From NCBI GenBank assembly GCA_023439545.1, contig JAEXNT010000036.1, positions 25,958 to 89,957 of the forward strand: a stretch of DNA of 64,000 bases. Reading direction: 5' to 3'. The translations under genes and the position numbers were made by a program. This DNA comes from Bacillota bacterium (GTDB lineage Bacteria > Bacillota > Clostridia > Acetivibrionales > DTU013). Each line of letters starts with the position of its first letter. Position 1 is the stretch's first letter. Positions 1 through 64,000 of the stretch are shown here, one piece after another. A model generated the notes under the pieces. The model did no database searches. It was not told where the DNA came from and saw only the letters and a list, made by a program, of their open reading frames with translations.

Positions 1-753
1 TTCTCCCTGCCTTTTACCAACTGCGATCAGCTTAATCACCGAATCCATGGCCTCAGCATACTGCATATCCGCCAGGCTTATCTTCGATATCCCTTCCGTA
101 TGGATATTTTTATAATCCACAAATTCATTGTATGCTATGGAAGACAAAATGGCAATTTTCCTGCATGCGTCATAGCCTTCTATATCGGCGGTCGGGTCGG
201 CTTCTGCGTACCCGTTCTGCTGTGCGCTTTTGAGTGCGTCGCCGAAATCACGGCCTTCTTTTCGCATTTGTGTAAGTATATAGTTTGTCGTTCCATTCAA
301 TATTCCGGTTATTCCGTTTATAATATTGGCCGCCAGACACTGGCTCAATGGTCTGATTATCGGTATTCCTCCGCCGACACTGGCTTCGAACAGGTAGCTT
401 ACTCCGTTGTCCGACGCCAATTTCAGCAACTCAGGACCATGCGTAGCAACAAGCTCCTTATTCGACGTCACTACATGCTTCCCGACGCCCAAAGCTCTCT
501 TTGTATATTCATGCGCAATCCTTGCGCCGCCTATCGTCTCTACAACTATTTTTATCTCGGGATCGTTGAATACTTCGTCCGGATCCTTGGTAAGTAGGTC
601 TTTATCCGGCCCGTCAGGCAAGTCGCGGATATCCAGTATCTTTTTGACCCGAATGGGCTCTCCTGCCCTGTCCGCTATGCTTTTGCCGTTCTTCCGCATT
701 ACCTCTGCAACGCCGGAGCCAACTACGCCGTATCCTATTATTGCTACGTCCAT
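1..753 (-). CDS. hom: homoserine dehydrogenase (N-terminal part; C-terminus lies beyond the window edge)
   Basis: Absent from the ORF track because it runs off the edge. The reverse complement from ATG at 753 reads MDVAIIGYGVVGSGVAEVMRKNG...VVTSNKELVATHGPELLKLASDNGVSYLFEASVGGGIPIIRPL...NGYAEADPTADIEGYDACRKIAIL. These are the NAD-binding GxGxxG and catalytic-domain motifs of homoserine dehydrogenase. The + ORF 100..597 is its antisense shadow. Confidence 0.85.
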   Translation of the reverse strand, partial: MDVAIIGYGVVGSGVAEVMRKNGKSIADRAGEPIRVKKILDIRDLPDGPDKDLLTKDPDEVFNDPEIKIVVETIGGARIAHEYTKRALGVGKHVVTSNKELVATHGPELLKLASDNGVSYLFEASVGGGIPIIRPLSQCLAANIINGITGILNGTTNYILTQMRKEGRDFGDALKSAQQNGYAEADPTADIEGYDACRKIAILSSIAYNEFVDYKNIHTEGISKISLADMQYAEAMDSVIKLIAVGKRQGE

Positions 754-767
754 AAAATCAGTCCTCC

Positions 768-1211
768 CTAATCCCTCGCCAGAATTTCCTGCCTGCGCAC
801 CCCTTCGATCTCGCCTATGCTTTCCATCAGTCTGCCGATATCCATCGACATACCTGTGGTCGCGATCGAAATGGTCACATCAGCCAGCCCATTTATAGGT
901 ACATTCTGGTTTATCGTAATGATGTTGGCTTTTGCCTGTGCGATCCTGTTGATTATACTTGAAAGTATGCCCGAAAAATCCTCTACTACGAAGAATAATG
1001 TTATGACCCGGCCTCTTGAAGTCTCATAGAACGGGAACACAAAATCCTTGTACTTGTAGAATGCACTCCGGCTTAGCCCGACTTCCCTTACAGCATCGTT
1101 TACGGTTTTGATCCGGCCTGTGCCGAGGATCTTTTTGACCTCTATAACTTTCGAAAATACATCCGGAAGTATAGTTCTGTCAACCAGAAAATATGTTGAC
1201 CCATTATCCAT
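768..1211 (-). CDS. ACT-domain protein (UPF0735/PheB-like), upstream partner of hom
   Basis: 147 aa. It has an N-terminal HTH-like segment (KTVNDAVREVGLSRSAFYKYKD) followed by an ACT-like segment (ITLFFVVEDFSGILSSIINRIAQAKANIITINQ). It ends 14 nt before the hom start. Confidence 0.7.
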   Translation of the reverse strand: MDNGSTYFLVDRTILPDVFSKVIEVKKILGTGRIKTVNDAVREVGLSRSAFYKYKDFVFPFYETSRGRVITLFFVVEDFSGILSSIINRIAQAKANIITINQNVPINGLADVTISIATTGMSMDIGRLMESIGEIEGVRRQEILARD

Positions 1212-1262
1212 TTAAACTCTCCATTGTCCTCCGTGGACGCACATATGTATGTCATTTGTGTA

Positions 1263-1291
1263 ATATTAGCATAGAAAGTTGAAAAAATCAA
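1263..1291 (-). promoter_or_regulatory. sigma-A type promoter for the ACT-hom operon
   Basis: The minus strand reads TTGATT, a 17-nt spacer, then TAATAT, about 50 nt upstream of the ATG at 1211. Confidence 0.4.
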
Positions 1292-1326
1292 GAGTTTTGA
1301 GAGGAAAAATGAACAGGTACACAGAT

Positions 1327-1377
1327 AGGAACGCAGGAACCGTCCCTCTGTTTCAAAAGAACCGTCCCTGCGTTCCT
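1327..1377 (-). terminator. long hairpin downstream of the two-component/lipoprotein operon
   Basis: A perfect 11-bp stem, AGGAACGCAGG / CCTGCGTTCCT, encloses a loop that holds two direct copies of GAACCGTCCCT. The T-tract is poor. Confidence 0.4.
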
Positions 1378-1384
1378 AATTATT

Positions 1385-3034
1385 CTACTTTACTGCTGCA
1401 ACTTCTTTTGTCTCATTGTTTTTGACAAATGATTTCTCCCAGATAGGCGCGTATTCTCCAATACCCCATTCAGCCATGATGACCGAGCTTCCGTCCTCCA
1501 GCTTGAACCCGGCAAGCGGCGCATCCGATAAAGCCTTGTTTTCAATGGCATATACGAGGATCTTGTTTCTTGTCAATATAACAGCCATTTCTTTATTTGG
1601 AGACGTATATATGTCAACAGCGTCAGGAAGCTTATCCTTTACAGCCGTCCACGGCACCTGCAGAGCATCGTAGGCTACCATATCCGCAGGCGGAATCAGG
1701 TTCAGGTTGAAGTCCATATAAGGGGGTTGTTCTTTCTGATCAAGGTTGATACGGCCCTTAAAAAACCAGTGACCGGTTTTTCTATACAAGGCGAAATTTT
1801 TAGCCTGTTCATTTTCGTCTGTTTTAGTCAACCCCCGGTATCCTGAGTTCTTCAAGACTTCTGAAACAGCGCTCTCCATGGCTATTGCGCCATTTTCACC
1901 CGAAATATCCGATATTTTGATGCCATCTATACTTGCAATATTGTCTACAGGCAACGTTCTCAGTATTTTGGTTTCACTTCCGCCGTCTGCCTTACCGGTC
2001 ATTCCGGCTGCACTGTCCTCGCCTGAACTATTCGATTCGCTGCCGTAAACAGTTTTTTCTATGCATACGTAGTCGTTTCCCACATATGATATGGCTTTTC
2101 TATTCCCAGTCTCGATACGTTCCGAAATATTCTCCAGCAGACTCGGTATCTGAGATTTGTCCGAATTCGTCACCTTGTATGCGACAAGCATATCCTCAGT
2201 ACCTATGTTTCCGAGTTTCTTATACGTTTTGAGCTTCCAGAAACCATCCATCCTTGGGAGGAAAATATCGTCCGCGTAAAGCACCGGACGAAGCGTACGG
2301 TTTTCGCATGAGATCCAGTATGTACCGTAATTATAATCCCCCTGCCCGTCTTTGGTATGGACAGGGGTCCTGACTCCGAGCAGAATCCCGGAACGAAGCA
2401 GCTTGCCTGCGCCCTGCTGGTCAGAGCTTGACTGTCTCGCAATTTGCCGCGCAGTACCGGCAGTTTCCGTAAAGTCATCCGATACTTTTATCAACCTGTA
2501 CAACCGATCATCTATCGAGGCTACTATGTTGGTCATCGATTTATTTATGTCTTCGTTTGAAGGGCTCAACAGTTCGAACAGGAAATTGTCTTCCGAAAAA
2601 ACTGTGATAACAAGAATTTCACCTTTTGCTGTATCCAGTTCGGCGGGCATTTTTGTGTTTTTATGCAGGAAATACTCGTCGACGCCAACACGCTTGATTT
2701 TGTAACTGATATCGGCGTACTCATTGCCGGCATATATCAACCTGTCCTGGGCAAAACTAAGAGTGTCACCGTCAAGCGGTTCCTGTGCGTCCGGGGTTTC
2801 CCCCTCCTGCTTCCCGCCGCTTAAGCTTTCCAGTTTCCATGTACCGAAAAAGGGAGCTTCGGAGTTTGAAGGCCTGGCGATCCTGTCGGCGTTATCCGAT
2901 ATGGTCTGAGTACAGCCCGAAAATGCGGCAGAAAGCATAACGGCAGAAAGCAGCAGCAACAGCACTCTGCGTATACCCTTGGCTAAAGCTTTATTCGAAT
3001 GTGACCTGTCGATTCGATCAATTATAGTATTCAT
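1385..3034 (-). CDS. hypothetical lipoprotein, translationally coupled to the upstream histidine kinase
   Basis: 549 aa. The signal peptide and lipobox read LLLLLSAVMLSAAFSGC. Its ATG overlaps the kinase stop (ATGA at 3031-3034). I recognise no domain. Confidence 0.7.
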   Translation of the reverse strand: MNTIIDRIDRSHSNKALAKGIRRVLLLLLSAVMLSAAFSGCTQTISDNADRIARPSNSEAPFFGTWKLESLSGGKQEGETPDAQEPLDGDTLSFAQDRLIYAGNEYADISYKIKRVGVDEYFLHKNTKMPAELDTAKGEILVITVFSEDNFLFELLSPSNEDINKSMTNIVASIDDRLYRLIKVSDDFTETAGTARQIARQSSSDQQGAGKLLRSGILLGVRTPVHTKDGQGDYNYGTYWISCENRTLRPVLYADDIFLPRMDGFWKLKTYKKLGNIGTEDMLVAYKVTNSDKSQIPSLLENISERIETGNRKAISYVGNDYVCIEKTVYGSESNSSGEDSAAGMTGKADGGSETKILRTLPVDNIASIDGIKISDISGENGAIAMESAVSEVLKNSGYRGLTKTDENEQAKNFALYRKTGHWFFKGRINLDQKEQPPYMDFNLNLIPPADMVAYDALQVPWTAVKDKLPDAVDIYTSPNKEMAVILTRNKILVYAIENKALSDAPLAGFKLEDGSSVIMAEWGIGEYAPIWEKSFVKNNETKEVAAVK

Positions 3035-4560
3035 ACAGCTAAACCCTCCGTTACGGCAGGAATACGGATTATGACACTGGTTCCCTTACCGGGCCGGCTG
3101 TAAATGGACAGGGTGCCGTCCATTTGTCTTATGATCTCATCGCAGATGGACAGACCTATTCCGTTGCCAAGTTTACTGTTTTTCCCCTTGAAGAACTTTT
3201 CCTTTATATAAGGCATTTCATCTGCCGGTATGCCGCAGCCCGTATCGCTTACCGTAAAAATGATCTCGCCTCCGCTGATTTCAGTTTTGAACATCACATT
3301 TCCTCCCGATGGCGTAAACCGGAATGCATTGTCCAGGATATTTATGATCACCTGTTTCAGGCGGTTGGCGTCTGATATGATCTCCGGCAGCCCATCTTCG
3401 GCCTCGAAACCGAATATGAGTCCATCTCTCGCTGCTCTCGGAGCAAGCTGCCTTCCAACTGTATCTACAAATTCGGCAAGCGGCACCTTCTCTTTTATGA
3501 CACTGAGCTTGCCCGATGTAAGCCTTGAGAAATCAAGCAGCTCTTCTACCATCTGAGTCAGCCGGTCGCACTCTTTCTCTATGATGTCGAGGCCTGTTGA
3601 GAACAATTCACGGTCCGGAGGCTGTCCGGTATCTTCCCCGCCTCTCGTCGCTTCCCCGCTTCCCACCGCTTCCTCTCTTCCCGCTGTTTCCTCATTTCCG
3701 ACTGTTTCCTCACTTCCGACTGTTTCCCCGACTCCCGCCGCTTCCTCGCTTCCGACCTCCATCAATGTGACCGCCCAGCCTTTGATGGAGGTCAGCGGTG
3801 TTCGTAGTTCATGTGAGATTGATGAAATAAAGTCATTCTTCATCCTGTCCCTCTTGTCTATCTCCTCGGCAAGAAAATTCAACGTATCGGACAACTTGCC
3901 TATCTCATCGTTATATGTTCTCACACTGCGGATGCGATAATCTCCCGAAGCCATTTTTGCCGCAACTGCTGTAATTTTTTTGAGTGGATTGACTACGGTA
4001 TTGGAGATAAGAAGACTCAGAAAAGCGGATATGATAGCCACTATTATCCCGATTATGATAAATATCCTGGCTACGGCATAAACATCCTCATTGACCTCCC
4101 TGAGCGTACTTATGAACCGCAAAACGCCGACAGGAACGCCGTCGGACTTCAATGTCTGAGAAACAGCCATTATACCGTTGCCGTCGTAATCGGCTTTCCC
4201 GAACCAGGCTCCGTACCCCGTTTTTAATGCCGCTTCCACATCGGGCAGGCGATCGTTGCCCGGCGGCATGTAGCCGATGGAGTCCATCAGCACGCGCCCT
4301 TTCATGTCGATTATCTGCACCTGCGCGCCTGACTGTTTCCAGAACGTATCTACATTATTGAGCACATTATCCGAAAGAGTAGCGTCGGAAAAATACCTTG
4401 AATACAGCTCGCAGGAAATCTTCAGCTGATTTCGCAGGTTTGCCTCGAGGTTGTTGTAATAATTGACGCGGACTATGTTGATGATCAGTATTTCCAGTAT
4501 CAGGACCGTCAGGACTATGACGAATATGAAGCCCGTGGTCATTCTTTTTCTGATACTCAT
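3031..4560 (-). CDS. sensor histidine kinase (2 TM, extracellular domain, HAMP, HisKA, HATPase_c)
   Basis: H-box FISSISHELRTPLTSIKGW and ATPase motifs NILDNAFRFTP, DTGCGIP, GNGIGLSIC. I chose the start at MSIRKR (4560) because GGAAGGTGA precedes it. The ORF-track start at 4635 would overlap the regulator gene. Confidence 0.9.
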   Translation of the reverse strand: MSIRKRMTTGFIFVIVLTVLILEILIINIVRVNYYNNLEANLRNQLKISCELYSRYFSDATLSDNVLNNVDTFWKQSGAQVQIIDMKGRVLMDSIGYMPPGNDRLPDVEAALKTGYGAWFGKADYDGNGIMAVSQTLKSDGVPVGVLRFISTLREVNEDVYAVARIFIIIGIIVAIISAFLSLLISNTVVNPLKKITAVAAKMASGDYRIRSVRTYNDEIGKLSDTLNFLAEEIDKRDRMKNDFISSISHELRTPLTSIKGWAVTLMEVGSEEAAGVGETVGSEETVGNEETAGREEAVGSGEATRGGEDTGQPPDRELFSTGLDIIEKECDRLTQMVEELLDFSRLTSGKLSVIKEKVPLAEFVDTVGRQLAPRAARDGLIFGFEAEDGLPEIISDANRLKQVIINILDNAFRFTPSGGNVMFKTEISGGEIIFTVSDTGCGIPADEMPYIKEKFFKGKNSKLGNGIGLSICDEIIRQMDGTLSIYSRPGKGTSVIIRIPAVTEGLAV

Positions 4561-4591
4561 CACAATCACCTTCCTTGACCGGCAGAAAAAG

Positions 4592-5287
4592 TCATTTGTC
4601 GCACCACCTGTAGCCGTATCCCCAAACAGTCTCAATGTACCGGGGTTTGGAAGGATCCTCCTCGATCTTCTCCCTTAGCCTTCTTATGTAAACATCCAAA
4701 GTTTTAAGATCACCAAAATAATTCTTGCCCCAAACGGTATTGAAAAGCTCGTTACGGCTCAATGCCCTTCCTATATTGGACATGAACAGCTTCAGTACGG
4801 AAAATTCTGTCGGAGTCAATTCTATTTCAGTGTTATCTTTAAAGAATTTCTGGGAGTTGAGATCCATCAGCAGGTTTTTATATGAAAGTGTCGTTTCATC
4901 CGATTGTTTTCTTTCAGTCCTTCTGAGTATTGTCCTGATCCTGGCCGTAAGCTCCCTGGGGTTGAACGGCTTAACCATGTAGTCGTCCGCTCCTATCTCG
5001 AGCCCTGTTATCCTGTCGGTATCCTGTCCCCTGGCAGTCAGCATTATGATTATCAATTCGGGCATTTCTTCCCTGAGTCTTTTGCAAACCTCGAAACCGT
5101 CTATCCCGGGCAGCATGACATCGAGCACCATTATCCCCGGTTTGCAGGCTTCGGCCATTTCAAGCGCCTTTTCGCCGGTATCTGCCTCCAGCACGTCGAA
5201 ACCGCTGCGTTCAAGGTTAATTGCAATGAATTTTCTTATGGATGCTTCATCTTCAACAATAAGTACTTTGTCCCTGACCTCTGACAT
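4592..5287 (-). CDS. OmpR-family response regulator
   Basis: REC domain (KVLIVEDE...LDVMLPGIDG) plus a winged-helix Trans_reg_C domain (YIETVWGYGYRW). The likely start is MSEVRDK at 5287. Confidence 0.9.
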   Translation of the reverse strand: MSEVRDKVLIVEDEASIRKFIAINLERSGFDVLEADTGEKALEMAEACKPGIMVLDVMLPGIDGFEVCKRLREEMPELIIIMLTARGQDTDRITGLEIGADDYMVKPFNPRELTARIRTILRRTERKQSDETTLSYKNLLMDLNSQKFFKDNTEIELTPTEFSVLKLFMSNIGRALSRNELFNTVWGKNYFGDLKTLDVYIRRLREKIEEDPSKPRYIETVWGYGYRWCDK

Positions 5288-5398
5288 CTTTATTCCCCAT
5301 TCGTTCAAGCTAGAATAAAAATTTATAATAATATTCTACATTATTTTTAGCCCTGGTTCTATGGCTTCAATAAATTTCAAATTTAATATGAAAATAGT

Positions 5399-5677
5399 CT
5401 AGGATATCATTTCAGACCTGCAGACTGCCTGTCTGCCTATCTCAGCAGCAGCTCTGTAGATAAAGGCGGGAATACTTGCCGCATCCATCCCGGACAACAG
5501 CATTTCATAGGCTTTGACAAAAATATCCTGTGTCTGCCGGTTCGCGTCGGTTTCATTGCCGCACACTCTGAGCAGGTAATTGTAGATCCTTTTCTGATGC
5601 GGGTCGATCAGCTCTTCGAATGCAGCAATGGTGCTATTTACGGCACTTTTAACATTTTGTCCTTCGATAACTTTCAT
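5399..5677 (-). CDS. small protein resembling sigma-70 region 2 only (ECF-like fragment or mini-protein)
   Basis: 92 aa. AAFEELIDPHQKRIYNYLLRVCGNETDANRQTQDIFVKAYEML matches the ECF sigma region 2 pattern. There is no region 4. Confidence 0.5.
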   Translation of the reverse strand: MKVIEGQNVKSAVNSTIAAFEELIDPHQKRIYNYLLRVCGNETDANRQTQDIFVKAYEMLLSGMDAASIPAFIYRAAAEIGRQAVCRSEMIS

Positions 5678-5920
5678 AATCGGCAGCCTCCATTTTTATC
5701 ATACAGGGGACATGGGAAATATAAATTAATAATTGGTTAATATTTTCAATTATTGATTTCGCTGCAAAAAGCCGGGCGCCAGCCTATAAATGAAAAACCA
5801 ACTTTCTCTTATATAATGCTTATATTTATGCTATTATTAATAATAATGAAAGCAGGCTGACAGCGCCGCTGTACAGCAAGGAAAGCCCTCAATCGAACGT
5901 TCAGGAGGATAAGTAGGCAT

Positions 5921-6481
5921 ATGTCGGAAACAATAGGACAGATCGCAGATCGCATACGTGAAATCAGGGAAATATCCGGAATGACTTCGGATACCCTTGC
6001 CAGGAAGCTTAAGATATCGCTGGATACTTATTTGAAATATGAAAACGCTGAAGAAGGCATACCGATAAGCACCCTTTATGAAACCGCCGGGATACTCGGC
6101 GTGGAGCTTACCGAGCTGCTGACGGGTTCTACGCCCCACCTGCAGAACTACTGCCTTGTCAGAAACGGTGAAGCTCCTTATATTGAGCGATATAAGGGAT
6201 ACACCTTTCAAAGCCTTTCCTATAGCTTCAGGAATAAAAAGATCGAGCCTCTGCTTGTAACTATAGATCCTGAAGAAAACAAAAAGATGATGCTCGTTTC
6301 TCACCCAGGCCAGGAATTCAACTACGTGCTCGAAGGACAGGTCAAGGTGATACTGGGTGGTTCTGAAATAATAATGGCTCCGGGCGATTCGCTTTATTTC
6401 GATCCAACCATTCCTCACGGCCAGACCGCAGTAAATGACAAGCCTTGCAAGTTCCTGACCGTGATACTGCACGATAATTAA
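5921..6481 (+). CDS. XRE-family HTH regulator with C-terminal cupin domain
   Basis: HTH_3 segment (IGQIADRIREIREISGMTSDTLARKLKISLDTYLKYE) and cupin_2 segment (HPGQEFNYVLEGQVKV...GDSLYFDPTIPHG). The RBS is AGGAGGA. Confidence 0.85.
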   Translation: MSETIGQIADRIREIREISGMTSDTLARKLKISLDTYLKYENAEEGIPISTLYETAGILGVELTELLTGSTPHLQNYCLVRNGEAPYIERYKGYTFQSLSYSFRNKKIEPLLVTIDPEENKKMMLVSHPGQEFNYVLEGQVKVILGGSEIIMAPGDSLYFDPTIPHGQTAVNDKPCKFLTVILHDN

Positions 6482-6498
6482 TAGAAGGAGTTAAATAA

Positions 6499-8160
6499 AT
6501 GCTGGGAAAGTTTTTACCGAGAATAGAATTCAGTTCATATGAGGACTTCAAAAGTAATTACAGGGTCAATATACCGGATAATTTCAACTTCGCCTATGAT
6601 GTAGTAGACGCATGGGCGCTGGAACAACCCGGCAAGACCGCAATGGTATGGTGCAATGATTTCGGCATGGAGCGCATATTTACGTTTACAGATATGAAAC
6701 GCCTGAGCGATAAAGCGGCCAACCTGTTCAAAGCCCACGGCATAAAAAAGGGAGACGTTGTAATGCTTCTGCTGAAAAGGCGCTGGCATTACTGGGTCTG
6801 CACGCTGGCACTCGAAAAGATAGGCGCGGTTTCGGTCCCTGCAACCATCCAATTGACAAAGAAGGATATAGTGTACAGGAATAATGCGGCTTCGGTCAGG
6901 ATGATAGTATCCGTACCCGAGCATGAAATTATAGCCTATATAGAAGAGTCGCTTGAGGATTCTCCGACAGTCGAAACTATAGCTCTTGTCGGCAGTACCC
7001 GTGAAGGCTGGCTGGATTTCGACGCGGAGCTCGAAAAAGCCTCTGAAGACTGGGCAAAGCCGACGGGAAGCGATTATGCCGGCGGCAGCGACAAAATGCT
7101 GATGTATTTTACTTCCGGTACGACAGGGATGCCAAAGATAGTAACTCACGATTTCTTCCATCCTGTTGGGCATATCGTGACGGCACACTATTGGCAGAGA
7201 CTGGGCGAGACAGGACTGCATCTGACCGTTGCCGAATCGGGCTGGGCCAAATGCGGCTGGGGGAAGATCTATGGCCAGTGGATCTGTGGAGTTGCGCTGT
7301 TTGTGTATGATATGGAAAAGTTCGTGCCCGAGAAGCTGATGAACATGATCGAAAAATACAAAATCACATCCTTCTGTGCCCCGCCTACGATATACCGTTT
7401 TCTAATAAAAGAGGACCTTTCAAAACACGATCTTTCAAGCATCAAGTTTGCAGGCACTGCCGGCGAACCGCTCAATCCGGAGGTCTTCTCACAGTTCAAA
7501 AAAGCGACCGGCCTAGAGATCATAGAAGGCTTCGGGCAGACGGAAACTACGGTCTTATGCGCAAATTTCGAATGGATTAAGCCCAAACCGGGTTCAATGG
7601 GGAAACCTTCGCCTTTATACGATATCGATATAGTCGATGATAACGGCCGTACCTGTCCGTCCGGCGTAGAAGGCAGGATTGTGATCAAAGGTCTGGACAA
7701 AGGCCTGCCTCCGGGACTGTTCAGGGGATACTACCGCGATGAGGAAGCGACTTCTCGCGTCTGGAACAATGGCGTTTATGATACGGGAGACGTTGCATGG
7801 CGCGATGAAGACGGCTATTTCTGGTTCGTAGGCAGGTCGGACGACGTGATCAAGTGCTCGGGTTACCGCATAGGGCCTTTTGAAGTCGAGAGTGCCCTAA
7901 TGGAGCATCCTTCTGTTCTGGAATGCGCAGTTACAGCCGTTCCCGATCCTGTAAGAGGCCAGGTCGTCAAAGCAACGATAGTCCTCGCGAAGGGGTGGAA
8001 AGGCAACGACGTACTCGTGAAAGAGCTTCAGGACCATGTCAAGAAGACGACTGCGCCGTATAAATACCCAAGGGTGGTCGAATTTGTGGACGAGCTCCCG
8101 AAGACCATCAGCGGCAAGATAAAGAGGAAAGAGATCCGGCAGAACGACTCGGAAAAGTAA
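6499..8160 (+). CDS. AMP-forming acyl-CoA synthetase (medium-chain/AcsM-like)
   Basis: AMP-binding motifs YFTSGTTGMPK, GFGQTET, YDTGD, and the C-terminal SGKIKR lysine motif. Confidence 0.85.
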   Translation: MLGKFLPRIEFSSYEDFKSNYRVNIPDNFNFAYDVVDAWALEQPGKTAMVWCNDFGMERIFTFTDMKRLSDKAANLFKAHGIKKGDVVMLLLKRRWHYWVCTLALEKIGAVSVPATIQLTKKDIVYRNNAASVRMIVSVPEHEIIAYIEESLEDSPTVETIALVGSTREGWLDFDAELEKASEDWAKPTGSDYAGGSDKMLMYFTSGTTGMPKIVTHDFFHPVGHIVTAHYWQRLGETGLHLTVAESGWAKCGWGKIYGQWICGVALFVYDMEKFVPEKLMNMIEKYKITSFCAPPTIYRFLIKEDLSKHDLSSIKFAGTAGEPLNPEVFSQFKKATGLEIIEGFGQTETTVLCANFEWIKPKPGSMGKPSPLYDIDIVDDNGRTCPSGVEGRIVIKGLDKGLPPGLFRGYYRDEEATSRVWNNGVYDTGDVAWRDEDGYFWFVGRSDDVIKCSGYRIGPFEVESALMEHPSVLECAVTAVPDPVRGQVVKATIVLAKGWKGNDVLVKELQDHVKKTTAPYKYPRVVEFVDELPKTISGKIKRKEIRQNDSEK

Positions 8161-8190
8161 GGAATACGACGCGCCGGTTGAGTGCAAAGT

Positions 8191-8224
8191 AAAAGCATAA
8201 CCAACAAGGTTATGCTTTTATTTT
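8191..8224 (+). terminator. rho-independent terminator after the acyl-CoA synthetase gene
   Basis: AAAAGCATAACC, loop AACAA, GGTTATGCTTTT, followed by ATTTT. A/T runs on both sides mean it could act in both directions. Confidence 0.75.
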
Positions 8225-8403
8225 ACCAGCTCAAACAGAAATTTTCCCTTAACATTGCTTCATCAATATGCACTAATTCATGAAATTCATGAAACTCATG
8301 CAATATCAATCAACCGGCGCACTGTTCGCTTGCAGCTACAATACCGGCAACCAGCGCAGTGCATTTTCAAGCTTCCAATGACCAGTAACCGGTACTGCAC
8401 GTG

Positions 8404-9795
8404 CTACTCCGTCTTGATTGCTTCCAGAGCGCTGAGCTTCATTGCTCGTCTGGCAGGCATAAAGCCTGATATAAGCCCTACCAGCGTTGCAAATCCAAGC
8501 GATGCCACAGCCAGCCACACCGGTATCACCGAGATGATATTTTTTTCACCGGGATATCCTCCGCCTCCTAAGATCCCCCCCGCAAAATTATTCAGCAGGA
8601 AGGATGCTCCGAAGCTGAACACAAGCCCCAGGACACCCCCCACAAGTCCGATCATTCCGGCCTCGAAAAGGAACAGGTTCCTGATATCTGCGAGCATACA
8701 GCCGAGGACTTTCATAACGCCAATTTCCCTGGTTCTTTCATATATCGACATTATCATGGTGTTGGTAATGCCAAGCGCTGCCACGAAGAGCGATATTGCA
8801 CCGATGCCGCCAAGTACGGCCTGCATTGTCGCGGATTGCTGCTGCATGCTTTCAAGGATATCTGTCAGACTATAGGTGCCGTATCCCATATTCTTTATTT
8901 CTGCCGAAACCTTTTGAACGTTATTTATGTCTTTAACCTTTACCTTGACCTGTTGGTAGCCTTCCGGCTGTCCGGAACTAAAGCGCGCTCCCTGTGAAGC
9001 CTGCGCCCGTTCATTTTCCTTTGTGATCTTCTTGAGGTATTCGATGTTCATATAAATGCTGTAGGATTTATCATCCTGCGAAGCCTCAAGGATACCGACG
9101 CCCTTGACCTTATAAAGCGTCGGCGGTTTGGTCGGGGTGTTCCCGCCACCTCCCGCAGGCCTGCGTTCTCCATAGCTCATGTCAAAGGTCATCACAAGCT
9201 TATCGTTAAGCACGTCTACATCGGGCGCGGGTCTTTCAGCAGCGTCCCCGCCCATTCCCCTGCTGAAGTAGAAATACCTTCCGCCACCATTGCTGGAAGC
9301 CCTTGGATTATAAAAATTGTATGGCGTCTCGCTTCCAAACAACAGCGACGCCGTGTCATCTTCAGTCAGCAGCCTGCCGGAAGCCGTTTTGAAATCGAAT
9401 GCTTCAAGAACTTTGGGGTTAACTCCCACTATATTGGCGTAAGTCGTGAATTTACCTGATACAAGCTTGAGAGAAGACTGCATATAAGGCATTACAGCCT
9501 CCACGCCCTCAATTGCTTCTATCTTTGTCACTGCCTGGTCATCAAGCGGAGTGACCTTCGACACGCCTCCGCCCTTGCCATCCTCCTGGAAAAAGTATGG
9601 ATTGACTTCTATTATATTCAGACTTCCCATTCTCTTCAGCTGCTGCTTGAAGTTCTCATTCATTCCCAAACCGATCGACAGCATGACCACGATCGACGCC
9701 GTTCCGATAAGAACGCCGAGGATGGTTAGAATGGATCTGGTTTTTCTTCTCATGAAATTTTTAAAAGCCAGCCTGACCAGATCGTTTTTATTCAT
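8404..9795 (-). CDS. MacB/FtsX-type ABC permease with a large extracytoplasmic domain
   Basis: TM1 (ILTILGVLIGTASIVVMLSI), then about 270 aa of extracellular domain, then the FtsX C-terminal 3-TM bundle (ERTREIGVMKVLG). Confidence 0.85.
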   Translation of the reverse strand: MNKNDLVRLAFKNFMRRKTRSILTILGVLIGTASIVVMLSIGLGMNENFKQQLKRMGSLNIIEVNPYFFQEDGKGGGVSKVTPLDDQAVTKIEAIEGVEAVMPYMQSSLKLVSGKFTTYANIVGVNPKVLEAFDFKTASGRLLTEDDTASLLFGSETPYNFYNPRASSNGGGRYFYFSRGMGGDAAERPAPDVDVLNDKLVMTFDMSYGERRPAGGGGNTPTKPPTLYKVKGVGILEASQDDKSYSIYMNIEYLKKITKENERAQASQGARFSSGQPEGYQQVKVKVKDINNVQKVSAEIKNMGYGTYSLTDILESMQQQSATMQAVLGGIGAISLFVAALGITNTMIMSIYERTREIGVMKVLGCMLADIRNLFLFEAGMIGLVGGVLGLVFSFGASFLLNNFAGGILGGGGYPGEKNIISVIPVWLAVASLGFATLVGLISGFMPARRAMKLSALEAIKTE

Positions 9796-12217
9796 CCAGA
9801 CTCATTTCCTTCCTTCTGTTATGCCTTTTCCTGAGTATAATAAACACAACGGCTGCCAGAACCAGAAGTCCCGCTCCTCCGCCTATATATATCCAAATGC
9901 TGGGCTTGGCAGGTCCCGCCCCCATGATCGGCTTTCCGTCGGGTCCTATTACCATACCGTCCTTGCCGACCGGCATACCGTTGCCATCCATCGGTCCCTG
10001 CGGAGCCATTTCACTCACGTTCAGTGCAAATTCCTTGCGTATTTCGGTCTTTTTACCGTTCGCATCCTCGAAGGTGAATAGGACGCTGCCCTTTTGCTGA
10101 CCAACAGCTTTGGGCATCGCTGATACGTCGAAGAAGTCGGTTCTGCCGGATTCGAAATTACCTACGTAATAGCTCAGGTTTTGTCCGTCAAAATCTCCTT
10201 CAAGCTTGACCATAAGGTTATAAAGCGTCGATTTGCCCATATTGTAAAAATCGAGGTAGAATTGAACCGGCTGTCCGACAAAGGCTTCGGGAGCAAGGTT
10301 CAGATCACCCGTCGTAAGTCTGGGATTCTGCAGTACTCTTACACTCATGGTCTCTTTCGCGGTAAACGGATTTCCCTTGCTGTCTTCGTATTCGAAGTCA
10401 ACCGTCAGCATGTATGATTTCTGCTCCGCGTCGGGTTTTACGTGCAGCAGCAGCTCTCTCTCGACGTTCTGCTTGCTCGGTATTCCTTCAATGAAAAAAG
10501 TATTGCCGGAGTCGGTCGGTGTGAAAGTACCATCGTCCGAGGAAACCGTTACTTTAATGTTGGAAACATCTATCGCCCTGCTTGTATTGAGGAAGGACAT
10601 CTTTAGTTTGAAATCTTCTCCCGCATTGACCGGGAAGGGATCCATGGAATAATTGTCTATGATTATCCTTGGTACGGACTTGCTTGAACCGCTGCCTTCA
10701 ATATAAGCACCGATGTATTGGGTAGCCGTATATTTGGCGCCGAAAACATCCTCATACTCGACGTTTATCGCTACAGGGTAGTTCTTGGTAACGGCATCAT
10801 CCGCCGCAAACAACTTGAATGAGACGTTTTTGCTGCTGTTGGCGCCAAGCTTGTCAACGTAGATAGGATTCATCGACTTTACTACAAGAGCCGCGTCCGC
10901 CGTCAGCGATACCTTTACGTTTCTGGCAACCGCACCGCTGTTGTTCCTGAGATCAAAGCCTACTGTGAAATCATCCCCGGTACCGAGCGCAGACTGAGGC
11001 GATACGATTTTTTCAAAGCTGATTTCCGGCCTTGAACCTTCGCCCTCTCCTGCGGGTACGAATATTTGGTTCTGTTCGGAAAGGCTGTTACCGTTCAAAT
11101 CGCTATAATCCATTTTTACAGTAAGCTCATTGCTTCCTGCTGCACCGGAAGCAGGCATCAGGAGCCTATAGGTAACGACCTGGTTCGCTCCTCCGCCGAT
11201 CTGGTCCACATACTTTACATCGGTGGAGTTATCAGTCGTAAAGCCCCCGCTTTTCAAGCCCTGCAGCGTTATCTTGATATCCTTTGCAGAAGCTTTCCCT
11301 AGGTTCTTCAGTGAGATATCAAGCAATATGGCATCCGAAGACCCGGTATTCTGTCTTACAGAAACATTGTCGACGTTAAGCTTCGGGCTGGCATTATCGT
11401 TCGATACCCTTACGTAAACAGTCTCCGAAGTGCTGATCGGAATATTGTAGGCATTTTCAAAATCATAGTTCAGCTTGAATGCATACAAACCGGCGGGAGC
11501 GCTGCTCAACACGCTTAAATCGAACGAGACTTCCTTTGTTTCGTTTCCGTTTATGTAATCGATGCTCTGACGCAAGCTGAAATTGTCGAGCACCAGCGGC
11601 GCCTTTGTCTCATCGACCATCTTCAGAGTTACATCGATATTTCTTGCCTGGTAGATGCTGTTGTTCTTTATGGGGTAAGTAACTTTCTGCGTGCTGCCCG
11701 CCTTGATCGTAGGAATGTTGGAACTGTTGGTGATTTCCAGCCTGGGCTTGAAATCCGACGGATCCGCATTGGAAGAGGAATTGCCGGAATCTTCATCTAC
11801 GCCTGTAACGTTTACAGATATATTCTGTACATAATCCTGCCCGCCCTTTTTATAACGCAGAGTTATTACAGCTGTATTTCCCTTCCCCATATATTTCAGA
11901 GTGATATCGCTGGATTTATATGGTGCGTTGTCATTTTCCAATGAGGAGTATATCTCGACGGGATCCTCATCTACCGATTCAAAACTTAAATTTGATCTTA
12001 CTTCGGCAGTAACATTTGTAAGCTCACTAGTAGACGTGTTTTGGCAATAGAGGAACAGCATGAACGTAGTTCCCTTTTTAATATCTTCTTTTATACTCTG
12101 ATCCGTACTCAAAACTTTTATAAAAGTCCCCGCCTGTTCGGCCGCAAAAGCTATGGACCCGCTAAACACCTGCAGGCACAGCATCAGCGCCATGAATATT
12201 ACTGTCAACTTCCTCAT
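9788..12217 (-). CDS. signal-peptide protein with six CARDB/COG1361-like beta-sandwich repeats and a C-terminal TM anchor
   Basis: The ~110-aa modules recur with cores such as VTYPIKNNSIYQARNIDVTLKM, LLDISLKNLGKASAKDIKITLQG, FTVGFDLRNNSGAVARNVKVSLT, FKLKMSFLNTSRAIDVSNIKVTVS and VQFYLDFYNMGKSTLYNLMVKLEG. The C-terminus reads WIYIGGGAGLLVLAAVVFIILRKRHNRRK. I chose the start at MRKLTV (12217) because AGGGGGG precedes it. Confidence 0.75.
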   Translation of the reverse strand: MRKLTVIFMALMLCLQVFSGSIAFAAEQAGTFIKVLSTDQSIKEDIKKGTTFMLFLYCQNTSTSELTNVTAEVRSNLSFESVDEDPVEIYSSLENDNAPYKSSDITLKYMGKGNTAVITLRYKKGGQDYVQNISVNVTGVDEDSGNSSSNADPSDFKPRLEITNSSNIPTIKAGSTQKVTYPIKNNSIYQARNIDVTLKMVDETKAPLVLDNFSLRQSIDYINGNETKEVSFDLSVLSSAPAGLYAFKLNYDFENAYNIPISTSETVYVRVSNDNASPKLNVDNVSVRQNTGSSDAILLDISLKNLGKASAKDIKITLQGLKSGGFTTDNSTDVKYVDQIGGGANQVVTYRLLMPASGAAGSNELTVKMDYSDLNGNSLSEQNQIFVPAGEGEGSRPEISFEKIVSPQSALGTGDDFTVGFDLRNNSGAVARNVKVSLTADAALVVKSMNPIYVDKLGANSSKNVSFKLFAADDAVTKNYPVAINVEYEDVFGAKYTATQYIGAYIEGSGSSKSVPRIIIDNYSMDPFPVNAGEDFKLKMSFLNTSRAIDVSNIKVTVSSDDGTFTPTDSGNTFFIEGIPSKQNVERELLLHVKPDAEQKSYMLTVDFEYEDSKGNPFTAKETMSVRVLQNPRLTTGDLNLAPEAFVGQPVQFYLDFYNMGKSTLYNLMVKLEGDFDGQNLSYYVGNFESGRTDFFDVSAMPKAVGQQKGSVLFTFEDANGKKTEIRKEFALNVSEMAPQGPMDGNGMPVGKDGMVIGPDGKPIMGAGPAKPSIWIYIGGGAGLLVLAAVVFIILRKRHNRRKEMSLDE

Positions 12218-12965
12218 TCGAAACCCCCCTGGCATTATTTATAATGTCTATTTTTTCTATATTACCGTCCAGAATGTGGACGATCCTGTCGGCATAAGCG
12301 GCGATCTCCAGATCGTGCGTAACTATTACGAGCGTCTGGTTGTTATCCCTCGCCATTTTCGTAATAAGCTCCATGACTTCCTTTGTTGTCTTGGAATCAA
12401 GGTTTCCTGTAGGTTCGTCCGCAAAAACTATCTCCGGCATCCCTACGAACGCTCTCGCAATGCCCACGCGCTGCTGCTGTCCGCCGCTCATCTGCGACGG
12501 CTTGTGCTTCTCGTGCGAGGACAAGCCAACGGCTTTTAACATATCCTGGGCTTTTTTATCCCGCTTCGATCTGGAAATACCTTTGAAGGTAAGAGGCATG
12601 CTTACATTTTCAAGCGCCGTGAGCATCGGAAGCAGGTTGTAGGACTGAAAGACAAAGCCCACATTCTCCTGCCGGAATTTTGCAAGCTGCTTTTCCGACA
12701 TTTTTTCAATCGCCTTGCCTTTGATATGTATCGAACCCTTGGTCGGCTTCTCGAGCCCTGCCATAAGGTTCAACAGCGTTGACTTACCGGAACCGGAGGT
12801 CCCTAGAAGACAGCAAAATTCGCCTTTTTTTATTTCCAGGCTTACATTATCCAGCGCAACGACCTTTTCCTCACCGACCCGGTACACTTTCCTGAGATTT
12901 TTCAATTCTATGATGTTTTTTTCCAAGCTACGATCAGGCTCCTTTGTAACCATTTTGTAAAACAT
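12162..12965 (-). CDS. ABC transporter ATP-binding protein (MacB/LolD-type)
   Basis: Walker A GTSGSGKST, signature SGGQQQR, Walker B IVFADEPT. Its 3' end overlaps the next gene by 56 nt. Confidence 0.9.
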   Translation of the reverse strand: MFYKMVTKEPDRSLEKNIIELKNLRKVYRVGEEKVVALDNVSLEIKKGEFCCLLGTSGSGKSTLLNLMAGLEKPTKGSIHIKGKAIEKMSEKQLAKFRQENVGFVFQSYNLLPMLTALENVSMPLTFKGISRSKRDKKAQDMLKAVGLSSHEKHKPSQMSGGQQQRVGIARAFVGMPEIVFADEPTGNLDSKTTKEVMELITKMARDNNQTLVIVTHDLEIAAYADRIVHILDGNIEKIDIINNARGVSNEEVDSNIHGADAVPAGV

Positions 12966-13045
12966 AAATACATATGGCCGGTAACCAACGAATAGTTAGA
13001 CGGTCAACTGTGGCAGAAGGTTCCGTTTTTTTAGAAAAACTTGTA

Positions 13046-14785
13046 TCAATATTCCTGACTGCTGAACTGTATTTCGCAAAGCTGCTTGTACACACCATTA
13101 TACGCAAGAAGTTCCGAATGGTTTCCGGATTCTGCTATTTTTCCGTTTTCAATAACAAGGATCGTATCCGCCCGCTTTACAGTCGACAGCCTGTGAGCGA
13201 CCACAATTATCGTCCTGCTCTCGGTCAGTTCCTGTATGGCCTGCTGTATCTTGGCCTCGGTTTCTACGTCCACAGCGGCAGTCGCTTCATCAAAGATCAG
13301 TATGGGCGTATTTCGCAACACCGCTCTTGCGATGGACAGGCGTTGTTTCTGACCGCCCGAGAGTTTGACGCCTCTCTCCCCTATTACCGTATCATAGCCC
13401 TCCGGCAGCTCGCTGATGAATTCGTCCGCCCTCGCTGTTTTGGCGGCCTGTATAATTTCATCCATCGTGGCTTCCTTACTGCCGTATGCAATGTTTTCAG
13501 CAACTGAGCCGTTGAAAAGAAAAATATCCTGGAGTACTATACTTATCTGATTTCGCAGAGATGATAACGTGATCTCCCTCAGATCCCTGCCGTCCAGCAG
13601 GATATTGCCCGATACGGGATCGTAAAAACGTGCGATCAGACTGATCACTGTTGTCTTGCCCACACCCGTAGGGCCTACGAGTGCAATCATTTTCCCGGGT
13701 TCGGCCCTGAAGCTTATATCCCGGAGTACAGGGATTCCGTCGACATAATTAAAGCACACGTTTTCAAATGCGATATCACCCTTGCCTCGCGGGACATCCA
13801 CCGCCCCGGGGCTGTCCTTGATATCCGGCTCGGTGTCGAGAACTTCAAATACCCTGTCCGCTCCCGCAATAGACTGCTGGAGATCCTCGATCACCCTTGC
13901 GAGGTTGCTGATCGGCTGGTAGAACAAATTGAGGAACAGCAGGAACGCCACGATATCCGGGATGGTAAGGCGGTCGCCAAGAGCCAGCCAGCTTCCGAAA
14001 AATACAACTATGACTGTGCCGAACGAGCTGACTGCTTCGACAGCAGGATGGAAAACAGCGCTCAGCTGCAAGGCGTGCAGTAAAGCCGAGACATAGCTTT
14101 CCGCCCTCTTCCTTATACGTTTCTTTTCGCGGTGCTGCTGATTGAAGACCTGTATCTCCTTCATTCCGGAAATGTTATCCTGCAGCGTAGCATTGAGCTC
14201 TGCAAGGTTATTCTGCGCGACGCGGAAATTGGGCCTGATCTTGTTAACAAACAACCAGCTGCCGTATAAAAGGAAGGGAATGGGTATTAGTGTCAGCAGC
14301 GCCAGATAAACGTTCATAGTAAACAGTATTATCGCAACGCCCAGGACAACCAGAAGGTTGGCCAGCAGCTCCGGGACTACGTGTGCTATCAGCATCTCGA
14401 ACGTAGCGGTATCATTTACCGCTCTCGACATGAGCTGGCCGGTCTGTTTGTCCTGGTAGTACTTGAGCGACAATTTCTGCAAATGGTCATAGACGCGCAC
14501 CCTCATGTCAGTGACGAGGTTCCAGGCCGCCTTGTGGCTAAGATAATTGTTGAAGTAGCGGAACAATATGCGCAATATGTATGTACCCGCGAGTATTAAC
14601 GCAATACTTCGGACAGCCGTTATGGACGCTTCACTGAAATCATTCGTCAGTATTTCCATGAGATCTCTTATGTACAAAGGGCCTAACAGATTCAATACGG
14701 TAATTGCCAGTATGCTGACCCCTGAAACGGTCAGCAGAAACCAGTAAGGTTTTGCATATCTGACAAGCCTGAAAACATTTTTCAT
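13046..14785 (-). CDS. ABC exporter, fused permease-ATPase (MsbA/type I exporter fold)
   Basis: Six-TM N-terminal half, then Walker A GPTGVGKTT, signature LSGGQKQR, Walker B ILIFDEATAAVD. Confidence 0.9.
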   Translation of the reverse strand: MKNVFRLVRYAKPYWFLLTVSGVSILAITVLNLLGPLYIRDLMEILTNDFSEASITAVRSIALILAGTYILRILFRYFNNYLSHKAAWNLVTDMRVRVYDHLQKLSLKYYQDKQTGQLMSRAVNDTATFEMLIAHVVPELLANLLVVLGVAIILFTMNVYLALLTLIPIPFLLYGSWLFVNKIRPNFRVAQNNLAELNATLQDNISGMKEIQVFNQQHREKKRIRKRAESYVSALLHALQLSAVFHPAVEAVSSFGTVIVVFFGSWLALGDRLTIPDIVAFLLFLNLFYQPISNLARVIEDLQQSIAGADRVFEVLDTEPDIKDSPGAVDVPRGKGDIAFENVCFNYVDGIPVLRDISFRAEPGKMIALVGPTGVGKTTVISLIARFYDPVSGNILLDGRDLREITLSSLRNQISIVLQDIFLFNGSVAENIAYGSKEATMDEIIQAAKTARADEFISELPEGYDTVIGERGVKLSGGQKQRLSIARAVLRNTPILIFDEATAAVDVETEAKIQQAIQELTESRTIIVVAHRLSTVKRADTILVIENGKIAESGNHSELLAYNGVYKQLCEIQFSSQEY

Positions 14786-14827
14786 TTATATATCACCTGT
14801 CCTTACGCAACCTGCCTTTTGGCAATG

Positions 14828-14860
14828 AAAAGAAATAGGCCCGCACTGACAGCCTATTTC
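14828..14860 (-). terminator. intrinsic-terminator-like hairpin inside the 5' leader of the ABC exporter gene
   Basis: The minus strand reads GAAATAGGC, an 11-nt loop, GCCTATTTC, then TTTTCATT. It sits 45-75 nt upstream of the ATG at 14785 and downstream of the predicted promoter. Confidence 0.45.
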
Positions 14861-14921
14861 CATTTGGAGGTTGAGAATATATAACAAATGCCTATAAGAA
14901 GAATTTGCTAGGTTCATGGTA

Positions 14922-14950
14922 ATTATATCATTCACGATATATTGGGTCAA
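14922..14950 (-). promoter_or_regulatory. sigma-A promoter of the ABC exporter gene
   Basis: The minus strand reads TTGACC, a 17-nt spacer, then TATAAT. Confidence 0.55.
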
Positions 14951-15063
14951 TATATATTTTTACAACAATATATTGTACTTTCAAGAGGCATGCAAAAATG
15001 CCATCCGGCGTTTTCAGCAACAAACAATCATATAAATTATATATTTTCAGTTTTTCTGTAAGA

Positions 15064-15092
15064 TTGTAAAATAATAGCGGATATTTTATAAT
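15064..15092 (+). promoter_or_regulatory. sigma-A promoter of the tandem beta-propeller/Gly-rich genes
   Basis: TTGTAA, a 17-nt spacer, then TATAAT, about 38 nt upstream of the ATG at 15130. No comparable promoter exists in the 43-bp gap before the second paralog. Confidence 0.5.
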
Positions 15093-15129
15093 GAAGATAA
15101 AATATGGAAAAATGTGCGGATGGTGAAAT

Positions 15130-17823
15130 ATGCGTAGAAAATGTTTTTCAATGTCAATTATCATCATACTCCTGACGGCCTTGATACCACTTCCCGGAAC
15201 AGCGGGACCGGTTACGACTGAACAACAGGCTGCAGAAAGTCAGAATTCGGCGATTCCTCAACGACCGGCTGCCAATGGATTTTCCCGTCAATCGCCTTAT
15301 GCGGGAACGGAGAAGGGATTGCGCCACTGGGTATACCAATCCGGCCTTCACACAGCATCAACGCCCGTAATCGACCCGAATGGAACAGCATATTTCACTG
15401 CCGGAAAAGATTTGATTGCCGTCGATCGTACAGGAAAAAAACTATGGTCCTGGCGCAGCGCGGTAGCTCTCACAAACAGCCCTGAACTGGGCAGCGACGG
15501 CAAAATATTTATCACTTCCGAAGCAGGAGATCTGTTCGCACTAGACTCCACGGGTTCGGAATCGTGGACGTTCAGGCATACGCCCCCTGAAACTTATAAT
15601 ATCACAAACGTCACCGCAAGATCATGCTCAAGCTGCTCTGTGGGTCCGGACGGTACTATTTTTTATATGGTCTGCTATAATTCCTTGGAGACTTATGAAG
15701 TTATCCTCTACGCCATTAATCCGAATGGCAGTATAAAATGGTCGACCAGTTCAAGCAAAAAGAGTTTGCAGGCATGTAAACCCGTTGTCAGCAATGACGG
15801 GACGGTTTTCTTCGGATATACGCAAGAAGTACCAAGTTCGGTCAGGGCAAGGTTCGGACTCATTGTCATGACGACAACATATGCAACTGTCGCAGCGTAT
15901 GAAAGCAACGGCAAATTATTATGGGAACAAAAAATCCTGTGTAACAACCTTACAAGTACCGCTCCTCTTTGTCCAAGCAACGAAAACGGAGTTTTTATAG
16001 GCTTGGAGAATGCACTTTATTCAATAAATTCTTCAGGCAATACAATTAAATTATTCGAATGCAACGACTTGTTTTCCGATACGAATGGGGTAGCATCGGC
16101 AAATAGTAAACAAATAGTTTTCACATCAGGCAAGGAAACATACCTGTGTGATTCCGAAGGAGTTTTGAAATGGAAATTCATTGCAGACAGCAATATCGGA
16201 AGTGCTCCTTCGGTAGACAAAAACGGCAATATCTACTTTTCATCGTCCAATGGCACCTTATATTGCCTTAATTCTCAGGGAAAAGAAAAATGGAGAAGTA
16301 TGCTTACAGGCAAGGTTTACGGCTCTTCTACCGCAATGCGGAACGACGGCGTCATTTACCAGCTGACTAGCAGCGGCGATTTGAACGCAATCGGTAAAAT
16401 AAAGGTCAAGTCGGTATCTATGAATACCCATAAGGTCACCTTACTTTCAAAGGGGATGAAGGGTATCCTGAAACTAAGCTACAGTCCCGAGGATACGTTC
16501 GATAATGCGATGGAATGGAGTTCCAGCAACCCGGCGGTCGCCACAGTGAAGGATGGCGTGGTCACGCCTGTTTCCACGGGCAAAGCACTGATAAAAGTTT
16601 ACTCTCGGACAGATAATATTTCGGACACCTGTGAAGTCACAGTCGTCACAAAGCCTGAGACGGATATGGCGCTTACTTGTGACACTGTTTTGCAGCAAAC
16701 ATTGTCATTTTATCAGGGAACTTTTACTTTCCAAAACCTCACGTTGAATGATGGTATAACCTTGACAAGCGAAGGCGCCTCAGAGATTGAGCTGATAGTA
16801 AAAGGGTCTCTAAACATCGAAAAAAATGCGTCGATTCGGGTAAGAAACGGATACTACTCTTTTGCCCCTACATTGCCTATCTCATCACTTACATCAGAGA
16901 AATTAAAAAAAGCGACAACCTTACGAAGTGCATGCGTATTAAGCATTCCCTACCTCTATGGCAAAGGCGGAAACGGCGGAGCCGGAGGCGATGGTTCGTG
17001 TATAAATGCGATTGTACGGCAAGAAGGCATGGCTGTCGGTTTTTTTGAAGAGCAGCGTGCTGCGGGCGGAGGCGGCGGAGGCGGCGGCTTTGGCGGCGGG
17101 CTCGGAGGTAAGGGCGGCAATTTGTTTACTGAATTTATTAACAAAACCAATTATGCTGCTCAGCTCTCGGGTATGGGGACAGCAGGCGAAAATGATGGTA
17201 AAAACGGCGGCAATGTAACCGATTTTAACAAATCGTTCCAGCCAGGCAGAGAAGTTACGTTGTCAGGCGGTGAAGGTGGCGGCGCACTAAACACAGGTAA
17301 TTCCGGCGCCACCGGTAAATCCGTGCCCGACGGCGGTAGCGGGGGCGGCGGTAATGGCGGCTACGGCGGCGAAGGCATGTTCGGAAGCATGATTTCAAAG
17401 GAAGCTGCAATAGGTCCTTTAGGCGGCGGAGGAGGAGGCGGCGGAGGCTATGGCGGAGGCGTCCTTGTGATCGCAGCCGGATCCATTAACGTTAAACCCG
17501 GTAATATCCCCTGCTTCATAGTTTCGGGGCAAATGGGCGGGAAAGGCGGCTACCCCAACGGTCAGGACGGAGAAAACGGCGAAGGCGGACTGCTTGTCAT
17601 CGAAACAAACAGCTACAGACCATCGTTGTCACACTGGAATATCGGAACTGGCAGCATAGAGTGCAGCAATCCCGGCATCAACGGCGGACACGGAACTGTG
17701 ACGGGAAATCCTCAGAAGGTATTTATCAACGGCAGAGATATGGGAAGTTATGACGATAAAACAATCAGGGCCTTCAACATCCGCGACCGATCAGCGGCAT
17801 TAATAGCAAACTTGGATAAGTGA
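15130..17823 (+). CDS. secreted protein, paralog 1: PQQ/BamB-like beta-propeller repeats + Big_2 domain + glycine-rich C-terminal region
   Basis: Signal peptide MSIIIILLTALIPLPGTAG. The propeller blades recur (DPNGTAYFTAGKDLIAVDRTGKKLWSW, GSDGKIFITSEAGDLFALDSTGSESW, YAINPNGSIKWS, DKNGNIYFSSSNGTLYCLNSQGKEKW). Big_2 signature SSSNPAVATVKDGVVTPVSTGKALIKV. Glycine runs GGGGGGGGFGGGLGGKGG and GGGGGGGGYGGGVLVIAAGS. Confidence 0.85.
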   Translation: MRRKCFSMSIIIILLTALIPLPGTAGPVTTEQQAAESQNSAIPQRPAANGFSRQSPYAGTEKGLRHWVYQSGLHTASTPVIDPNGTAYFTAGKDLIAVDRTGKKLWSWRSAVALTNSPELGSDGKIFITSEAGDLFALDSTGSESWTFRHTPPETYNITNVTARSCSSCSVGPDGTIFYMVCYNSLETYEVILYAINPNGSIKWSTSSSKKSLQACKPVVSNDGTVFFGYTQEVPSSVRARFGLIVMTTTYATVAAYESNGKLLWEQKILCNNLTSTAPLCPSNENGVFIGLENALYSINSSGNTIKLFECNDLFSDTNGVASANSKQIVFTSGKETYLCDSEGVLKWKFIADSNIGSAPSVDKNGNIYFSSSNGTLYCLNSQGKEKWRSMLTGKVYGSSTAMRNDGVIYQLTSSGDLNAIGKIKVKSVSMNTHKVTLLSKGMKGILKLSYSPEDTFDNAMEWSSSNPAVATVKDGVVTPVSTGKALIKVYSRTDNISDTCEVTVVTKPETDMALTCDTVLQQTLSFYQGTFTFQNLTLNDGITLTSEGASEIELIVKGSLNIEKNASIRVRNGYYSFAPTLPISSLTSEKLKKATTLRSACVLSIPYLYGKGGNGGAGGDGSCINAIVRQEGMAVGFFEEQRAAGGGGGGGGFGGGLGGKGGNLFTEFINKTNYAAQLSGMGTAGENDGKNGGNVTDFNKSFQPGREVTLSGGEGGGALNTGNSGATGKSVPDGGSGGGGNGGYGGEGMFGSMISKEAAIGPLGGGGGGGGGYGGGVLVIAAGSINVKPGNIPCFIVSGQMGGKGGYPNGQDGENGEGGLLVIETNSYRPSLSHWNIGTGSIECSNPGINGGHGTVTGNPQKVFINGRDMGSYDDKTIRAFNIRDRSAALIANLDK

Positions 17824-17866
17824 TTTGATATGGCATAACAATACAATAATTTATGGATGGTGAAAT

Positions 17867-20455
17867 ATGCGCGGAAAATTACTATCAATATCATTAATTT
17901 TTATACTCCTGATGACCTTGATCCCCTTTCCGGGAATCGCCGGATCGGTTCCGGCAGAACAGCCGGCTGCCCAAAGTCAGAATTCGGCGATTCCTCAACG
18001 ACCGGCTGCCAATGGGTTTTCCCGTCAATCGCCTTATGCGGGAACGGAGAAGGGATTGCGCCACTGGGTATACCAATCCGGCCTTCACACAGCATCAACG
18101 CCCGTAATCGGCTCGGATGGAACAGCGTATTTCACTGCTGGAAGGGACCTGGTAGCAGTCGATCGCACAGGTAAAAAATTATGGTCCTGGCACAGTGTTG
18201 TTACGCTAACAAACAACCCTGAATTGAGCAGCAACGGTAAAATATTAATCACCACCGAAGCTGGAGATCTGTACGCTTTGGACTCCTCTGGTTCGGAATC
18301 GTGGGTATTCAGACATACACCCCCAAAAAATTCGGCTGTAGTATCCTGTTCGAGCTGCTCTGTAGGTCCGGACGGTACCGTCTATTATCTAGTCTGTTAC
18401 GATTCTGTCGGCACATCCGTATTCACGTTATATGCTGTAAATCCGTATGGCACATTGAAATGGTCTTCCAAGAAAGAAGTACAGGGAACGTTGGCAAAAA
18501 AACCGGTAATAAGTAATGATGGGACGATTTATATAGAGTATATGACAGAGGCATTAATTAAAGGCGGTGGCAGGTTTCCTACTCTCGTAAGAGCCACTTA
18601 CGTAGCTTTCAGCGCTTATAAGCTCAATGGCGATTTTATTTGGGAAAACAGAATTGTATCCAATAACTTGCTTAATATCACTTCCATTTGTCCGGACAAC
18701 AAAGGCGGCGTAGTTGTCGGCGTTGAAAAAACACTTTATTTGATAAATCAAACCGGTCAGCATAGGCTGTTTGAATGCGGCGATCTATTCAGGGATGCAA
18801 ACGGCATTGCATTGACAAACGACGGAAAAATAGCTTTCACATCCGGCGCCGCCGTATACCTCTGCGATACCGAAGGCGCTTTACAGTGGAAATTCGATGC
18901 CGGTGACACTATCACAAGCATCCCTTTGGTGGATAAAAAAGGAAATATATTCTATTCATCGTCCAGGGGCAGCTTATATTGCCTGGACATGCAGGGAAAA
19001 CAAAAATGGAAAAGTATGCTTACAGGCGAAGTCTACGGTTCTTCTCCAATGATACGGAATGACGGCGTGATTTACCAGCTTACAGGCAGCGGCGACCTGA
19101 ACGCGGTCGGTAAAATAAGGGTCAAGTCGGTATCTCTTAACACTCACAAGGTCACCCTGCTTTCAAAAGGAATGAAAGGTATACTGAAGCCAAGCTATAG
19201 TCCCGACAATACGATCGATAATGCCATGGAATGGAGTTCCAGCAATCCGGCGGTCGCTATAGTGGAGGACGGTGTGGTCACTCCTGTTTCCGCAGGCAGG
19301 ACGCTGATAAAAGTGTATTCCGAAGAAGACAATATTTCAGATACCTGTGAAGTCACGGTCTTAACAAAGCCGGAGACAGATATGGCTCTGACCTGTGACA
19401 CCGTATTAAGTCAGACTGCATCGCCATATCTGGGTGTATTCACTTTCCAGAACCTCACGCTGAATGGCGGCGTAACCTTGACAAGCGAGGGTACCTCTGA
19501 GATCGAACTGATCGTCAAGGGGGTTTTGAGCATAGGTAAAAATGCTTCGATCCGCGTAAGAAACGGCTGTTATCCATCAGCTCCGGCTCTGCCCGTATCT
19601 TCGCTCTCGGCAGAAACCCTGAAAGAAACTGTAATCCTGAGGAATATAAGCGTTTTGAGCATTCCCAAAATCTATGGCAGGGGTGGAAAAGGCGGCGACG
19701 GCGGAAGAGGAACAGACTACGGCGGCGGAGGCGGTGGAGGCGGTTATGGCGGGGGAACCGGCGGTAACGGCGGCAGTGGGAAAGTTTATTCCCAGTATGG
19801 CGAGGAGCTTGAAAACGATAAAAAAGGCATTGGTAAATCAGGTGAGAGCGACGGTAAAAACGGAGGCAGCTCTTTAGGTTACGGCATTTTATATGATATT
19901 ACAATTCCAGGCGGCCAGGGCGGCGAAGCATTGAAGACAGGAAATTCGGGAGTTGTCGGTTATCATAGTGTTGACGGCGGCAGCGGAGGCGGCGGCAATG
20001 GAGGAAGCGGCGGAGCAGGCATGTTCGGCAGCATGTCTGCTAAAGAGGCAGTAACAGGTCCTTCAGGCGGTGGTGGCGGCGGCTACGGCGGAGGCGTCCT
20101 TGTGATCGCAGCCGGATCTATCAATGTTATGCCCGGTAATATTCCCTGCTTCATAGTTTCGGGGCAAATGGGCGGAAAAGGCGGCTACCCCAACGGTCAG
20201 GACGGAGAAAACGGTGAAGGCGGACTGCTTGTCATCGAGACAAACAGCTACAGACCATCGTTGTCACACTGGAATATCGGAACGGGCAGCATAGAGTGCA
20301 GCAATCCCGGCATTAACGGCGGACACGGAACTGTAACTGGAAATCCTCAGAAGGTATTTATCAACGGCAGAGATATGAGCATTTACGACGATAAATCCAT
20401 AAAGGCGTTCAATACCGGCGACAGGTCGGCGGCATTAATAGCTGATTTAAGCTAG
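17867..20455 (+). CDS. secreted protein, paralog 2: PQQ/BamB-like beta-propeller repeats + Big_2 domain + glycine-rich C-terminal region
   Basis: Same architecture as 15130..17823. The 5' tract 17973-18110 and the 3' tract 20087-20377 are nearly identical in DNA to the matching parts of paralog 1. The middle is clearly diverged. Confidence 0.85.
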   Translation: MRGKLLSISLIFILLMTLIPFPGIAGSVPAEQPAAQSQNSAIPQRPAANGFSRQSPYAGTEKGLRHWVYQSGLHTASTPVIGSDGTAYFTAGRDLVAVDRTGKKLWSWHSVVTLTNNPELSSNGKILITTEAGDLYALDSSGSESWVFRHTPPKNSAVVSCSSCSVGPDGTVYYLVCYDSVGTSVFTLYAVNPYGTLKWSSKKEVQGTLAKKPVISNDGTIYIEYMTEALIKGGGRFPTLVRATYVAFSAYKLNGDFIWENRIVSNNLLNITSICPDNKGGVVVGVEKTLYLINQTGQHRLFECGDLFRDANGIALTNDGKIAFTSGAAVYLCDTEGALQWKFDAGDTITSIPLVDKKGNIFYSSSRGSLYCLDMQGKQKWKSMLTGEVYGSSPMIRNDGVIYQLTGSGDLNAVGKIRVKSVSLNTHKVTLLSKGMKGILKPSYSPDNTIDNAMEWSSSNPAVAIVEDGVVTPVSAGRTLIKVYSEEDNISDTCEVTVLTKPETDMALTCDTVLSQTASPYLGVFTFQNLTLNGGVTLTSEGTSEIELIVKGVLSIGKNASIRVRNGCYPSAPALPVSSLSAETLKETVILRNISVLSIPKIYGRGGKGGDGGRGTDYGGGGGGGGYGGGTGGNGGSGKVYSQYGEELENDKKGIGKSGESDGKNGGSSLGYGILYDITIPGGQGGEALKTGNSGVVGYHSVDGGSGGGGNGGSGGAGMFGSMSAKEAVTGPSGGGGGGYGGGVLVIAAGSINVMPGNIPCFIVSGQMGGKGGYPNGQDGENGEGGLLVIETNSYRPSLSHWNIGTGSIECSNPGINGGHGTVTGNPQKVFINGRDMSIYDDKSIKAFNTGDRSAALIADLS

Positions 20456-20513
20456 TGATTCAGATGTGGCGTCAGGCCTGCGATTATATTTAAGCGGTCT
20501 GCGTGCAGATATG

Positions 20514-20546
20514 AAAAAAGGCCGGTGCACCGCACCGGCCCTTTTC
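20514..20546. terminator. bidirectional rho-independent terminator between convergent genes
   Basis: AAAAAA, GGCCGGTG, a 5-nt loop, CACCGGCC, then CTTTTCC. It sits between the + gene ending at 20455 and the - gene ending at 20556. Confidence 0.8.
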
Positions 20547-20555
20547 CATATAACC

Positions 20556-21593
20556 TTAAATTTTTATTAGGGCCTTTACGACGTCATTTTTGTTTTCTAT
20601 AACGAAATCAAAGGCTTTATCACTATCCTCAAAATCGAATTCATGAGTTACGATCCCCTTGACGTCGATCTTTCCGTCAGCAATCGCCCCGATGGCCGAG
20701 GGATACAGGTTGCGGTAACGGAAAACGGTTTTGATATCCGCTTCCTTGACCATGATCTGCATGAAATTGAAATCGATTATATCCTTGGGCGCCAGACCTA
20801 CCAGTACAATTGTCCCGCCCCTCTTGATGAGGTAAGGACACTGCTTTATAGTGTGTTCGCTCCCGGCGGTCTCGATCACCTTGTCGACGCCGGCTCCGTT
20901 CGTAAGCGCCATTATCGTTTCGACCGCATTTTCGTTTTTAGCGTTTATGACACGCGTAGCGCCAAGATTTACTGCAACTTCCAGACGTTTATCAATGACA
21001 TCTACAACAGTAACCTCAGTTGCCCCATATGCTTTACAGGCCAACAGCGTCACCAGACCGATAGTTCCGGCTCCGAGAATGACCACCTTGTCCCCGAGCC
21101 TGACATTGCCCTGCGCTGCGGCATGAAGTCCTACTGCAAGCGGTTCGACAAGCGCTCCCTCTTTGGTGGATACATTATCCGGCAGCTTGAATGCCATATT
21201 TTCAGGGAAGGCCATGTAATTCATCAGGCAGCCGTGATAAGGCGGGGTAGCCAAAAACTCAACATCGGGACACAAATTGTACTTTCCCGACCTGCAGAAT
21301 TCGCACTGACCGCAGGGAACGCCAGGTTCCAGCGCTACTTTGTCGCCGACTTTAAGTCGTTTGACATTTTTACCGGTTTCGACGACAACGCCTGAGCATT
21401 CATGTCCCAGTATGAAATCGCCTTCGACAACAAAGTCGCCGATCCTCCCATGCTCCAGATAGTGCACATCCGAACCGCATATCCCTACGTATTCAATTTT
21501 TATCAGCACCTGATCCTCTTTCGGCATGGGAACGCTGACCTCACGCATTTCCATTTTTCTCAGACCTGTCATATAAAACGCTTTATTCGTCAT
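20556..21593 (-). CDS. zinc-dependent medium-chain polyol dehydrogenase (sorbitol/xylitol/L-iditol dehydrogenase-like)
   Basis: GICGSDVHY, GHECSG, structural-zinc cysteines CGQCEFCRSGKYNLC, Rossmann motif VVILGAGTIG. It is the last gene of the sugar ABC operon. Confidence 0.85.
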   Translation of the reverse strand: MTNKAFYMTGLRKMEMREVSVPMPKEDQVLIKIEYVGICGSDVHYLEHGRIGDFVVEGDFILGHECSGVVVETGKNVKRLKVGDKVALEPGVPCGQCEFCRSGKYNLCPDVEFLATPPYHGCLMNYMAFPENMAFKLPDNVSTKEGALVEPLAVGLHAAAQGNVRLGDKVVILGAGTIGLVTLLACKAYGATEVTVVDVIDKRLEVAVNLGATRVINAKNENAVETIMALTNGAGVDKVIETAGSEHTIKQCPYLIKRGGTIVLVGLAPKDIIDFNFMQIMVKEADIKTVFRYRNLYPSAIGAIADGKIDVKGIVTHEFDFEDSDKAFDFVIENKNDVVKALIKI

Positions 21594-21680
21594 TCATCTT
21601 CACTCCTACTGTTCTATAGTTTCTACTTAATACAATATGCGCGGACACTGGCGTCCACGCATATTGCGGAAATTTCACCC

Positions 21681-22697
21681 TTACTTTATTGCTCCGGTCT
21701 TTTTGAACATCTCGATATATTGATCAACAGTATCTTTTGTTACCAGCGGGTTTCCGATATCTGTATCTATCTGTTTGGATTCGCCTGTCAAAAGCTTGTT
21801 GCTTGTGTCCAGAAGCCTTTCTGCTAGGTCGTACGCGCTCTGCAAAGTGGTTGAAGTCATTCTGCCCTCTTTTATCAGCAGGCATGCCTCTGCAGTTCCG
21901 TCTACACCGTAAGCAAGCATGTTTTTGAATTTCGGGTTATCCTTTACAACTTCAAGTGCGCCTGCAGCCATGTTGTCGTTCATGGAAATAACGGCGTCGA
22001 TCTTGTCATTGGCCTGCGCCCAGTCTTCCATATACTTCATTGCCTCGTCCTTGTTCCAGTTTGCAATCTGTTCGCCAACGATCTTAACATCGGAACGCTT
22101 GTCAAAGAACTCTTTCTGCCAGCTCTTGCGTCTTTCATCAGCATGGAAATTGCCGGAAGGGCCATCCAGTACTACTACATTGGCATTCTGCGGAATCTGT
22201 TCGAGTGCTGCGCGAGCATTTGCTGCCGCCTGTTCATAGGGGTTGGCGTCTACGGAGGAAGCGCCTTCAATGCCTGAAATACGTGCATTGGTAGTGATAG
22301 CAAATATGCCTGCTTTTACAACCTTTTCGACATAGGGCCTCTGAGCTTCTCCATTGTTCGGCTGTACGATAACAAGGTCATACTTGTTGGTAATGGCATT
22401 TTCTATCATCGAGTTTTCTTTATCGTCATTCGCCTGGCCGTCAAAAACGTCAAGCTTTATATTAGGATATTTCTTTGCTTCTTCTGTAACAGCATTGGCA
22501 AGCCATGCTGCGAACGAATCAGATTGTGCTCTTGCAATATAGGCTACCTTGTATACTTTCTGGGCGCCTGTACTGCCTGACTGTGTCGTCGACGATGACG
22601 GCGCAGGTGTGTCGTTTGTTCCGCAGCCTGCTAAAAGCGTCATTCCTAAAGCCATTGCAATCATACCTTTAAATATTTTTCTCATTTTACGCTCCAT
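21681..22697 (-). CDS. ribose-type (RbsB-like) sugar ABC substrate-binding lipoprotein
   Basis: Lipobox LLAGCG and a periplasmic-binding-protein type I fold (KVAYIARAQSDSF...DAVISMNDNMAAGAL). The true start may be the second ATG at 22685, which follows GGATGGAG. Confidence 0.85.
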   Translation of the reverse strand: MERKMRKIFKGMIAMALGMTLLAGCGTNDTPAPSSSTTQSGSTGAQKVYKVAYIARAQSDSFAAWLANAVTEEAKKYPNIKLDVFDGQANDDKENSMIENAITNKYDLVIVQPNNGEAQRPYVEKVVKAGIFAITTNARISGIEGASSVDANPYEQAAANARAALEQIPQNANVVVLDGPSGNFHADERRKSWQKEFFDKRSDVKIVGEQIANWNKDEAMKYMEDWAQANDKIDAVISMNDNMAAGALEVVKDNPKFKNMLAYGVDGTAEACLLIKEGRMTSTTLQSAYDLAERLLDTSNKLLTGESKQIDTDIGNPLVTKDTVDQYIEMFKKTGAIK

Positions 22698-22769
22698 CCT
22701 TTTTTATATTTTAAACAGCATTGCTGTTTAATACGTAATAATATTTCCGATATAACCTGTCCTTAAAAC

Positions 22770-23801
22770 CTAGGCTTTCTTTTTGAATCTTAGTACGTCC
22801 AATATGCCTTTCCTCGCTTCAGAGTTCTTTTCTCCTACTCTTCCAAGCATGCTCTTCGTCCTGCGGTTCTTTGAATAGATATCGTAGATGACGGCAAGAG
22901 CGATGATTGCGCCTCTTACTATCTGCTGCATATACGAGTCTACATTCTTCAGGTTCATGATATTGTCCAGGAAGCCTACGATGAACGCACCTGCCAGAGT
23001 TCCGCCCGCAGTGCCTATACCTCCCGAGAAGCTGGTACCGCCGATTATCGCGGCAGTGAGCGCCGTAAATTCATAATTCACTGCACCGTTCGGAAGGCCG
23101 GCATTTACGCGGGACATAAAGAGTACTCCCGCAAGCCCTACAAATATACCGTTAATAATGAATACCTGATATTTGACCTTGCTTACGTTGATACCTGAAG
23201 CAACGGACGCTTCCTCATTTCCTCCGACAGCATACAATGAACGTCCGAACCTCGTATGCCGCAGGATATACCATGTCACGATACCGATCAGTACGAGGAA
23301 CAATATCGGGATAGGAATGACGCCTATGTCGCCCTGTCCTAATACCGTAAAGTTGCCCAACTGAAGTATGTTCTGACCCTTCGTATACAACAGAGCCAGA
23401 CCGCGGGCTACGGTGAGCATGGCTAGAGTTGCGATAAAAGGCGGAGCCTTGAATTTGCTTATCATAAGTGCGTTTACCAGGTTGCATATGACTCCGGTCA
23501 GAATCCCTACGGCAATAGCTACCACAAGGGATCCTGTAGCCTTATATGCCGATACTGAGAATACGCCTGCCAGCGCAAGCACCGAACCTTGTGAAAGGTC
23601 GAGATTACCGCTTATTATCAGCAGTGTCTGGCCAAAAGCCAGAATGGTCGTTACCGCCAACTGCCGCGATATGTTTGTCATATTGTTGACAGACAGAAAG
23701 TTCGGATTTGCCAGTGAGCTTATGACGAATAGCAGCACGAGGACCATATATATGCTGTATTTCTTTTTTGCCGTACTCCAGAAATTGCTTCTCAGATCCA
23801 T
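22770..23801 (-). CDS. sugar ABC permease (RbsC/BPD_transp_2 type)
   Basis: About 10 TM segments with typical RbsC-like sequence (GNLDLSQGSVLALAG, YAVGGNEEASVASGINV). Confidence 0.9.
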   Translation of the reverse strand: MDLRSNFWSTAKKKYSIYMVLVLLFVISSLANPNFLSVNNMTNISRQLAVTTILAFGQTLLIISGNLDLSQGSVLALAGVFSVSAYKATGSLVVAIAVGILTGVICNLVNALMISKFKAPPFIATLAMLTVARGLALLYTKGQNILQLGNFTVLGQGDIGVIPIPILFLVLIGIVTWYILRHTRFGRSLYAVGGNEEASVASGINVSKVKYQVFIINGIFVGLAGVLFMSRVNAGLPNGAVNYEFTALTAAIIGGTSFSGGIGTAGGTLAGAFIVGFLDNIMNLKNVDSYMQQIVRGAIIALAVIYDIYSKNRRTKSMLGRVGEKNSEARKGILDVLRFKKKA

Positions 23802-23802
23802 T

Positions 23803-25311
23803 TCAATTCACCTCATTCGTTAGTGTGCCGGTGGCGTATTTCATGATAAGTTCCTGGGAAAAATCCTCCCGCTTGATTTCACCTGTTATACTGCCTTTTG
23901 CCATTACATAGATCCTGTCGCACATCCCGATCAACTCGGGCAGTTCCGACGAGACCATGATAACGACCTTCCCTTCCTTGACAAGCTCGGTTATCAGCTT
24001 GTATATCTCATATTTTGCTCCGACGTCTATTCCTCTGGTCGGTTCGTCAAGTATCAGGATGTCCGGGTTCAGGAGCATCCATTTTGCCAGTACGACTTTC
24101 TGCTGATTTCCTCCGCTTAGGGATGCTATAACTGTATCCAGGCTTGGCGCCTTCACTCTAAGTTTACTGAAAAGCTCTGAAACAACCCTGTTTTCAACCT
24201 TTTTGTGGAGGCGCAACCCGTAGAATACCCTTTTTAAGTTCGAAAGGGTAGTATTTTCCTTCACGGACCGAACCGGGATGATGCCATATCTTCTTCTATC
24301 CTCGGAAAGCATGACCAGACCGTTGTCCATACTTTGCCTGACATTTTTTACAGAGGCTTTCCGGCCTTTGATTACTATGTCTCCCGAGGTTATCGGATCG
24401 AGGCCGAACAGAGAACGCATCACTTCCGTCCTCCCTGCGCCCATCAGGCCTGCGAAGCCTACTATCTCGCCTTTTTTCACTTTAAAGCTTACATTCCGGT
24501 AAACGCCTGTACTGTTCAGATTTTTGACTTCCAGTATGTTTTCACCGGTTTTGACCTGCTCCTTAGGATAGGTATTGGTAAGCTTACGACCCACCATCAG
24601 CGATATCACGGTTTCGATATCCAGTTCCTCTTTAGGGTGGCTTTCCACTACCGTTCCATCTCTGAACACGGTTATCTCGTCCGCGATCTGAAATACCTCG
24701 TCCAGCTTGTGTGAAATGTATATTATACTGACACCCCTGGCCTTCAGCTCCCTTATCTTGACAAACAGCCTCTCCACTTCTTTCAGAGTGATTGCCGATG
24801 TAGGCTCATCCATTATGATGATGTCTGATTTGTTTGAGATAGCCTTGATGATCTCGAGCATTTGTATGTCCGATACGGTAAGATCCTTCAGGAGCGTAGT
24901 CGGATAATACGGAAGATTCTCGGCCTTCAGGAGTTCAGTCGTGCTTCTTCTGACTTCCTTCCAGTCCACTGTACCAAATTTGTTCACCGGAAGCTTTCCA
25001 AGGAAAATATTTTCCTCCACGGTCATCTCGGGAACGTAATTCATCTCCTGGAATATCATCGATATGCCGAGGTTTCTGGCCTGTATGGGATTCTGTATTT
25101 TAACGGGTTTGTCATCAATGAATATCTGGCCGCAATCAGGCTGGTAAATACCGTTGATGATCTTCATCAGGGTAGATTTCCCTGCGCCGTTCTCTCCGCA
25201 CAATACATGGACAGTTCCCTTTTTTACGGAAAAATCGATCCTGTCAAGAGCCTTTACTCCCGGGAAAGACTTCTCGATTTGTGAGACTCTCAGTTTGATT
25301 TCTGTATTCAT
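23803..25311 (-). CDS. sugar ABC ATP-binding protein with duplicated ABC domains (RbsA-like)
   Basis: Two nucleotide-binding domains: GENGAGKST...IIIMDEPT and GLMGAGRTE...LSGGNQQKV...ILILDEPT. Confidence 0.9.
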   Translation of the reverse strand: MNTEIKLRVSQIEKSFPGVKALDRIDFSVKKGTVHVLCGENGAGKSTLMKIINGIYQPDCGQIFIDDKPVKIQNPIQARNLGISMIFQEMNYVPEMTVEENIFLGKLPVNKFGTVDWKEVRRSTTELLKAENLPYYPTTLLKDLTVSDIQMLEIIKAISNKSDIIIMDEPTSAITLKEVERLFVKIRELKARGVSIIYISHKLDEVFQIADEITVFRDGTVVESHPKEELDIETVISLMVGRKLTNTYPKEQVKTGENILEVKNLNSTGVYRNVSFKVKKGEIVGFAGLMGAGRTEVMRSLFGLDPITSGDIVIKGRKASVKNVRQSMDNGLVMLSEDRRRYGIIPVRSVKENTTLSNLKRVFYGLRLHKKVENRVVSELFSKLRVKAPSLDTVIASLSGGNQQKVVLAKWMLLNPDILILDEPTRGIDVGAKYEIYKLITELVKEGKVVIMVSSELPELIGMCDRIYVMAKGSITGEIKREDFSQELIMKYATGTLTNEVN

Positions 25312-25467
25312 TGCCTACCCCCATAGTCGGCTTTAAAATAGGCGCAACTTAATAAGAATATTTTGTAAATGTGTTTTTTTAAGACTTTTAAAAATTGGTT
25401 TTAATAAGATTATAAAGATTTCTAGCTTTCTGTCAACCAATAAAATGTGGAAAAAGAAAACGTTTGT

Positions 25468-26613
25468 TCAAATGCTGTCGATGAAACCTTTGACGTGTAA
25501 CAGGGCTGCACCCACAGCTGTAGCTTCCAGCTTGTACTTGCAGACATGCAGGTATGAACCGTCAGTCTCGAAAGTATTCCTCCCGGCAACGAGTTCCCTG
25601 AGTTGATCTACATAATCGTCCATATAGGCGCCGGCATAACCACCCAGAATTATGTTGCAGTCATACAGCATCCTGAGATTATTGATCGTAATCGCCAGAT
25701 ATTTGGCATATTCATCCCAGATGTACTTCTGCGGCTGCTTTCCGAGCTTCAGCAATCTGAAGAACTCGGCGATGTTACCGTTAGTGCTGTCCGAAAGGAT
25801 CTTTGCGGAGCAATAAGTGTCCACACAGCCCTTTTGACCGCAATAGCAGACACGTCCATCCGGAATTATCGTCATATGTCCGAATTCTCCGCCGCGGCGG
25901 TTCTGACCCTGGTATATATTCTCCCCTATTATCACAGATCCGCCGACACTGTTGTTAAGAGAAAGATAAACCGCAAACTGCTCGCCGAAGCTTCCCCATA
26001 GTTCTGCAAATCCGCCTGCATTGGCATCATTGCATATTACACATGGGTAAGGAATGAATTCCGAAAAGCTTTTTACGCTTCCGCCCTTGAAATCTATAAC
26101 GGCGGCATAGCTTACGGTCAGACTGTCGATGGACAGTATCGCAGGCAACGCTATCCCAACTCCGAGTATCTTTGACTTATCTGTGCCGGAATCTGCTATG
26201 AATCCATCCAGCTTCTTTCCCAAACCTTCAAAGTACTTTTTGGAATTTTCAAAAGGATATTTCAATCTGACATGCTTTATGACATTGCCGCTCAGATCTA
26301 TCATTACTATTCCCGCATGGTTGCGCGTGATGTCAAGTCCTATCGCGTACCTGGCGGTGCTGTTGTAAACTATTGCTTTGGCCTTTCTGCCTCCCGTTGA
26401 CTCGAACACGCCTGCTTCGACGACAAGCTTGTTCTCCTGCAGCTCTTTAAGGTTTTGGGTGACCGTAGGCAAACTGAGTTTAAGTGCGGAAGCCAGTTCG
26501 TTTATCGATATGGGATCATGCCTGTACAGATACCTGTATATATTGTTGCGGTTGATCTTTTTGACTTCGATGCTGCTGGCCCTCTCAGCTGCCAATTTTC
26601 TCACCACTTTCAT
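25468..26613 (-). CDS. ROK-family transcriptional regulator
   Basis: N-terminal wHTH (INRNNIYRYLYRHDPISINELASALKLSLPTVTQNLKEL) and a ROK sugar-kinase-like fold with the zinc motif GHMTI...CYCGQKGC. I chose the start at MKVVRK (26613). Confidence 0.85.
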   Translation of the reverse strand: MKVVRKLAAERASSIEVKKINRNNIYRYLYRHDPISINELASALKLSLPTVTQNLKELQENKLVVEAGVFESTGGRKAKAIVYNSTARYAIGLDITRNHAGIVMIDLSGNVIKHVRLKYPFENSKKYFEGLGKKLDGFIADSGTDKSKILGVGIALPAILSIDSLTVSYAAVIDFKGGSVKSFSEFIPYPCVICNDANAGGFAELWGSFGEQFAVYLSLNNSVGGSVIIGENIYQGQNRRGGEFGHMTIIPDGRVCYCGQKGCVDTYCSAKILSDSTNGNIAEFFRLLKLGKQPQKYIWDEYAKYLAITINNLRMLYDCNIILGGYAGAYMDDYVDQLRELVAGRNTFETDGSYLHVCKYKLEATAVGAALLHVKGFIDSI

Positions 26614-26685
26614 AAATGACTTTACATAATGTATTTCAATTATAATCGCGAGCAAGTGCCAATGCAATAGACAAATTTGCCATTT

Positions 26686-27765
26686 TCACAAAATGAATAT
26701 AGCTGTGAAATATGCAGTCATTATGATCAATCCAACGGGAATTCCGTTCTTGGCCCAATCACGGCTCTTTATTTTCAGTTTGGAGGCAGCGACAATGTTA
26801 GGTATATTGCCCGGGATCAGCATGCCTCCGCTGATGAGGAGCCCCATCAGTATGGCTTTTACCTGCAAAGCACTCATGGCAGGACTGATTTCTGCAGCCG
26901 CAATTGTTGCATTGTCTAGCACTGCAGAAACCATGTTGATCCAATACAACAATACGCTGTCGAGGTTTACCACAAAGTTTTCGATCAAGGGTTTAAATCC
27001 GATACCCAGCAGCTCCAGGGCAATAATGAATACGAATATTTTAAACGCCCGGATGAAAGCTTCGACAAGCTTCCCGGCATTCCCGGCAGCTTCTCCTTTA
27101 TCCGGAACGATTTGTTTTTCACTAAAATCTACGACCGGATCATGATCGTTGCCATTATTCTGCGAAGACGCGTCCCTCCTGACGTAGAAAGCGCCGAGCA
27201 AACCAAGAGATATTATTCCCGGGAAAATAAAAATACCCAACTGATTCAACAGATACCAAAAATCAGCGTCCAGCTTTGTTACGGCTATCGTCGCCAGCGG
27301 CTCACCGACAGGCGTAAGAGCGGCGCCCAGACCGATAGAAAAACAGGCGACTACAGCCAAACGCAGCTTGGCCTTATGCTTGAGAGGCAGAACATGAATG
27401 ATCTCCACCAGCACCAGTGAAGCTATGACTGCCGTAATGATGCTTGACGCCAATCCTAGAATAACAATAACCAGAAAAATGAATAACGGAAACGGCAACT
27501 TTTTTGTTATAACGCTTATACCTTCTTTTACCTTATTCACAAAAAAAGTGAACAATAATCCGGTTACAAGAACAGCAAGTGTAATAAAGTATAATAATGG
27601 ATTCCCCATGATTTCGAGTAAGGTATGCAGCGTAATAGAACCCGCAATAGCCGCCGCCGACAATCCCATTATAAAAAGGAAATACTCAAGGTTATGTTCA
27701 ACCGTTTTAGTTGTAAAAGGTAAAATTAAAACTAAAGCTAAAATAATCAGTAATCCTGCAATCAT
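26686..27765 (-). CDS. polytopic membrane protein, probably DUF1646 family (putative cation transporter)
   Basis: 359 aa and about 10 TM segments. The N-terminus LILPFTTKTVEHNLEYFLFIMG matches my recollection of the DUF1646 signature. The family assignment is from memory only. Confidence 0.6.
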   Translation of the reverse strand: MIAGLLIILALVLILPFTTKTVEHNLEYFLFIMGLSAAAIAGSITLHTLLEIMGNPLLYFITLAVLVTGLLFTFFVNKVKEGISVITKKLPFPLFIFLVIVILGLASSIITAVIASLVLVEIIHVLPLKHKAKLRLAVVACFSIGLGAALTPVGEPLATIAVTKLDADFWYLLNQLGIFIFPGIISLGLLGAFYVRRDASSQNNGNDHDPVVDFSEKQIVPDKGEAAGNAGKLVEAFIRAFKIFVFIIALELLGIGFKPLIENFVVNLDSVLLYWINMVSAVLDNATIAAAEISPAMSALQVKAILMGLLISGGMLIPGNIPNIVAASKLKIKSRDWAKNGIPVGLIIMTAYFTAIFIL

Positions 27766-27905
27766 GGCCTTCTCCTTTAGTAATCGACAATTTTGTTATT
27801 CCCAATTTGGGCATAAAAAAAGTGAAAAACTCTAAAAAGAGCTTTCCACCCTAAAAGCTGTATTCTTGAAAACGTAATATCCGCCTAACCGAATCTTTAT
27901 TGATT
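27766..27905 (-). promoter_or_regulatory. structured 5' leader with mutually exclusive hairpins (riboswitch/attenuator candidate)
   Basis: The leader is about 140 nt, between the predicted TSS and the ATG. The hairpin AGCUUU-UAGGGUGG-AAAGCU (27840-27859) shares its 3' arm with the terminator stem AAAGCUCU/AGAGUUUU (27826-27845). Confidence 0.4.
27813..27845 (-). terminator. leader terminator upstream of the DUF1646-like gene
   Basis: The minus strand reads AAAGCUCU, loop UUUU, AGAGUUUU (one G-U pair), then UCACUUUUUUU, about 50 nt before the start codon. Confidence 0.55.
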
Positions 27906-27911
27906 TCTGTC

Positions 27912-27940
27912 ATTATAACACTTAATTTATTCAGTATCAA
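27912..27940 (-). promoter_or_regulatory. sigma-A promoter of the DUF1646-like gene
   Basis: The minus strand reads TTGATA, a 17-nt spacer, then TATAAT. Confidence 0.6.
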
Positions 27941-27964
27941 GCATAACAGACACGCTTATATGGC

Positions 27965-28216
27965 TTACAAGCGTTTATAAAATTCTTTCAAATCAGCTTT
28001 TATATTATCTGAAAGGAAGGAGTCCTTTATCCCTTCAATTGCACCTTGAACTCCATACAGCATGTGCAGGCATGCTGTATTATCTATTGCCCTGATACGG
28101 ATAAAAGTTTCCTTTGCGCCGGTTTCCCTAAGCTGCTCCGGCGTGGAAATACCTGCTTTCAATAAGTTTTGCTCCAATACTTTTCCTAGATTCGGCAGAC
28201 CTGATAATGCGCTCAT
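27965..28216 (-). CDS. TfoX C-terminal domain protein
   Basis: MSALSGLPNLGKVLEQNLLKAGISTPEQLRETGAKETFIRIRAID...CLHMLYGVQGAIEG fits the TfoX_C helix-hairpin-helix pattern. The longer ORF-track N-terminus is Cys- and Ile-rich and looks non-coding. Confidence 0.65.
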   Translation of the reverse strand: MSALSGLPNLGKVLEQNLLKAGISTPEQLRETGAKETFIRIRAIDNTACLHMLYGVQGAIEGIKDSFLSDNIKADLKEFYKRL

Positions 28217-28376
28217 TTTTTCATCACCCGCTTTTATAATAGCATAATACATCCGACAACAGAATGCCTTATTTAGATTTACTCGACATATACAAATCCC
28301 AGTTATTGACACAATATAAAAATTGTTATATACTTTGTTTAGCAAAGTTATTTATGACCATAAAGGAGATGATCCA

Positions 28377-29036
28377 GTGGAAGATCAAATGCTTGAAAAA
28401 GCTATAGAAGACGTCCAGCTTATCAGGAATGTAATGGACCGCTCTGTTTATTCCCTCAATCTTGCTCACAGGGTGTTTATTTTCTGGGGATGTATGTTTG
28501 CGGTTATAAGCGCCGTTTGCAACCTGTTATTTCTCTTGTGGCCGGGTTTATCAGACACCCTTGCCCGGTCTCCGTTTTTGACCATTTTGCCCAGATTGAT
28601 AGTAGTAATTTCTGCATTCCTAATATTTTTCATATTCAGGAAGAGTATTCAGGATGAAGGCCTGAACAGGCAAATCTTGCTGCTATGGCTTGCCATTTTC
28701 TCATTCAGTGTGATTTTCCCATCAGTATCAATTTTAAGAATGTGGACACTGAATCTCCTCCATGAAAACATGTACTCATACTTTATCCCGGGATTGCCTT
28801 TATCCTGGATTGCCTTGGGAATGTTTTGTATGTATGTATTTACCCATATAAAACCGATTGGGTGGATAGCTTTGATTTGTCTGCTTCTTTTCCTCACTGC
28901 AGACTTAACGTCGGGTCCGTACGCATTGAATATTGCTAAAGTGGCGATATACAGTCTGGCATCACCGCTGGCACTATTGACAGTGGGAATTTTACTCAGG
29001 ATGAAATCACGGCAGAAAGTTATGTTTACCATCTAA
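28377..29036 (+). CDS. hypothetical multi-pass membrane protein, paralog A
   Basis: A GTG start lies 8 nt after AAAGGAG. An N-terminal amphipathic helix (EKAIEDVQLIRNVMDRS) is followed by about 6 TM segments. The layout matches the next gene. Confidence 0.65.
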   Translation: MEDQMLEKAIEDVQLIRNVMDRSVYSLNLAHRVFIFWGCMFAVISAVCNLLFLLWPGLSDTLARSPFLTILPRLIVVISAFLIFFIFRKSIQDEGLNRQILLLWLAIFSFSVIFPSVSILRMWTLNLLHENMYSYFIPGLPLSWIALGMFCMYVFTHIKPIGWIALICLLLFLTADLTSGPYALNIAKVAIYSLASPLALLTVGILLRMKSRQKVMFTI

Positions 29037-29066
29037 ATATTCTCAAAAAGGGCAAGGAGTGTTTTT

Positions 29067-29783
29067 ATGGATAAGTATGTAATAGACAAAGCAGAAAAGG
29101 ACGTTCAGGCTATAAAGGCAATAATAGACAGGACGACGGAAGACTTTATGCAGTTGGGTAAAATCTTCATAGGCTGGGGACTGGTATTTTTAGTATTGTT
29201 TATAGGAGTAGCGGCTGCATATGTTTTCAAAGCCAGGCTGTCAGATATAATTGAAAGATATCCGATCATAACCGTAGTACCTTTAATCCTGGCTGCCGGC
29301 GCGGCATCTGTCAGTTATATCGTCATAACCAGAATGAAAGGATTACACGGATTGACAAAGCCCCTGCTGGCAGTGTGGTTGGTAATAGTCTCCTATGTTA
29401 CCGTATTCCCTGTCCTCAGATATATATCTTCCATAGGAAGAATCGTTAAGGATTATAAAGGTTACTATATAAATAACTATAATATCTTCATTAAAAGTAC
29501 GGTAGATGGTTTTTTCCACTCTTATACTGACATTGGCGCCTTGCTGTTTGCATTTACTTTCGGATTGCTCTGCCTAAGAGTTTTTACCCGTCTCAAATTC
29601 GCAGGTGTGCTTGCTTTTATCTATTTCATACTAATCACAGCAGAATGCGCCATTTATATTACCACGGCAACGGACGGAAGATTTTACACGACATTTTCAA
29701 TTATAAGTTACAGCGTAATCGTACCGGCCACTTTCCTGATCATTGGCGGTTATCTTGAGTCTCGTAAGCTGAGGAGGAGTTGA
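29067..29783 (+). CDS. hypothetical multi-pass membrane protein, paralog B
   Basis: N-terminal helix DKAEKDVQAIKAIIDRTTEDF, then about 6 TM segments. Its stop lies 1 nt before the regulator's ATG. Confidence 0.7.
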   Translation: MDKYVIDKAEKDVQAIKAIIDRTTEDFMQLGKIFIGWGLVFLVLFIGVAAAYVFKARLSDIIERYPIITVVPLILAAGAASVSYIVITRMKGLHGLTKPLLAVWLVIVSYVTVFPVLRYISSIGRIVKDYKGYYINNYNIFIKSTVDGFFHSYTDIGALLFAFTFGLLCLRVFTRLKFAGVLAFIYFILITAECAIYITTATDGRFYTTFSIISYSVIVPATFLIIGGYLESRKLRRS

Positions 29784-29784
29784 G

Positions 29785-30075
29785 ATGGATATCAATTCGA
29801 TCCCCGAGAGCTTCCAGTCGAAATTCAGGATCGCCGTTATCGCCGCTCTGCTAACCGGGCCAAAGACCTTCAGGCAGATTAAGGATCTCACAGACGCAAC
29901 CGACGGCAACCTCAGCGTCCATATGTCCAGACTGGAAGAACTGGGATATATCGACGTCACAAAGGAGTTTGTTGGAAAGAAGCCATGCACGACTTACAAA
30001 CTCACAGAACTGGGCAGGAAACATTTCAAGGAGTATGTAGATCTGCTCGAGAATCTGATAGACAATTCACGTTAA
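29785..30075 (+). CDS. winged-helix transcriptional regulator (HTH_34-like)
   Basis: FRIAVIAALLTGPKTFRQIKDLTDATDGNLSVHMSRLEELGYIDVTKEFVGKKPCTTYKLTELGRKHF matches the ...TDGNLS.H...LE.AGY......F.G..P.T.Y.LT..G pattern. Confidence 0.8.
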   Translation: MDINSIPESFQSKFRIAVIAALLTGPKTFRQIKDLTDATDGNLSVHMSRLEELGYIDVTKEFVGKKPCTTYKLTELGRKHFKEYVDLLENLIDNSR

Positions 30076-30090
30076 GCGAAAGAGAATTAG

Positions 30091-30121
30091 AGCACGAGGA
30101 AAATGATCTTCGTGCTTTTTC
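30091..30121 (+). terminator. rho-independent terminator
   Basis: AGCACGAGGA, loop AAATGA, TCTTCGTGCT (one mismatch), then TTTTTCG. Confidence 0.8.
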
Positions 30122-30202
30122 GTATGTCAGCTAAAAAAGGATTTGTGGATTTTTTGTAGAAATTATAACTAAGAAAGCAAATAATTGGTGCAGAGGCCTG
30201 AT

Positions 30203-31846
30203 ATGAGTAAAAAAACGAATCATTTTACCATCAGATGCATAGCAGCTTCGGTACTTATAATGGGTATACTGCTGTTTCTGTTTTTTGCGAAAGCTTTTGT
30301 GCTTCTTCTTTTTTTCTCTATTCTTTTCGCGGTGTGTTTTACTGCCGCCTTGATCATATTGCATAATAGATCCGATATAGAATTCAAAAAGCTGAGTAAG
30401 GAAATCGAGGAGCTAAAAACCTCGAATGAAGACCTTTTATTTCATAAAAACAGGCTTGATTTGGTAATGGAAGGCTCGAGCGAAGGCTTCTGGGATTGGA
30501 ATATCGCAACCGGAGAAACCTTCTACAGCAATCACTGGTATAAAATACTGGGATATGACCCCGGAGAAACAAAGGTCGATTTCAATATCATCACACAGAC
30601 AATACACCCCGACGACCTGCCGGATGTACTGGAGGCTATTCAAAGCAATACGGAAGGCCAAACGGAGTATTACGACAGGGAGGATCGTTTCCTTACGAAG
30701 GATGGAAAATTGAAATGGCTCCTTATCCGGGGCAAGATCGTCGAGTACACCCCGGACGGCAAACCGGCCCGGATGACGGGAATAGTAAAGGATATCAGCG
30801 AAAAGAAGCTGCATGAGGAGGAAATCAAATACCTGAGCTATCATGATACACTCACGGGCTTATATAATCGTGCTTATTTTGAAAAAGAACTGAAAAAGTA
30901 CCTGAAGACGGATAAGTTCATATCGATCATTATGGGCGATGTCAACGGGCTGAAGATAGCAAATGACGCATTCGGTCATGAAAAAGGAGACCAACTGCTA
31001 AAGGATGTCGCCGGGATCCTGACAGCTTCCTGCCGCAAGAACGACCTGATTGCAAGATTCGGAGGGGACGAATTTGCGATCATTTTACGGGGCGCCGATG
31101 AAAAAACAGTATCCGACGTTATCAGCAGAATTGAAACCCAGTGCGGCAAATGCGGAGGCAGCGTCATCAAACCCAGCATTGCAATCGGTACGGTAACGGT
31201 AATAAATTCTTCCCGGGACTCATCCCTATTAATGAAGACAGCCGAGGAAAATATGTACCGTAACAAGCTGCTGGTTGACAGGAGCACTCACAGCGCCATC
31301 ATCAATTCCTTGAAACAGGCTCTGGCGGAAAAGGATATAGAGACGGAAGAACATGCTCTCCGCCTTTCTGATCAGGGGCTGGAAATCGGGCGGAAAATGG
31401 GATTGAAAAACGATGAACTGGACCAATTGGCGCTGCTTGCTATCCTGCATGATATCGGCAAGGTAGCAATTTCCGACAATATCCTTTTGAAACCGGGAAA
31501 GCTGGATGCTGAAGAATGGGAGATAATGAAGCAACACCCCGCTATAGGATACAGGATCGCAAAAGCATCTCCAGACTTGTCTCATATAGCGGAGGCAATT
31601 CTTTCACACCATGAGAGGTATGACGGAACGGGCTACCCTCAAGGCTTGAAGAGAGAAAGCATACCCATAATATCACGAATTATCTCCGCTGTGGATTCCT
31701 TTGACGCGATGACTCACAAGAGGCCCTACAAGGAAGCAATGTCCGAGGAAAGTGCGCTGGAAGAGCTGAGGCGCTGTTCCGGCAGCCAATTCGATCCTCA
31801 TGTCGTAGATATATTCCTCTCTCTGAAAGAGGGAAAAACACAATAA
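30203..31846 (+). CDS. membrane-anchored PAS-GGDEF-HD-GYP protein (c-di-GMP synthesis and hydrolysis domains)
   Basis: Two N-terminal TM segments. PAS segment (GFWDWNIATGETFYSNHW), GGDEF (RFGGDEFAIIL), HD-GYP (LLAILHDIGKVAI...HHERYDGTGYPQGL). The likely start is MSKKTN at 30203. Confidence 0.9.
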   Translation: MSKKTNHFTIRCIAASVLIMGILLFLFFAKAFVLLLFFSILFAVCFTAALIILHNRSDIEFKKLSKEIEELKTSNEDLLFHKNRLDLVMEGSSEGFWDWNIATGETFYSNHWYKILGYDPGETKVDFNIITQTIHPDDLPDVLEAIQSNTEGQTEYYDREDRFLTKDGKLKWLLIRGKIVEYTPDGKPARMTGIVKDISEKKLHEEEIKYLSYHDTLTGLYNRAYFEKELKKYLKTDKFISIIMGDVNGLKIANDAFGHEKGDQLLKDVAGILTASCRKNDLIARFGGDEFAIILRGADEKTVSDVISRIETQCGKCGGSVIKPSIAIGTVTVINSSRDSSLLMKTAEENMYRNKLLVDRSTHSAIINSLKQALAEKDIETEEHALRLSDQGLEIGRKMGLKNDELDQLALLAILHDIGKVAISDNILLKPGKLDAEEWEIMKQHPAIGYRIAKASPDLSHIAEAILSHHERYDGTGYPQGLKRESIPIISRIISAVDSFDAMTHKRPYKEAMSEESALEELRRCSGSQFDPHVVDIFLSLKEGKTQ

Positions 31847-31896
31847 AGCAACTGTATAGTCATGTCTCCGGGTGTTGTCATATGAACTGATTGTAC

Positions 31897-33084
31897 TCAA
31901 ATTTCCAGCCTTCTTGAAAGTATCATGTTTATAACCGCTATGCCTGCGGCGGCAAGAAATACATACTGATAGCCGAATGCCGTCCACAAAAGGCCCCCCA
32001 ATACGGGTATTGACATGGATACGACATGGTCGATACTGGTGCCCGCGGAAAGGGTCGGCATTACGTCCGCCTGATCAACAGCTATCTTCCTGACGTATGT
32101 CGACCTGGCCATTTCTACGGCGCTCATCGAATTGTCAATTACGTAGCAGGCTGCAATTATGATTACAGCAATACCGGCGCTGAAAATGTCCCCCGCAAAC
32201 GCATAACCCAGACAAATGACAAACAGTAATACCGCTTCCAATGAAAGAATAAACCTTTCACCCTTGATATCTATTGCATTACCGACTATTTTCCTGGTCA
32301 TTATGCTTACAACTGAAACAACCACGCCGAGTACGGCAAATACGGGAGGTCCCACATGAAATATCTGTATCAGCACCCACGGCGCGAAGGTAAGAAATAT
32401 CTGCTTTCTTGCCCCGTTAACGATACACAGTATGTAATACAGGGTATATTTCTTCCTGAATACGAACTTTACTTTTTTATATTCAGGCTTATTTATTTTC
32501 ATAAATCCCATTGATAATGCCGCCAGCACATAAAAGGCAGCCGCTATTATAAAGGCGATCTGGTAAGTCAAACCAAGAAACTTGAACCCCAGCCAGACGA
32601 TCGCATATCCCCCGATAGTGGCAAAAAGGTTATATGCGCTGTATCTGCCAAGGCGGGCTCCGTAGTTTTCTTTCTTCGACAGATCCATCCCGATCACGGG
32701 AGTAACCGGCATTACCATGTGCGTACCAAGGCTGAACATCATCATCCAAACAAGCATGCTCGCAAAGGTGGGAGAAAAAACTCCCAACCCGAACATTCCC
32801 AGCGCTGCCGCAGAAAGCCCTAACATCGCGATCCTTATATCGCCGAGGAAAGCAAGAAGTCCAAGTACGACCATGATAAAAACTCCCGGCAATTCCCGTG
32901 GAAATTCCACTATACCCCGGGCGTCTGCAGATAAATGGTAAACATCATTCAGAAAATTGTTGAATACCGTGGAATTAATTCCGGATGCTACTCCGCTGAG
33001 CATGCCTACTACAAGAAACAATTTAAAATCCCTGTCATCCCTGAAGCTGTCATATATAGAGTCTCGAAGATTCTTAAGTATCAT
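31897..33084 (-). CDS. MFS transporter
   Basis: About 12 TM segments. I chose the start at MILKNL (33084) because AAAGGA precedes it. Confidence 0.8.
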   Translation of the reverse strand: MILKNLRDSIYDSFRDDRDFKLFLVVGMLSGVASGINSTVFNNFLNDVYHLSADARGIVEFPRELPGVFIMVVLGLLAFLGDIRIAMLGLSAAALGMFGLGVFSPTFASMLVWMMMFSLGTHMVMPVTPVIGMDLSKKENYGARLGRYSAYNLFATIGGYAIVWLGFKFLGLTYQIAFIIAAAFYVLAALSMGFMKINKPEYKKVKFVFRKKYTLYYILCIVNGARKQIFLTFAPWVLIQIFHVGPPVFAVLGVVVSVVSIMTRKIVGNAIDIKGERFILSLEAVLLFVICLGYAFAGDIFSAGIAVIIIAACYVIDNSMSAVEMARSTYVRKIAVDQADVMPTLSAGTSIDHVVSMSIPVLGGLLWTAFGYQYVFLAAAGIAVINMILSRRLEI

Positions 33085-33137
33085 GATCAATCCTTTTAAA
33101 TAGTTTACAAAAAGTATACAATAAAGCTTTTTGTAAA

Positions 33138-34031
33138 TCAATCAGTATTTATGCCAGGCTTCTCCACTCTTTTTCTGTATGGCAGATATTCCAGGAAACG
33201 ACGTACAGCAAGAGAAAGCGACTCCTGATTCCTCATGGCAATGCCAATACTTCGGTATGCAGGCGCCTCCAGTTCCTTTGAGATAATATTGTAGTTGATA
33301 CGCTGCAGTATCAATTCCGGTAATATGCTGATACCCAGTCCATTTTCCACCATGGACATAATGGCATAGTCATCCCAGGTTATAAAATGCACCTGCGGAG
33401 TGAGATGATTTCGCTCAAAAATCGCAGAAATTTCCGCTTTCGCACCCTTTTCCAGCAGCATAAATGGATTATTCTCCAATTCTACCATTGGAAATTTGTC
33501 ACAATCCGCAAGCGGGTGATCTTTGGGTAGTATGACAAGCAAACGGTCTTTTTCAAGAGGGATGGTTTCCAGTTCAATACTTGTCGGAAGCCGCAGAAAT
33601 CCGAAATCTACACGGCCCTCCTGAATCCAGCTTTCGATTTCCGTGTAATCACCAAGCAGGAGTTCAAAATCGATCTTTGGATAGTCCTTAAGAAATCTCT
33701 TGATCATGTATGGAAGCCAGTGAGTTGCCACACTGGAAAAAGTACCGATGCGAATCAGCCCGGACTGTATATCATGCAGGTTGTCAACCTGTGCCATTAG
33801 CTTTTCCTGTTCGTTGCAGATACGCTGCAGAACAGGCAGCAGTTTCAGCCCGTCCGAAGTAAGACTGACACCGGCCCTGCCCCTTTCGAGAAGAGAAAAA
33901 CCCCATTCTATTTCCAGATCCCTTATCATCCGGCTGATACCGGACTGTGTGTAATTCAGCGCTTCAGCAGCCTTTGTGAAGCTGCTGTATTCCACTGCCT
34001 TTGTGAATGCCAAATACTTCTGGATGTTCAT
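33138..34031 (-). CDS. LysR-family transcriptional regulator
   Basis: MNIQKYLAFTKAVEYSSFTKAAEALNYTQSGISRMIRDLE is a LysR HTH, followed by a LysR substrate-binding domain. It is divergent from the EamA gene. Confidence 0.9.
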   Translation of the reverse strand: MNIQKYLAFTKAVEYSSFTKAAEALNYTQSGISRMIRDLEIEWGFSLLERGRAGVSLTSDGLKLLPVLQRICNEQEKLMAQVDNLHDIQSGLIRIGTFSSVATHWLPYMIKRFLKDYPKIDFELLLGDYTEIESWIQEGRVDFGFLRLPTSIELETIPLEKDRLLVILPKDHPLADCDKFPMVELENNPFMLLEKGAKAEISAIFERNHLTPQVHFITWDDYAIMSMVENGLGISILPELILQRINYNIISKELEAPAYRSIGIAMRNQESLSLAVRRFLEYLPYRKRVEKPGINTD

Positions 34032-34148
34032 AGTAGACCTCTTTGATACATTTGATTTAATCATATACAACATGATAAACATTCGCTTTTGTTATGTTAA
34101 AGTTTATGATATATTATTCAAGTTCAAATATCAAGACGGGGTGACGCA

Positions 34149-35045
34149 TTGGAAACGAAAAAAGCATATTTCAAATACATTGCAGCTTTACTATTGTTCG
34201 GTCTGAACGGTATTGTGGCAAGCTATATTGCATTAAGCAGCTATGAGATTGTTTTTACAAGAACTCTGATAGGTAGCTTACTTCTGGTGCTGATATTTAT
34301 CGCAACCCGTCAGAAGGTTCATTTTAAGAAGAACAAGGCTCACTTTCTTTATCTGGTGATTTCGGGTGTGGCAATGGGTATAAGCTGGTTGTTCCTGTAT
34401 GAAGCTTATCGCCGGATTGGAGTCAGTATTGCATCGCTGGCATACTACTGCGGCCCGGTGATAGTCATGATTCTCTCGCCAGTTCTGTTTAAGGAAAATA
34501 TAACATGGGCAAAGGCTCTCGGTTTCATTGCCGTGCTGGTTGGTATGTTTTATGTAAACGAACAGGTATTGTCCGGGGGGAAAACCGTATGGGGCATGTT
34601 CTGCGGCATTATGTCTGCTGTTATGTTCGCTGTTATGGTGATTTTTAACAAGAAGGCAAAGAGCATTACCGGATTGGAAAACTCCATGTGGCAGTTGATA
34701 ACAAGTTTTTTTACTGTAGCGATTTTTCTGGGCATCAAGCAGGGCTTTGCTCTCCATATCGAGCCGGGCAGCGTTATCCCGATTCTGATTCTCGGCATTG
34801 TAAATACCGGTATCGGCTGCTTTTTCTATTTTTCTTCCATTAGTAACCTGCCTGTACAGACAATGGCTATCTGTGGCTATCTGGAACCGCTGTCAGCCGT
34901 CATTTTTTCAGTTATTTTTTTAAGTGAAACAATGAACGCAGTACAGATCATCGGCGCCGTACTGATTCTTGGAGGCGCCTTATTCGGAGAATTATTCTGC
35001 TTGATCCGTTATAAAACAGGTAAATTATTTGTTCCTCCAGCATAA
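34149..35045 (+). CDS. EamA/DMT-family transporter
   Basis: 10 TM segments in two EamA repeats. The start is TTG, preceded by GGGGTGA. Confidence 0.8.
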   Translation: METKKAYFKYIAALLLFGLNGIVASYIALSSYEIVFTRTLIGSLLLVLIFIATRQKVHFKKNKAHFLYLVISGVAMGISWLFLYEAYRRIGVSIASLAYYCGPVIVMILSPVLFKENITWAKALGFIAVLVGMFYVNEQVLSGGKTVWGMFCGIMSAVMFAVMVIFNKKAKSITGLENSMWQLITSFFTVAIFLGIKQGFALHIEPGSVIPILILGIVNTGIGCFFYFSSISNLPVQTMAICGYLEPLSAVIFSVIFLSETMNAVQIIGAVLILGGALFGELFCLIRYKTGKLFVPPA

Positions 35046-35087
35046 ATTAGAATTTCATTAGAATTTCATTAGAATTTCATTAGAATT
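35046..35087. repeat. 11-bp tandem repeat, about 3.8 copies (ATTAGAATTTC)
   Basis: ATTAGAATTTC appears at 35046, 35057 and 35068, with a partial copy at 35079. It fills the gap between convergent stop codons. Confidence 0.9.
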
Positions 35088-35097
35088 GGATACAAGA

Positions 35098-37125
35098 CTA
35101 CGAAATTTCCTTCAGCACATCTTCGAAACACGATGCCGTCAGAGGCCTGTTAAAATAGTAGCCCTGCCCGATATTGCACCTTTCCCGTTTCAGCATGATA
35201 GCCTGTTGTGCATTTTCAACACCTTCAGCAACAATTTCAGACTTTAGCAGATGCCCCATTTTAATAATGAATTTGATAAGGGTAACGGTGTTCGGGTTTG
35301 TTGCTGCATCTAAAATAAAGGACTGATCGATTTTTAAAATATCGATCGGCAGGGACTTCAGTACATTCAACGAGGAATATCCCATGCCGAAGTCATCAAT
35401 AGCGACTTTTACCCCGATCGCTCTTAATTCGTTCACAATCCTGCTTGTCTTTTTAATATCCTGCATAACGCTTTCAGTGATTTCAATGATAAGATATTTA
35501 GGGTCGAGTTTTGTTTTTTTTAGAATACGGGTAACCGTCCTTGTAAAGTCGGAATGCTTCAGCTGGCAACCAGAAACGTTGACAGCAATAGGAAAACAGG
35601 GATAGTTGCTATCCTGCCAACTTCTATTCTGCCTGCATGCGGTTTCGAGAATCCACTCCCCCAAAGGGAGGATCAAACCTATATCTTCGGCGCGCGGAAT
35701 AAAATCGGCCGGTGAAACTTCGCCCAATACGGGATGCTGCCAGCGGGCGAGTACTTCCGCTCCGGAGAGTCTTCCCGATTTAAGTTCGAATTGCGGTTGA
35801 TAGTGCAATCTGAATTCCTTTTTTGATAGAGCCCTTCTCAGACCATTTTCCAGTTCCAGAGCTCTAGTCATGTTTTTCTTCAAGGCTGGAGTGAAAAATT
35901 GATATTTGGATTTTCCGCTGATTTTTGAATAGTACATTGCAGCATCGGCATTTATGACAAAGGTATCCACATTGTCGCCATCTCCTGGAAACAGGCTTAT
36001 ACCGATGCTCGAAGTGGTGTAAGCCTCGCAATTCAAATATTTGAATGGACGATTGAATGCCTTGACTATTCTTTGGGCTATCCTGGCACATTTGGCTTTA
36101 CCGGCATTTTTTAGAACGATGACAAACTCGTCTCCCCCGTTCCTGAAAATCATACACTCTTCCTCGATGCATTCGTTAAGCCGTTTGGACGCCTGTCTGA
36201 GTATTTCGTCTCCGAAATTGTGTCCGAAGGTGTCGTTGATGGCCTTGAAGCGATCCAAATCGATGAACATGACTCCCATTTCCATGTTGTGGAGCTTGCA
36301 GAATTCCACGGAACCGGCTGTATATTCGTTGAAAAGCCTCCTGTTCGGAAGATCCGTCAACGGGTCGTGATATGCCATGTATCTTATGCTTTCTTCGACT
36401 TTTTTCAGATGGGTAATGTCAAGCATGGTCCCGAGTACAGCCGGCGAACCGTCGCATTCCATGGTGGAGGAATAGGTTTCCACATAAACTACCTTTCCGT
36501 CTTTTCTTACCATTCTGAACTGCTTCTGCCGTTTACCAGACAATAGATCCCAATCCTTTTCCTCCGGATAATCCCTATCCTCCGGGAAGACCAAATCATG
36601 GAAGCAAATATCAGCTAATTCAATTGATGAGTAACCAAGAAGGTTTTCAATATAGGAGTTGGCATAATAGAAACGTCCCCCCGAGTAGAGAAAAACCCCG
36701 ACAATAGAACTCTGAGAAAGGCTCTGATAGCACCATTCAGTCTCCCGGAACTTTCTTTCGGCATCCTTTTCGTCGGTAATATCCTGCAGGATGGTCAATG
36801 TTGCAGGCTTTCCCTTGAAAAGAATGCCTGTGGAAATTGAACAAAAATCATGGGGCGAGCTGTTCGGCAGGACTACCTTATTTACCGAAAGGGTCGTTGA
36901 TTTGCAGGAGTCTTGAAAAGTAATCCCGTTTGAATCCCCGTCTACGGCACTTTCTAAAAAATCAGCCACAGACCTGCCTTCTATCTCGACCTTATCTGAA
37001 CCGGTACCAGAAAATAGTCTTTGAGCTTTTATATTGGCAAAAACTATCCTCCCTTCCTCTTGAATGATTAAAGCAAAAGGGAGGATAGCGCCAAACTCCT
37101 CTATAAAATTATTCACTCCATCCAT
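35098..37125 (-). CDS. cytoplasmic PAS-PAS-GGDEF-EAL protein
   Basis: GGDEF (RNGGDEFVIVL), EAL domain (GAEVLARWQHP...IIEITES...DDFGMGYSSL...KIDQSF), and two PAS-like segments N-terminally. Confidence 0.9.
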   Translation of the reverse strand: MDGVNNFIEEFGAILPFALIIQEEGRIVFANIKAQRLFSGTGSDKVEIEGRSVADFLESAVDGDSNGITFQDSCKSTTLSVNKVVLPNSSPHDFCSISTGILFKGKPATLTILQDITDEKDAERKFRETEWCYQSLSQSSIVGVFLYSGGRFYYANSYIENLLGYSSIELADICFHDLVFPEDRDYPEEKDWDLLSGKRQKQFRMVRKDGKVVYVETYSSTMECDGSPAVLGTMLDITHLKKVEESIRYMAYHDPLTDLPNRRLFNEYTAGSVEFCKLHNMEMGVMFIDLDRFKAINDTFGHNFGDEILRQASKRLNECIEEECMIFRNGGDEFVIVLKNAGKAKCARIAQRIVKAFNRPFKYLNCEAYTTSSIGISLFPGDGDNVDTFVINADAAMYYSKISGKSKYQFFTPALKKNMTRALELENGLRRALSKKEFRLHYQPQFELKSGRLSGAEVLARWQHPVLGEVSPADFIPRAEDIGLILPLGEWILETACRQNRSWQDSNYPCFPIAVNVSGCQLKHSDFTRTVTRILKKTKLDPKYLIIEITESVMQDIKKTSRIVNELRAIGVKVAIDDFGMGYSSLNVLKSLPIDILKIDQSFILDAATNPNTVTLIKFIIKMGHLLKSEIVAEGVENAQQAIMLKRERCNIGQGYYFNRPLTASCFEDVLKEIS

Positions 37126-37185
37126 TTCATTCTTTCATCGTACTTACCCATACCTACGCCTCCAAAAATTTTACTTTGTCCGGTG

Positions 37186-37551
37186 CTATTTCGTTGCAAG
37201 CCAGTCCAATGCTTCCTCTTTTGTATTGAAGATTCTAAATTCGGTCTTGAGAAACTTGGATGCGCCGTCAAACATAACTTTTGTAAGCCCTTTTATTCCA
37301 ACCATTGAGTTTGCCTTTAAATATTTCTGGTGCTCAGGCGTGTATTTGTTAAAAGCAGTCAAGGTATTCATACTAAAGGGCGAATTTTCGTAATTACCCA
37401 ACATCAATACCGAACCGATAGGTTCTTTTCTAATGACGATATCCACTTCAGCAAGCATTTGTATCGACTGTTCCGATTTCAGATTGGAAAAATCCGTATA
37501 GAAAATCCTTTTCCCCTTATGAGTGACCCACTGAATCCTGTCTTCGTACAT
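37186..37551 (-). CDS. small SpoIIAA-like/STAS-SEC14-type protein (tentative)
   Basis: 121 aa. The overall pattern and the C-terminal ...FNTKEEALDWL resemble the STAS/SEC14 (DUF3478-like) family. The assignment is from memory only. Confidence 0.45.
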   Translation of the reverse strand: MYEDRIQWVTHKGKRIFYTDFSNLKSEQSIQMLAEVDIVIRKEPIGSVLMLGNYENSPFSMNTLTAFNKYTPEHQKYLKANSMVGIKGLTKVMFDGASKFLKTEFRIFNTKEEALDWLATK

Positions 37552-37575
37552 AATACACCTCCAAGTTTAATTTTG

Positions 37576-38580
37576 TCATTCGACTGTTCTATTCAACTCT
37601 TCCAAATTACCCATGGATTGAGTGATACAGCTAAGGATTCCTGCAGATTTCTCAGTCAGAGTTGTCAAATTCTGCGCAATCTCATTCGCTCCTTTTGCAT
37701 TGTCTTCGGCGCCCGCTGCGATTCCGGAAACCTGATTGGCTATACTGCCTATTGTTGATGTCAATTTATCGATAGCAACAGCGTAATTTTCCATCATACC
37801 GTTTATACTGTTCGCATCGACGCTGTATTGTTCCCCTATATCCACAAGCTTTCTGTAATCGCTGATAACCTGTTTTTCAATGAATTCGTTCATTTTTTGG
37901 GAACTGGTAATCAGCTCACTTAAGAACTCATTCATGATCCTTGCGATGTCCTGAATATTCAGAACCGTTTCTTTGGTCTTGTCGGCCAGTTTTTTTATTT
38001 CCGCCGCCACAACCGTAAAGCCCTTTCCGTGCTCTCCGGCACGAGCAGCTTCTATCGAGGCGTTCAACGAAATCAGGTTGATTTGCGACGCGACTGCGAG
38101 TATGCTATTCGCAAGTACATCTATCTCACTTATTACCTTGGATTTGTCCACAGCAGACTGAAGCATATTGCTGAATTCATGACACATCTTTTGAGCGGCA
38201 GCTTCCGACTCAACGGCTTCATTCCTCATAACTTTCGCCTTTTCACTAATTTCCGCAACGGCGCCGATATTCTCGATAAGATTGACCGCAACGCCGGTTG
38301 CGAGGTCATTGACTTCAATTATGCCTGTGTTGATCTCCTCTGTAGAAGCTGCCGTCTCTTCGGTATTAGCGGACTGTTCCTCTACAACAGCTGCTATTTC
38401 GTCTACCGACAATTTCAAATCACTAACGTCCTGGGTTATACTTTCCATTCCTTCGATCACTTCAGAAAGCTTTTCTGGAACCAGTTCACTGTTTGTTCTT
38501 TTCCTGTTCAGTTCAATCATCGGATCATACATTTGGATCGGCTTGTTCTTCAGTTTGAACCCCATAAGATGAAAACTCAT
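37576..38580 (-). CDS. soluble methyl-accepting chemotaxis protein (signalling domain only)
   Basis: No TM segment. The MA hairpin core is [37 protein letters not shown] chose the start at MSFHLMG (38580) because AAAGAGG precedes it. Confidence 0.85.
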
Positions 38581-38883
38581 AGTGATACCTCTTTCAACAA
38601 AATTTACTAACAAAAAACAAATACATTTTTTCCTACAATAATGATATAGATATGTACGATATTTTTTTCGGTATTTTGTAATGATTTCTTTACGGAAAAA
38701 AGATAGATTTTTGTCACTTTTTAAAGAATATTGTCATTTTTCTGCATGATTTTTCCTCTCAAACAATAAAATTATCGTTTCCACAAACAATTATTGCCGT
38801 CTCGAATACCGGAACATATTATGCAAACCAAATTAAAACCTGAGGTGCATTCGTGAAAGACATTAGTAAACACTCAATAGTAA

Positions 38884-38915
38884 GCAAAAAGACTGGCCAA
38901 TAGTGCGCCAGTCTT
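38884..38915 (-). terminator. rho-independent terminator
   Basis: The minus strand reads AAGACTGGC, a 9-nt loop, GCCAGTCTT, then TTTTGC. Confidence 0.6.
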
Positions 38916-38953
38916 AAAAAATGTATATGAAAGAGAATCCGTTATTTTTCTAT

Positions 38954-39054
38954 GTGGAGATACTGGGTATCGGACATATTGCCCATAAAAAGGGGACTTA
39001 TTGAAAATGGGATAACTTTTTATGTAATATTCCTTCGGATTGCATTGAATTCAT
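38954..39054 (+). repeat. copy A of a ~95-bp diverged direct repeat (transposon-end-like)
   Basis: TGTGGAGATACTGGGTATCGGACATATTGCCCATAAAAAGGGGACTTATTGAAAATGGGATAACTTTTTATGTAATATTC aligns with 41992-42090 at roughly 80% identity by eye. Confidence 0.7.
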
Positions 39055-39094
39055 TAATTCATAGTAGTATTCAGATTGGTTAGTCTTATTAAGC

Positions 39095-39489
39095 CTATAC
39101 CAGGCATTTAATGTTTGCGGAGTAAATACGTCCAGAGCCCTTTAGGATATGTAAAGCGAATTCCAATGGAGCTATTCCGGAAGCAGTAATCAATTTTCCA
39201 TCAGTAACAACAGGCTCATTTTTATAATACTTTTCACCTTTGTAATTGGAACACACCATTTTAAGGTATTCCAAGTCATTGCTCGTGTGCCGTCGTGAAT
39301 CAAGCAACCCTTTCCGGGCAAGCCCCATTGTTGCCCACAAATTGCGGCTACAAGAATACCTTCCATTAAGCACTTCTGTGCTGTTTTTAATATAGGTTCA
39401 TGAATTGTTTCCGCCCAAGTATCTCCACCCGGTAGAATCAAAGCATCTACATTTTCAATACTGCACTCGTCCAGTTCAATATATACCAC
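39095..39489 (-). pseudogene. DJ-1/PfpI-family (type 1 glutamine amidotransferase-like) gene, N-terminally truncated and frameshifted
   Basis: One frame gives ...NVDALILPGGDTWAETIHEPILKTAQKCLMEGILVAAICG. A second frame continues ATMGLARKGLLDSRRHTSNDLEYLK...EPVVTDGKLITASGIAPLEFALHIL. The two ORF-track pieces, 39190..39489 and 39095..39373, overlap. Confidence 0.7.
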
Positions 39490-39540
39490 CTGTTGGATGT
39501 AGGGTAACTTATTATGCTTCTTTTAGCTTAAAAGACTATT

Positions 39541-39573
39541 AAAAAAGCGTAGAAAAGAAATGTTGTCTACGCT
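39541..39573 (-). terminator. rho-independent terminator after the beta-helix gene
   Basis: The minus strand reads AGCGTAGA, a 12-nt loop, TCTACGCT, then TTTTTT. Confidence 0.7.
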
Positions 39574-39640
39574 TTGGCATCAGCCTTTTTCTGCAAACTT
39601 TTCGTTAGCAACCAGCAAGTTGACAAATTGATTAGAGTAG

Positions 39641-41785
39641 TCAGTTTGCCACAATGACCTTGTTTGTATTGTTGCCGAATTTTTTGCTGATGAATTTCTC
39701 CGCCTGTCCTGCCGGGTATTGGGCTTCCCTGCTTTGAACCGGGCAGGAGCTCATCGTCAATGTGTAGAATGTATTGTCATAGACTTTCGGCAGGTTTTTG
39801 TCCGCTATGTGGCAAGCGAATAGTGTGCCATAGCAGCCGAAGAACAGGTTATTATGAATACGGAGATATCTATTGGTATTGGGTAGGCTAGCTAAGCTCA
39901 GTCCGCTTCCCATAGGATCGCATTGGGTCTCCTGCGTATCGCCCCAGTTGAAGCCGCTCATTGTGACAATGTTATCAGAAACCTCAACGTCAGTCCAAAA
40001 CGGCTCCGCATTCTCATTTGTATCCCAATGTACAACAAGGATACCGGCATAAGTCCGCTCTACCAGATTCCTGCTGACGATGTTGTTGCGTTGAGGTCCA
40101 TGACAATCAGTTTCCAAAGTGATTCCTTCCTGAAATGTATCGTGGATATAATTGTTGACAAGTGTATTGTTCTGACCGCGAAGATCTGTAGCGCCCCCCG
40201 CTACATTTACCATATCTTTGTCCGGCTTATATAGCTCATCCCCATTGTCCGAGAGCATTAAGCCACCATTCCAGCCGATCTCACAGTTTTGGATCGTAGA
40301 ATTGGAGCTGCCGAGGATGATGCCCTGATTACCGGTGTAAAGTACGCAAAGATTGTCTGCTATTCCGCCGGAATCCAGTTCTATTAAAGCACTCTCCCCC
40401 GTATTTGCCGTACTTCCGAATTCGATGGAATCAAATACCTGGCTCGGATTACCTTCATCACAGCGAAGATACAACGGTCCATAGGGGTTAATCTCCGGAA
40501 ACCTGAGAGGCTCCCGTTTGTTTGTCTTGGGGAGTCCGTTGTCAACGCTGGAGAAGAACTCGTGGTTGCGATCAAGCTGTTTCTTAAGATCAAAATTCGT
40601 GCCGTCGGCGTTCATCCACCGTCCAAAGCGCCAATGGGGAGCGACCTTGTACGCCCAGCTTTTTGCATTGTTGAAATATAAATTGCCACAGTCGTACATA
40701 TCGCGGTAGAATTTCCAGATCTTTTTACCATCTGCATTTTCATAGTACAATGTCCACTTGCCTGCATCAGCGCCATCCTCAGGCGAGAGGGTAAAGAGGG
40801 GTTTATCGCCTTCTCCATAAGCGGAGTAGGTCACGCCCTTCTTGCCCTTCAAAACGTTACAGCGCCACATGTCACCCCGCTTAAAGAACACAGCGTCTCC
40901 GGGATCTAGGTCGGCGTTGTTGACCCTATCCACCGTCGCCCACGCAGTAGCTGGCGTCTTGCCATCCTTTGAATCGCTGCCATGGTTGGAGACGAAGTAA
41001 GCTGTGCCGGTATAGGTAACCTTCGTGGGGCTGTTCAGGATTTCTTTGCGTCGCGCGTCGATTTGTTTAATATATTTAAGACTCTTTTCACTGCACCACT
41101 TTGTATAATCCACTTTTGCTGCAACTTCCCAATCACTCTCGTATAAGCGCAGTACTGCCTTGATCGCAGCGTCACGAGTGAGGGAAGCACCGAAGCGGAT
41201 CAGGCCTTTTTCATTAAAGTCCAATATTGGAGACCCGTCCACAAAGGAGGGCTGTCTGGTTGCAAGATAACATGCGGCTGTTATATAATCATAATCCATT
41301 AATTTACGCTCGATTGGGCTATACCACTTTTTATTCCAGCCGGGGAACAAAGGATAGTTCCTTTTGACGCCGTCCCACCAGCCCACGCTATTATGTGTGC
41401 TGTCACCCCCAAGGAAGGGCTCCAGATTCATAGCGTTTCCGTCAGAATAAATTCTATCCGTGACCTGGGCAGCATACAGGATTGCCAACATTCCGTCGTC
41501 CCGATGCATTTTCTGATTGGATTTAAGTGCTAGAGCGGCAACCTTCTCCCATTTGGGGACGAGCGTCTTGCCATAGTGCGAGACATAGTTGGTCAGCATC
41601 CGGCAAAACTCGGCATAGGTAATGGCCTTGTCCAGATTACCCTGAAGCTCCTTGGGCACAAAGCCATAGGAGATGGCACGCTCTACCTCTTTGTCCACAG
41701 CAACGGCAAATGTAGTACTTGATATAAAAGAGGAAAGAACGGAAACTATCAAGATTAATGATAATATTTTATTACGTCTTTTCAC
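39641..41785 (-). CDS. secreted right-handed parallel beta-helix repeat protein (polysaccharide lyase/hydrolase-like)
   Basis: Signal peptide ILSLILIVSVLSSFISSTTFA. Beta-helix-type repeats follow in the C-terminal half (NCEIGWNGG, NNYIHDTFQEGITLE, SRNLVERTYAGILV, VSDNIVTMSG). Confidence 0.65.
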   Translation of the reverse strand: MKRRNKILSLILIVSVLSSFISSTTFAVAVDKEVERAISYGFVPKELQGNLDKAITYAEFCRMLTNYVSHYGKTLVPKWEKVAALALKSNQKMHRDDGMLAILYAAQVTDRIYSDGNAMNLEPFLGGDSTHNSVGWWDGVKRNYPLFPGWNKKWYSPIERKLMDYDYITAACYLATRQPSFVDGSPILDFNEKGLIRFGASLTRDAAIKAVLRLYESDWEVAAKVDYTKWCSEKSLKYIKQIDARRKEILNSPTKVTYTGTAYFVSNHGSDSKDGKTPATAWATVDRVNNADLDPGDAVFFKRGDMWRCNVLKGKKGVTYSAYGEGDKPLFTLSPEDGADAGKWTLYYENADGKKIWKFYRDMYDCGNLYFNNAKSWAYKVAPHWRFGRWMNADGTNFDLKKQLDRNHEFFSSVDNGLPKTNKREPLRFPEINPYGPLYLRCDEGNPSQVFDSIEFGSTANTGESALIELDSGGIADNLCVLYTGNQGIILGSSNSTIQNCEIGWNGGLMLSDNGDELYKPDKDMVNVAGGATDLRGQNNTLVNNYIHDTFQEGITLETDCHGPQRNNIVSRNLVERTYAGILVVHWDTNENAEPFWTDVEVSDNIVTMSGFNWGDTQETQCDPMGSGLSLASLPNTNRYLRIHNNLFFGCYGTLFACHIADKNLPKVYDNTFYTLTMSSCPVQSREAQYPAGQAEKFISKKFGNNTNKVIVAN

Positions 41786-41991
41786 ATGACACCTCTTAAT
41801 ATACTGATGTTTACATAATTATACCAATACATAAAATTGATATCAACAATTTTCAATAAACCACTCCTTGAATCAACAGGTGAGTAATGATTTGGCGCGG
41901 CTGATTCATTTGCATCTGGTGCAATTTTTTTGGTTTACTAAGCACCAAATCCAATAACTCTTTATTCCCTAGCCTTTCAAGACCCAATATG

Positions 41992-42090
41992 TCCTAGTAT
42001 ACTGGGTATGGGACATATTGCCCCTAAAAAGAGGACATATTGGATGGGGGGTAACTCATTATGTAATATTCTCTTATTCGGGTAATTCAT
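41992..42090 (+). repeat. copy B of the ~95-bp diverged direct repeat
   Basis: TGTCCTAGTATACTGGGTATGGGACATATTGCCCCTAAAAAGAGGACATATTGGATGGGGGGTAACTCATTATGTAATATTC. An inverted CCAATATGTCC lies just at its left edge. Confidence 0.7.
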
Positions 42091-42276
42091 CTGGTTCAGT
42101 ATGGGGGATGCCTCTGATGCTAGCAAACATACCGGCAGAGGTTGTTGTCAAGAGGATCGTGGAATAAATGCGGAAACCTGGCTCTCAAAGTCCGGATACG
42201 TGGCTCAACGGCTACTAGAATACTCAATTATGAATTGAAATCAAAAATTCATTTTGTCCTTGACAAAGGGTGCACT

Positions 42277-42743
42277 TTATAATGACCTCAGCACTCGGCA
42301 GACTTTTATCAGCAGCTCGGGATCCGTATCAGCGTCAGCAGTGACACGGCAGCCACTGATTTCGATATCCAGCGTTGCTTTCATTTGCTGCGGTTTGTGG
42401 CGGTGCCAACTGCACCCATCCATTTGGCACAAGATTTCTGGAATCTTCCGATTTTGAAAGCTCTGCACACGTAGCATCCCGCAGCCTTTTCTGCCAGTAG
42501 AAGTATGCGTTCCTGCTTATTCCTGCCGTTAAGCAAAAATCCTTGATGCTTTTCCCGCTGTCAAGACGTGCTTGTATCACTTGCGCCCATTGCGACAATC
42601 GATATTCCGCCGTTACTTTTTGTGTGTCCATACAATCACCCCGTTTTTGGTTGAAAAAGTTTGCTTACTTTTTCAACTATACTCTTTGTGATTGTACTGC
42701 CTTCACTGTTGCTATACTATGTGCGTTTATCTTTGACGCTTAC
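42277..42743 (-). mobile_element. IS66-family remnant: terminal repeat plus frameshifted tnpA (orf1); tnpB and tnpC are absent
   Basis: The minus strand starts GTAAGCGTCAAAG at 42743, an IS66-type IR start. The tnpA-like ORF reads MDTQKVTAEYRLSQWAQVIQARLDSGKSIKDFCLTAGISRNAYFYWQKRL. Its C-terminal part is in another frame (ATLDIEISGCRVTADADTDPELLIKVCRVL). Nothing like TnpB follows. Confidence 0.7.
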
Positions 42744-42821
42744 ATTGCTCATTATGTTCGTCTATGTAAAACTTTAGTCCTTTTGCAATAACGCAAATAC
42801 TTCATATCACCATACTATAAG

Positions 42822-42845
42822 CACCCCGGAGTTTCTTTCCGGGTG
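42822..42845 (-). terminator. weak hairpin after the last gene of the sugar operon
   Basis: CACCCGGAAAGAAACTCCGGGGTG on the minus strand, with one bulge. The T-tract is poor. Confidence 0.3.
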
Positions 42846-42869
42846 TTTATAGGTGTCGATCTTTTAGTA

Positions 42870-43253
42870 TTATCTTATTGGGAATCCTAGTGTGGTCATC
42901 AGCGCCATAGCATTTTGTGAGGTATCCACTCTTGTATGTTGTATCAAAACGGGTACATCGCTTTCAACAACCAACGAGTACGGGACTCCTACAGGCACCA
43001 TTTCACCTTTATCATCTGTAAGTTTATCAAGGCGTATGTGATTGGTCCTTCGAGCACCACATACAGTATATATGTTTGTCATTGGTTCTTTATCATAAAA
43101 ATATAAAGTTACATTCAAATGGGCGTCTGCATCTCCAGAATTCAAAACGCACATCCCGTCATGACTTTCCGCTTCTCCGATGCTTTTGGGTTGTATGTAT
43201 CCATCTGATATAGCCCATACTTTATGTCCAATATATTTTGACACTATGTTCAC
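42870..43253 (-). CDS. ASRT-family protein (Anabaena sensory rhodopsin transducer homolog, PF07100-like)
   Basis: WAISDGYIQP...SHDGMCVLNSGDADAHLNVTLYFYDKEP...ARRTNHIRL...DVPVLIQHTRVDTSQ parallels the ASRT pattern WAIAEGYIPP...HE..CILN..D.DA.V.IT.Y..DKEP...ARRTKHVRF...VP.VVQHTRLDS, as I recall it. Confidence 0.7.
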   Translation of the reverse strand: MNIVSKYIGHKVWAISDGYIQPKSIGEAESHDGMCVLNSGDADAHLNVTLYFYDKEPMTNIYTVCGARRTNHIRLDKLTDDKGEMVPVGVPYSLVVESDVPVLIQHTRVDTSQNAMALMTTLGFPIR

Positions 43254-43684
43254 TCCTCAGCACTTATTGATTTATTTTGTACTACACCCACAGTTAACAG
43301 TATATTAGCATAAGTTCGTTGTTCTCCTGTAGCGACTGCTAATTTGATATTGTTCTTTTTGCATTCATTATAAAACTCAAACCTTCTCAAGCTGCTTAAT
43401 TCCAAACCTGTTATAGCTCGGAAATCACCAAATATGGCTGGCTCCTCCCCGGAGTCAGGCATCATGACCTCAACTTTTTCAATGTTAATTGTCTTTATAA
43501 ACACCTCCAACACTTCTGTTACCAAGGGAATGCCATGGGTAAGGTTTAAATATGTAACCTTTGTCTTCTCATTTACATTAGAGTCTACCGGATAATTGCC
43601 ATCGGTAATGAGTACCTTATCACCATGCCCACAGCTAGCAAGCACCTTAATGATTTCCGGATGTATACAAGCAGTTTTTAACAT
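43250..43684 (-). CDS. RbsD/FucU-family sugar mutarotase (pyranase)
   Basis: CGHGDKVLITDGNYP and the C-terminal YANILLTVGVV match the RbsD/FucU pattern. It overlaps the next gene by 4 nt. Confidence 0.85.
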   Translation of the reverse strand: MLKTACIHPEIIKVLASCGHGDKVLITDGNYPVDSNVNEKTKVTYLNLTHGIPLVTEVLEVFIKTINIEKVEVMMPDSGEEPAIFGDFRAITGLELSSLRRFEFYNECKKNNIKLAVATGEQRTYANILLTVGVVQNKSISAEE

Positions 43685-43701
43685 CTTGCTTCCTCCCGTT
43701 C

Positions 43702-44316
43702 CTATTTTTCATTCTCTCTCAAGTTTCCAAGAGTACCTCCCGGATGCCAGGTTACATATTGCTGCGGAGTAATATTCTTAATATCTTGAAGTATGATACT
43801 CAACCCTTGAAGTACAAGTATCTCTGCAGCTATTGATGCCCTTGGCGCCCTATTGAGGGAATCTCCTTCATTATGCACACCTGCAAACAGGAATGCATCC
43901 CCTTCCTTTGCCAGCCAGGAATCAGGTTTTCCTGTAACAGAAATAATTTTTGCACCATTTTTTTTAAGTGTTGTGATAGTTGCTTTTAATTCTGCTGTCT
44001 CTCCGCTGTTGGATATGGCTATAACTATATCCCCTGGTCTTACCTGTCCGGATGAGCCATGAACCGCTTCCGTGCCGTGGAGCTCATAGGTAGGTGTACC
44101 CGTAGAAGACATGAGAGAGGCAATATAGCCTGCTACATGTCCGGGTTTTCCTATACCTGTGATGTGAACTCTATTGTTGCTTTTTTCTGCATCAAGTATA
44201 AGATTAACTGCCTTTTCATAGAAGGTGATGGTGAGTTTTTCTTTCAATTCGTTGATTTCTTTTACCGATATATCCAGGAATGATTCCAGTACACTTTCAT
44301 GTTCTTGCAATAACAT
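43702..44316 (-). CDS. SIS-domain sugar-phosphate isomerase, KpsF/GutQ (arabinose-5-phosphate isomerase)-like but lacking the CBS pair
   Basis: ITGIGKPGHVAGYIASLMSSTGTPTYELHGTEAVHGSSGQVRPGDIVIAISNSGETAEL and the near-C-terminal WHPGGTLG resemble the KpsF SIS domain. At 204 aa the protein has no room for CBS domains. Confidence 0.75.
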   Translation of the reverse strand: MLLQEHESVLESFLDISVKEINELKEKLTITFYEKAVNLILDAEKSNNRVHITGIGKPGHVAGYIASLMSSTGTPTYELHGTEAVHGSSGQVRPGDIVIAISNSGETAELKATITTLKKNGAKIISVTGKPDSWLAKEGDAFLFAGVHNEGDSLNRAPRASIAAEILVLQGLSIILQDIKNITPQQYVTWHPGGTLGNLRENEK

Positions 44317-44332
44317 TTTTTATCCCCCTTTT

Positions 44333-45319
44333 TCATCTAACTAAACTGTAGCTGTTGCTTTCCATAAGATTAATTACCTCGTCATACATGGGCAGTGATG
44401 GCTGCGCCCCCATTCTTGAAACTGTAAGAGTTGCGGTATAATTTGCAAAATCTAAAGCAGCTTCTTCTGTCATTCCCATACAAACAGCAGTGCAGAATGC
44501 TCCTGTAAAAGAATCCCCTGCGGCTGTGGGATCCACGACCTTCACCACGTCCACACAAGGTTTGTATATGAATTTATCTTTATTCATAAAAGCCACACCA
44601 CTGCTACCCAGAGTAATGATTACATTTTTCACTCCCTTTTTAAGGAGAACAAATGCTGCTTGCTTAACTGTTGGCAGTTCGATGTTATTTCCGTCTCTTT
44701 TTATGGCAATGCCGGTTATATCCATGGCTTCATATTCATTTGGTGAGATATATGTAAATTTGGACAACATATTATCTGAAAGCGGTGCCGAAGGAGCAGA
44801 ATTGAGCATTACCGGAACGCCTTTAGAAAAAGCATATTCCACTACTGCTTCATTCACCTCCATGGGAATTTCCAGTTGAAGAATGACCATGTCATATTCT
44901 TCAATAATGTCCTGAACAAATTCAACATCTTTCACCGTGAGAGTCATATTGGCACCCGGAACAACAATAATCCTGTTTTTTGCTTTTTGGCCTTCTTTTA
45001 ACTCAAGGGTAATATTTCCAACGCCGGAGGAAGCCTGTGGATCAGAAATGACATAACGGGTATCAATCCCTGCATCCCTTGCGGATTTGATAAGCTGTTC
45101 TCCAAACATATCTTTACCCACTTTACCAACCATGGTTACATCAGCCCCGAGCCTGGCGGCCTGTACCGCCTGATTTGCCCCCTTCCCCCCCGTTGCTGTG
45201 GTAAAGGACATGCCGTCTATAACCGTCTCACCGTCATTTGGGACTCTCCTGGTTCCCACTATAATATCCATAACAAAGCTGCCAATGACCAATATTTTAG
45301 GCTTTTTCACATTTATCAC
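44333..45319 (-). CDS. rbsK: ribokinase (PfkB family)
   Basis: GGKGANQAVQAARLGADV and DPTAAGDSFTGAF are the ribokinase signature motifs. Confidence 0.85.
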   Translation of the reverse strand: MINVKKPKILVIGSFVMDIIVGTRRVPNDGETVIDGMSFTTATGGKGANQAVQAARLGADVTMVGKVGKDMFGEQLIKSARDAGIDTRYVISDPQASSGVGNITLELKEGQKAKNRIIVVPGANMTLTVKDVEFVQDIIEEYDMVILQLEIPMEVNEAVVEYAFSKGVPVMLNSAPSAPLSDNMLSKFTYISPNEYEAMDITGIAIKRDGNNIELPTVKQAAFVLLKKGVKNVIITLGSSGVAFMNKDKFIYKPCVDVVKVVDPTAAGDSFTGAFCTAVCMGMTEEAALDFANYTATLTVSRMGAQPSLPMYDEVINLMESNSYSLVR

Positions 45320-45326
45320 GCCCTTC

Positions 45327-46511
45327 CTAAGTGTTATCGGATATGATCAAATTCTTGAAGCTCGTGCCTGATAGTATGCACTCCACGCCAAGCAATTCAG
45401 CAACTGTACTTGCAACATCAGAAAAAGTGGTTCTTGTTCCGAGATCAACATCCTGCATCAAGCTCTTTCCAAATGCTATAATCGGCACATATTCCCTGGA
45501 ATGATCTGTGCTGGGTGTCGTGGGATCGCAGCCGTGATCCGCTGTAACAAAAAGAATGTCATTGTCTTTCATACAGGAGAATATTTCAGGCAGCCGCCTG
45601 TCAAATTCCTCCAGAGCACTTTTATATCCGGTCGCATCGTTTCTATGTCCATACAGCATATCGAAATCAACAAGGTTTGTGAAAATCAGTCCTGTGGTGC
45701 CACTCTTTAAATAGTCGATAGTTACATCTATACCATGCATATTGTTTTTAGTGTGAACTGCCTCTGTGATTCCTTTTCCAGAAAATATATCCTCAATCTT
45801 GCCTATTGCCACGATATTAAAGCCCTTAGCTTTCAACTCCTCAAGTATTGTTGGTGATACCGGCGGAAGGGAGAAGTCCTTTCTATTGCTAGTTCTAACA
45901 AAGTTTCCAGCTGTGCCTGTGAACGGCCTTGCTACTACCCTTCCTACTGCATGCTTTCCAGCTAAAATTTTTCTTGCTTCACTGCACATTTTATACAATC
46001 TTTCAATAGGTACTATCTCTTCATGGGCAGCTATCTGGAATACACTGTCTGCAGAGGTATAGACTATGGGATAGCCGGTTTCTACATGCCTGGCGCCGAG
46101 TTCTTTTATGATTTCAGTCCCCGAAGCAGCAACGTTTCCAAGGGTTTTTATGCCTATACTTTTTTCAAACTCGTCAATGATTTCCTTTGGAAAACCATTC
46201 GGATACACTGGAAATGCCCTTTCCAAATGTACTCCAGACATCTCCCAGTGGCCTGTGATGGTGTCCTTTCCCTTTGAGACCTCTGCCATACGCCCATAAC
46301 AACCTAAAACCTTCTCCGGCACATGAAGATAATCGATTCCCTCTATCTTCCCTATTCCCAGAGCACACATATTGGGTATACTCAACCCACCACATTGCTT
46401 TGATATGTTGCCAAGTGTATTGCTGCCTTCATCGTTGTATTCAGCCGCATCGGGGAGTTCTCCGATACCGGCGCTGTCCAGAACTATAATAATCACTCTA
46501 TTCGTGTTCAT
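45327..46511 (-). CDS. deoB: phosphopentomutase
   Basis: [36 protein letters not shown]...TADHGCDPT is the DeoB signature. The ATG at 46511 follows AAAGGTGA and lies 8 nt after the stop of the upstream 919-aa gene. Confidence 0.9.
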
Positions 46512-46519
46512 TTTCACCT

Positions 46520-49279
46520 TTATTTACTAACAAGTTCTATCTGGATCAGATTTTCAGCCTCTGCCTTTTGTTCAAAGAATGCCTTTGATAACTTGACAAA
46601 AGCGTTCTCCTCAAAGAAACAGTCTGCTTCCAAGCTTTTGCCATTGAACAGGACACGCCCCAACTTGTATTCGCCCCAATCCAGACCATCCTGATTCTTT
46701 ATAGCTAATGTTATCTTTTTCTCAAGATAAATGAAGTTTATCTTAATTTCCTTCTCACTCTTAAACTGATCTCTCACAAGCTTGGGGTAGATATTCAGAT
46801 CTCCCAGGTTTGGCTTCACACCGAACATCTCGGTGATTATACTGAAAATCAGCCAAGAGCCCGACCCTGTGAGGTAATTGTAACTGCCTCTTGCTGATTT
46901 GGAGTCAATAGATGCAGGTACCCCCGGGAAAATCCTGCTGACCTCGGAATTCATACAAAAGCCTGTTATGGTTGAAAACACTTCATACCCTTCCTTTACC
47001 AGGTCATTTGTATAAAGCCCGTTCATGTATTTCACAGCCATATGGTTATACTGTCCGCCGTTTTCCCTAGTCTTGAAGGCAAGGCCGAAGCCTCTTCCCA
47101 TAATATCAATCAGGCCATAGTCCTTGTGATCGGACCTTAAGATATATCCCCCGAAGTCATTGCGAAGGAATTTGTTAATGCTTTGATGTATTTCCCTTGC
47201 ACGCTTTTGGCCTGTAAGCCCAAGTACCATCAGATAAGCTTGAGGTGTAAGGCTTATATTGATGCCGCCTGAAGCATTAACTCCACCCAACCTCTCCATG
47301 GTATCAGTATAGTAAGCGTTATAGAATGAGAACTTGTCATCCACAGTAATATATTCTTGTTCATTGACAAGCTTAATAGCGAACTCCGCTTTCGCTTTCA
47401 AATCTGCAATTGCCTGCTGTATATCTAATTCAGCTAGGTTACCGGTTAAGCCCTTATCTAAAATATCGTAATAATGCTGCAGCCGACCCTGTTTCTGCCT
47501 GTAGTCTCCATAATCGATCTTGTTTTGTCCGGGAAGTGTATCAAATAAAGTTAACATCTCCTCATACACTTCGATAGTCTTTACTCCTGACCTGACGAGC
47601 TTTTCCAAGCATTCGCAGATGCCAAGGAGGTTTGCTGCATAAAAAGCTGAAAATTGTACCGTCTCACCGTTTTCCCTGGCCATGTCCATAGTATCGTCCC
47701 AGTCACCGGCTTCAAGAAGGGTAATATTATGTACTCCGACATTATAGAAGGAAGTAAGGTTTTGCACTAATAAATGTTCCAAAACAGTACCCATATAAAC
47801 AACATCGCTATTGGTTTTCTGCTTCAATCCATAGTCTGCTGTCCATGATCGGTCTGTTCCCTTGCCTCTTCTTGTAATATGATCTTTGAAGTAAAATGCT
47901 TTTTCGAACAGTATATCGAGATCTCCAGTCAGGTCCATGTAAAGCCTTGTAGTAAAATAAGGCCATACTCCATGATCGGACCAAGTGCGGCCAAGACCGC
48001 TTCTATGAGCAAATTCACCTGGATTGTCTCCCACCAGTGTCGCATTGGAACCATCAAGCTTGACCCCGTTGTAGTTGTTCATGATGTCCTTTTTGGTTCC
48101 ATAGGGATCTGCAATAATGATGGCAAGAAGATCCTGCCACAGCTCTCTCCAATACCTCTTCCCTGTACCATATCCATAGTCGGGAAGATAGCTACTGCCA
48201 AAAACCTTTCTCAAAAAGGGCTGGAAATTTACCCATTTTAAAAATTTATTCAATTCCTTGTCAGGAAACTCAAACTTGACCGAATCGACGTAGTCCTGCC
48301 AGAATTTCTTTGTTTCAGACAATGTTAAATCAAATTTTACGGAAGTATTGTACTTTTTTACCCAGTCTTCAATTAAATGTTCTTCTTCAGTGATACCTTC
48401 AATAATAATAAAGCTGTGAGTTTCGCCGGGATCAATCCTTACATTATCAAATTTGATTGCGCCAACAGCCTCTTCACCAGTCAGGTTCATTTCTTCAAAT
48501 TTCTGTGATGGCTTATTTGTGTAAACGGCTTCAGGAGCCTCCATAGATCCATTTTCACCAATGTAGTCGTACATTCTGCCAAAGCCCCCCGCTGCACGGG
48601 TTCCGTCGCCTTCATAACCTAATACGCAATAACGGGTAGGGTTTTGATATGCTCTTCTTTCGTCATGGATCATGATGGGATGCAGTATTATGCCATACTT
48701 ATTTGGCACAAGCCTGTTGCAAAGGGTACTTACATCTCTGTGGTCCCTAAGGTTTTCAGTTGTACGCCCATATAAGGCTACTGCATAGGATGAATTGAGT
48801 TCTATAAGTTCATTACCAAAATTGGTTACTTCCAACTTTATCAATTCAACAGGATCGTCGTTGGACGGAATAAAAACAGTCATCTCTGACTTCACCTTAT
48901 ACTCGGTATTAATCCTTTTTGTTTTGATCCAACCTATCCCTGCTTCTATTTCAACTTCGTCAGTATCTGTCCTCATTGCTGTCCTTAAATTGTTTTCAGC
49001 ACTAACACCCGTACATGACCAGACACCCTTATCCTTAATGTTGAGCCAAAAATTCCTTCCGTCTTTGGAATGATGCAGGTCTTCAGTGCTTTTAGGAATT
49101 GTAAGGTATTTATAGAAGTTTAAAAGGATATCCCCCTTCATCTCCGGAGTTAAATAGGATTTCAACTTGTTGTTACAAAGTGGAAGATACATCCTTGAGT
49201 TCTTGATCGGATTTTTTAAAATAAATGAGGCATCATCTTTTTCAGTAAATTGCCATCCATAGTCATACTTTTTTTGCAT
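46520..49279 (-). CDS. large cytosolic GH94-clan-like glycoside phosphorylase (COG3459-type); specificity unknown
   Basis: 919 aa with no signal peptide. The N-terminal region ([32 protein letters not shown]) resembles the cellobiose-phosphorylase-like N-domain. [14 protein letters not shown] resembles the DWND catalytic-acid motif of GH94-type phosphorylases. The family call is from memory of motifs only. Confidence 0.55.
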
Positions 49280-49399
49280 CGTAATCCCTCCTACTGTTGT
49301 ATAAGTATTAATTTAATTCTGCACCATTCGATTATGGGACTAAATGGGGAGGTTTTCGTATTTAGTTTGTGATTTATAGGATTTATATTCCGTGTTGTA

Positions 49400-51541
49400 C
49401 TACAAATAAAACTTGCCAAGTTCATCATTAAGGTTCTGTGATAATTCCTTAAGTTGTCTGGTCATTTCATCCAGTTCATGAATGATTGCAAGTTGTTCTT
49501 GTGTAGATGCCGATACTTCTTCTGTAGCGGCCGCAGCCTCTTCTGACACTGTTGAACTCTTTTCAATGCTTGAAACAACTTGCACTTTTTGAACGCCCAT
49601 GGCACTCATTTCATCGGAAACTTGCTCCATATTGCCGTTTAAAATACCAATTGCTTCGTTTATCTTTGAGAACATATCTGAGGTATCTTTAACAGCTGAA
49701 TACTGATCTTTAATGACGATTTGGGCTCTCTCGACCAATTCGGCAGATAATTTGGTCTGATTTAATATCTGTTGGGCAAGAGTGTCTATTCCCTTGCTTG
49801 ATTCATGGGTCTGTTCAGCAAGTTTTCTTATCTCGTCCGCAATCACGGCAAACCCTTTTCCTGACTCTCCGGTGCGGGAAGTTTCAATCAAGGCGTTCAG
49901 CGACAAAAGTTTTGTTCGCTCCGAGATTGATTTCAGAATCTTTGTAATCTTATTGATATCTTTGACAAGAATGTTTAGCTGGCTTATATCTTCTACTACC
50001 TTTGTAGTGATTTCATTGGTTTCATACGCTTTTTTGTTTAAAACCGATGTTGTAATGATCCCTTCCCCGGCAATTTTCCCAACATGCTCCGAAACATTTC
50101 TCATCATTTGCACGGCTTGTATAGCTTTTTCAATTTCATCCGATAATTTTGATGCGGCACAAAAGCTTTTTTCAGCCTCATCTGCCTGTTCTATGGATCC
50201 GCTTGCTATTTCCGCTATCGCCGTTGTAACCTCAGACATTATACCGCTTGTCTTAGTACAGATTTGTGATATGTTATCACTTGATGTATTAACCTTGTCT
50301 GCCAAAGTCTTACTACCCGAAACCAGAGATCGTATTTGTGCAAGCATTGTGTTGAAGCTTTCAGCCAATGCACCGATTTCATCAGTTCTTCTAAGATACA
50401 AATTCGCCCTCAGGTCTCCTTTCGCGGCACGCCCCATGGCACCCATGAGCTTCTTCATAGGCAAAGTCAGTGATAAAGACACTAAAATACCTATTAAAAC
50501 CGTACAAACCCCACAAATAATTCCAAGAAAGATGACACGATTTCGGATACTCGATGTGACTGAAATTATTTCCTTTTCCGGGACAGCCGTTATGAACATC
50601 CACCCGGTTGTGGGTGATTTGCTGTAAGCTGCGATATAACTGGTTTCTCCCATCTTTTTTGTAAATACAAAGCTATCTTTCGTTTCAGCATATTTCACCG
50701 CTTCCTGTAAAATATTGTTATTCTCAACTCTTACTGATTTATCCAGCTCGCCTTCTTGGTTTATGACCTTGTTTGACTTTGTTACAATATAGCTTATAGA
50801 GTTGTTGCCCACCTGGACACTGCTAAGTATGTCTTTGAATGCAGCAGGTTTAATATCCAGTACAATGAGTCCCATAGCTTTATTATCAGTTGTAAGCTTA
50901 AAAGTCGAGAGATATGACAATATGTAATTGATATCATATTGGCTTGGAAGCTTTTCATTGTGTTCTTCAATCCAGATACCCTTACTGCTTTTTATTGCCT
51001 CCTGGAACCATTTAGCCGTATTGATTTCCATCTCTTTACTCAAGGAGGTCGGATAACATATAGCATCACCGGTATCTTTAATTAGAGCTATGCTGCTGAA
51101 GGTATCGGAAAACGCCGACGAAAGATCAGATACTGTTCGTTTGGCATTCGTCAGATTATTTGTCTCTTCTTCAATGCTTTGGTGCTCTCTGACCTTAAAA
51201 AAATCCGCAACCCCCAATCCATATCTGACCTGCATGGCATACCCATTCTGAAATTGATTGAGCGTATCTTCGAAATAATTCTCTGTTTGCAAAGTTGAAT
51301 TCAACAAACTTTCTTTTGCTTTTTTTATGAGGCTTGCAGAAGATGTATTAATAGATATATATCCGATAATCATAATAGGGATAATTATGAGTATCAAAAA
51401 TGTTGCGACAAGTTTGGCAAGTAATCCTTTAAGATTATCAATTCTTAGTATGTCCGTTACGATTTGTTTTTTAGTGCGGTGACCTACTTGATTCTTTTTT
51501 GAAACTAAATTTTTTTTGATCAAAAGATTACATCCTTTCAT
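49400..51541 (-). CDS. transmembrane methyl-accepting chemotaxis protein (Cache-like sensor, HAMP, MA domain)
   Basis: TM1 LVATFLILIIIPIMIIGYI, about 290 aa extracellular, then TM2, HAMP (PMKKLMGAMGRAAKGDLRANL...DEIGALAESFNTM) and the MA core LLSLNALIETSRTGESGKGFAVIADEIRKLAEQT. Confidence 0.85.
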   Translation of the reverse strand: MKGCNLLIKKNLVSKKNQVGHRTKKQIVTDILRIDNLKGLLAKLVATFLILIIIPIMIIGYISINTSSASLIKKAKESLLNSTLQTENYFEDTLNQFQNGYAMQVRYGLGVADFFKVREHQSIEEETNNLTNAKRTVSDLSSAFSDTFSSIALIKDTGDAICYPTSLSKEMEINTAKWFQEAIKSSKGIWIEEHNEKLPSQYDINYILSYLSTFKLTTDNKAMGLIVLDIKPAAFKDILSSVQVGNNSISYIVTKSNKVINQEGELDKSVRVENNNILQEAVKYAETKDSFVFTKKMGETSYIAAYSKSPTTGWMFITAVPEKEIISVTSSIRNRVIFLGIICGVCTVLIGILVSLSLTLPMKKLMGAMGRAAKGDLRANLYLRRTDEIGALAESFNTMLAQIRSLVSGSKTLADKVNTSSDNISQICTKTSGIMSEVTTAIAEIASGSIEQADEAEKSFCAASKLSDEIEKAIQAVQMMRNVSEHVGKIAGEGIITTSVLNKKAYETNEITTKVVEDISQLNILVKDINKITKILKSISERTKLLSLNALIETSRTGESGKGFAVIADEIRKLAEQTHESSKGIDTLAQQILNQTKLSAELVERAQIVIKDQYSAVKDTSDMFSKINEAIGILNGNMEQVSDEMSAMGVQKVQVVSSIEKSSTVSEEAAAATEEVSASTQEQLAIIHELDEMTRQLKELSQNLNDELGKFYL

Positions 51542-51566
51542 GCCTGAAGCACCTCCTATTAGGCTC

Positions 51567-53690
51567 TTATAAATCCTCCTTCCAGTCTACTTCGCATACT
51601 GCATTCGAATTATTTCCAGCAACCTCTGCATATACGTAGTATGGTTTAATTACACTTTCATCAACCGGCTGGTATCGTATTGAATACTCCTTAGTTTCTC
51701 CGCTCTCTAATACATCCTTCAACTCAATCTCAGACAACCTGACTGCAATCGACCTTAAATACACCTGAATATCTGTTTTGTCTTTCCCCTTGTTTAATAC
51801 CCTTAAAATGCATTTCCGGTTTTTATGGTCTATGCACAAAAATGCCTCAATAAAGTCGGAAAAATCTACAATCAATGATTTCCTGTATCCGGAAAGCGTT
51901 GTGATATCATATTCGATACAAAATTCATTCCAGTTCAAAATTACCGTACCTTTTTTTAAAACTGGCAGTTCACTTATACTCAACCTTCCTCTTGTATCTG
52001 TTCTGTAGGTATATTCTTCAGGAATACGCAAAGTTGCTTCTGCTTGTACGGGTTTCCCCCTGTACTGGGTTTTTATTTTGAGGAGGAAGGGTTTTTCGGT
52101 TAAACTCAACCCATTCAACCAACCTCCATTATGGACAATCCAATCTTCGGTGTTCAAGTACGCAGGTCCGTCTACAGAATCATCCAGATGCTCCAGCTTA
52201 AACTGGGGATTGGCACAAAAACCGTTGCTTATCGACCCTTCGATATTCGTCCATGATTTGGAAAAGTTTTGCCCGACGCCGTTGATGAAACTGACTCCTT
52301 CATAAGAACCCGTGCTGGTTTCTTTACCGGCATTGAGTCCTGCAACCCACTGCATATTTTGTCCTGCGAGTACTTCAAATTCCCGGTCTTCAAACAGATG
52401 CGAAAGCAGCATGGATGTCCGCGCTATTCTTCCATACATACCGTTGAACCCATGCCAACTAGGCCCGAAAAACCTGACTTCTCCTTCAAATAATCCCAGT
52501 GGGTAAATACCGAAGGGTGTCAACAATGAAGTGGGCTTAAGATAGCCGTAAGCATATTGCCTGATAGTATATCTCCAATGAAGCCAATACTCCGCTTCCG
52601 GAAACATAGCCAAGAGATTCATAAATCCATTTAACTCATCTGGAAAAATAGTACCGCAGTTATACCCCCAGCCCACATGCTCCCAGGACTTTTGATGGAT
52701 CCCGCTGTTCTCCCATGCATAGAAATTGCCATATATATCGTTTTTACTGCCGGAATAGTCAAGATCCTGATAGTTATCACAGATTTCCGCAGCATATCGG
52801 ATTGCTTCAATTTTATACTTAACATCATTTGTGTTTTTGTAAAGCTCAGTTCCTGCCCACACAACAAGTAGTTTATCCCTACATCTGAGGCCCCTAGGGG
52901 GAACCCAGGGACTGTACTTGCCGAAAATTTTTCTTGTTTCTCCAATCTCTTGCAGCAGTTCCTCCCTGGAATACTGTATGTTGTCGTTACAATAGTTCCA
53001 ACCTTTTTTTGCTGCATCTAGATATTTAACATTATCTGTGATTTCATAGGTCCTAGCCAACGCAATTGTTGCCATCATGCCAAGTATCCAGCTCTTCTTG
53101 TCCTGTACGGAGTAGTATTCGTTAACAAAATAGCCCTCATCCCGTTGGCATAAAACCAGATAATCCGCTCCGCGGTGAATATGTTCTTTGAATCTCCTTT
53201 TTAGTTCATTATCCAAAGAATTGACCGATGCTTCATAATAATCAATCAATCCCAACAATTGCGCTGCATGCCCTTCCACAGCCCTGAGATCACTTCCGCA
53301 ATCCTGCCATCCGTATTTATCCCCTGCTTTTGCGTCAAGCTGTCCAACAGAAGTCTTTATCAACGTTTGTTCAGTAAATAAATCTCTCTTTATTCTGAAC
53401 TTGGAAGATTTCAGATTCATGGGCTGAAGTTCAAGATAAAATTCGCCTTCATTCTTACATTCGCTAAAATCTATTACCCAAAAGTGTATGCCCCACTTTT
53501 CTCCCCAGTAAGACACATCTTTAACGACAAAGCGAGAAGTTTCATTATTATCACTTATAAGGCTTATTTCCCCAACTTTAATAACTTCATCTCTAAAATT
53601 GCTACATCGAATTATACCGATCTTTTTATCTTCAGGCCTATATCCGATTTGTGATACTATGATAGAAAGTAAAGCCTCTTTCATCGCCAA
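51567..53690 (-). CDS. cytosolic GH9-like (alpha/alpha)6 protein with an N-terminal Ig-like domain (tentative)
   Basis: The N-terminal VSQIGYRPEDKK resembles the GH9 CelD_N start. YGWQDCGSD sits where GH9 has GGWxDAGD. There is no signal peptide. Confidence 0.45.
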   Translation of the reverse strand: MAMKEALLSIIVSQIGYRPEDKKIGIIRCSNFRDEVIKVGEISLISDNNETSRFVVKDVSYWGEKWGIHFWVIDFSECKNEGEFYLELQPMNLKSSKFRIKRDLFTEQTLIKTSVGQLDAKAGDKYGWQDCGSDLRAVEGHAAQLLGLIDYYEASVNSLDNELKRRFKEHIHRGADYLVLCQRDEGYFVNEYYSVQDKKSWILGMMATIALARTYEITDNVKYLDAAKKGWNYCNDNIQYSREELLQEIGETRKIFGKYSPWVPPRGLRCRDKLLVVWAGTELYKNTNDVKYKIEAIRYAAEICDNYQDLDYSGSKNDIYGNFYAWENSGIHQKSWEHVGWGYNCGTIFPDELNGFMNLLAMFPEAEYWLHWRYTIRQYAYGYLKPTSLLTPFGIYPLGLFEGEVRFFGPSWHGFNGMYGRIARTSMLLSHLFEDREFEVLAGQNMQWVAGLNAGKETSTGSYEGVSFINGVGQNFSKSWTNIEGSISNGFCANPQFKLEHLDDSVDGPAYLNTEDWIVHNGGWLNGLSLTEKPFLLKIKTQYRGKPVQAEATLRIPEEYTYRTDTRGRLSISELPVLKKGTVILNWNEFCIEYDITTLSGYRKSLIVDFSDFIEAFLCIDHKNRKCILRVLNKGKDKTDIQVYLRSIAVRLSEIELKDVLESGETKEYSIRYQPVDESVIKPYYVYAEVAGNNSNAVCEVDWKEDL

Positions 53691-53714
53691 TCCCTCTTTA
53701 GTCTAAAATTGAGT

Positions 53715-54554
53715 TTATCCTTTTATTCCAGCCATTTTAATGCCTTGAACAATCTTATTCTGTAAAACTATGAATATAATAATAGTTGGAATGCATGCAA
53801 CGACGGCGGCTGCCATAATAAGATGCCAACTCACCACGTATTGTCCCTTGAACTGTACAATTCCCAATTGTATTACCCGCATTAGCGGTGAGTTTGTTAT
53901 TAGCAGCGGCCATAAGAAGCGATCCCAGTTACTGATGAAAAAAATGATTGCCAGAGCAGATAAAATAGATTTTGATGTAGGCATAGCTATTCTGAAAAAC
54001 ACAATAAGCGGACCGCATCCATCAATTGTAGCAGCTTCTTTCAGTTCTTTAGGAAAAGTAAGATAAAACTGCCTCAAGAGGAAAATCCCAAAAGCATGCG
54101 GAATCCAAGGAATAATTAAGCCCAAATATGAATCCAGCCAACCAAGCATCTTGCACAGCATGAAAAGTGGAACCATAATAGAGTAAAATGGTATCATCAT
54201 AGTACTTAGAATGCCAATAAAAACGCCTCCCCTCCCGGGAAACTGCATGGCACCGAGCGCATATCCAGCCATTGAATGAAAAATCAGCGCAAAGATCGTG
54301 ACTGAACTGGCAACAATAAATGAGTTCAACATATACCTCGCAAACGGAATATCTGTAAATACCTGAGTAAAATTTTCAAGATGGAATGTACTTGGGATCA
54401 ATGCAGGTGGATATTGCAAGACTAGATCACTGGATTTGAAAGAAGCAGATAACATCCAAATAATCGGGAAGAGAAACACAATACTTCCAAAAATAAGAAC
54501 TAATCTGAATAGGCCATTTTTCAACGCTTTATTTGAATTTAGATAATTATTCAT
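53715..54554 (-). CDS. carbohydrate ABC permease (MalG/BPD_transp_1 type)
   Basis: 6 TM segments and an EAA-loop-like KELKEAATIDGCGPLIVFFRIAMP. Confidence 0.9.
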   Translation of the reverse strand: MNNYLNSNKALKNGLFRLVLIFGSIVFLFPIIWMLSASFKSSDLVLQYPPALIPSTFHLENFTQVFTDIPFARYMLNSFIVASSVTIFALIFHSMAGYALGAMQFPGRGGVFIGILSTMMIPFYSIMVPLFMLCKMLGWLDSYLGLIIPWIPHAFGIFLLRQFYLTFPKELKEAATIDGCGPLIVFFRIAMPTSKSILSALAIIFFISNWDRFLWPLLITNSPLMRVIQLGIVQFKGQYVVSWHLIMAAAVVACIPTIIIFIVLQNKIVQGIKMAGIKG

Positions 54555-55437
54555 AGCTTCCTCCTTTAAACAGCTTTAACTGAAAGAGGGATACCAACAT
54601 AATCACACTGAACAACACTACCGAAGCTGCTGATGCTGCCCCCATTTTCATAAACTTAAATGCCTTCTCGTAAATATAGAAAACTTGCACATAAGTTGAA
54701 TAATCCGGTCCGCCCCGAGTCAGGACATAAACCTGGTCGAAATCCTGAAGCGCTGATATCATGTTGACGATAACAACAAAGATTATTACCGGCTTCAATA
54801 ATGGCAGTGTAATATTTAAAAACTTTTGCACAGAATTAGCACCGTCAATAACAGCTGCTTCATAATACTCTTGTGAAATATCACTCAGCCCTGCGAGATA
54901 TATAATCATATAATATCCCATCTGCTTCCAAACAGAGACAACGACAACTGAAAGGAGCGCTTGGTCCGCCGAACCAAGCCATGGTTGTGCCGGAATACCA
55001 AAAAAGCCGAGGATATAGTTAAGAACTCCGTACGATGGTTCAAATATAAACTGCCATACAACTGCCGCAACAATAATGGGCATTACGATAGGGAAAAAAT
55101 ATAGAGTCCTATAAATCTTTATTTCAGGAAGCTTAATATTTGTCATTATCGCCAGAAGTAATGAGCCAATGACTATAGATGGAACATACATGACAATATA
55201 TTTCAAAGTAACTCCAAATGATTTAAACCATGTCGGATCACTGAACATGCTTAAGTAATTTTCAGCGCCAACAAATATCTTTTCCCCGACACCAGACCAG
55301 GAAAAAAAACTTAAATATATAGTAAATAGCATGGGGCCAATGTAGATTAACAACAGTCCCAAAATATCTGGCGCCAAAAGAATATAAGCTGCCAATGTCT
55401 CTTGCGACTTTACAGTTTTCAATATTCTTCTTTCCAT
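54547..55437 (-). CDS. carbohydrate ABC permease (MalF/UgpA type)
   Basis: 6 TM segments and an EAA loop EYYEAAVIDGANSVQKFLNITLP. It overlaps the next permease gene by 8 nt. Confidence 0.9.
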   Translation of the reverse strand: MERRILKTVKSQETLAAYILLAPDILGLLLIYIGPMLFTIYLSFFSWSGVGEKIFVGAENYLSMFSDPTWFKSFGVTLKYIVMYVPSIVIGSLLLAIMTNIKLPEIKIYRTLYFFPIVMPIIVAAVVWQFIFEPSYGVLNYILGFFGIPAQPWLGSADQALLSVVVVSVWKQMGYYMIIYLAGLSDISQEYYEAAVIDGANSVQKFLNITLPLLKPVIIFVVIVNMISALQDFDQVYVLTRGGPDYSTYVQVFYIYEKAFKFMKMGAASAASVVLFSVIMLVSLFQLKLFKGGSYE

Positions 55438-55516
55438 TGATTATAGAATCCCTTTCTAATTATTTAGGCAGGAGGGGGAACTCCCCCCCTGCTTAACTCC
55501 CAATTTCAATTATTTA

Positions 55517-56881
55517 CTATTTCAGGAGCTTCCTTATTTTGTCTCCAATGGGGCTAGAAAGGTAGTCATTTATTGTTTTCGCAGCTTTATCTGCAGCTTG
55601 TTGAGCGGTAATGTTTCCAAACATTACGCCCTGAATGGCATCAGTGACAGCTGTGACTATCTCTGGTGGATATGCAGGTTCAGGTCTAGTGTTAGGCCAA
55701 ATATTTTTAATGAAATATGGGTGTGGGTCCTGTTTATAGTAATCAGTATTGACTGCTGTATCCATTACCGACTTTCTTGGTGACAAGTAAGTTCCTGGAG
55801 GCATCATAAGGTCAAGTGCATTTTGTTTATCCTTTCCGAGTAGCCAGACTGCAAATTCCTTTGCCTCTTTCGGGTTCTTGGTGCTTGCATTTACGACACT
55901 GAACCATCCGCCATATGCTGCTACAGATTTACCATCCTTTGTTGCAGCAGGAACTGGGCATACACCTATCTCAAAATTAGGATAGTTCTGTTTGAAGTTA
56001 TCTACCACCCAATGCCCAAGCATGGCCATACCGGCTTTGCCTTGAGCTACATCGGCATCAAAGGGTGCTCCTCCTTTTGGCGAAGCCAAACCCTTTTTGA
56101 CAAGATCTCCCCAGAGTTGAAGCGCTTTCACCCCTTCGGGTTCGTTAATCCTAGCCTTGGTCCAGTCAGCATTTACAACATCACCGCCCGCAGACCAGAG
56201 GTATGAATACCATATGAAATTTTCAAAAACGTCCGGATTAGTCGGCAAAATGATGCCCCATCTGCTGTTTGTTTTCAGTTTTGCTGCAGTTTCGATCAAT
56301 TCATCCCAGGTTGCTGGAGGATTCAAACCTTTCTCTTTGAACAACTTTTTATCGTAGATAATGCTTTGTACTCCCATTTCATGAGGAACACCAAAAATTT
56401 TGGATCCTACAGTTACTGACTTTAAAGCATTAGGAGAAAAGTCTGCTCGAAGGTCTTCGGTAAATGCATCATTTAGAGGCATAATAAGATCATTAGTGAC
56501 AAATTTCATGAAATCTCCGGCACTCAGCCAAAAAACATCCGGACCCGTACCAGCCGCAAGACTGGCTGTAAGTTTTTCGCCTAAATACTGATCAAAGGGC
56601 TGGGTTTCGAAAACAACCTTCGTGGTTGCACTCTGGCTGTTAAACTTATCTACAAGAGACGTTAGCGTTTTTTGTTCGTTTTCATCCTGATACTTCCAGA
56701 ACTTGATTGTAATCTTTTCAGTCGGTGCCTGAGTGTCCTTCTGTGTATTATCTGCTGCCTGTGACTTTTTTGCATCCTTGGTATCATTCTGTGTCCCGGC
56801 ATTGCCACAACCAACCATAACAGAAGTTAAAAGAGTAAATGTGATAATAAGACTAATGACTTTAATGAACTTACTTTTCAT
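55517..56881 (-). CDS. extracellular solute-binding lipoprotein (family 1) of the carbohydrate ABC transporter
   Basis: Lipobox LLTSVMVGCG followed by a low-complexity linker. The fold is typical of SBP_bac_1. Confidence 0.9.
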   Translation of the reverse strand: MKSKFIKVISLIITFTLLTSVMVGCGNAGTQNDTKDAKKSQAADNTQKDTQAPTEKITIKFWKYQDENEQKTLTSLVDKFNSQSATTKVVFETQPFDQYLGEKLTASLAAGTGPDVFWLSAGDFMKFVTNDLIMPLNDAFTEDLRADFSPNALKSVTVGSKIFGVPHEMGVQSIIYDKKLFKEKGLNPPATWDELIETAAKLKTNSRWGIILPTNPDVFENFIWYSYLWSAGGDVVNADWTKARINEPEGVKALQLWGDLVKKGLASPKGGAPFDADVAQGKAGMAMLGHWVVDNFKQNYPNFEIGVCPVPAATKDGKSVAAYGGWFSVVNASTKNPKEAKEFAVWLLGKDKQNALDLMMPPGTYLSPRKSVMDTAVNTDYYKQDPHPYFIKNIWPNTRPEPAYPPEIVTAVTDAIQGVMFGNITAQQAADKAAKTINDYLSSPIGDKIRKLLK

Positions 56882-57124
56882 TTATTTACCTCCCTAATAA
56901 CCTGGTTTTATTTAGACCAAAATTTTCAATGCTGCAGCCTTGTCAAGATTGATTCTGTAATCATTGTAGGATAGGCTGTCACGACAAACAATTCTAAATA
57001 TTCTTCATTTTGTGGATTTTTTTGATATTAAGTTAAAAGTCCACTATTTCTTCAAATTTTCTACCTTTTCACTGATATACAAAGTTTATATAATATTGAT
57101 AAAGGAAGGATTTGATGTTTACCG

Positions 57125-58885
57125 ATGGCGTGGCTAAAAAGAATATTCTATATAAAAAGTATTTCAAACAAATTTATCTTCGCATTTGTAATCTTCATTA
57201 CTTTGCCTATGTTGATTAATGGCTTTCTCATGTATACAAAAGCCAGGAGTGTATTGGTAAACAAAATCAACAATTATACACAGAGCACTTTATCATTTAT
57301 AAATACCGATATAGACAACTTGATCAAAGATTGTGAATTGAAATTTGTAGATCTTTATAGCCGTAAAACTATATTCAGCGAACTGGAAAAGCAAAACCAG
57401 AGTGTCCCTACAGACAGGCTTAGAACTGAGGTTATGATAAATGATGAGTTGAGCAAATATCTTGCCAGTAATATCCTATTTGAGTCTGTTTATCTCTTTG
57501 CAAATAACAATGAAGTATATTCCGTGAATAGAACCGGAGATATCAGCAGCAGCTTCAGAGAAGCCTTTAATAATGATTTGACATTAAAAAAGGAAATTCT
57601 AAGTCTGAAAGGAGAGGGAAAGATTTTCCCTTTTTATGTAGACGGAACCACCTATTTATGTATAGCTAGAGTACTAAAAAATATTTATAGCGATTTCTCA
57701 AACATAGGAATTGCCGTTGTAACAATAGATTTGAAAAATATTGCAAATGTTTGTTCAGATATTCATGTTCCTAAAAATGTCACTTTGTATATTTTGGATT
57801 CGAATAATAAAGTTGTTTTCAAAAAAGGAAATTTTGAAGTAACAGATAATTATATTACAATCAATGGCAGTTTAAATAATATTCGGAGCGGAAAGAGTGG
57901 AATTAATATAATCAACATCACCAATACACCATATGCTTTGATATATAATACTGCAGAATACACAAAATGGACATGCATTGAATTTGTTCAAGAAAGCCAG
58001 CTCACCTCCGAAGTATTCGAAATCAAAACTTATTTCATTTTTGTAACCATATTATCAATATTTTTTCTTAGCATCATCATTATAATTGCATCGTTGTATA
58101 TAACAAATCCTATCAAACGTCTTGCCCAGGCAATGGATAAGATGAAAAAAGGAAACCTTGAAGTTAACGTCAGTTCCAAATCTCAAGATGAGGTGGGTAC
58201 GCTATATGAAAGTTTTAACGAAATGAGGCTCCGAATAAAAACACTGATTGAAGACATCCAAAAAGTGAGCAAAAAGGAAAAGGAAGCAGAAATGCAAGCA
58301 CTCAAGTCCCAATTCAACCCTCATTTTCTATATAATGCCCTAGGAGCTGTGAATTGGATTGCAGTAAGGAATAACCAATTTGAAATCAGCGATATGTTGA
58401 CCAGCCTTTCCGATTTATTAAGATACAGCTTGGATAAGGACAATAAAGAAATTGTGCCGCTTAGGGATGATATACGTTGGTTGAAAAGTTATTCTGACTT
58501 TCAAAAAATGCGCTTTGATAAGAAGTTTGAAGTCATATTCAACATAGACCCCTTTGTAATGGAGTGCAGGGTTCATAAGCTGCTGATTCAACCACTTCTT
58601 GAAAACAGCATCATTCACGGGCTTGATGGTATAGAAAGAGATGGGCTGATTGTTATTAATATAACAGGCGAGATGGACAAAGTTCATTTTGAAATCGTTG
58701 ACAACGGCAAAGGTATGGATAAAGATACACTAGCCAATATCACAAGCTCCGGCAATAAAGGCCTGGGGATAAAGAATGTTCACGAAAGAATCAAGCTATA
58801 TTATGGTGAATCCTACGGTTTGGAAGTTGAAAGCGAATTAGGGCAGGGACTAAAGATCTCTTTCAACATACCTCATATTGAATAA
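57125..58885 (+). CDS. YesM/LytS-type sensor histidine kinase
   Basis: Two TM segments flank an extracellular domain. HAMP follows, then the His_kinase motif LKSQFNPHFLYNAL and HATPase_c (DNGKGM...GLGIKNV). It is divergent from the ABC operon. Confidence 0.9.
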   Translation: MAWLKRIFYIKSISNKFIFAFVIFITLPMLINGFLMYTKARSVLVNKINNYTQSTLSFINTDIDNLIKDCELKFVDLYSRKTIFSELEKQNQSVPTDRLRTEVMINDELSKYLASNILFESVYLFANNNEVYSVNRTGDISSSFREAFNNDLTLKKEILSLKGEGKIFPFYVDGTTYLCIARVLKNIYSDFSNIGIAVVTIDLKNIANVCSDIHVPKNVTLYILDSNNKVVFKKGNFEVTDNYITINGSLNNIRSGKSGINIINITNTPYALIYNTAEYTKWTCIEFVQESQLTSEVFEIKTYFIFVTILSIFFLSIIIIIASLYITNPIKRLAQAMDKMKKGNLEVNVSSKSQDEVGTLYESFNEMRLRIKTLIEDIQKVSKKEKEAEMQALKSQFNPHFLYNALGAVNWIAVRNNQFEISDMLTSLSDLLRYSLDKDNKEIVPLRDDIRWLKSYSDFQKMRFDKKFEVIFNIDPFVMECRVHKLLIQPLLENSIIHGLDGIERDGLIVINITGEMDKVHFEIVDNGKGMDKDTLANITSSGNKGLGIKNVHERIKLYYGESYGLEVESELGQGLKISFNIPHIE

Positions 58886-58934
58886 TTGAAATCTCTGTCT
58901 CATATATCGTGAATCATAGGGGGTATCTATAGTT

Positions 58935-60521
58935 ATGTATAAGGTCCTGATAGTAGATGATGAACCAGGAATTCGAAATACATTAAAAAAACTAATCAGC
59001 TGTTACAATAGCAATTATGAAATTGTAGGAGAAGCAGTAAATGGTATTCAGGGGTTAAGCCTTATCAAGGAAAAAGTACCCGACATTGTTATATTAGACA
59101 TAAAAATGCCTGAGATGGATGGTATTGCTTTGATGGAGAAGTTGAAAAAACAGCATCTGAATTGTAAAATTATACTGCTTACAGCATATAACGACTTTAA
59201 CTATGCTAGAAGTGCTTTAAAGCTTTCTGCTCTGGATTATCTGCTAAAACCCGTTAATCGTGAAGATTTGAGGAAGGTATTGAATAAGGCTGTAATGATA
59301 ATAAAAAAGGAAAAAGAAGGTTTCGAGCGTGAGGCATCGATTAAAAAACTCCTGGATAAAAGCGTAAATGCTTATAGAGACACTATTTTGAACCAGCTTA
59401 TAGATGGAGATAATTACGAAAAAGTAATCAATGATATACCTTCAATTTTTACAGTGAAATACGAATTTTTAGTCATTATGGTTTTCAACGTATTTGAAGA
59501 GCTGTCGGTTAAAAATATCCATCTCAAGGAATTGAAGCAACTGATTGAAGATGATATGAATCCTAATATCAGAGGGTACTGCTTTTTTGATAAAGATAAG
59601 AAACTAGTATTTTTAGGCTTGATTGATATTGATGAGAAAGATGATCCCAATTCAATTGTTGAAGAGTATGCCGGGCATATACAAAGTGTCTTTTACTCAC
59701 TTAAGGGAATAAAAATCCCAATAGGAATTGGAAACATTTACAATTCTCTTTGCAGTATTTTCAAATCATACTCTGAAGCTTGCATTGCTTCAGAATACAG
59801 GTTTGTATTAACAGAAAAAAGAATAATTTCAATTTCCGATTGCAGTTCTTCAAATTTTCACTATAAATATCCAACTAAAATTGAAAACTATATACTTAAT
59901 GCCCTCCTTCTGGGGGACAGCGATTCTATAATAATAAATTTCAACGGCTTTTTTAATGTTGCCACGAATGAACCAATAAACCCTTCGAATCTTAAGCAAA
60001 TTTGTATGCAGTTGGGAGTAACTATTCTAAAAAAAATTAAGGAGTTAAATATTTACAATCAGTTAAATATTAATGATGACACATATTTCTACGACATGAA
60101 CAAATATGAAACTGTACATGATTACAGGAACCAGTTAATACAGATAATCTTTCAGATCATCAGTATTCTTAATGAGAACGGAAAATCAAGAAATGAATTA
60201 AAATTAAGGAAAATGGTAGACAAATATTTAGAAAACAATTATTCGAGAAATATCGGCCTCATAGATGTTGCCAAAGATATTGGTGTAACACCCAATTATT
60301 TCAGCAGTCTATTCAAAAAGGAAATTGGCGAAAACTTCGTGGAATATTTGACACGGTTTAGAATGCAAGTTGCAAAAAAAATCTTAACTCATGAAAATGT
60401 CAATATTTCTAAGGTTGCTGAAATGGTCGGTTACAGCGATGTTAAATATTTCTTAAGGGTTTTCCGCAAATTAGAAGGTATTACTCCAAAAGAATACAAG
60501 CAGCTTAATTCAGCAATATAA
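58935..60521 (+). CDS. YesN-type response regulator (REC + AraC-family HTH)
   Basis: REC domain (KVLIVDDEPGIR...ILDIKMPEMDG) and a C-terminal AraC HTH (VGYSDVKYFLRVFRKLEGITPKEY). Confidence 0.9.
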   Translation: MYKVLIVDDEPGIRNTLKKLISCYNSNYEIVGEAVNGIQGLSLIKEKVPDIVILDIKMPEMDGIALMEKLKKQHLNCKIILLTAYNDFNYARSALKLSALDYLLKPVNREDLRKVLNKAVMIIKKEKEGFEREASIKKLLDKSVNAYRDTILNQLIDGDNYEKVINDIPSIFTVKYEFLVIMVFNVFEELSVKNIHLKELKQLIEDDMNPNIRGYCFFDKDKKLVFLGLIDIDEKDDPNSIVEEYAGHIQSVFYSLKGIKIPIGIGNIYNSLCSIFKSYSEACIASEYRFVLTEKRIISISDCSSSNFHYKYPTKIENYILNALLLGDSDSIIINFNGFFNVATNEPINPSNLKQICMQLGVTILKKIKELNIYNQLNINDDTYFYDMNKYETVHDYRNQLIQIIFQIISILNENGKSRNELKLRKMVDKYLENNYSRNIGLIDVAKDIGVTPNYFSSLFKKEIGENFVEYLTRFRMQVAKKILTHENVNISKVAEMVGYSDVKYFLRVFRKLEGITPKEYKQLNSAI

Positions 60522-60532
60522 AGAAAGCAATT

Positions 60533-60836
60533 TTATTTTTTTCCAATATGGCTCTGTATAAGAATTGTTTTCTCAATAGGAAGCAATGGAAATTGTTCTC
60601 TAATATCAACAACATTATCAGTGGATGTAAAAATAGCCAAGTTGAAAATTTATTCCAGATAATAAATGATGTAGTCTGCCAGTCTTAATACCTCAAATTC
60701 TTTCTGTCTTTCCATCTCCTGTAACATGATGTACGGTATACCATAGCTTGTAAGAACTGCCTGTCCCTTGTCCTCTACCTTCCTTAATCCATTTTTCATA
60801 TTTATCACGAGTAAATCCCCTATCTCTTTTAGCCAA
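60533..60836 (-). pseudogene. tnsA: Tn7-type TnsA endonuclease gene remnant (first ~100 codons, in-frame stop, frameshift, 3' truncation)
   Basis: From TTG at 60836 the minus strand reads AKRDRGFTRDKYEKWIKEGRGQGTGSSYKLWYTVHHVTGDGKTERI*GIKTGRLHHLSGI. After a frameshift it continues NLAIFTSTDNVVDIREQFPLLPIEKTILIQSHIGKK*. E. coli Tn7 TnsA, as I recall it, reads RRIKEGRGQGHGKDYIPWLTVQEVPSSGRSHRIYSHKTGRVHHLLSDLELAVFLSLEWESSVLDIREQFPLLP. All pieces are shorter than the ORF-track cutoff. Confidence 0.8.
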
Positions 60837-60891
60837 ATCTATATCCTCCACTAATTAACTAGCAAATAATTTAATTGTATACAAATAGATG

Positions 60892-60931
60892 AAAAAAGCA
60901 AAAGCCCCCCTAATGGTTCCACTAGGAGGGC
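60892..60931 (-). terminator. rho-independent terminator downstream of nrdJ
   Basis: The minus strand reads GCCCTCCTA, a 10-nt loop, TAGGGGGGC (one mismatch), then TTTTGCTTTTTT. Confidence 0.7.
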
Positions 60932-61072
60932 ATACATTTTTCTCATTATATTTTTTATGTTATTTCGTCTATACAATAAATACTGCTCCTTAACTTTTTA
61001 TAATACCAATTAAAAAGCGAAATATTATTTGGACAAACTTTTTTAAAATCACAGGTTCAACATCCGAAGGAA

Positions 61073-63466
61073 TCAGCCGCACTTGCTGAAGCCGCAGTTG
61101 CGGCATATCACGCAGCCGCCTTCATGCTCTACCGGCTTGCCGCATTCGGGGCAATGCGACATGTGCAGCGTGTCGGCTATATTGTAATCGCCCCTTTCGC
61201 CGTCATTTAGCAAATCTGCGTCACTGCAGCTGCTGTCGTACTCTGCCACCCTTGCGGTCGGTCTCGGGATGAAATCAATCTTTGAATAATCGGCTTTGCT
61301 TTCCAATTCCTCGTGGTTTGCGACATAAGCGGCGCCGTTACCGTTACCATTGCCGTTCTGCAGCTTCAGTACCTTTTCGATAAGCCTGCCGATAGCGTCC
61401 GGGCAGGACATTACTTTCAGGTCTTTCTGCCTGATGGTCGACGGACACCTTATCCCCTTGAGCTGCTCGACTATCGATTTTGCGTCGAGGCCGGAGCGCA
61501 GGGCTATCGAAACGAGACGGCTCGTTGCTTCCGACTGCGACGGGCAGCCGCCTGCGCGGCCTGTGTTCGTAAACACCTCGCATATGCCGTTTTCATCATA
61601 ATTGACTGTTATATAAAGGTTACCGCAGCCGATCCTCACTTTCTCAGTGAAGCCTGTCGTAATATCAGGCCTTGGCCTCGGCGCAATCTTGACACCGGCG
61701 GCTGCAGGGATATTTTCAGCAATTGCTTCATCCGCCTTGGGAGCTTCCTTCCCTTTTACCTCTCCTATGTTCAGAACCTGCATGTCGCGGCTGCCGTCCC
61801 TGTAGATGGTCACACCCTTGCAGTAGGACTTGTAGGCCTGTACGAATACGTCCCTGACGTCTTCCCTGGTCGCGTCGTGTCCGAGATTGACCGTCTTGGA
61901 TACCGCATTGTCCGTATATTTCTGGAATGAAGCCTGCATTTTGACATGCCACTCAGGAGAAATATCATGTGCTGTGACAAATACGTCCTGCATTTCAGCT
62001 GGAATCTCAGGGAAGCCCTTTATCGAGCCTTTCTTTGCGACCCTTCTCATAAGGTCGTCGGAGTAGAAGCCTGCCCCGGTCGAAACATTCTTAAATAACG
62101 GATTGACTTCGATCAGCTCGTCGTTATCCATTACGTTTCTGATGTAGGAAATGGCAAACAACGGTTCTATGCCGCTCGAGCAGCCCGCAATTATACTAAG
62201 GGTACCCGTAGGCGCGATAGTTGTCGTAGTCGCATTGCGGACTTTGACTCCGAGATCCTTATATATGCTCTTTTCAAAGAACGGGAATACTCCTCTTTTC
62301 TCTGCAAGCTCTATAGAAGCCCTGCGAGCCTCATCCTGTATGAAATGCATTAATTTCTCAGCCAGATTTATAGCTTTCTGTGAGTTATAAGGGATACCGA
62401 GCAGGCACAGCATATCGGACCAGCCCATCACGCCAAGGCCGATTTTCCTCGAACCTCTGGTCATCTCATCTATTTTGGGCAGTGGATAACGATTTACTTC
62501 TATTACGTTGTCGAGGAAGTGTACGGCCTTTTTCACGACTTTCCCGAGCTTGTCGTAGTCGACGTCGGGTTTACCGCCGTTGTCCTTTATCATAAGGCTC
62601 AGATTGATCGAGCCGAGGTTACAGGCTTCATACGGAAGCAGGGGCTGCTCGCCGCAGGGATTGGTGCTTTCTATCTCGCCGAGTTCAGGCGTAACATTGT
62701 CCTTGTTCAGCCTGTCGATGAATATTATACCGGGCTCGCCGTTATTCCAGGCATTGTCTATTATCAAATCGAAAATTTCTCTGGCATTTTCCTGTTTGAC
62801 TGCTTTCTTTGTCTTGGGGTCGACCAGGTTGTAGGTAGACCCTTTTTCAGCGGCCACCATGAATTCTTCAGTGACGGCAACACTGATATTGAAGTTGGTT
62901 ATATCCTTATTATCCTGCTTGCAGGTAATAAATTCGCGTATATCAGGGTGATCGACCCTAAGGATGCCCATATTGGCGCCCCTTCTCGTCCCACCCTGTT
63001 TAACGGCCTCGGTAGCAGCATTAAAAACCTTCATAAAGCTTATCGGTCCGCTGGCTACTCCGCCTGTAGAATTGACGGACGCTCCCTTCGGCCTGAGCCT
63101 GGAGAAGCTGAAGCCCGTACCTCCTCCGCTTTTATGTATCAGAGCGGCATTCTTGATCGTATCGAATATGCCTTCCATCGTATCTTCTATGGGGAGCACA
63201 AAACAGGCGCTCAATTGTCCCAACGGACGGCCGGCATTCATTAAAGTCGGTGAGTTTGGCAGGAATTCCAGATTTGCCATCAGATCAAAAAATTCTTTTT
63301 CGGTGGATTTGAGTCCGGAAGCTGTGGTATACGGCGCATCCGCAGCCGCTATCGCCTTTGCTACTCTTTTGAACAAACCTTCGGGGGTCTCGATGAGTTT
63401 ACCAGTTTCGTCTTTGGCTAGGTACCTCTTTTCAAGGACCTTTACTGCGTTTTCCGATAAGTTCAT
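61073..63466 (-). CDS. nrdJ: class II (adenosylcobalamin-dependent) ribonucleotide reductase with C-terminal CxxC...CxxC zinc ribbon
   Basis: MNLSENAVKVLEKRYLAKDETGKLIETPEGLFKRVA, the active-site segment TNPCGEQPLLPYEACNLGSINL, and the C-terminus CPECGKPVEHEGGCVICRNCGFSKCG. Confidence 0.9.
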   Translation of the reverse strand: MNLSENAVKVLEKRYLAKDETGKLIETPEGLFKRVAKAIAAADAPYTTASGLKSTEKEFFDLMANLEFLPNSPTLMNAGRPLGQLSACFVLPIEDTMEGIFDTIKNAALIHKSGGGTGFSFSRLRPKGASVNSTGGVASGPISFMKVFNAATEAVKQGGTRRGANMGILRVDHPDIREFITCKQDNKDITNFNISVAVTEEFMVAAEKGSTYNLVDPKTKKAVKQENAREIFDLIIDNAWNNGEPGIIFIDRLNKDNVTPELGEIESTNPCGEQPLLPYEACNLGSINLSLMIKDNGGKPDVDYDKLGKVVKKAVHFLDNVIEVNRYPLPKIDEMTRGSRKIGLGVMGWSDMLCLLGIPYNSQKAINLAEKLMHFIQDEARRASIELAEKRGVFPFFEKSIYKDLGVKVRNATTTTIAPTGTLSIIAGCSSGIEPLFAISYIRNVMDNDELIEVNPLFKNVSTGAGFYSDDLMRRVAKKGSIKGFPEIPAEMQDVFVTAHDISPEWHVKMQASFQKYTDNAVSKTVNLGHDATREDVRDVFVQAYKSYCKGVTIYRDGSRDMQVLNIGEVKGKEAPKADEAIAENIPAAAGVKIAPRPRPDITTGFTEKVRIGCGNLYITVNYDENGICEVFTNTGRAGGCPSQSEATSRLVSIALRSGLDAKSIVEQLKGIRCPSTIRQKDLKVMSCPDAIGRLIEKVLKLQNGNGNGNGAAYVANHEELESKADYSKIDFIPRPTARVAEYDSSCSDADLLNDGERGDYNIADTLHMSHCPECGKPVEHEGGCVICRNCGFSKCG

Positions 63467-63487
63467 TTGTACAGCCTCCTTGAATCA

Positions 63488-63534
63488 ATACAATATTTAG
63501 TATAGGTAATTTTTCCTGGCACTGTATATTGTAT
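63488..63534 (-). promoter_or_regulatory. two tandem NrdR-box-like 16-mers, starts 31 bp apart
   Basis: ATACAATATTTAGTAT (63488-63503) and GCACTGTATATTGTAT (63519-63534). Each matches the acaCwAtATaTwGtgt consensus as I recall it at about 13 of 16 positions. The second box overlaps the predicted -10. Confidence 0.55.
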
Positions 63535-63555
63535 CACTTTTGGAGGCCAAGTCAA
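63528..63555 (-). promoter_or_regulatory. sigma-A promoter of nrdJ
   Basis: The minus strand reads TTGACT, a 16-nt spacer, then TACAAT, about 60 nt upstream of the ATG. Confidence 0.5.
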
Positions 63556-63677
63556 TAAAAAAGCATGAAAAATAAATAGTAATTAGGTCCTATTGCGGAG
63601 CCGATAATTATGTGCTCAAGCTTGCTAAAAGTCATTCCGGGGATCACCGGAGACTATAATCGACCTTATTGAAATGT

Positions 63678-63711
63678 GGAAAAAAATGGCCTTCCTACCG
63701 GTAAAGCCATT
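63678..63711 (-). terminator. rho-independent terminator after the partial upstream gene
   Basis: The minus strand reads AATGGC...GCCATT with an inner TACC/GGTA pairing, followed by TTTTTTTC. Confidence 0.55.
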
Positions 63712-63724
63712 ACTGTATGTTGTA

Positions 63725-64000
63725 TTATCCGTTCTCCTTTTGAAGCGCCGCTTCATCATAAGAATTGCCTGCATCCCATAATATCCACTCTTCATAACCC
63801 GCATCGTAGACCGCTTTGATCTGCTGCTTCACCTGGTCGGCGCCATACTGCTGATACATGCTTTTAGGCCTCAGCCAGGATGCGGTAAAGTCCTGCAGAT
63901 ACGGCCTGACTTTGGCGTTATAGCCGCTTACCTTCGAAATCCTGTCCTTCCCTTTGACAAGCGTATTATAGACCACGCTGTAAGGTTCCAGGTCGGGCGC
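63725..64000 (-). CDS. C-terminal part of a putative glycoside-hydrolase-like TIM-barrel protein (DUF4015/YngK-like); N-terminus lies outside the window
   Basis: The frame is open to the window edge. ...VRPYLQDFTASW...YGADQVKQQIKAVYDAGYEEWILWDAGNSY resembles the DUF4015 C-terminus. The assignment is from memory only. Confidence 0.5.
   Translation of the reverse strand, partial: APDLEPYSVVYNTLVKGKDRISKVSGYNAKVRPYLQDFTASWLRPKSMYQQYGADQVKQQIKAVYDAGYEEWILWDAGNSYDEAALQKENG

Follow-up and report, generated by a model that had tools for sequence, protein, structure and literature searches.

A remodelled GH94-family protein paired with phosphopentomutase in a putative D-arabinofuranosyl oligosaccharide utilisation operon

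The combination of a remodelled GH94-family protein, a phosphopentomutase (DeoB) and a putative D-arabinose kinase/isomerase set suggests that the Ruminiclostridium-type operon described here probably breaks down imported fragments of D-arabinan, a cell-wall sugar of the mycobacterial type, by phosphorolysis. We put the probability at roughly 55% that the locus serves the utilisation of imported D-arabinofuranosyl oligosaccharides, degraded via GH94-type phosphorolysis, DeoB, D-arabinose-5-phosphate (A5P) and D-ribulose-5-phosphate (Ru5P); the oligosaccharides would most plausibly originate from Corynebacteriales D-arabinan, either in arabinogalactan or in lipoarabinomannan. D-arabinose is pointed to by the orthology of the transporter and of a 707-aa protein to operons carrying GH116, by kinase–isomerase fusions encoded near GH172 and GH183, and by an isomerase of the A5P/Ru5P type. 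If true, D-arabinan phosphorolysis would be a reaction undescribed for any glycoside phosphorylase, and no published description of such a pathway was found in the literature.

Organisation of the operon

In the window (the whole 64,000-nt stretch of DNA that was analysed), the minus-strand operon extends from the gene for an SBP to that for an ASRT-family protein, with a two-gene regulatory pair on the opposite strand:

57125..58885, plus: sensor histidine kinase (Pfam dCache_1, HAMP, His_kinase, HATPase_c), divergent from the operon
58935..60521, plus: AraC-type response regulator (Pfam Response_reg and HTH_18/HTH_AraC)
55517..56881, minus: extracellular solute-binding protein (SBP) of an oligosaccharide ABC importer (Pfam SBP_bac_1/8)
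54547..55437, minus: ABC permease 1 (Pfam BPD_transp_1)
53715..54554, minus: ABC permease 2 (Pfam BPD_transp_1)
51567..53684, minus: GH9-like cytosolic protein of 707 aa, '707 family' (Pfam CelD_N)
49400..51541, minus: methyl-accepting chemotaxis protein, MCP (Pfam dCache_1, HAMP, MCPsignal), inside the operon
46520..49279, minus: GH94-family protein, 919 aa, laminaribiose-phosphorylase fold (Pfam PF17167, PF06165; PDB and structure matches)
45327..46511, minus: phosphopentomutase DeoB (NF003766, TIGR01696)
44333..45319, minus: ribokinase-family variant (PfkB domain; TIGR02152 just below cut-off)
43702..44316, minus: single-domain KpsF/GutQ-type SIS isomerase, 204 aa (Pfam SIS; NCBIfam kpsF/KdsD/GutQ)
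43250..43684, minus: RbsD/FucU-family pyranase/mutarotase (Pfam PF05025, 6.8e-32)
42870..43253, minus: ASRT-family small beta-sandwich protein (Pfam PF07100, 1.1e-40)

The gene positions and tight packing given in the preliminary description were confirmed: the TAA stop codon of the GH94-family gene is separated by 8 nt (aggtgaaa) from the deoB ATG at 46511, and the ORF coordinates give gaps of 7 nt (deoB–kinase), 16 nt (kinase–SIS) and 17 nt (SIS–RbsD), followed by a 4-nt overlap of the RbsD and ASRT genes. As also described there, the operon has no nucleoside phosphorylase, and the scanned ORFs of the window yielded no domain of this kind. GH183, GH172 and GH116 genes are absent from the window, phosphoglucomutase and glucose-handling genes from the operon, and beta-glucan genes from the vicinity of the GH94-family gene. 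The histidine kinase/AraC pair is the probable regulator of the operon; a pair of this type also flanks orthologous SBP/707 modules in two other loci (L015 and L016).

The GH94-family protein and its pairing with DeoB

The reading of the 919-aa product as a cytosolic GH94-like protein with a GDWDD motif held up, as it matched the Pfam GH94 catalytic domain (PF17167, 1.7e-20) and supersandwich domain (PF06165), has no signal peptide and carries the motifs GTGKRYWRE (371-379), GDWDD (525-529), RENGGQYNH (738-746) and TGS (804-806). Its full-length alignment with the laminaribiose phosphorylase PsLBP (PDB 6GGY) has an E-value of 2e-210 at 38% identity, and its AF2 model (pLDDT 90.3) reached a Foldseek TM of 0.93 to 6GGY and 6GH3. 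The protein was placed in the laminaribiose-phosphorylase-like (LBP-like) branch of GH94, within a tight clade of 13 Ruminiclostridium-type members. The stem of this clade exceeds every other internal branch of the tree in length, and the clade shares 34-43% identity with all other LBP-like proteins, versus a mean of 46.5% among those others. Relatives are publicly annotated as 'cellobiose phosphorylase'.

All 13 clade members carry the replacements D379E (RD to RE), N528D (WND to WDD), G374K, G376Y, R/K372T and K738R, together with R407K, D425H, N427S and M750K. Among 107 other LBP-like proteins the first six columns are invariant, and conservation over all ten is 98-100%. The replaced sugar-site residues have been termed 'highly conserved in GH94' (PMC5309861, PMC6771811), and in a GH94–G1P complex glucose is contacted directly by the R, D, W, D and E positions (PMC5309861). 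When a library of 1.84e9 representatives was searched, none of the 149 other matches listed carried DWDD. Kept by the clade are the catalytic D529, R378, W527, E739, Y744/H746 and the phosphate residues T804-G-S. This residue-level argument is built on alignment and literature, not on measured distances; together with the fold match, it marks the protein as a phosphorylase whose scaffold is intact but whose sugar site has been altered, showing neither the conserved glucose subsite nor the loss of phosphate residues, as in a hydrolase, that the preliminary description had regarded as contrary to its proposal. We propose that it is a beta-D-arabinofuranoside phosphorylase making alpha-D-Araf-1-phosphate. 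We know of no glycoside phosphorylase that uses a furanosyl donor, so a furanose in the GH94 -1 site would be without precedent.

DeoB scored 550 bits against NF003766 (cut-off 256) and 502 bits, above the cut-off, against TIGR01696, and aligned over residues 6-389 with the B. cereus phosphopentomutase 3M8W (456 bits in a PDB phmmer search). Its YTSADSV stretch, which we take to line the sugar pocket, is the same as in the B. cereus enzyme, with no visible specialisation. The deoB gene directly follows the GH94-family gene in 9/9 clade loci, which represent at least three different operon architectures, and the adjacency survives in rearranged operons whose proteins share 67-77% identity. The arrangement is not due to chance; the GH94-then-deoB order recurred in 8/8 independently recovered relatives. 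DeoB was found in 0/13 other loci, comprising GH94 loci outside the clade (0/3) and D-arabinan-type loci lacking the clade protein (0/10). Within the clade the pairing is obligate, and computation supports the earlier suggestion of a phosphorylase releasing a pentose-1-phosphate into a DeoB/isomerase route.

Gene context of the transporter, the 707-aa protein and the kinase cassette

The window SBP is 79% identical to those of L012/L013, 72% to that of L015, 65-67% in L016 and 54% in L017; permeases 1 and 2 share 64% and 74% identity with those of L012, and the 707-aa protein 55% with its counterpart in the L012-type operon. The last gene of the L012/L013 operon encodes a GH116 enzyme resembling the exo-beta-D-arabinofuranosidase ExoMA2 (712 bits), with equivalents of ExoMA2 Glu431, His446, Arg483 and Asp557 (PMC10509167). 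The association of the 707 family with GH116 was seen again in L017, so that 707 homologs adjoin GH116 subfamily-4 enzymes in L012, L013 and L017, and in L008 a 707 homolog lies upstream of the GH94–deoB pair. Judging from the orthologous SBP/permease/707 module that precedes both, the GH94-family protein and the terminal GH116 represent a non-homologous replacement. The D-arabinan link of the window is guilt by association, drawn via orthologous modules in metagenomic contigs. Other loci of the GH94 clade have transporters and uncharacterised enzymes that differ from those of the window, and natural substrates may therefore differ between loci.

The 707 family is rare (just 49 homologs in 5.8e9 proteins) and combines a CelD_N Ig domain, an (alpha/alpha)6 barrel and C-terminal beta-sandwiches. 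The window member, which has no signal peptide, was modelled by AF2 with pLDDT 94.6, and its best Foldseek matches were GH9 enzymes at 12-17% identity; we infer that it is a candidate intracellular D-arabino-oligosaccharide hydrolase, possibly with alpha-D-Araf specificity.

The kinase scored 298.2 against TIGR02152, just under the cut-off of 299.65, and has GSFVMD in place of the ribokinase motif GS[IL]N[AM]D, the Asn of which (GSxNxD) is missing in 118/120 of its homologs. Fusions of this kinase to the SIS protein (PfkB-SIS) form six protein clusters. GH172 adjoins both fusion loci examined, and GH183 one of them: in one locus the neighbouring GH172 resembles DgGH172c (PMC10115798), and the other is ordered GH172 - LacI - DUF4185(GH183) - ABC - 670aa - fusion. 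In L020, GH172 has a Cys at the aFFase1 Gly299 position, like the Araf-active DgGH172c, and the L021 SBP is 39-44% identical to the SBPs of the GH94-clade loci other than the window. The SIS protein, with the WHPGGTLG motif and no CBS domains, has as best solved relatives the single-domain A5P isomerases 5UQI, 2XHZ (KdsD) and 3ETN; copies at 75-76% identity occur in L004, L006 and L007, and an A5P-type isomerase gene is present in 5/9 loci of the GH94 clade. The RbsD-like protein falls under the NCBIfam cut-offs for RbsD as well as FucU, and its gene is kept in L004, L007, L008 and the stand-alone cassettes L018/L019. ASRT belongs to a family predicted as an intracellular sugar sensor (PMC2739507); an 83% identical copy lies behind SIS in L006.

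The fusions and their GH172/GH183 neighbours link the kinase/SIS cassette with D-arabinan, and we propose that the kinase is a D-arabinose 5-kinase, the SIS protein a D-arabinose-5-phosphate/D-ribulose-5-phosphate isomerase, and the RbsD-like protein a converter of D-arabinopyranose to furanose. The preliminary description had left the choice between D-ribofuranose and D-arabinofuranose; because of the GH116 modules and fusion loci, the latter is favoured over the former, with D-arabinan oligosaccharides as the probable substrate source.

Proposed route, alternatives and known systems

In the proposed route, oligosaccharides would be imported by the ABC system and trimmed by the cytosolic GH9-like 707-aa enzyme, freeing D-arabinose. 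The inverting GH94-family protein, using Asp529 and its retained phosphate site, would cleave a beta-D-arabinofuranosyl linkage with phosphate to yield alpha-D-arabinofuranose-1-phosphate and a shortened sugar. Inverting attack on a beta-D-furanoside gives the alpha-1-phosphate, the substrate form of phosphopentomutase. DeoB would then shift the phosphate to give A5P, into which free D-arabinose would also be channelled by the RbsD-like protein (to furanose) and the kinase (O5 phosphorylation), and the CBS-less KpsF-type isomerase would convert A5P to Ru5P for the pentose phosphate pathway; ASRT, the MCP and the histidine kinase/AraC pair would provide sensing. Phosphorolysis would spare one ATP per residue versus hydrolysis plus kinase. 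DeoB-type phosphopentomutase and ribokinase accept D-arabinose and alpha-D-Ara-1-phosphate in vitro (PMC8073115), and GH116 illustrates the adaptation of a beta-glucosidase (alpha/alpha)6 site to beta-D-Araf (PMC10509167).

It is quite improbable that the GH94-family protein instead phosphorolyses beta-D-ribofuranosides, for example of ribofuranose-containing bacterial polysaccharides, to alpha-D-ribose-1-phosphate, with DeoB yielding ribose-5-phosphate and RbsD and ribokinase salvaging ribose. Ribose-1-phosphate is the canonical substrate of DeoB, which scores as an equivalog, the kinase almost reaches the ribokinase cut-off, an RbsD-family protein is present, and beta-D-Ribf is 1,2-trans, as is beta-D-Glcp. 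Yet the A5P-type isomerase, elsewhere fused to the kinase beside GH172/GH183, would go unexplained, the ribokinase Asn is lost almost throughout the kinase family, and the orthologous transporter/707 module partners a beta-D-arabinofuranosidase and no ribosidase. To our knowledge, every characterised GH94 enzyme forms Glc1P or GlcNAc1P, and the -1 site residues E739, R378 and W527 are kept here; the protein might still make alpha-D-glucose-1-phosphate or another hexose-1-phosphate with only its acceptor (+1) site changed, cleaving a beta-glucosyl-pentose (Glc-beta-D-arabinose, for instance) whose pentose would enter via RbsD, kinase and isomerase, with DeoB linked for some other reason. R/K372T and the loop changes could indeed act on the +1 site (PMC5309861), but GH94 enzymes with very different acceptors retain RD and WND, both altered in this clade, the sole invariably adjacent gene, deoB, would be left without a role, and phosphoglucomutase is missing from the operon, all of which makes this reading distinctly unlikely.

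That the protein is an ordinary laminaribiose/beta-1,3-glucoside phosphorylase in a lineage-specific accident of gene order is very improbable indeed: PsLBP is its top solved match with the same fold, and relatives bear the cellobiose phosphorylase name, but the clade is divergent, glucose-contact residues conserved elsewhere are replaced, deoB adjacency outlasts operon rearrangement, and beta-glucan genes are absent nearby. Action on another furanoside or unusual sugar (e.g. a D-fructofuranoside, D-galactofuranoside or L-arabinofuranoside), or conversion to a hydrolase or transglycosylase, with the D-arabinose cassette merely co-located, is unlikely. GH172 relatives also cleave alpha-D-fructofuranosides (PMC10509167), a CBM66-like domain (levanase CBM fold, E 2e-14) occurs in ~1000-aa neighbours of the clade protein in L002, L003, L005 and L006, and beta-D-Galf is also part of mycobacterial arabinogalactan (PMC10115798); against this stand the pentose-1-phosphate substrates of DeoB, the absence of hexofuranose-handling genes, the kept phosphate site and the Cys of the L020 GH172.

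Compared with PsLBP (Paenibacillus sp. YM-1; GH94; 6GGY, 6GH2, 6GH3), the window protein shares the four-domain fold, a similar size, the cytosolic location, the catalytic Asp in the W-x-D loop and the phosphate-site His, Thr-Gly-Ser and Arg375 positions, but differs by RD to RE, WND to WDD, GRGGRG to GTGKRY, K-ENG to R-ENG and further replacements at four columns conserved in 98-100% of the other LBP-like proteins, and its partners are DeoB and D-arabinose genes, not beta-glucan genes. ExoMA2 (GH116 subfamily-4, Microbacterium arabinogalactanolyticum; 8IC6/8IC7; PMC10509167) cuts the bond proposed here, the terminal beta-D-Araf of imported D-arabino-oligosaccharides, likewise intracellularly; GH116 holds the equivalent operon place, and both are (alpha/alpha)6 beta-glucoside-type scaffolds with a retuned subsite -1. 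ExoMA2 is, however, of an unrelated family, a retaining hydrolase rather than an inverting phosphorylase, and releases free D-arabinose instead of the proposed Ara-1-phosphate; it does not require DeoB (0 DeoB in GH116 loci).

The Dysgonomonas gadei PUL42 and M. arabinogalactanolyticum loci (PMC10115798, PMC10509167) similarly combine oligosaccharide import with exo-enzymes inside the cell and a route from D-arabinose to Ru5P, and the related Bacillota loci L020 and L021 carry GH172 and GH183 with the window-type kinase/SIS module. Those systems use a FucI-type isomerase and a kinase (D-arabinose to D-ribulose to Ru5P), whereas the window, which is without GH172, GH183 and GH116, appears to use 5-phosphorylation and an A5P isomerase plus a DeoB phosphorolytic branch. 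Deo-type nucleoside salvage follows the same logic, from beta-D-pentofuranosyl phosphorolysis through alpha-pentose-1-phosphate and DeoB, canonical in the window, to the 5-phosphate, but the proposed window phosphorylase is of the GH94 O-glycoside type, not of the PNP/UP or thymidine-phosphorylase fold, and its sugar would probably be arabinose rather than ribose or deoxyribose. Finally, in ribokinase/phosphopentomutase/PNP cascades in vitro (PMC8073115), kinases of the RK type and mutases of the DeoB type link D-arabinose, A5P and alpha-D-Ara-1-phosphate by interconversion, through engineered promiscuous side activities in the synthetic direction, whereas the window would encode a natural catabolic route with a dedicated kinase variant.

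Operon organization and linkage to phosphopentomutase

Between 56881 and 42870, the window ORFs of the minus strand include a head-to-tail run of eleven genes; a histidine kinase with a dCache domain and a response regulator of the AraC type are divergently transcribed upstream of them.

Genes of the operon, in order
Gene 1, minus strand: CUT1-type solute-binding protein (SBP)
Genes 2-3, minus strand: two ABC permeases
Gene 4, 51567-53690, minus strand: 707-aa protein, cellulase-type Ig domain at its N terminus
Gene 5, 49400-51541, minus strand: full-length methyl-accepting chemotaxis protein (MCP; dCache_1/HAMP/MCPsignal)
Gene 6, 46520-49279, minus strand: 919-aa protein with the laminaribiose phosphorylase (LBP) fold
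Gene 7, minus strand: phosphopentomutase DeoB
Gene 8, minus strand: ribokinase-family kinase
Gene 9, minus strand: 204-aa SIS isomerase, KpsF/GutQ type, CBS-less
Gene 10, minus strand: RbsD/FucU-family protein
Gene 11, minus strand: ASRT-family protein

The preliminary description of the operon was borne out in its particulars: the 919-aa reading frame carries the GDWDD motif (residues 525-529) and stops 8 nt before the deoB ATG, the downstream genes follow with gaps of 7, 16 and 17 nt and then a 4-nt overlap, the CBS-less SIS protein contains WHPGGTLG, and no nucleoside phosphorylase was found among the window ORFs scanned. The 919-aa protein is cytosolic as judged by the lack of a predicted signal peptide, and none was predicted for the 707-aa protein. 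Counts in a promoter and terminator scan equalled the shuffle expectation, and the hairpin after the ASRT gene has no T-run. For ASRT proteins, a role in sensing sugars inside the cell has been predicted (PMC2739507).

The DeoB protein is canonical by sequence, scoring 550 bits against NF003766 (cut-off 256), 502 bits against TIGR01696 (cut-off 341) and 456 bits against the Bacillus cereus enzyme 3M8W (E 8e-136, alignment residues 6-389), with no specialisation visible in the sequence. The gene order was compared in eight other loci with members of the Ruminiclostridium-type clade to which the 919-aa protein belongs: seven genome loci (Ruminiclostridium cellobioparum DSM 1351, its subsp. termitidis CT1112, and MAGs of Bacillota/Ruminiclostridium, five in number) and one further assembled contig. 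A proposal in the preliminary description, that the phosphorylase would be wired to deoB, held up in this survey, deoB being the next gene in all eight relative loci and thus adjoining in nine of nine with the window included. The final table lists DeoB in 9/9 clade loci vs 0/13 other loci, including three with LBP-like genes from outside the clade; within the clade loci the link is absolute. The surrounding order varies: 707-homolog, 919-aa homolog, deoB, SIS, kinase and RbsD, with overlapping genes, in locus L008; SBP, permeases, 919-aa homolog, deoB, histidine kinase, response regulator, SBP, RbsD, kinase and SIS in R. cellobioparum; and 919-aa homolog, deoB, SIS and ASRT in locus L006.

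Several further genes were observed around these loci. In the window, the MCP gene sits between the 707-aa glycosidase-like gene and that of the 919-aa protein, which is preceded by a 120-nt gap; no MCP was seen inside the operon in related loci, and the embedded copy may couple chemotaxis to the operon's substrate. Directly downstream of the ASRT gene are a 98-aa ORF (42335-42631, minus strand) whose match to a transposase HTH is weak (HTH_Tnp_1, below cut-off) and then a 714-aa right-handed β-helix protein (39641-41785, minus strand) for which none of the related loci has a counterpart, a region that may mark an insertion boundary of the operon. Signalling genes cluster near the operon at 35098-38613 (minus strand) and 30185-31846 (plus strand); they encode a PAS-GGDEF-EAL protein, a soluble MCP-signal protein that has a SpoIIAA-like protein as its neighbour, and a PAS-GGDEF-HD protein. 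The genes at 20556-26667 (minus strand) for a zinc alcohol dehydrogenase, Peripla_BP_4, a BPD_transp_2 permease, a double ABC ATPase and a ROK-family regulator form a predicted second sugar system, a monosaccharide ABC importer of the ribose/xylose type, and tandem 860-900-aa PQQ-like β-propeller proteins (15130-17823 and 17867-20455, plus strand; Big_2 in the first) match λ-carrageenase propellers weakly.

Elsewhere, a protein of ~1000 aa flanks the pair of 919-aa homolog and deoB in loci L002 (14062-17537), L003 (6347-9823), L005 (14063-17536) and L006 (10933-13887), the L002 copy being apparently split or frameshifted (114 + 1045 aa). Neither this protein nor the ~650-700-aa neighbours contain a Pfam domain above threshold, and a PDB sequence search with a 660-aa protein of L002 gave marginal GH5 matches only. 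The C-terminal ~150 aa of the ~1000-aa protein resemble the levanase CBM66 (4B1L, E 2e-14) and share 36-37% identity with the C-terminal extension found in long homologs of the 707-aa protein, which suggests a shared binding module. Upstream of the locus in R. cellobioparum DSM 1351 (locus L004, 160-3915) lies a gene whose 1251-aa surface-protein product combines three SLH domains with fn3 and an SWM repeat and could be an extracellular depolymerase or a binding protein for the substrate.

Fold and active site of the 919-aa protein

The 919-aa protein matches PF06165 and PF17167 above cut-off and has the architecture of GH94 (clan GH-Q), namely an N-terminal β-supersandwich, a helical linker, an (α/α)6 catalytic domain and, at the C terminus, a jelly roll. 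Its AlphaFold (AF2) model (pLDDT 90.3, pTM 0.91) superimposes in Foldseek on the LBP of Paenibacillus sp. YM-1 (PsLBP; 6GGY/6GH3) with a TM score of 0.93 and on CBP and ChBP with 0.74-0.76, and PsLBP is the best solved relative by sequence (E 2e-210 over the full length, 38% identity). The clade is isolated: among 5.8 billion proteins, twelve relatives share 67-77% identity and none other exceeds 40%; among the 1.84 billion 50%-identity representatives of a second library it forms one full-length representative, with the next match at 40%; and no internal branch of a neighbour-joining tree is longer than its stem (0.393 vs a median of 0.029). Column-by-column comparison and the gene-context survey led us to reject an ordinary laminaribiose phosphorylase despite the very strong PDB match.

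When the clade was compared with 108 LBP-like sequences from outside it (107 from the database and PsLBP), 13 of the 149 columns with at least 93% conservation in the latter were found to have a deviating residue fixed in the clade, and these deviations concentrate in the signature motifs of the family.

Signature motifs, family and clade
G(R/K)GGRGWRD in the family, GTGKRYWRE in the clade: R/K372T, G374K, G376Y, D379E
DWND in the family, DWDD in the clade: N528D
G-x-K-ENG in the family, K-T-R-ENG in the clade: K738R

Positions 379 and 528 are Asp and Asn in 107/107 other LBP-like proteins, and Glu and Asp are fixed in the clade. DWDD was absent from the 149 other representatives listed in the search of the 1.84-billion-representative library, and RE was present in three distant ones only, all with DWND. 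The residues in direct contact with the glucosyl unit of glucose 1-phosphate (Glc1P) are those of the R-D pair, Trp and Asp from the W-N-D motif, and a Glu, which are highly conserved across GH94 and into GH149 and GH161 (PMC5309861, PMC6771811, PMC6484121); the 919-aa protein departs from this set, with RE and WDD. An Arg six residues before the RD motif contacts -1/+1 ligands in ChBP and CBP (PMC5309861), and R/K372T, G374K and G376Y share the loop with D379E. The changes from Gly to Lys, Gly to Tyr and Asp to Glu would be expected to shrink the donor pocket.

The catalytic machinery is retained. D529, which aligns with the catalytic Asp of WND in PsLBP and Pro_7066 (PMC6771811), is invariant in the clade, where R378, W527 and E739 are also kept, and the phosphate site (H746, Y744, T804-G805-S806 and R375) is conserved in 13/13 members; the E739/Y744/H746 pattern equals E917/Y922/H924 of LpSOGP. 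Based on this mapping, made by alignment and from the literature, we read the protein as an intact inverting phosphorylase with a changed donor-sugar pocket. The concern that it might fall squarely in a family forming hexose 1-phosphates applies to fold and overall sequence, for which PsLBP is the closest solved relative, but not to the glucose subsite, in which conserved residues are replaced.

A changed RD motif was also observed in P0235, P0246 and P0265, distant GH94 representatives (25-29% identity) that have WRE instead of WRD and keep DWND; because of this change, their lineage possibly uses a non-standard donor sugar.

Links to D-arabinan-type loci

Three lines, the transporter/707 module, the combination of kinase and isomerase, and the type of isomerase, point to D-arabinose as the donor pentose, narrowing the earlier choice between D-ribofuranose and D-arabinofuranose. 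The SBP, the two permeases and the 707-aa protein of the window are orthologous (79%, 64%, 74% and 55% identity) to those of an operon in loci L012 and L013 with the order LacI, SBP, permease, permease, 707-homolog and GH116. Its GH116 protein scores 712 bits against ExoMA2, the exo-β-D-arabinofuranosidase of Microbacterium arabinogalactanolyticum, and about 108 bits against GH116 β-glucosidases, and has residues equivalent to its nucleophile, acid/base and His446/Arg483, the latter pair having been singled out for Araf recognition in ExoMA2 (PMC10509167). Locus L017 encodes two 707-family proteins, an orthologous SBP (54%) and a GH116 with the same four residues. Given this orthology to GH116-ending operons, the pair of 919-aa protein and DeoB stands in the position of a β-D-arabinofuranosidase. 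The enzyme set of D-arabinan loci such as Dysgonomonas gadei PUL42 and that of M. arabinogalactanolyticum (GH183 with GH172/GH116) differs from that of the window: GH183, GH172 and GH116 were found neither in the 64 kb nor in the other clade loci, and the link of the window to D-arabinan is indirect, via orthologous modules elsewhere.

The model of the 707-aa protein (pLDDT 94.6) is GH9-like, with an Ig domain, an (α/α)6 barrel and C-terminal β-sandwiches, at 12-17% identity to solved GH9 enzymes; a PDB sequence search gave no match, and only 49 homologs were found. From its context, our guess is an α-D-arabinofuranosidase-like activity. The family is rare, recurs with orthologous SBPs beside GH116 subfamily 4 and has homologs in loci L008 and L012-L017; it also includes long forms (about 1217 aa, for example in Conexibacter woesei) with extra domains similar to DUF1080/Laminin_G_3. 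We regard it as a candidate for a new family of D-arabino-oligosaccharide hydrolases.

The kinase falls short of the ribokinase equivalog cut-off (298.2 vs 299.65 for TIGR02152; 236 vs 341 for NF008353). It reads GSFVMD where the Asn of GSxNxD is replaced by Val/Met, as it is in the orthologs from the other clade loci, and it belongs to a widespread clostridial subfamily in which this Asn is replaced in 118/120 homologs (GSFVMD, GSLVMD and similar). Asn14 and Asp16 of the N-x-D motif in Escherichia coli RbsK are the ribose-binding residues. The SIS protein, in which no CBS domain was detected, scores 126.5 against TIGR00393, below the 203.7 cut-off, over positions 2-151 of the 268-position profile; its best PDB matches are 5UQI, 2XHZ (the SIS domain of KdsD) and 3ETN, and single-domain arabinose-5-phosphate isomerases are nearest. 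Six clusters of kinase-SIS fusion proteins exist, which shows that the isomerase takes the product of the kinase as its substrate.

Two fusion genes also lie beside genes for predicted D-arabinan enzymes. Locus L020 has the order histidine kinase, response regulator, SBP, SBP, permeases, fusion and GH172, the last closest to 4KQ7 and to DgGH172c of D. gadei, which is active on pNP-α-D-Araf, arabinogalactan and lipoarabinomannan (PMC10115798). Locus L021, with GH172, LacI, DUF4185 (the GH183 endo-D-arabinanase family), SBP, permeases, a 670-aa protein and the fusion, carries the signature of a D-arabinan locus. Its 670-aa protein is 39-40% identical to genes after 707-homologs on L015 and L016, and its SBP is 39-44% identical to SBPs of other clade loci, similarities that tie both architectures of the clade loci to D-arabinan-type loci.

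The 650-700-aa family itself (L021 7937-9949, L015 12118-14217, L016 12079-14022) gives faint GH88/GH127-like matches only and may be another arabinofuranosidase family. A cassette of LacI, variant kinase, SIS and RbsD-like genes is widespread in Clostridia, including gut species (contigs L018 and L019 being of the Anaerotruncus colihominis type); examples of cassettes and fusions are L018-L021 and proteins P0356-P0358, P0369, P0375 and P0395. It looks like an undescribed D-arabinose route, from D-arabinose via D-arabinose 5-phosphate (A5P) to D-ribulose 5-phosphate (Ru5P).

A candidate phosphorolytic route for D-arabinose

An inverting enzyme acting on a β-D-furanoside yields an α-1-phosphate, and α-pentose 1-phosphates are the anomers handled by DeoB-type mutases and nucleoside phosphorylases. 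In the proposed pathway, the 919-aa protein would convert a β-D-arabinofuranoside and phosphate to α-D-Araf-1-P, together with one or more glycosidase families yet to be characterised (among them the GH9-like 707 family), and the RbsD-like protein, a D-arabinose 5-kinase and a catabolic A5P isomerase would make up a D-arabinose route with DeoB at the junction. The kinase and mutase steps have counterparts in preparative cascades, in which E. coli and Thermus ribokinase and phosphopentomutase take D-arabinose through A5P and α-D-Ara-1-P (PMC8073115). D-arabinan carries β-D-Araf-(1->2) caps at its non-reducing ends, which ExoMA2 removes, and in GH116 an (α/α)6 β-glucosidase pocket has been retuned to β-D-Araf by few substitutions (PMC10509167), a precedent for β-D-Araf in such a pocket.

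We give a probability of about 0.5 to the reading that the 919-aa protein is the first furanosyl-transferring glycoside phosphorylase, acting in a new D-arabinose route by which cellulolytic Ruminiclostridium species scavenge the D-arabinan of mycobacteria-type cell walls while conserving energy; it draws on predicted structure and gene neighbourhood as well as sequence, with many of the loci on metagenomic contigs. To our knowledge, and in the literature searched, the glycoside phosphorylases characterised so far all transfer hexopyranosyl units, and we know of no precedent for a furanose in the -1 site of GH94. An enzyme that still forms Glc1P, with a pentose as the acceptor, is given a lower probability in view of the altered glucose-contact residues. 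A ribofuranoside donor, the other pentose first suggested, is likewise less probable, since a ribose pathway leaves the predicted A5P/Ru5P isomerase without a known role. We also rank action on another furanoside below the D-arabinofuranoside reading. The D-apiose, xylose and L-arabinose pathways were considered, and none fits the set of DeoB, arabinose-5-phosphate isomerase and ribokinase-like kinase.

If the D-arabinofuranoside reading is true, a furanoside phosphorylase would represent a new reaction class in a well-studied family. α-D-arabinofuranose 1-phosphate is a key, awkward intermediate for the arabinonucleoside drugs vidarabine, fludarabine and nelarabine and could serve as a donor in the synthesis of mycobacterial D-arabinan fragments, and an enzyme reversibly making or using it from cheap glycosides would be useful. 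The field of D-arabinan degradation, opened only in 2023, would gain a phosphorolytic, ATP-saving branch and a new 5-kinase/A5P-isomerase route, and D-arabinan turnover would reach anaerobic cellulolytic Clostridia and the gut Clostridia with the kinase/SIS/RbsD cassette. Gram-positive bacteria with puzzling arabinose-5-phosphate isomerases make no Kdo, and these enzymes would acquire a physiological, catabolic role.

The suggestion that the pathway could be undescribed agrees with our full-text literature searches, which returned no paper linking a glycoside phosphorylase with a phosphopentomutase and nothing on a D-arabinan phosphorylase, a GH94 enzyme acting on D-arabinofuranosides or a catabolic kinase/isomerase route for D-arabinose. 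The GH94 family and its mechanism are known; what we propose as new are the donor-sugar class and the pathway wiring. The described D-arabinan degraders employ a FucI-type isomerase and a kinase downstream (PMC10115798, PMC10509167), and the FucI and FGGY genes found close to 707-family members in Conexibacter and in L017 fit this scheme. In contrast, the window locus apparently combines 5-phosphorylation and an arabinose-5-phosphate isomerase with a phosphorolytic shortcut, instead of the FucI-type isomerase and kinase.
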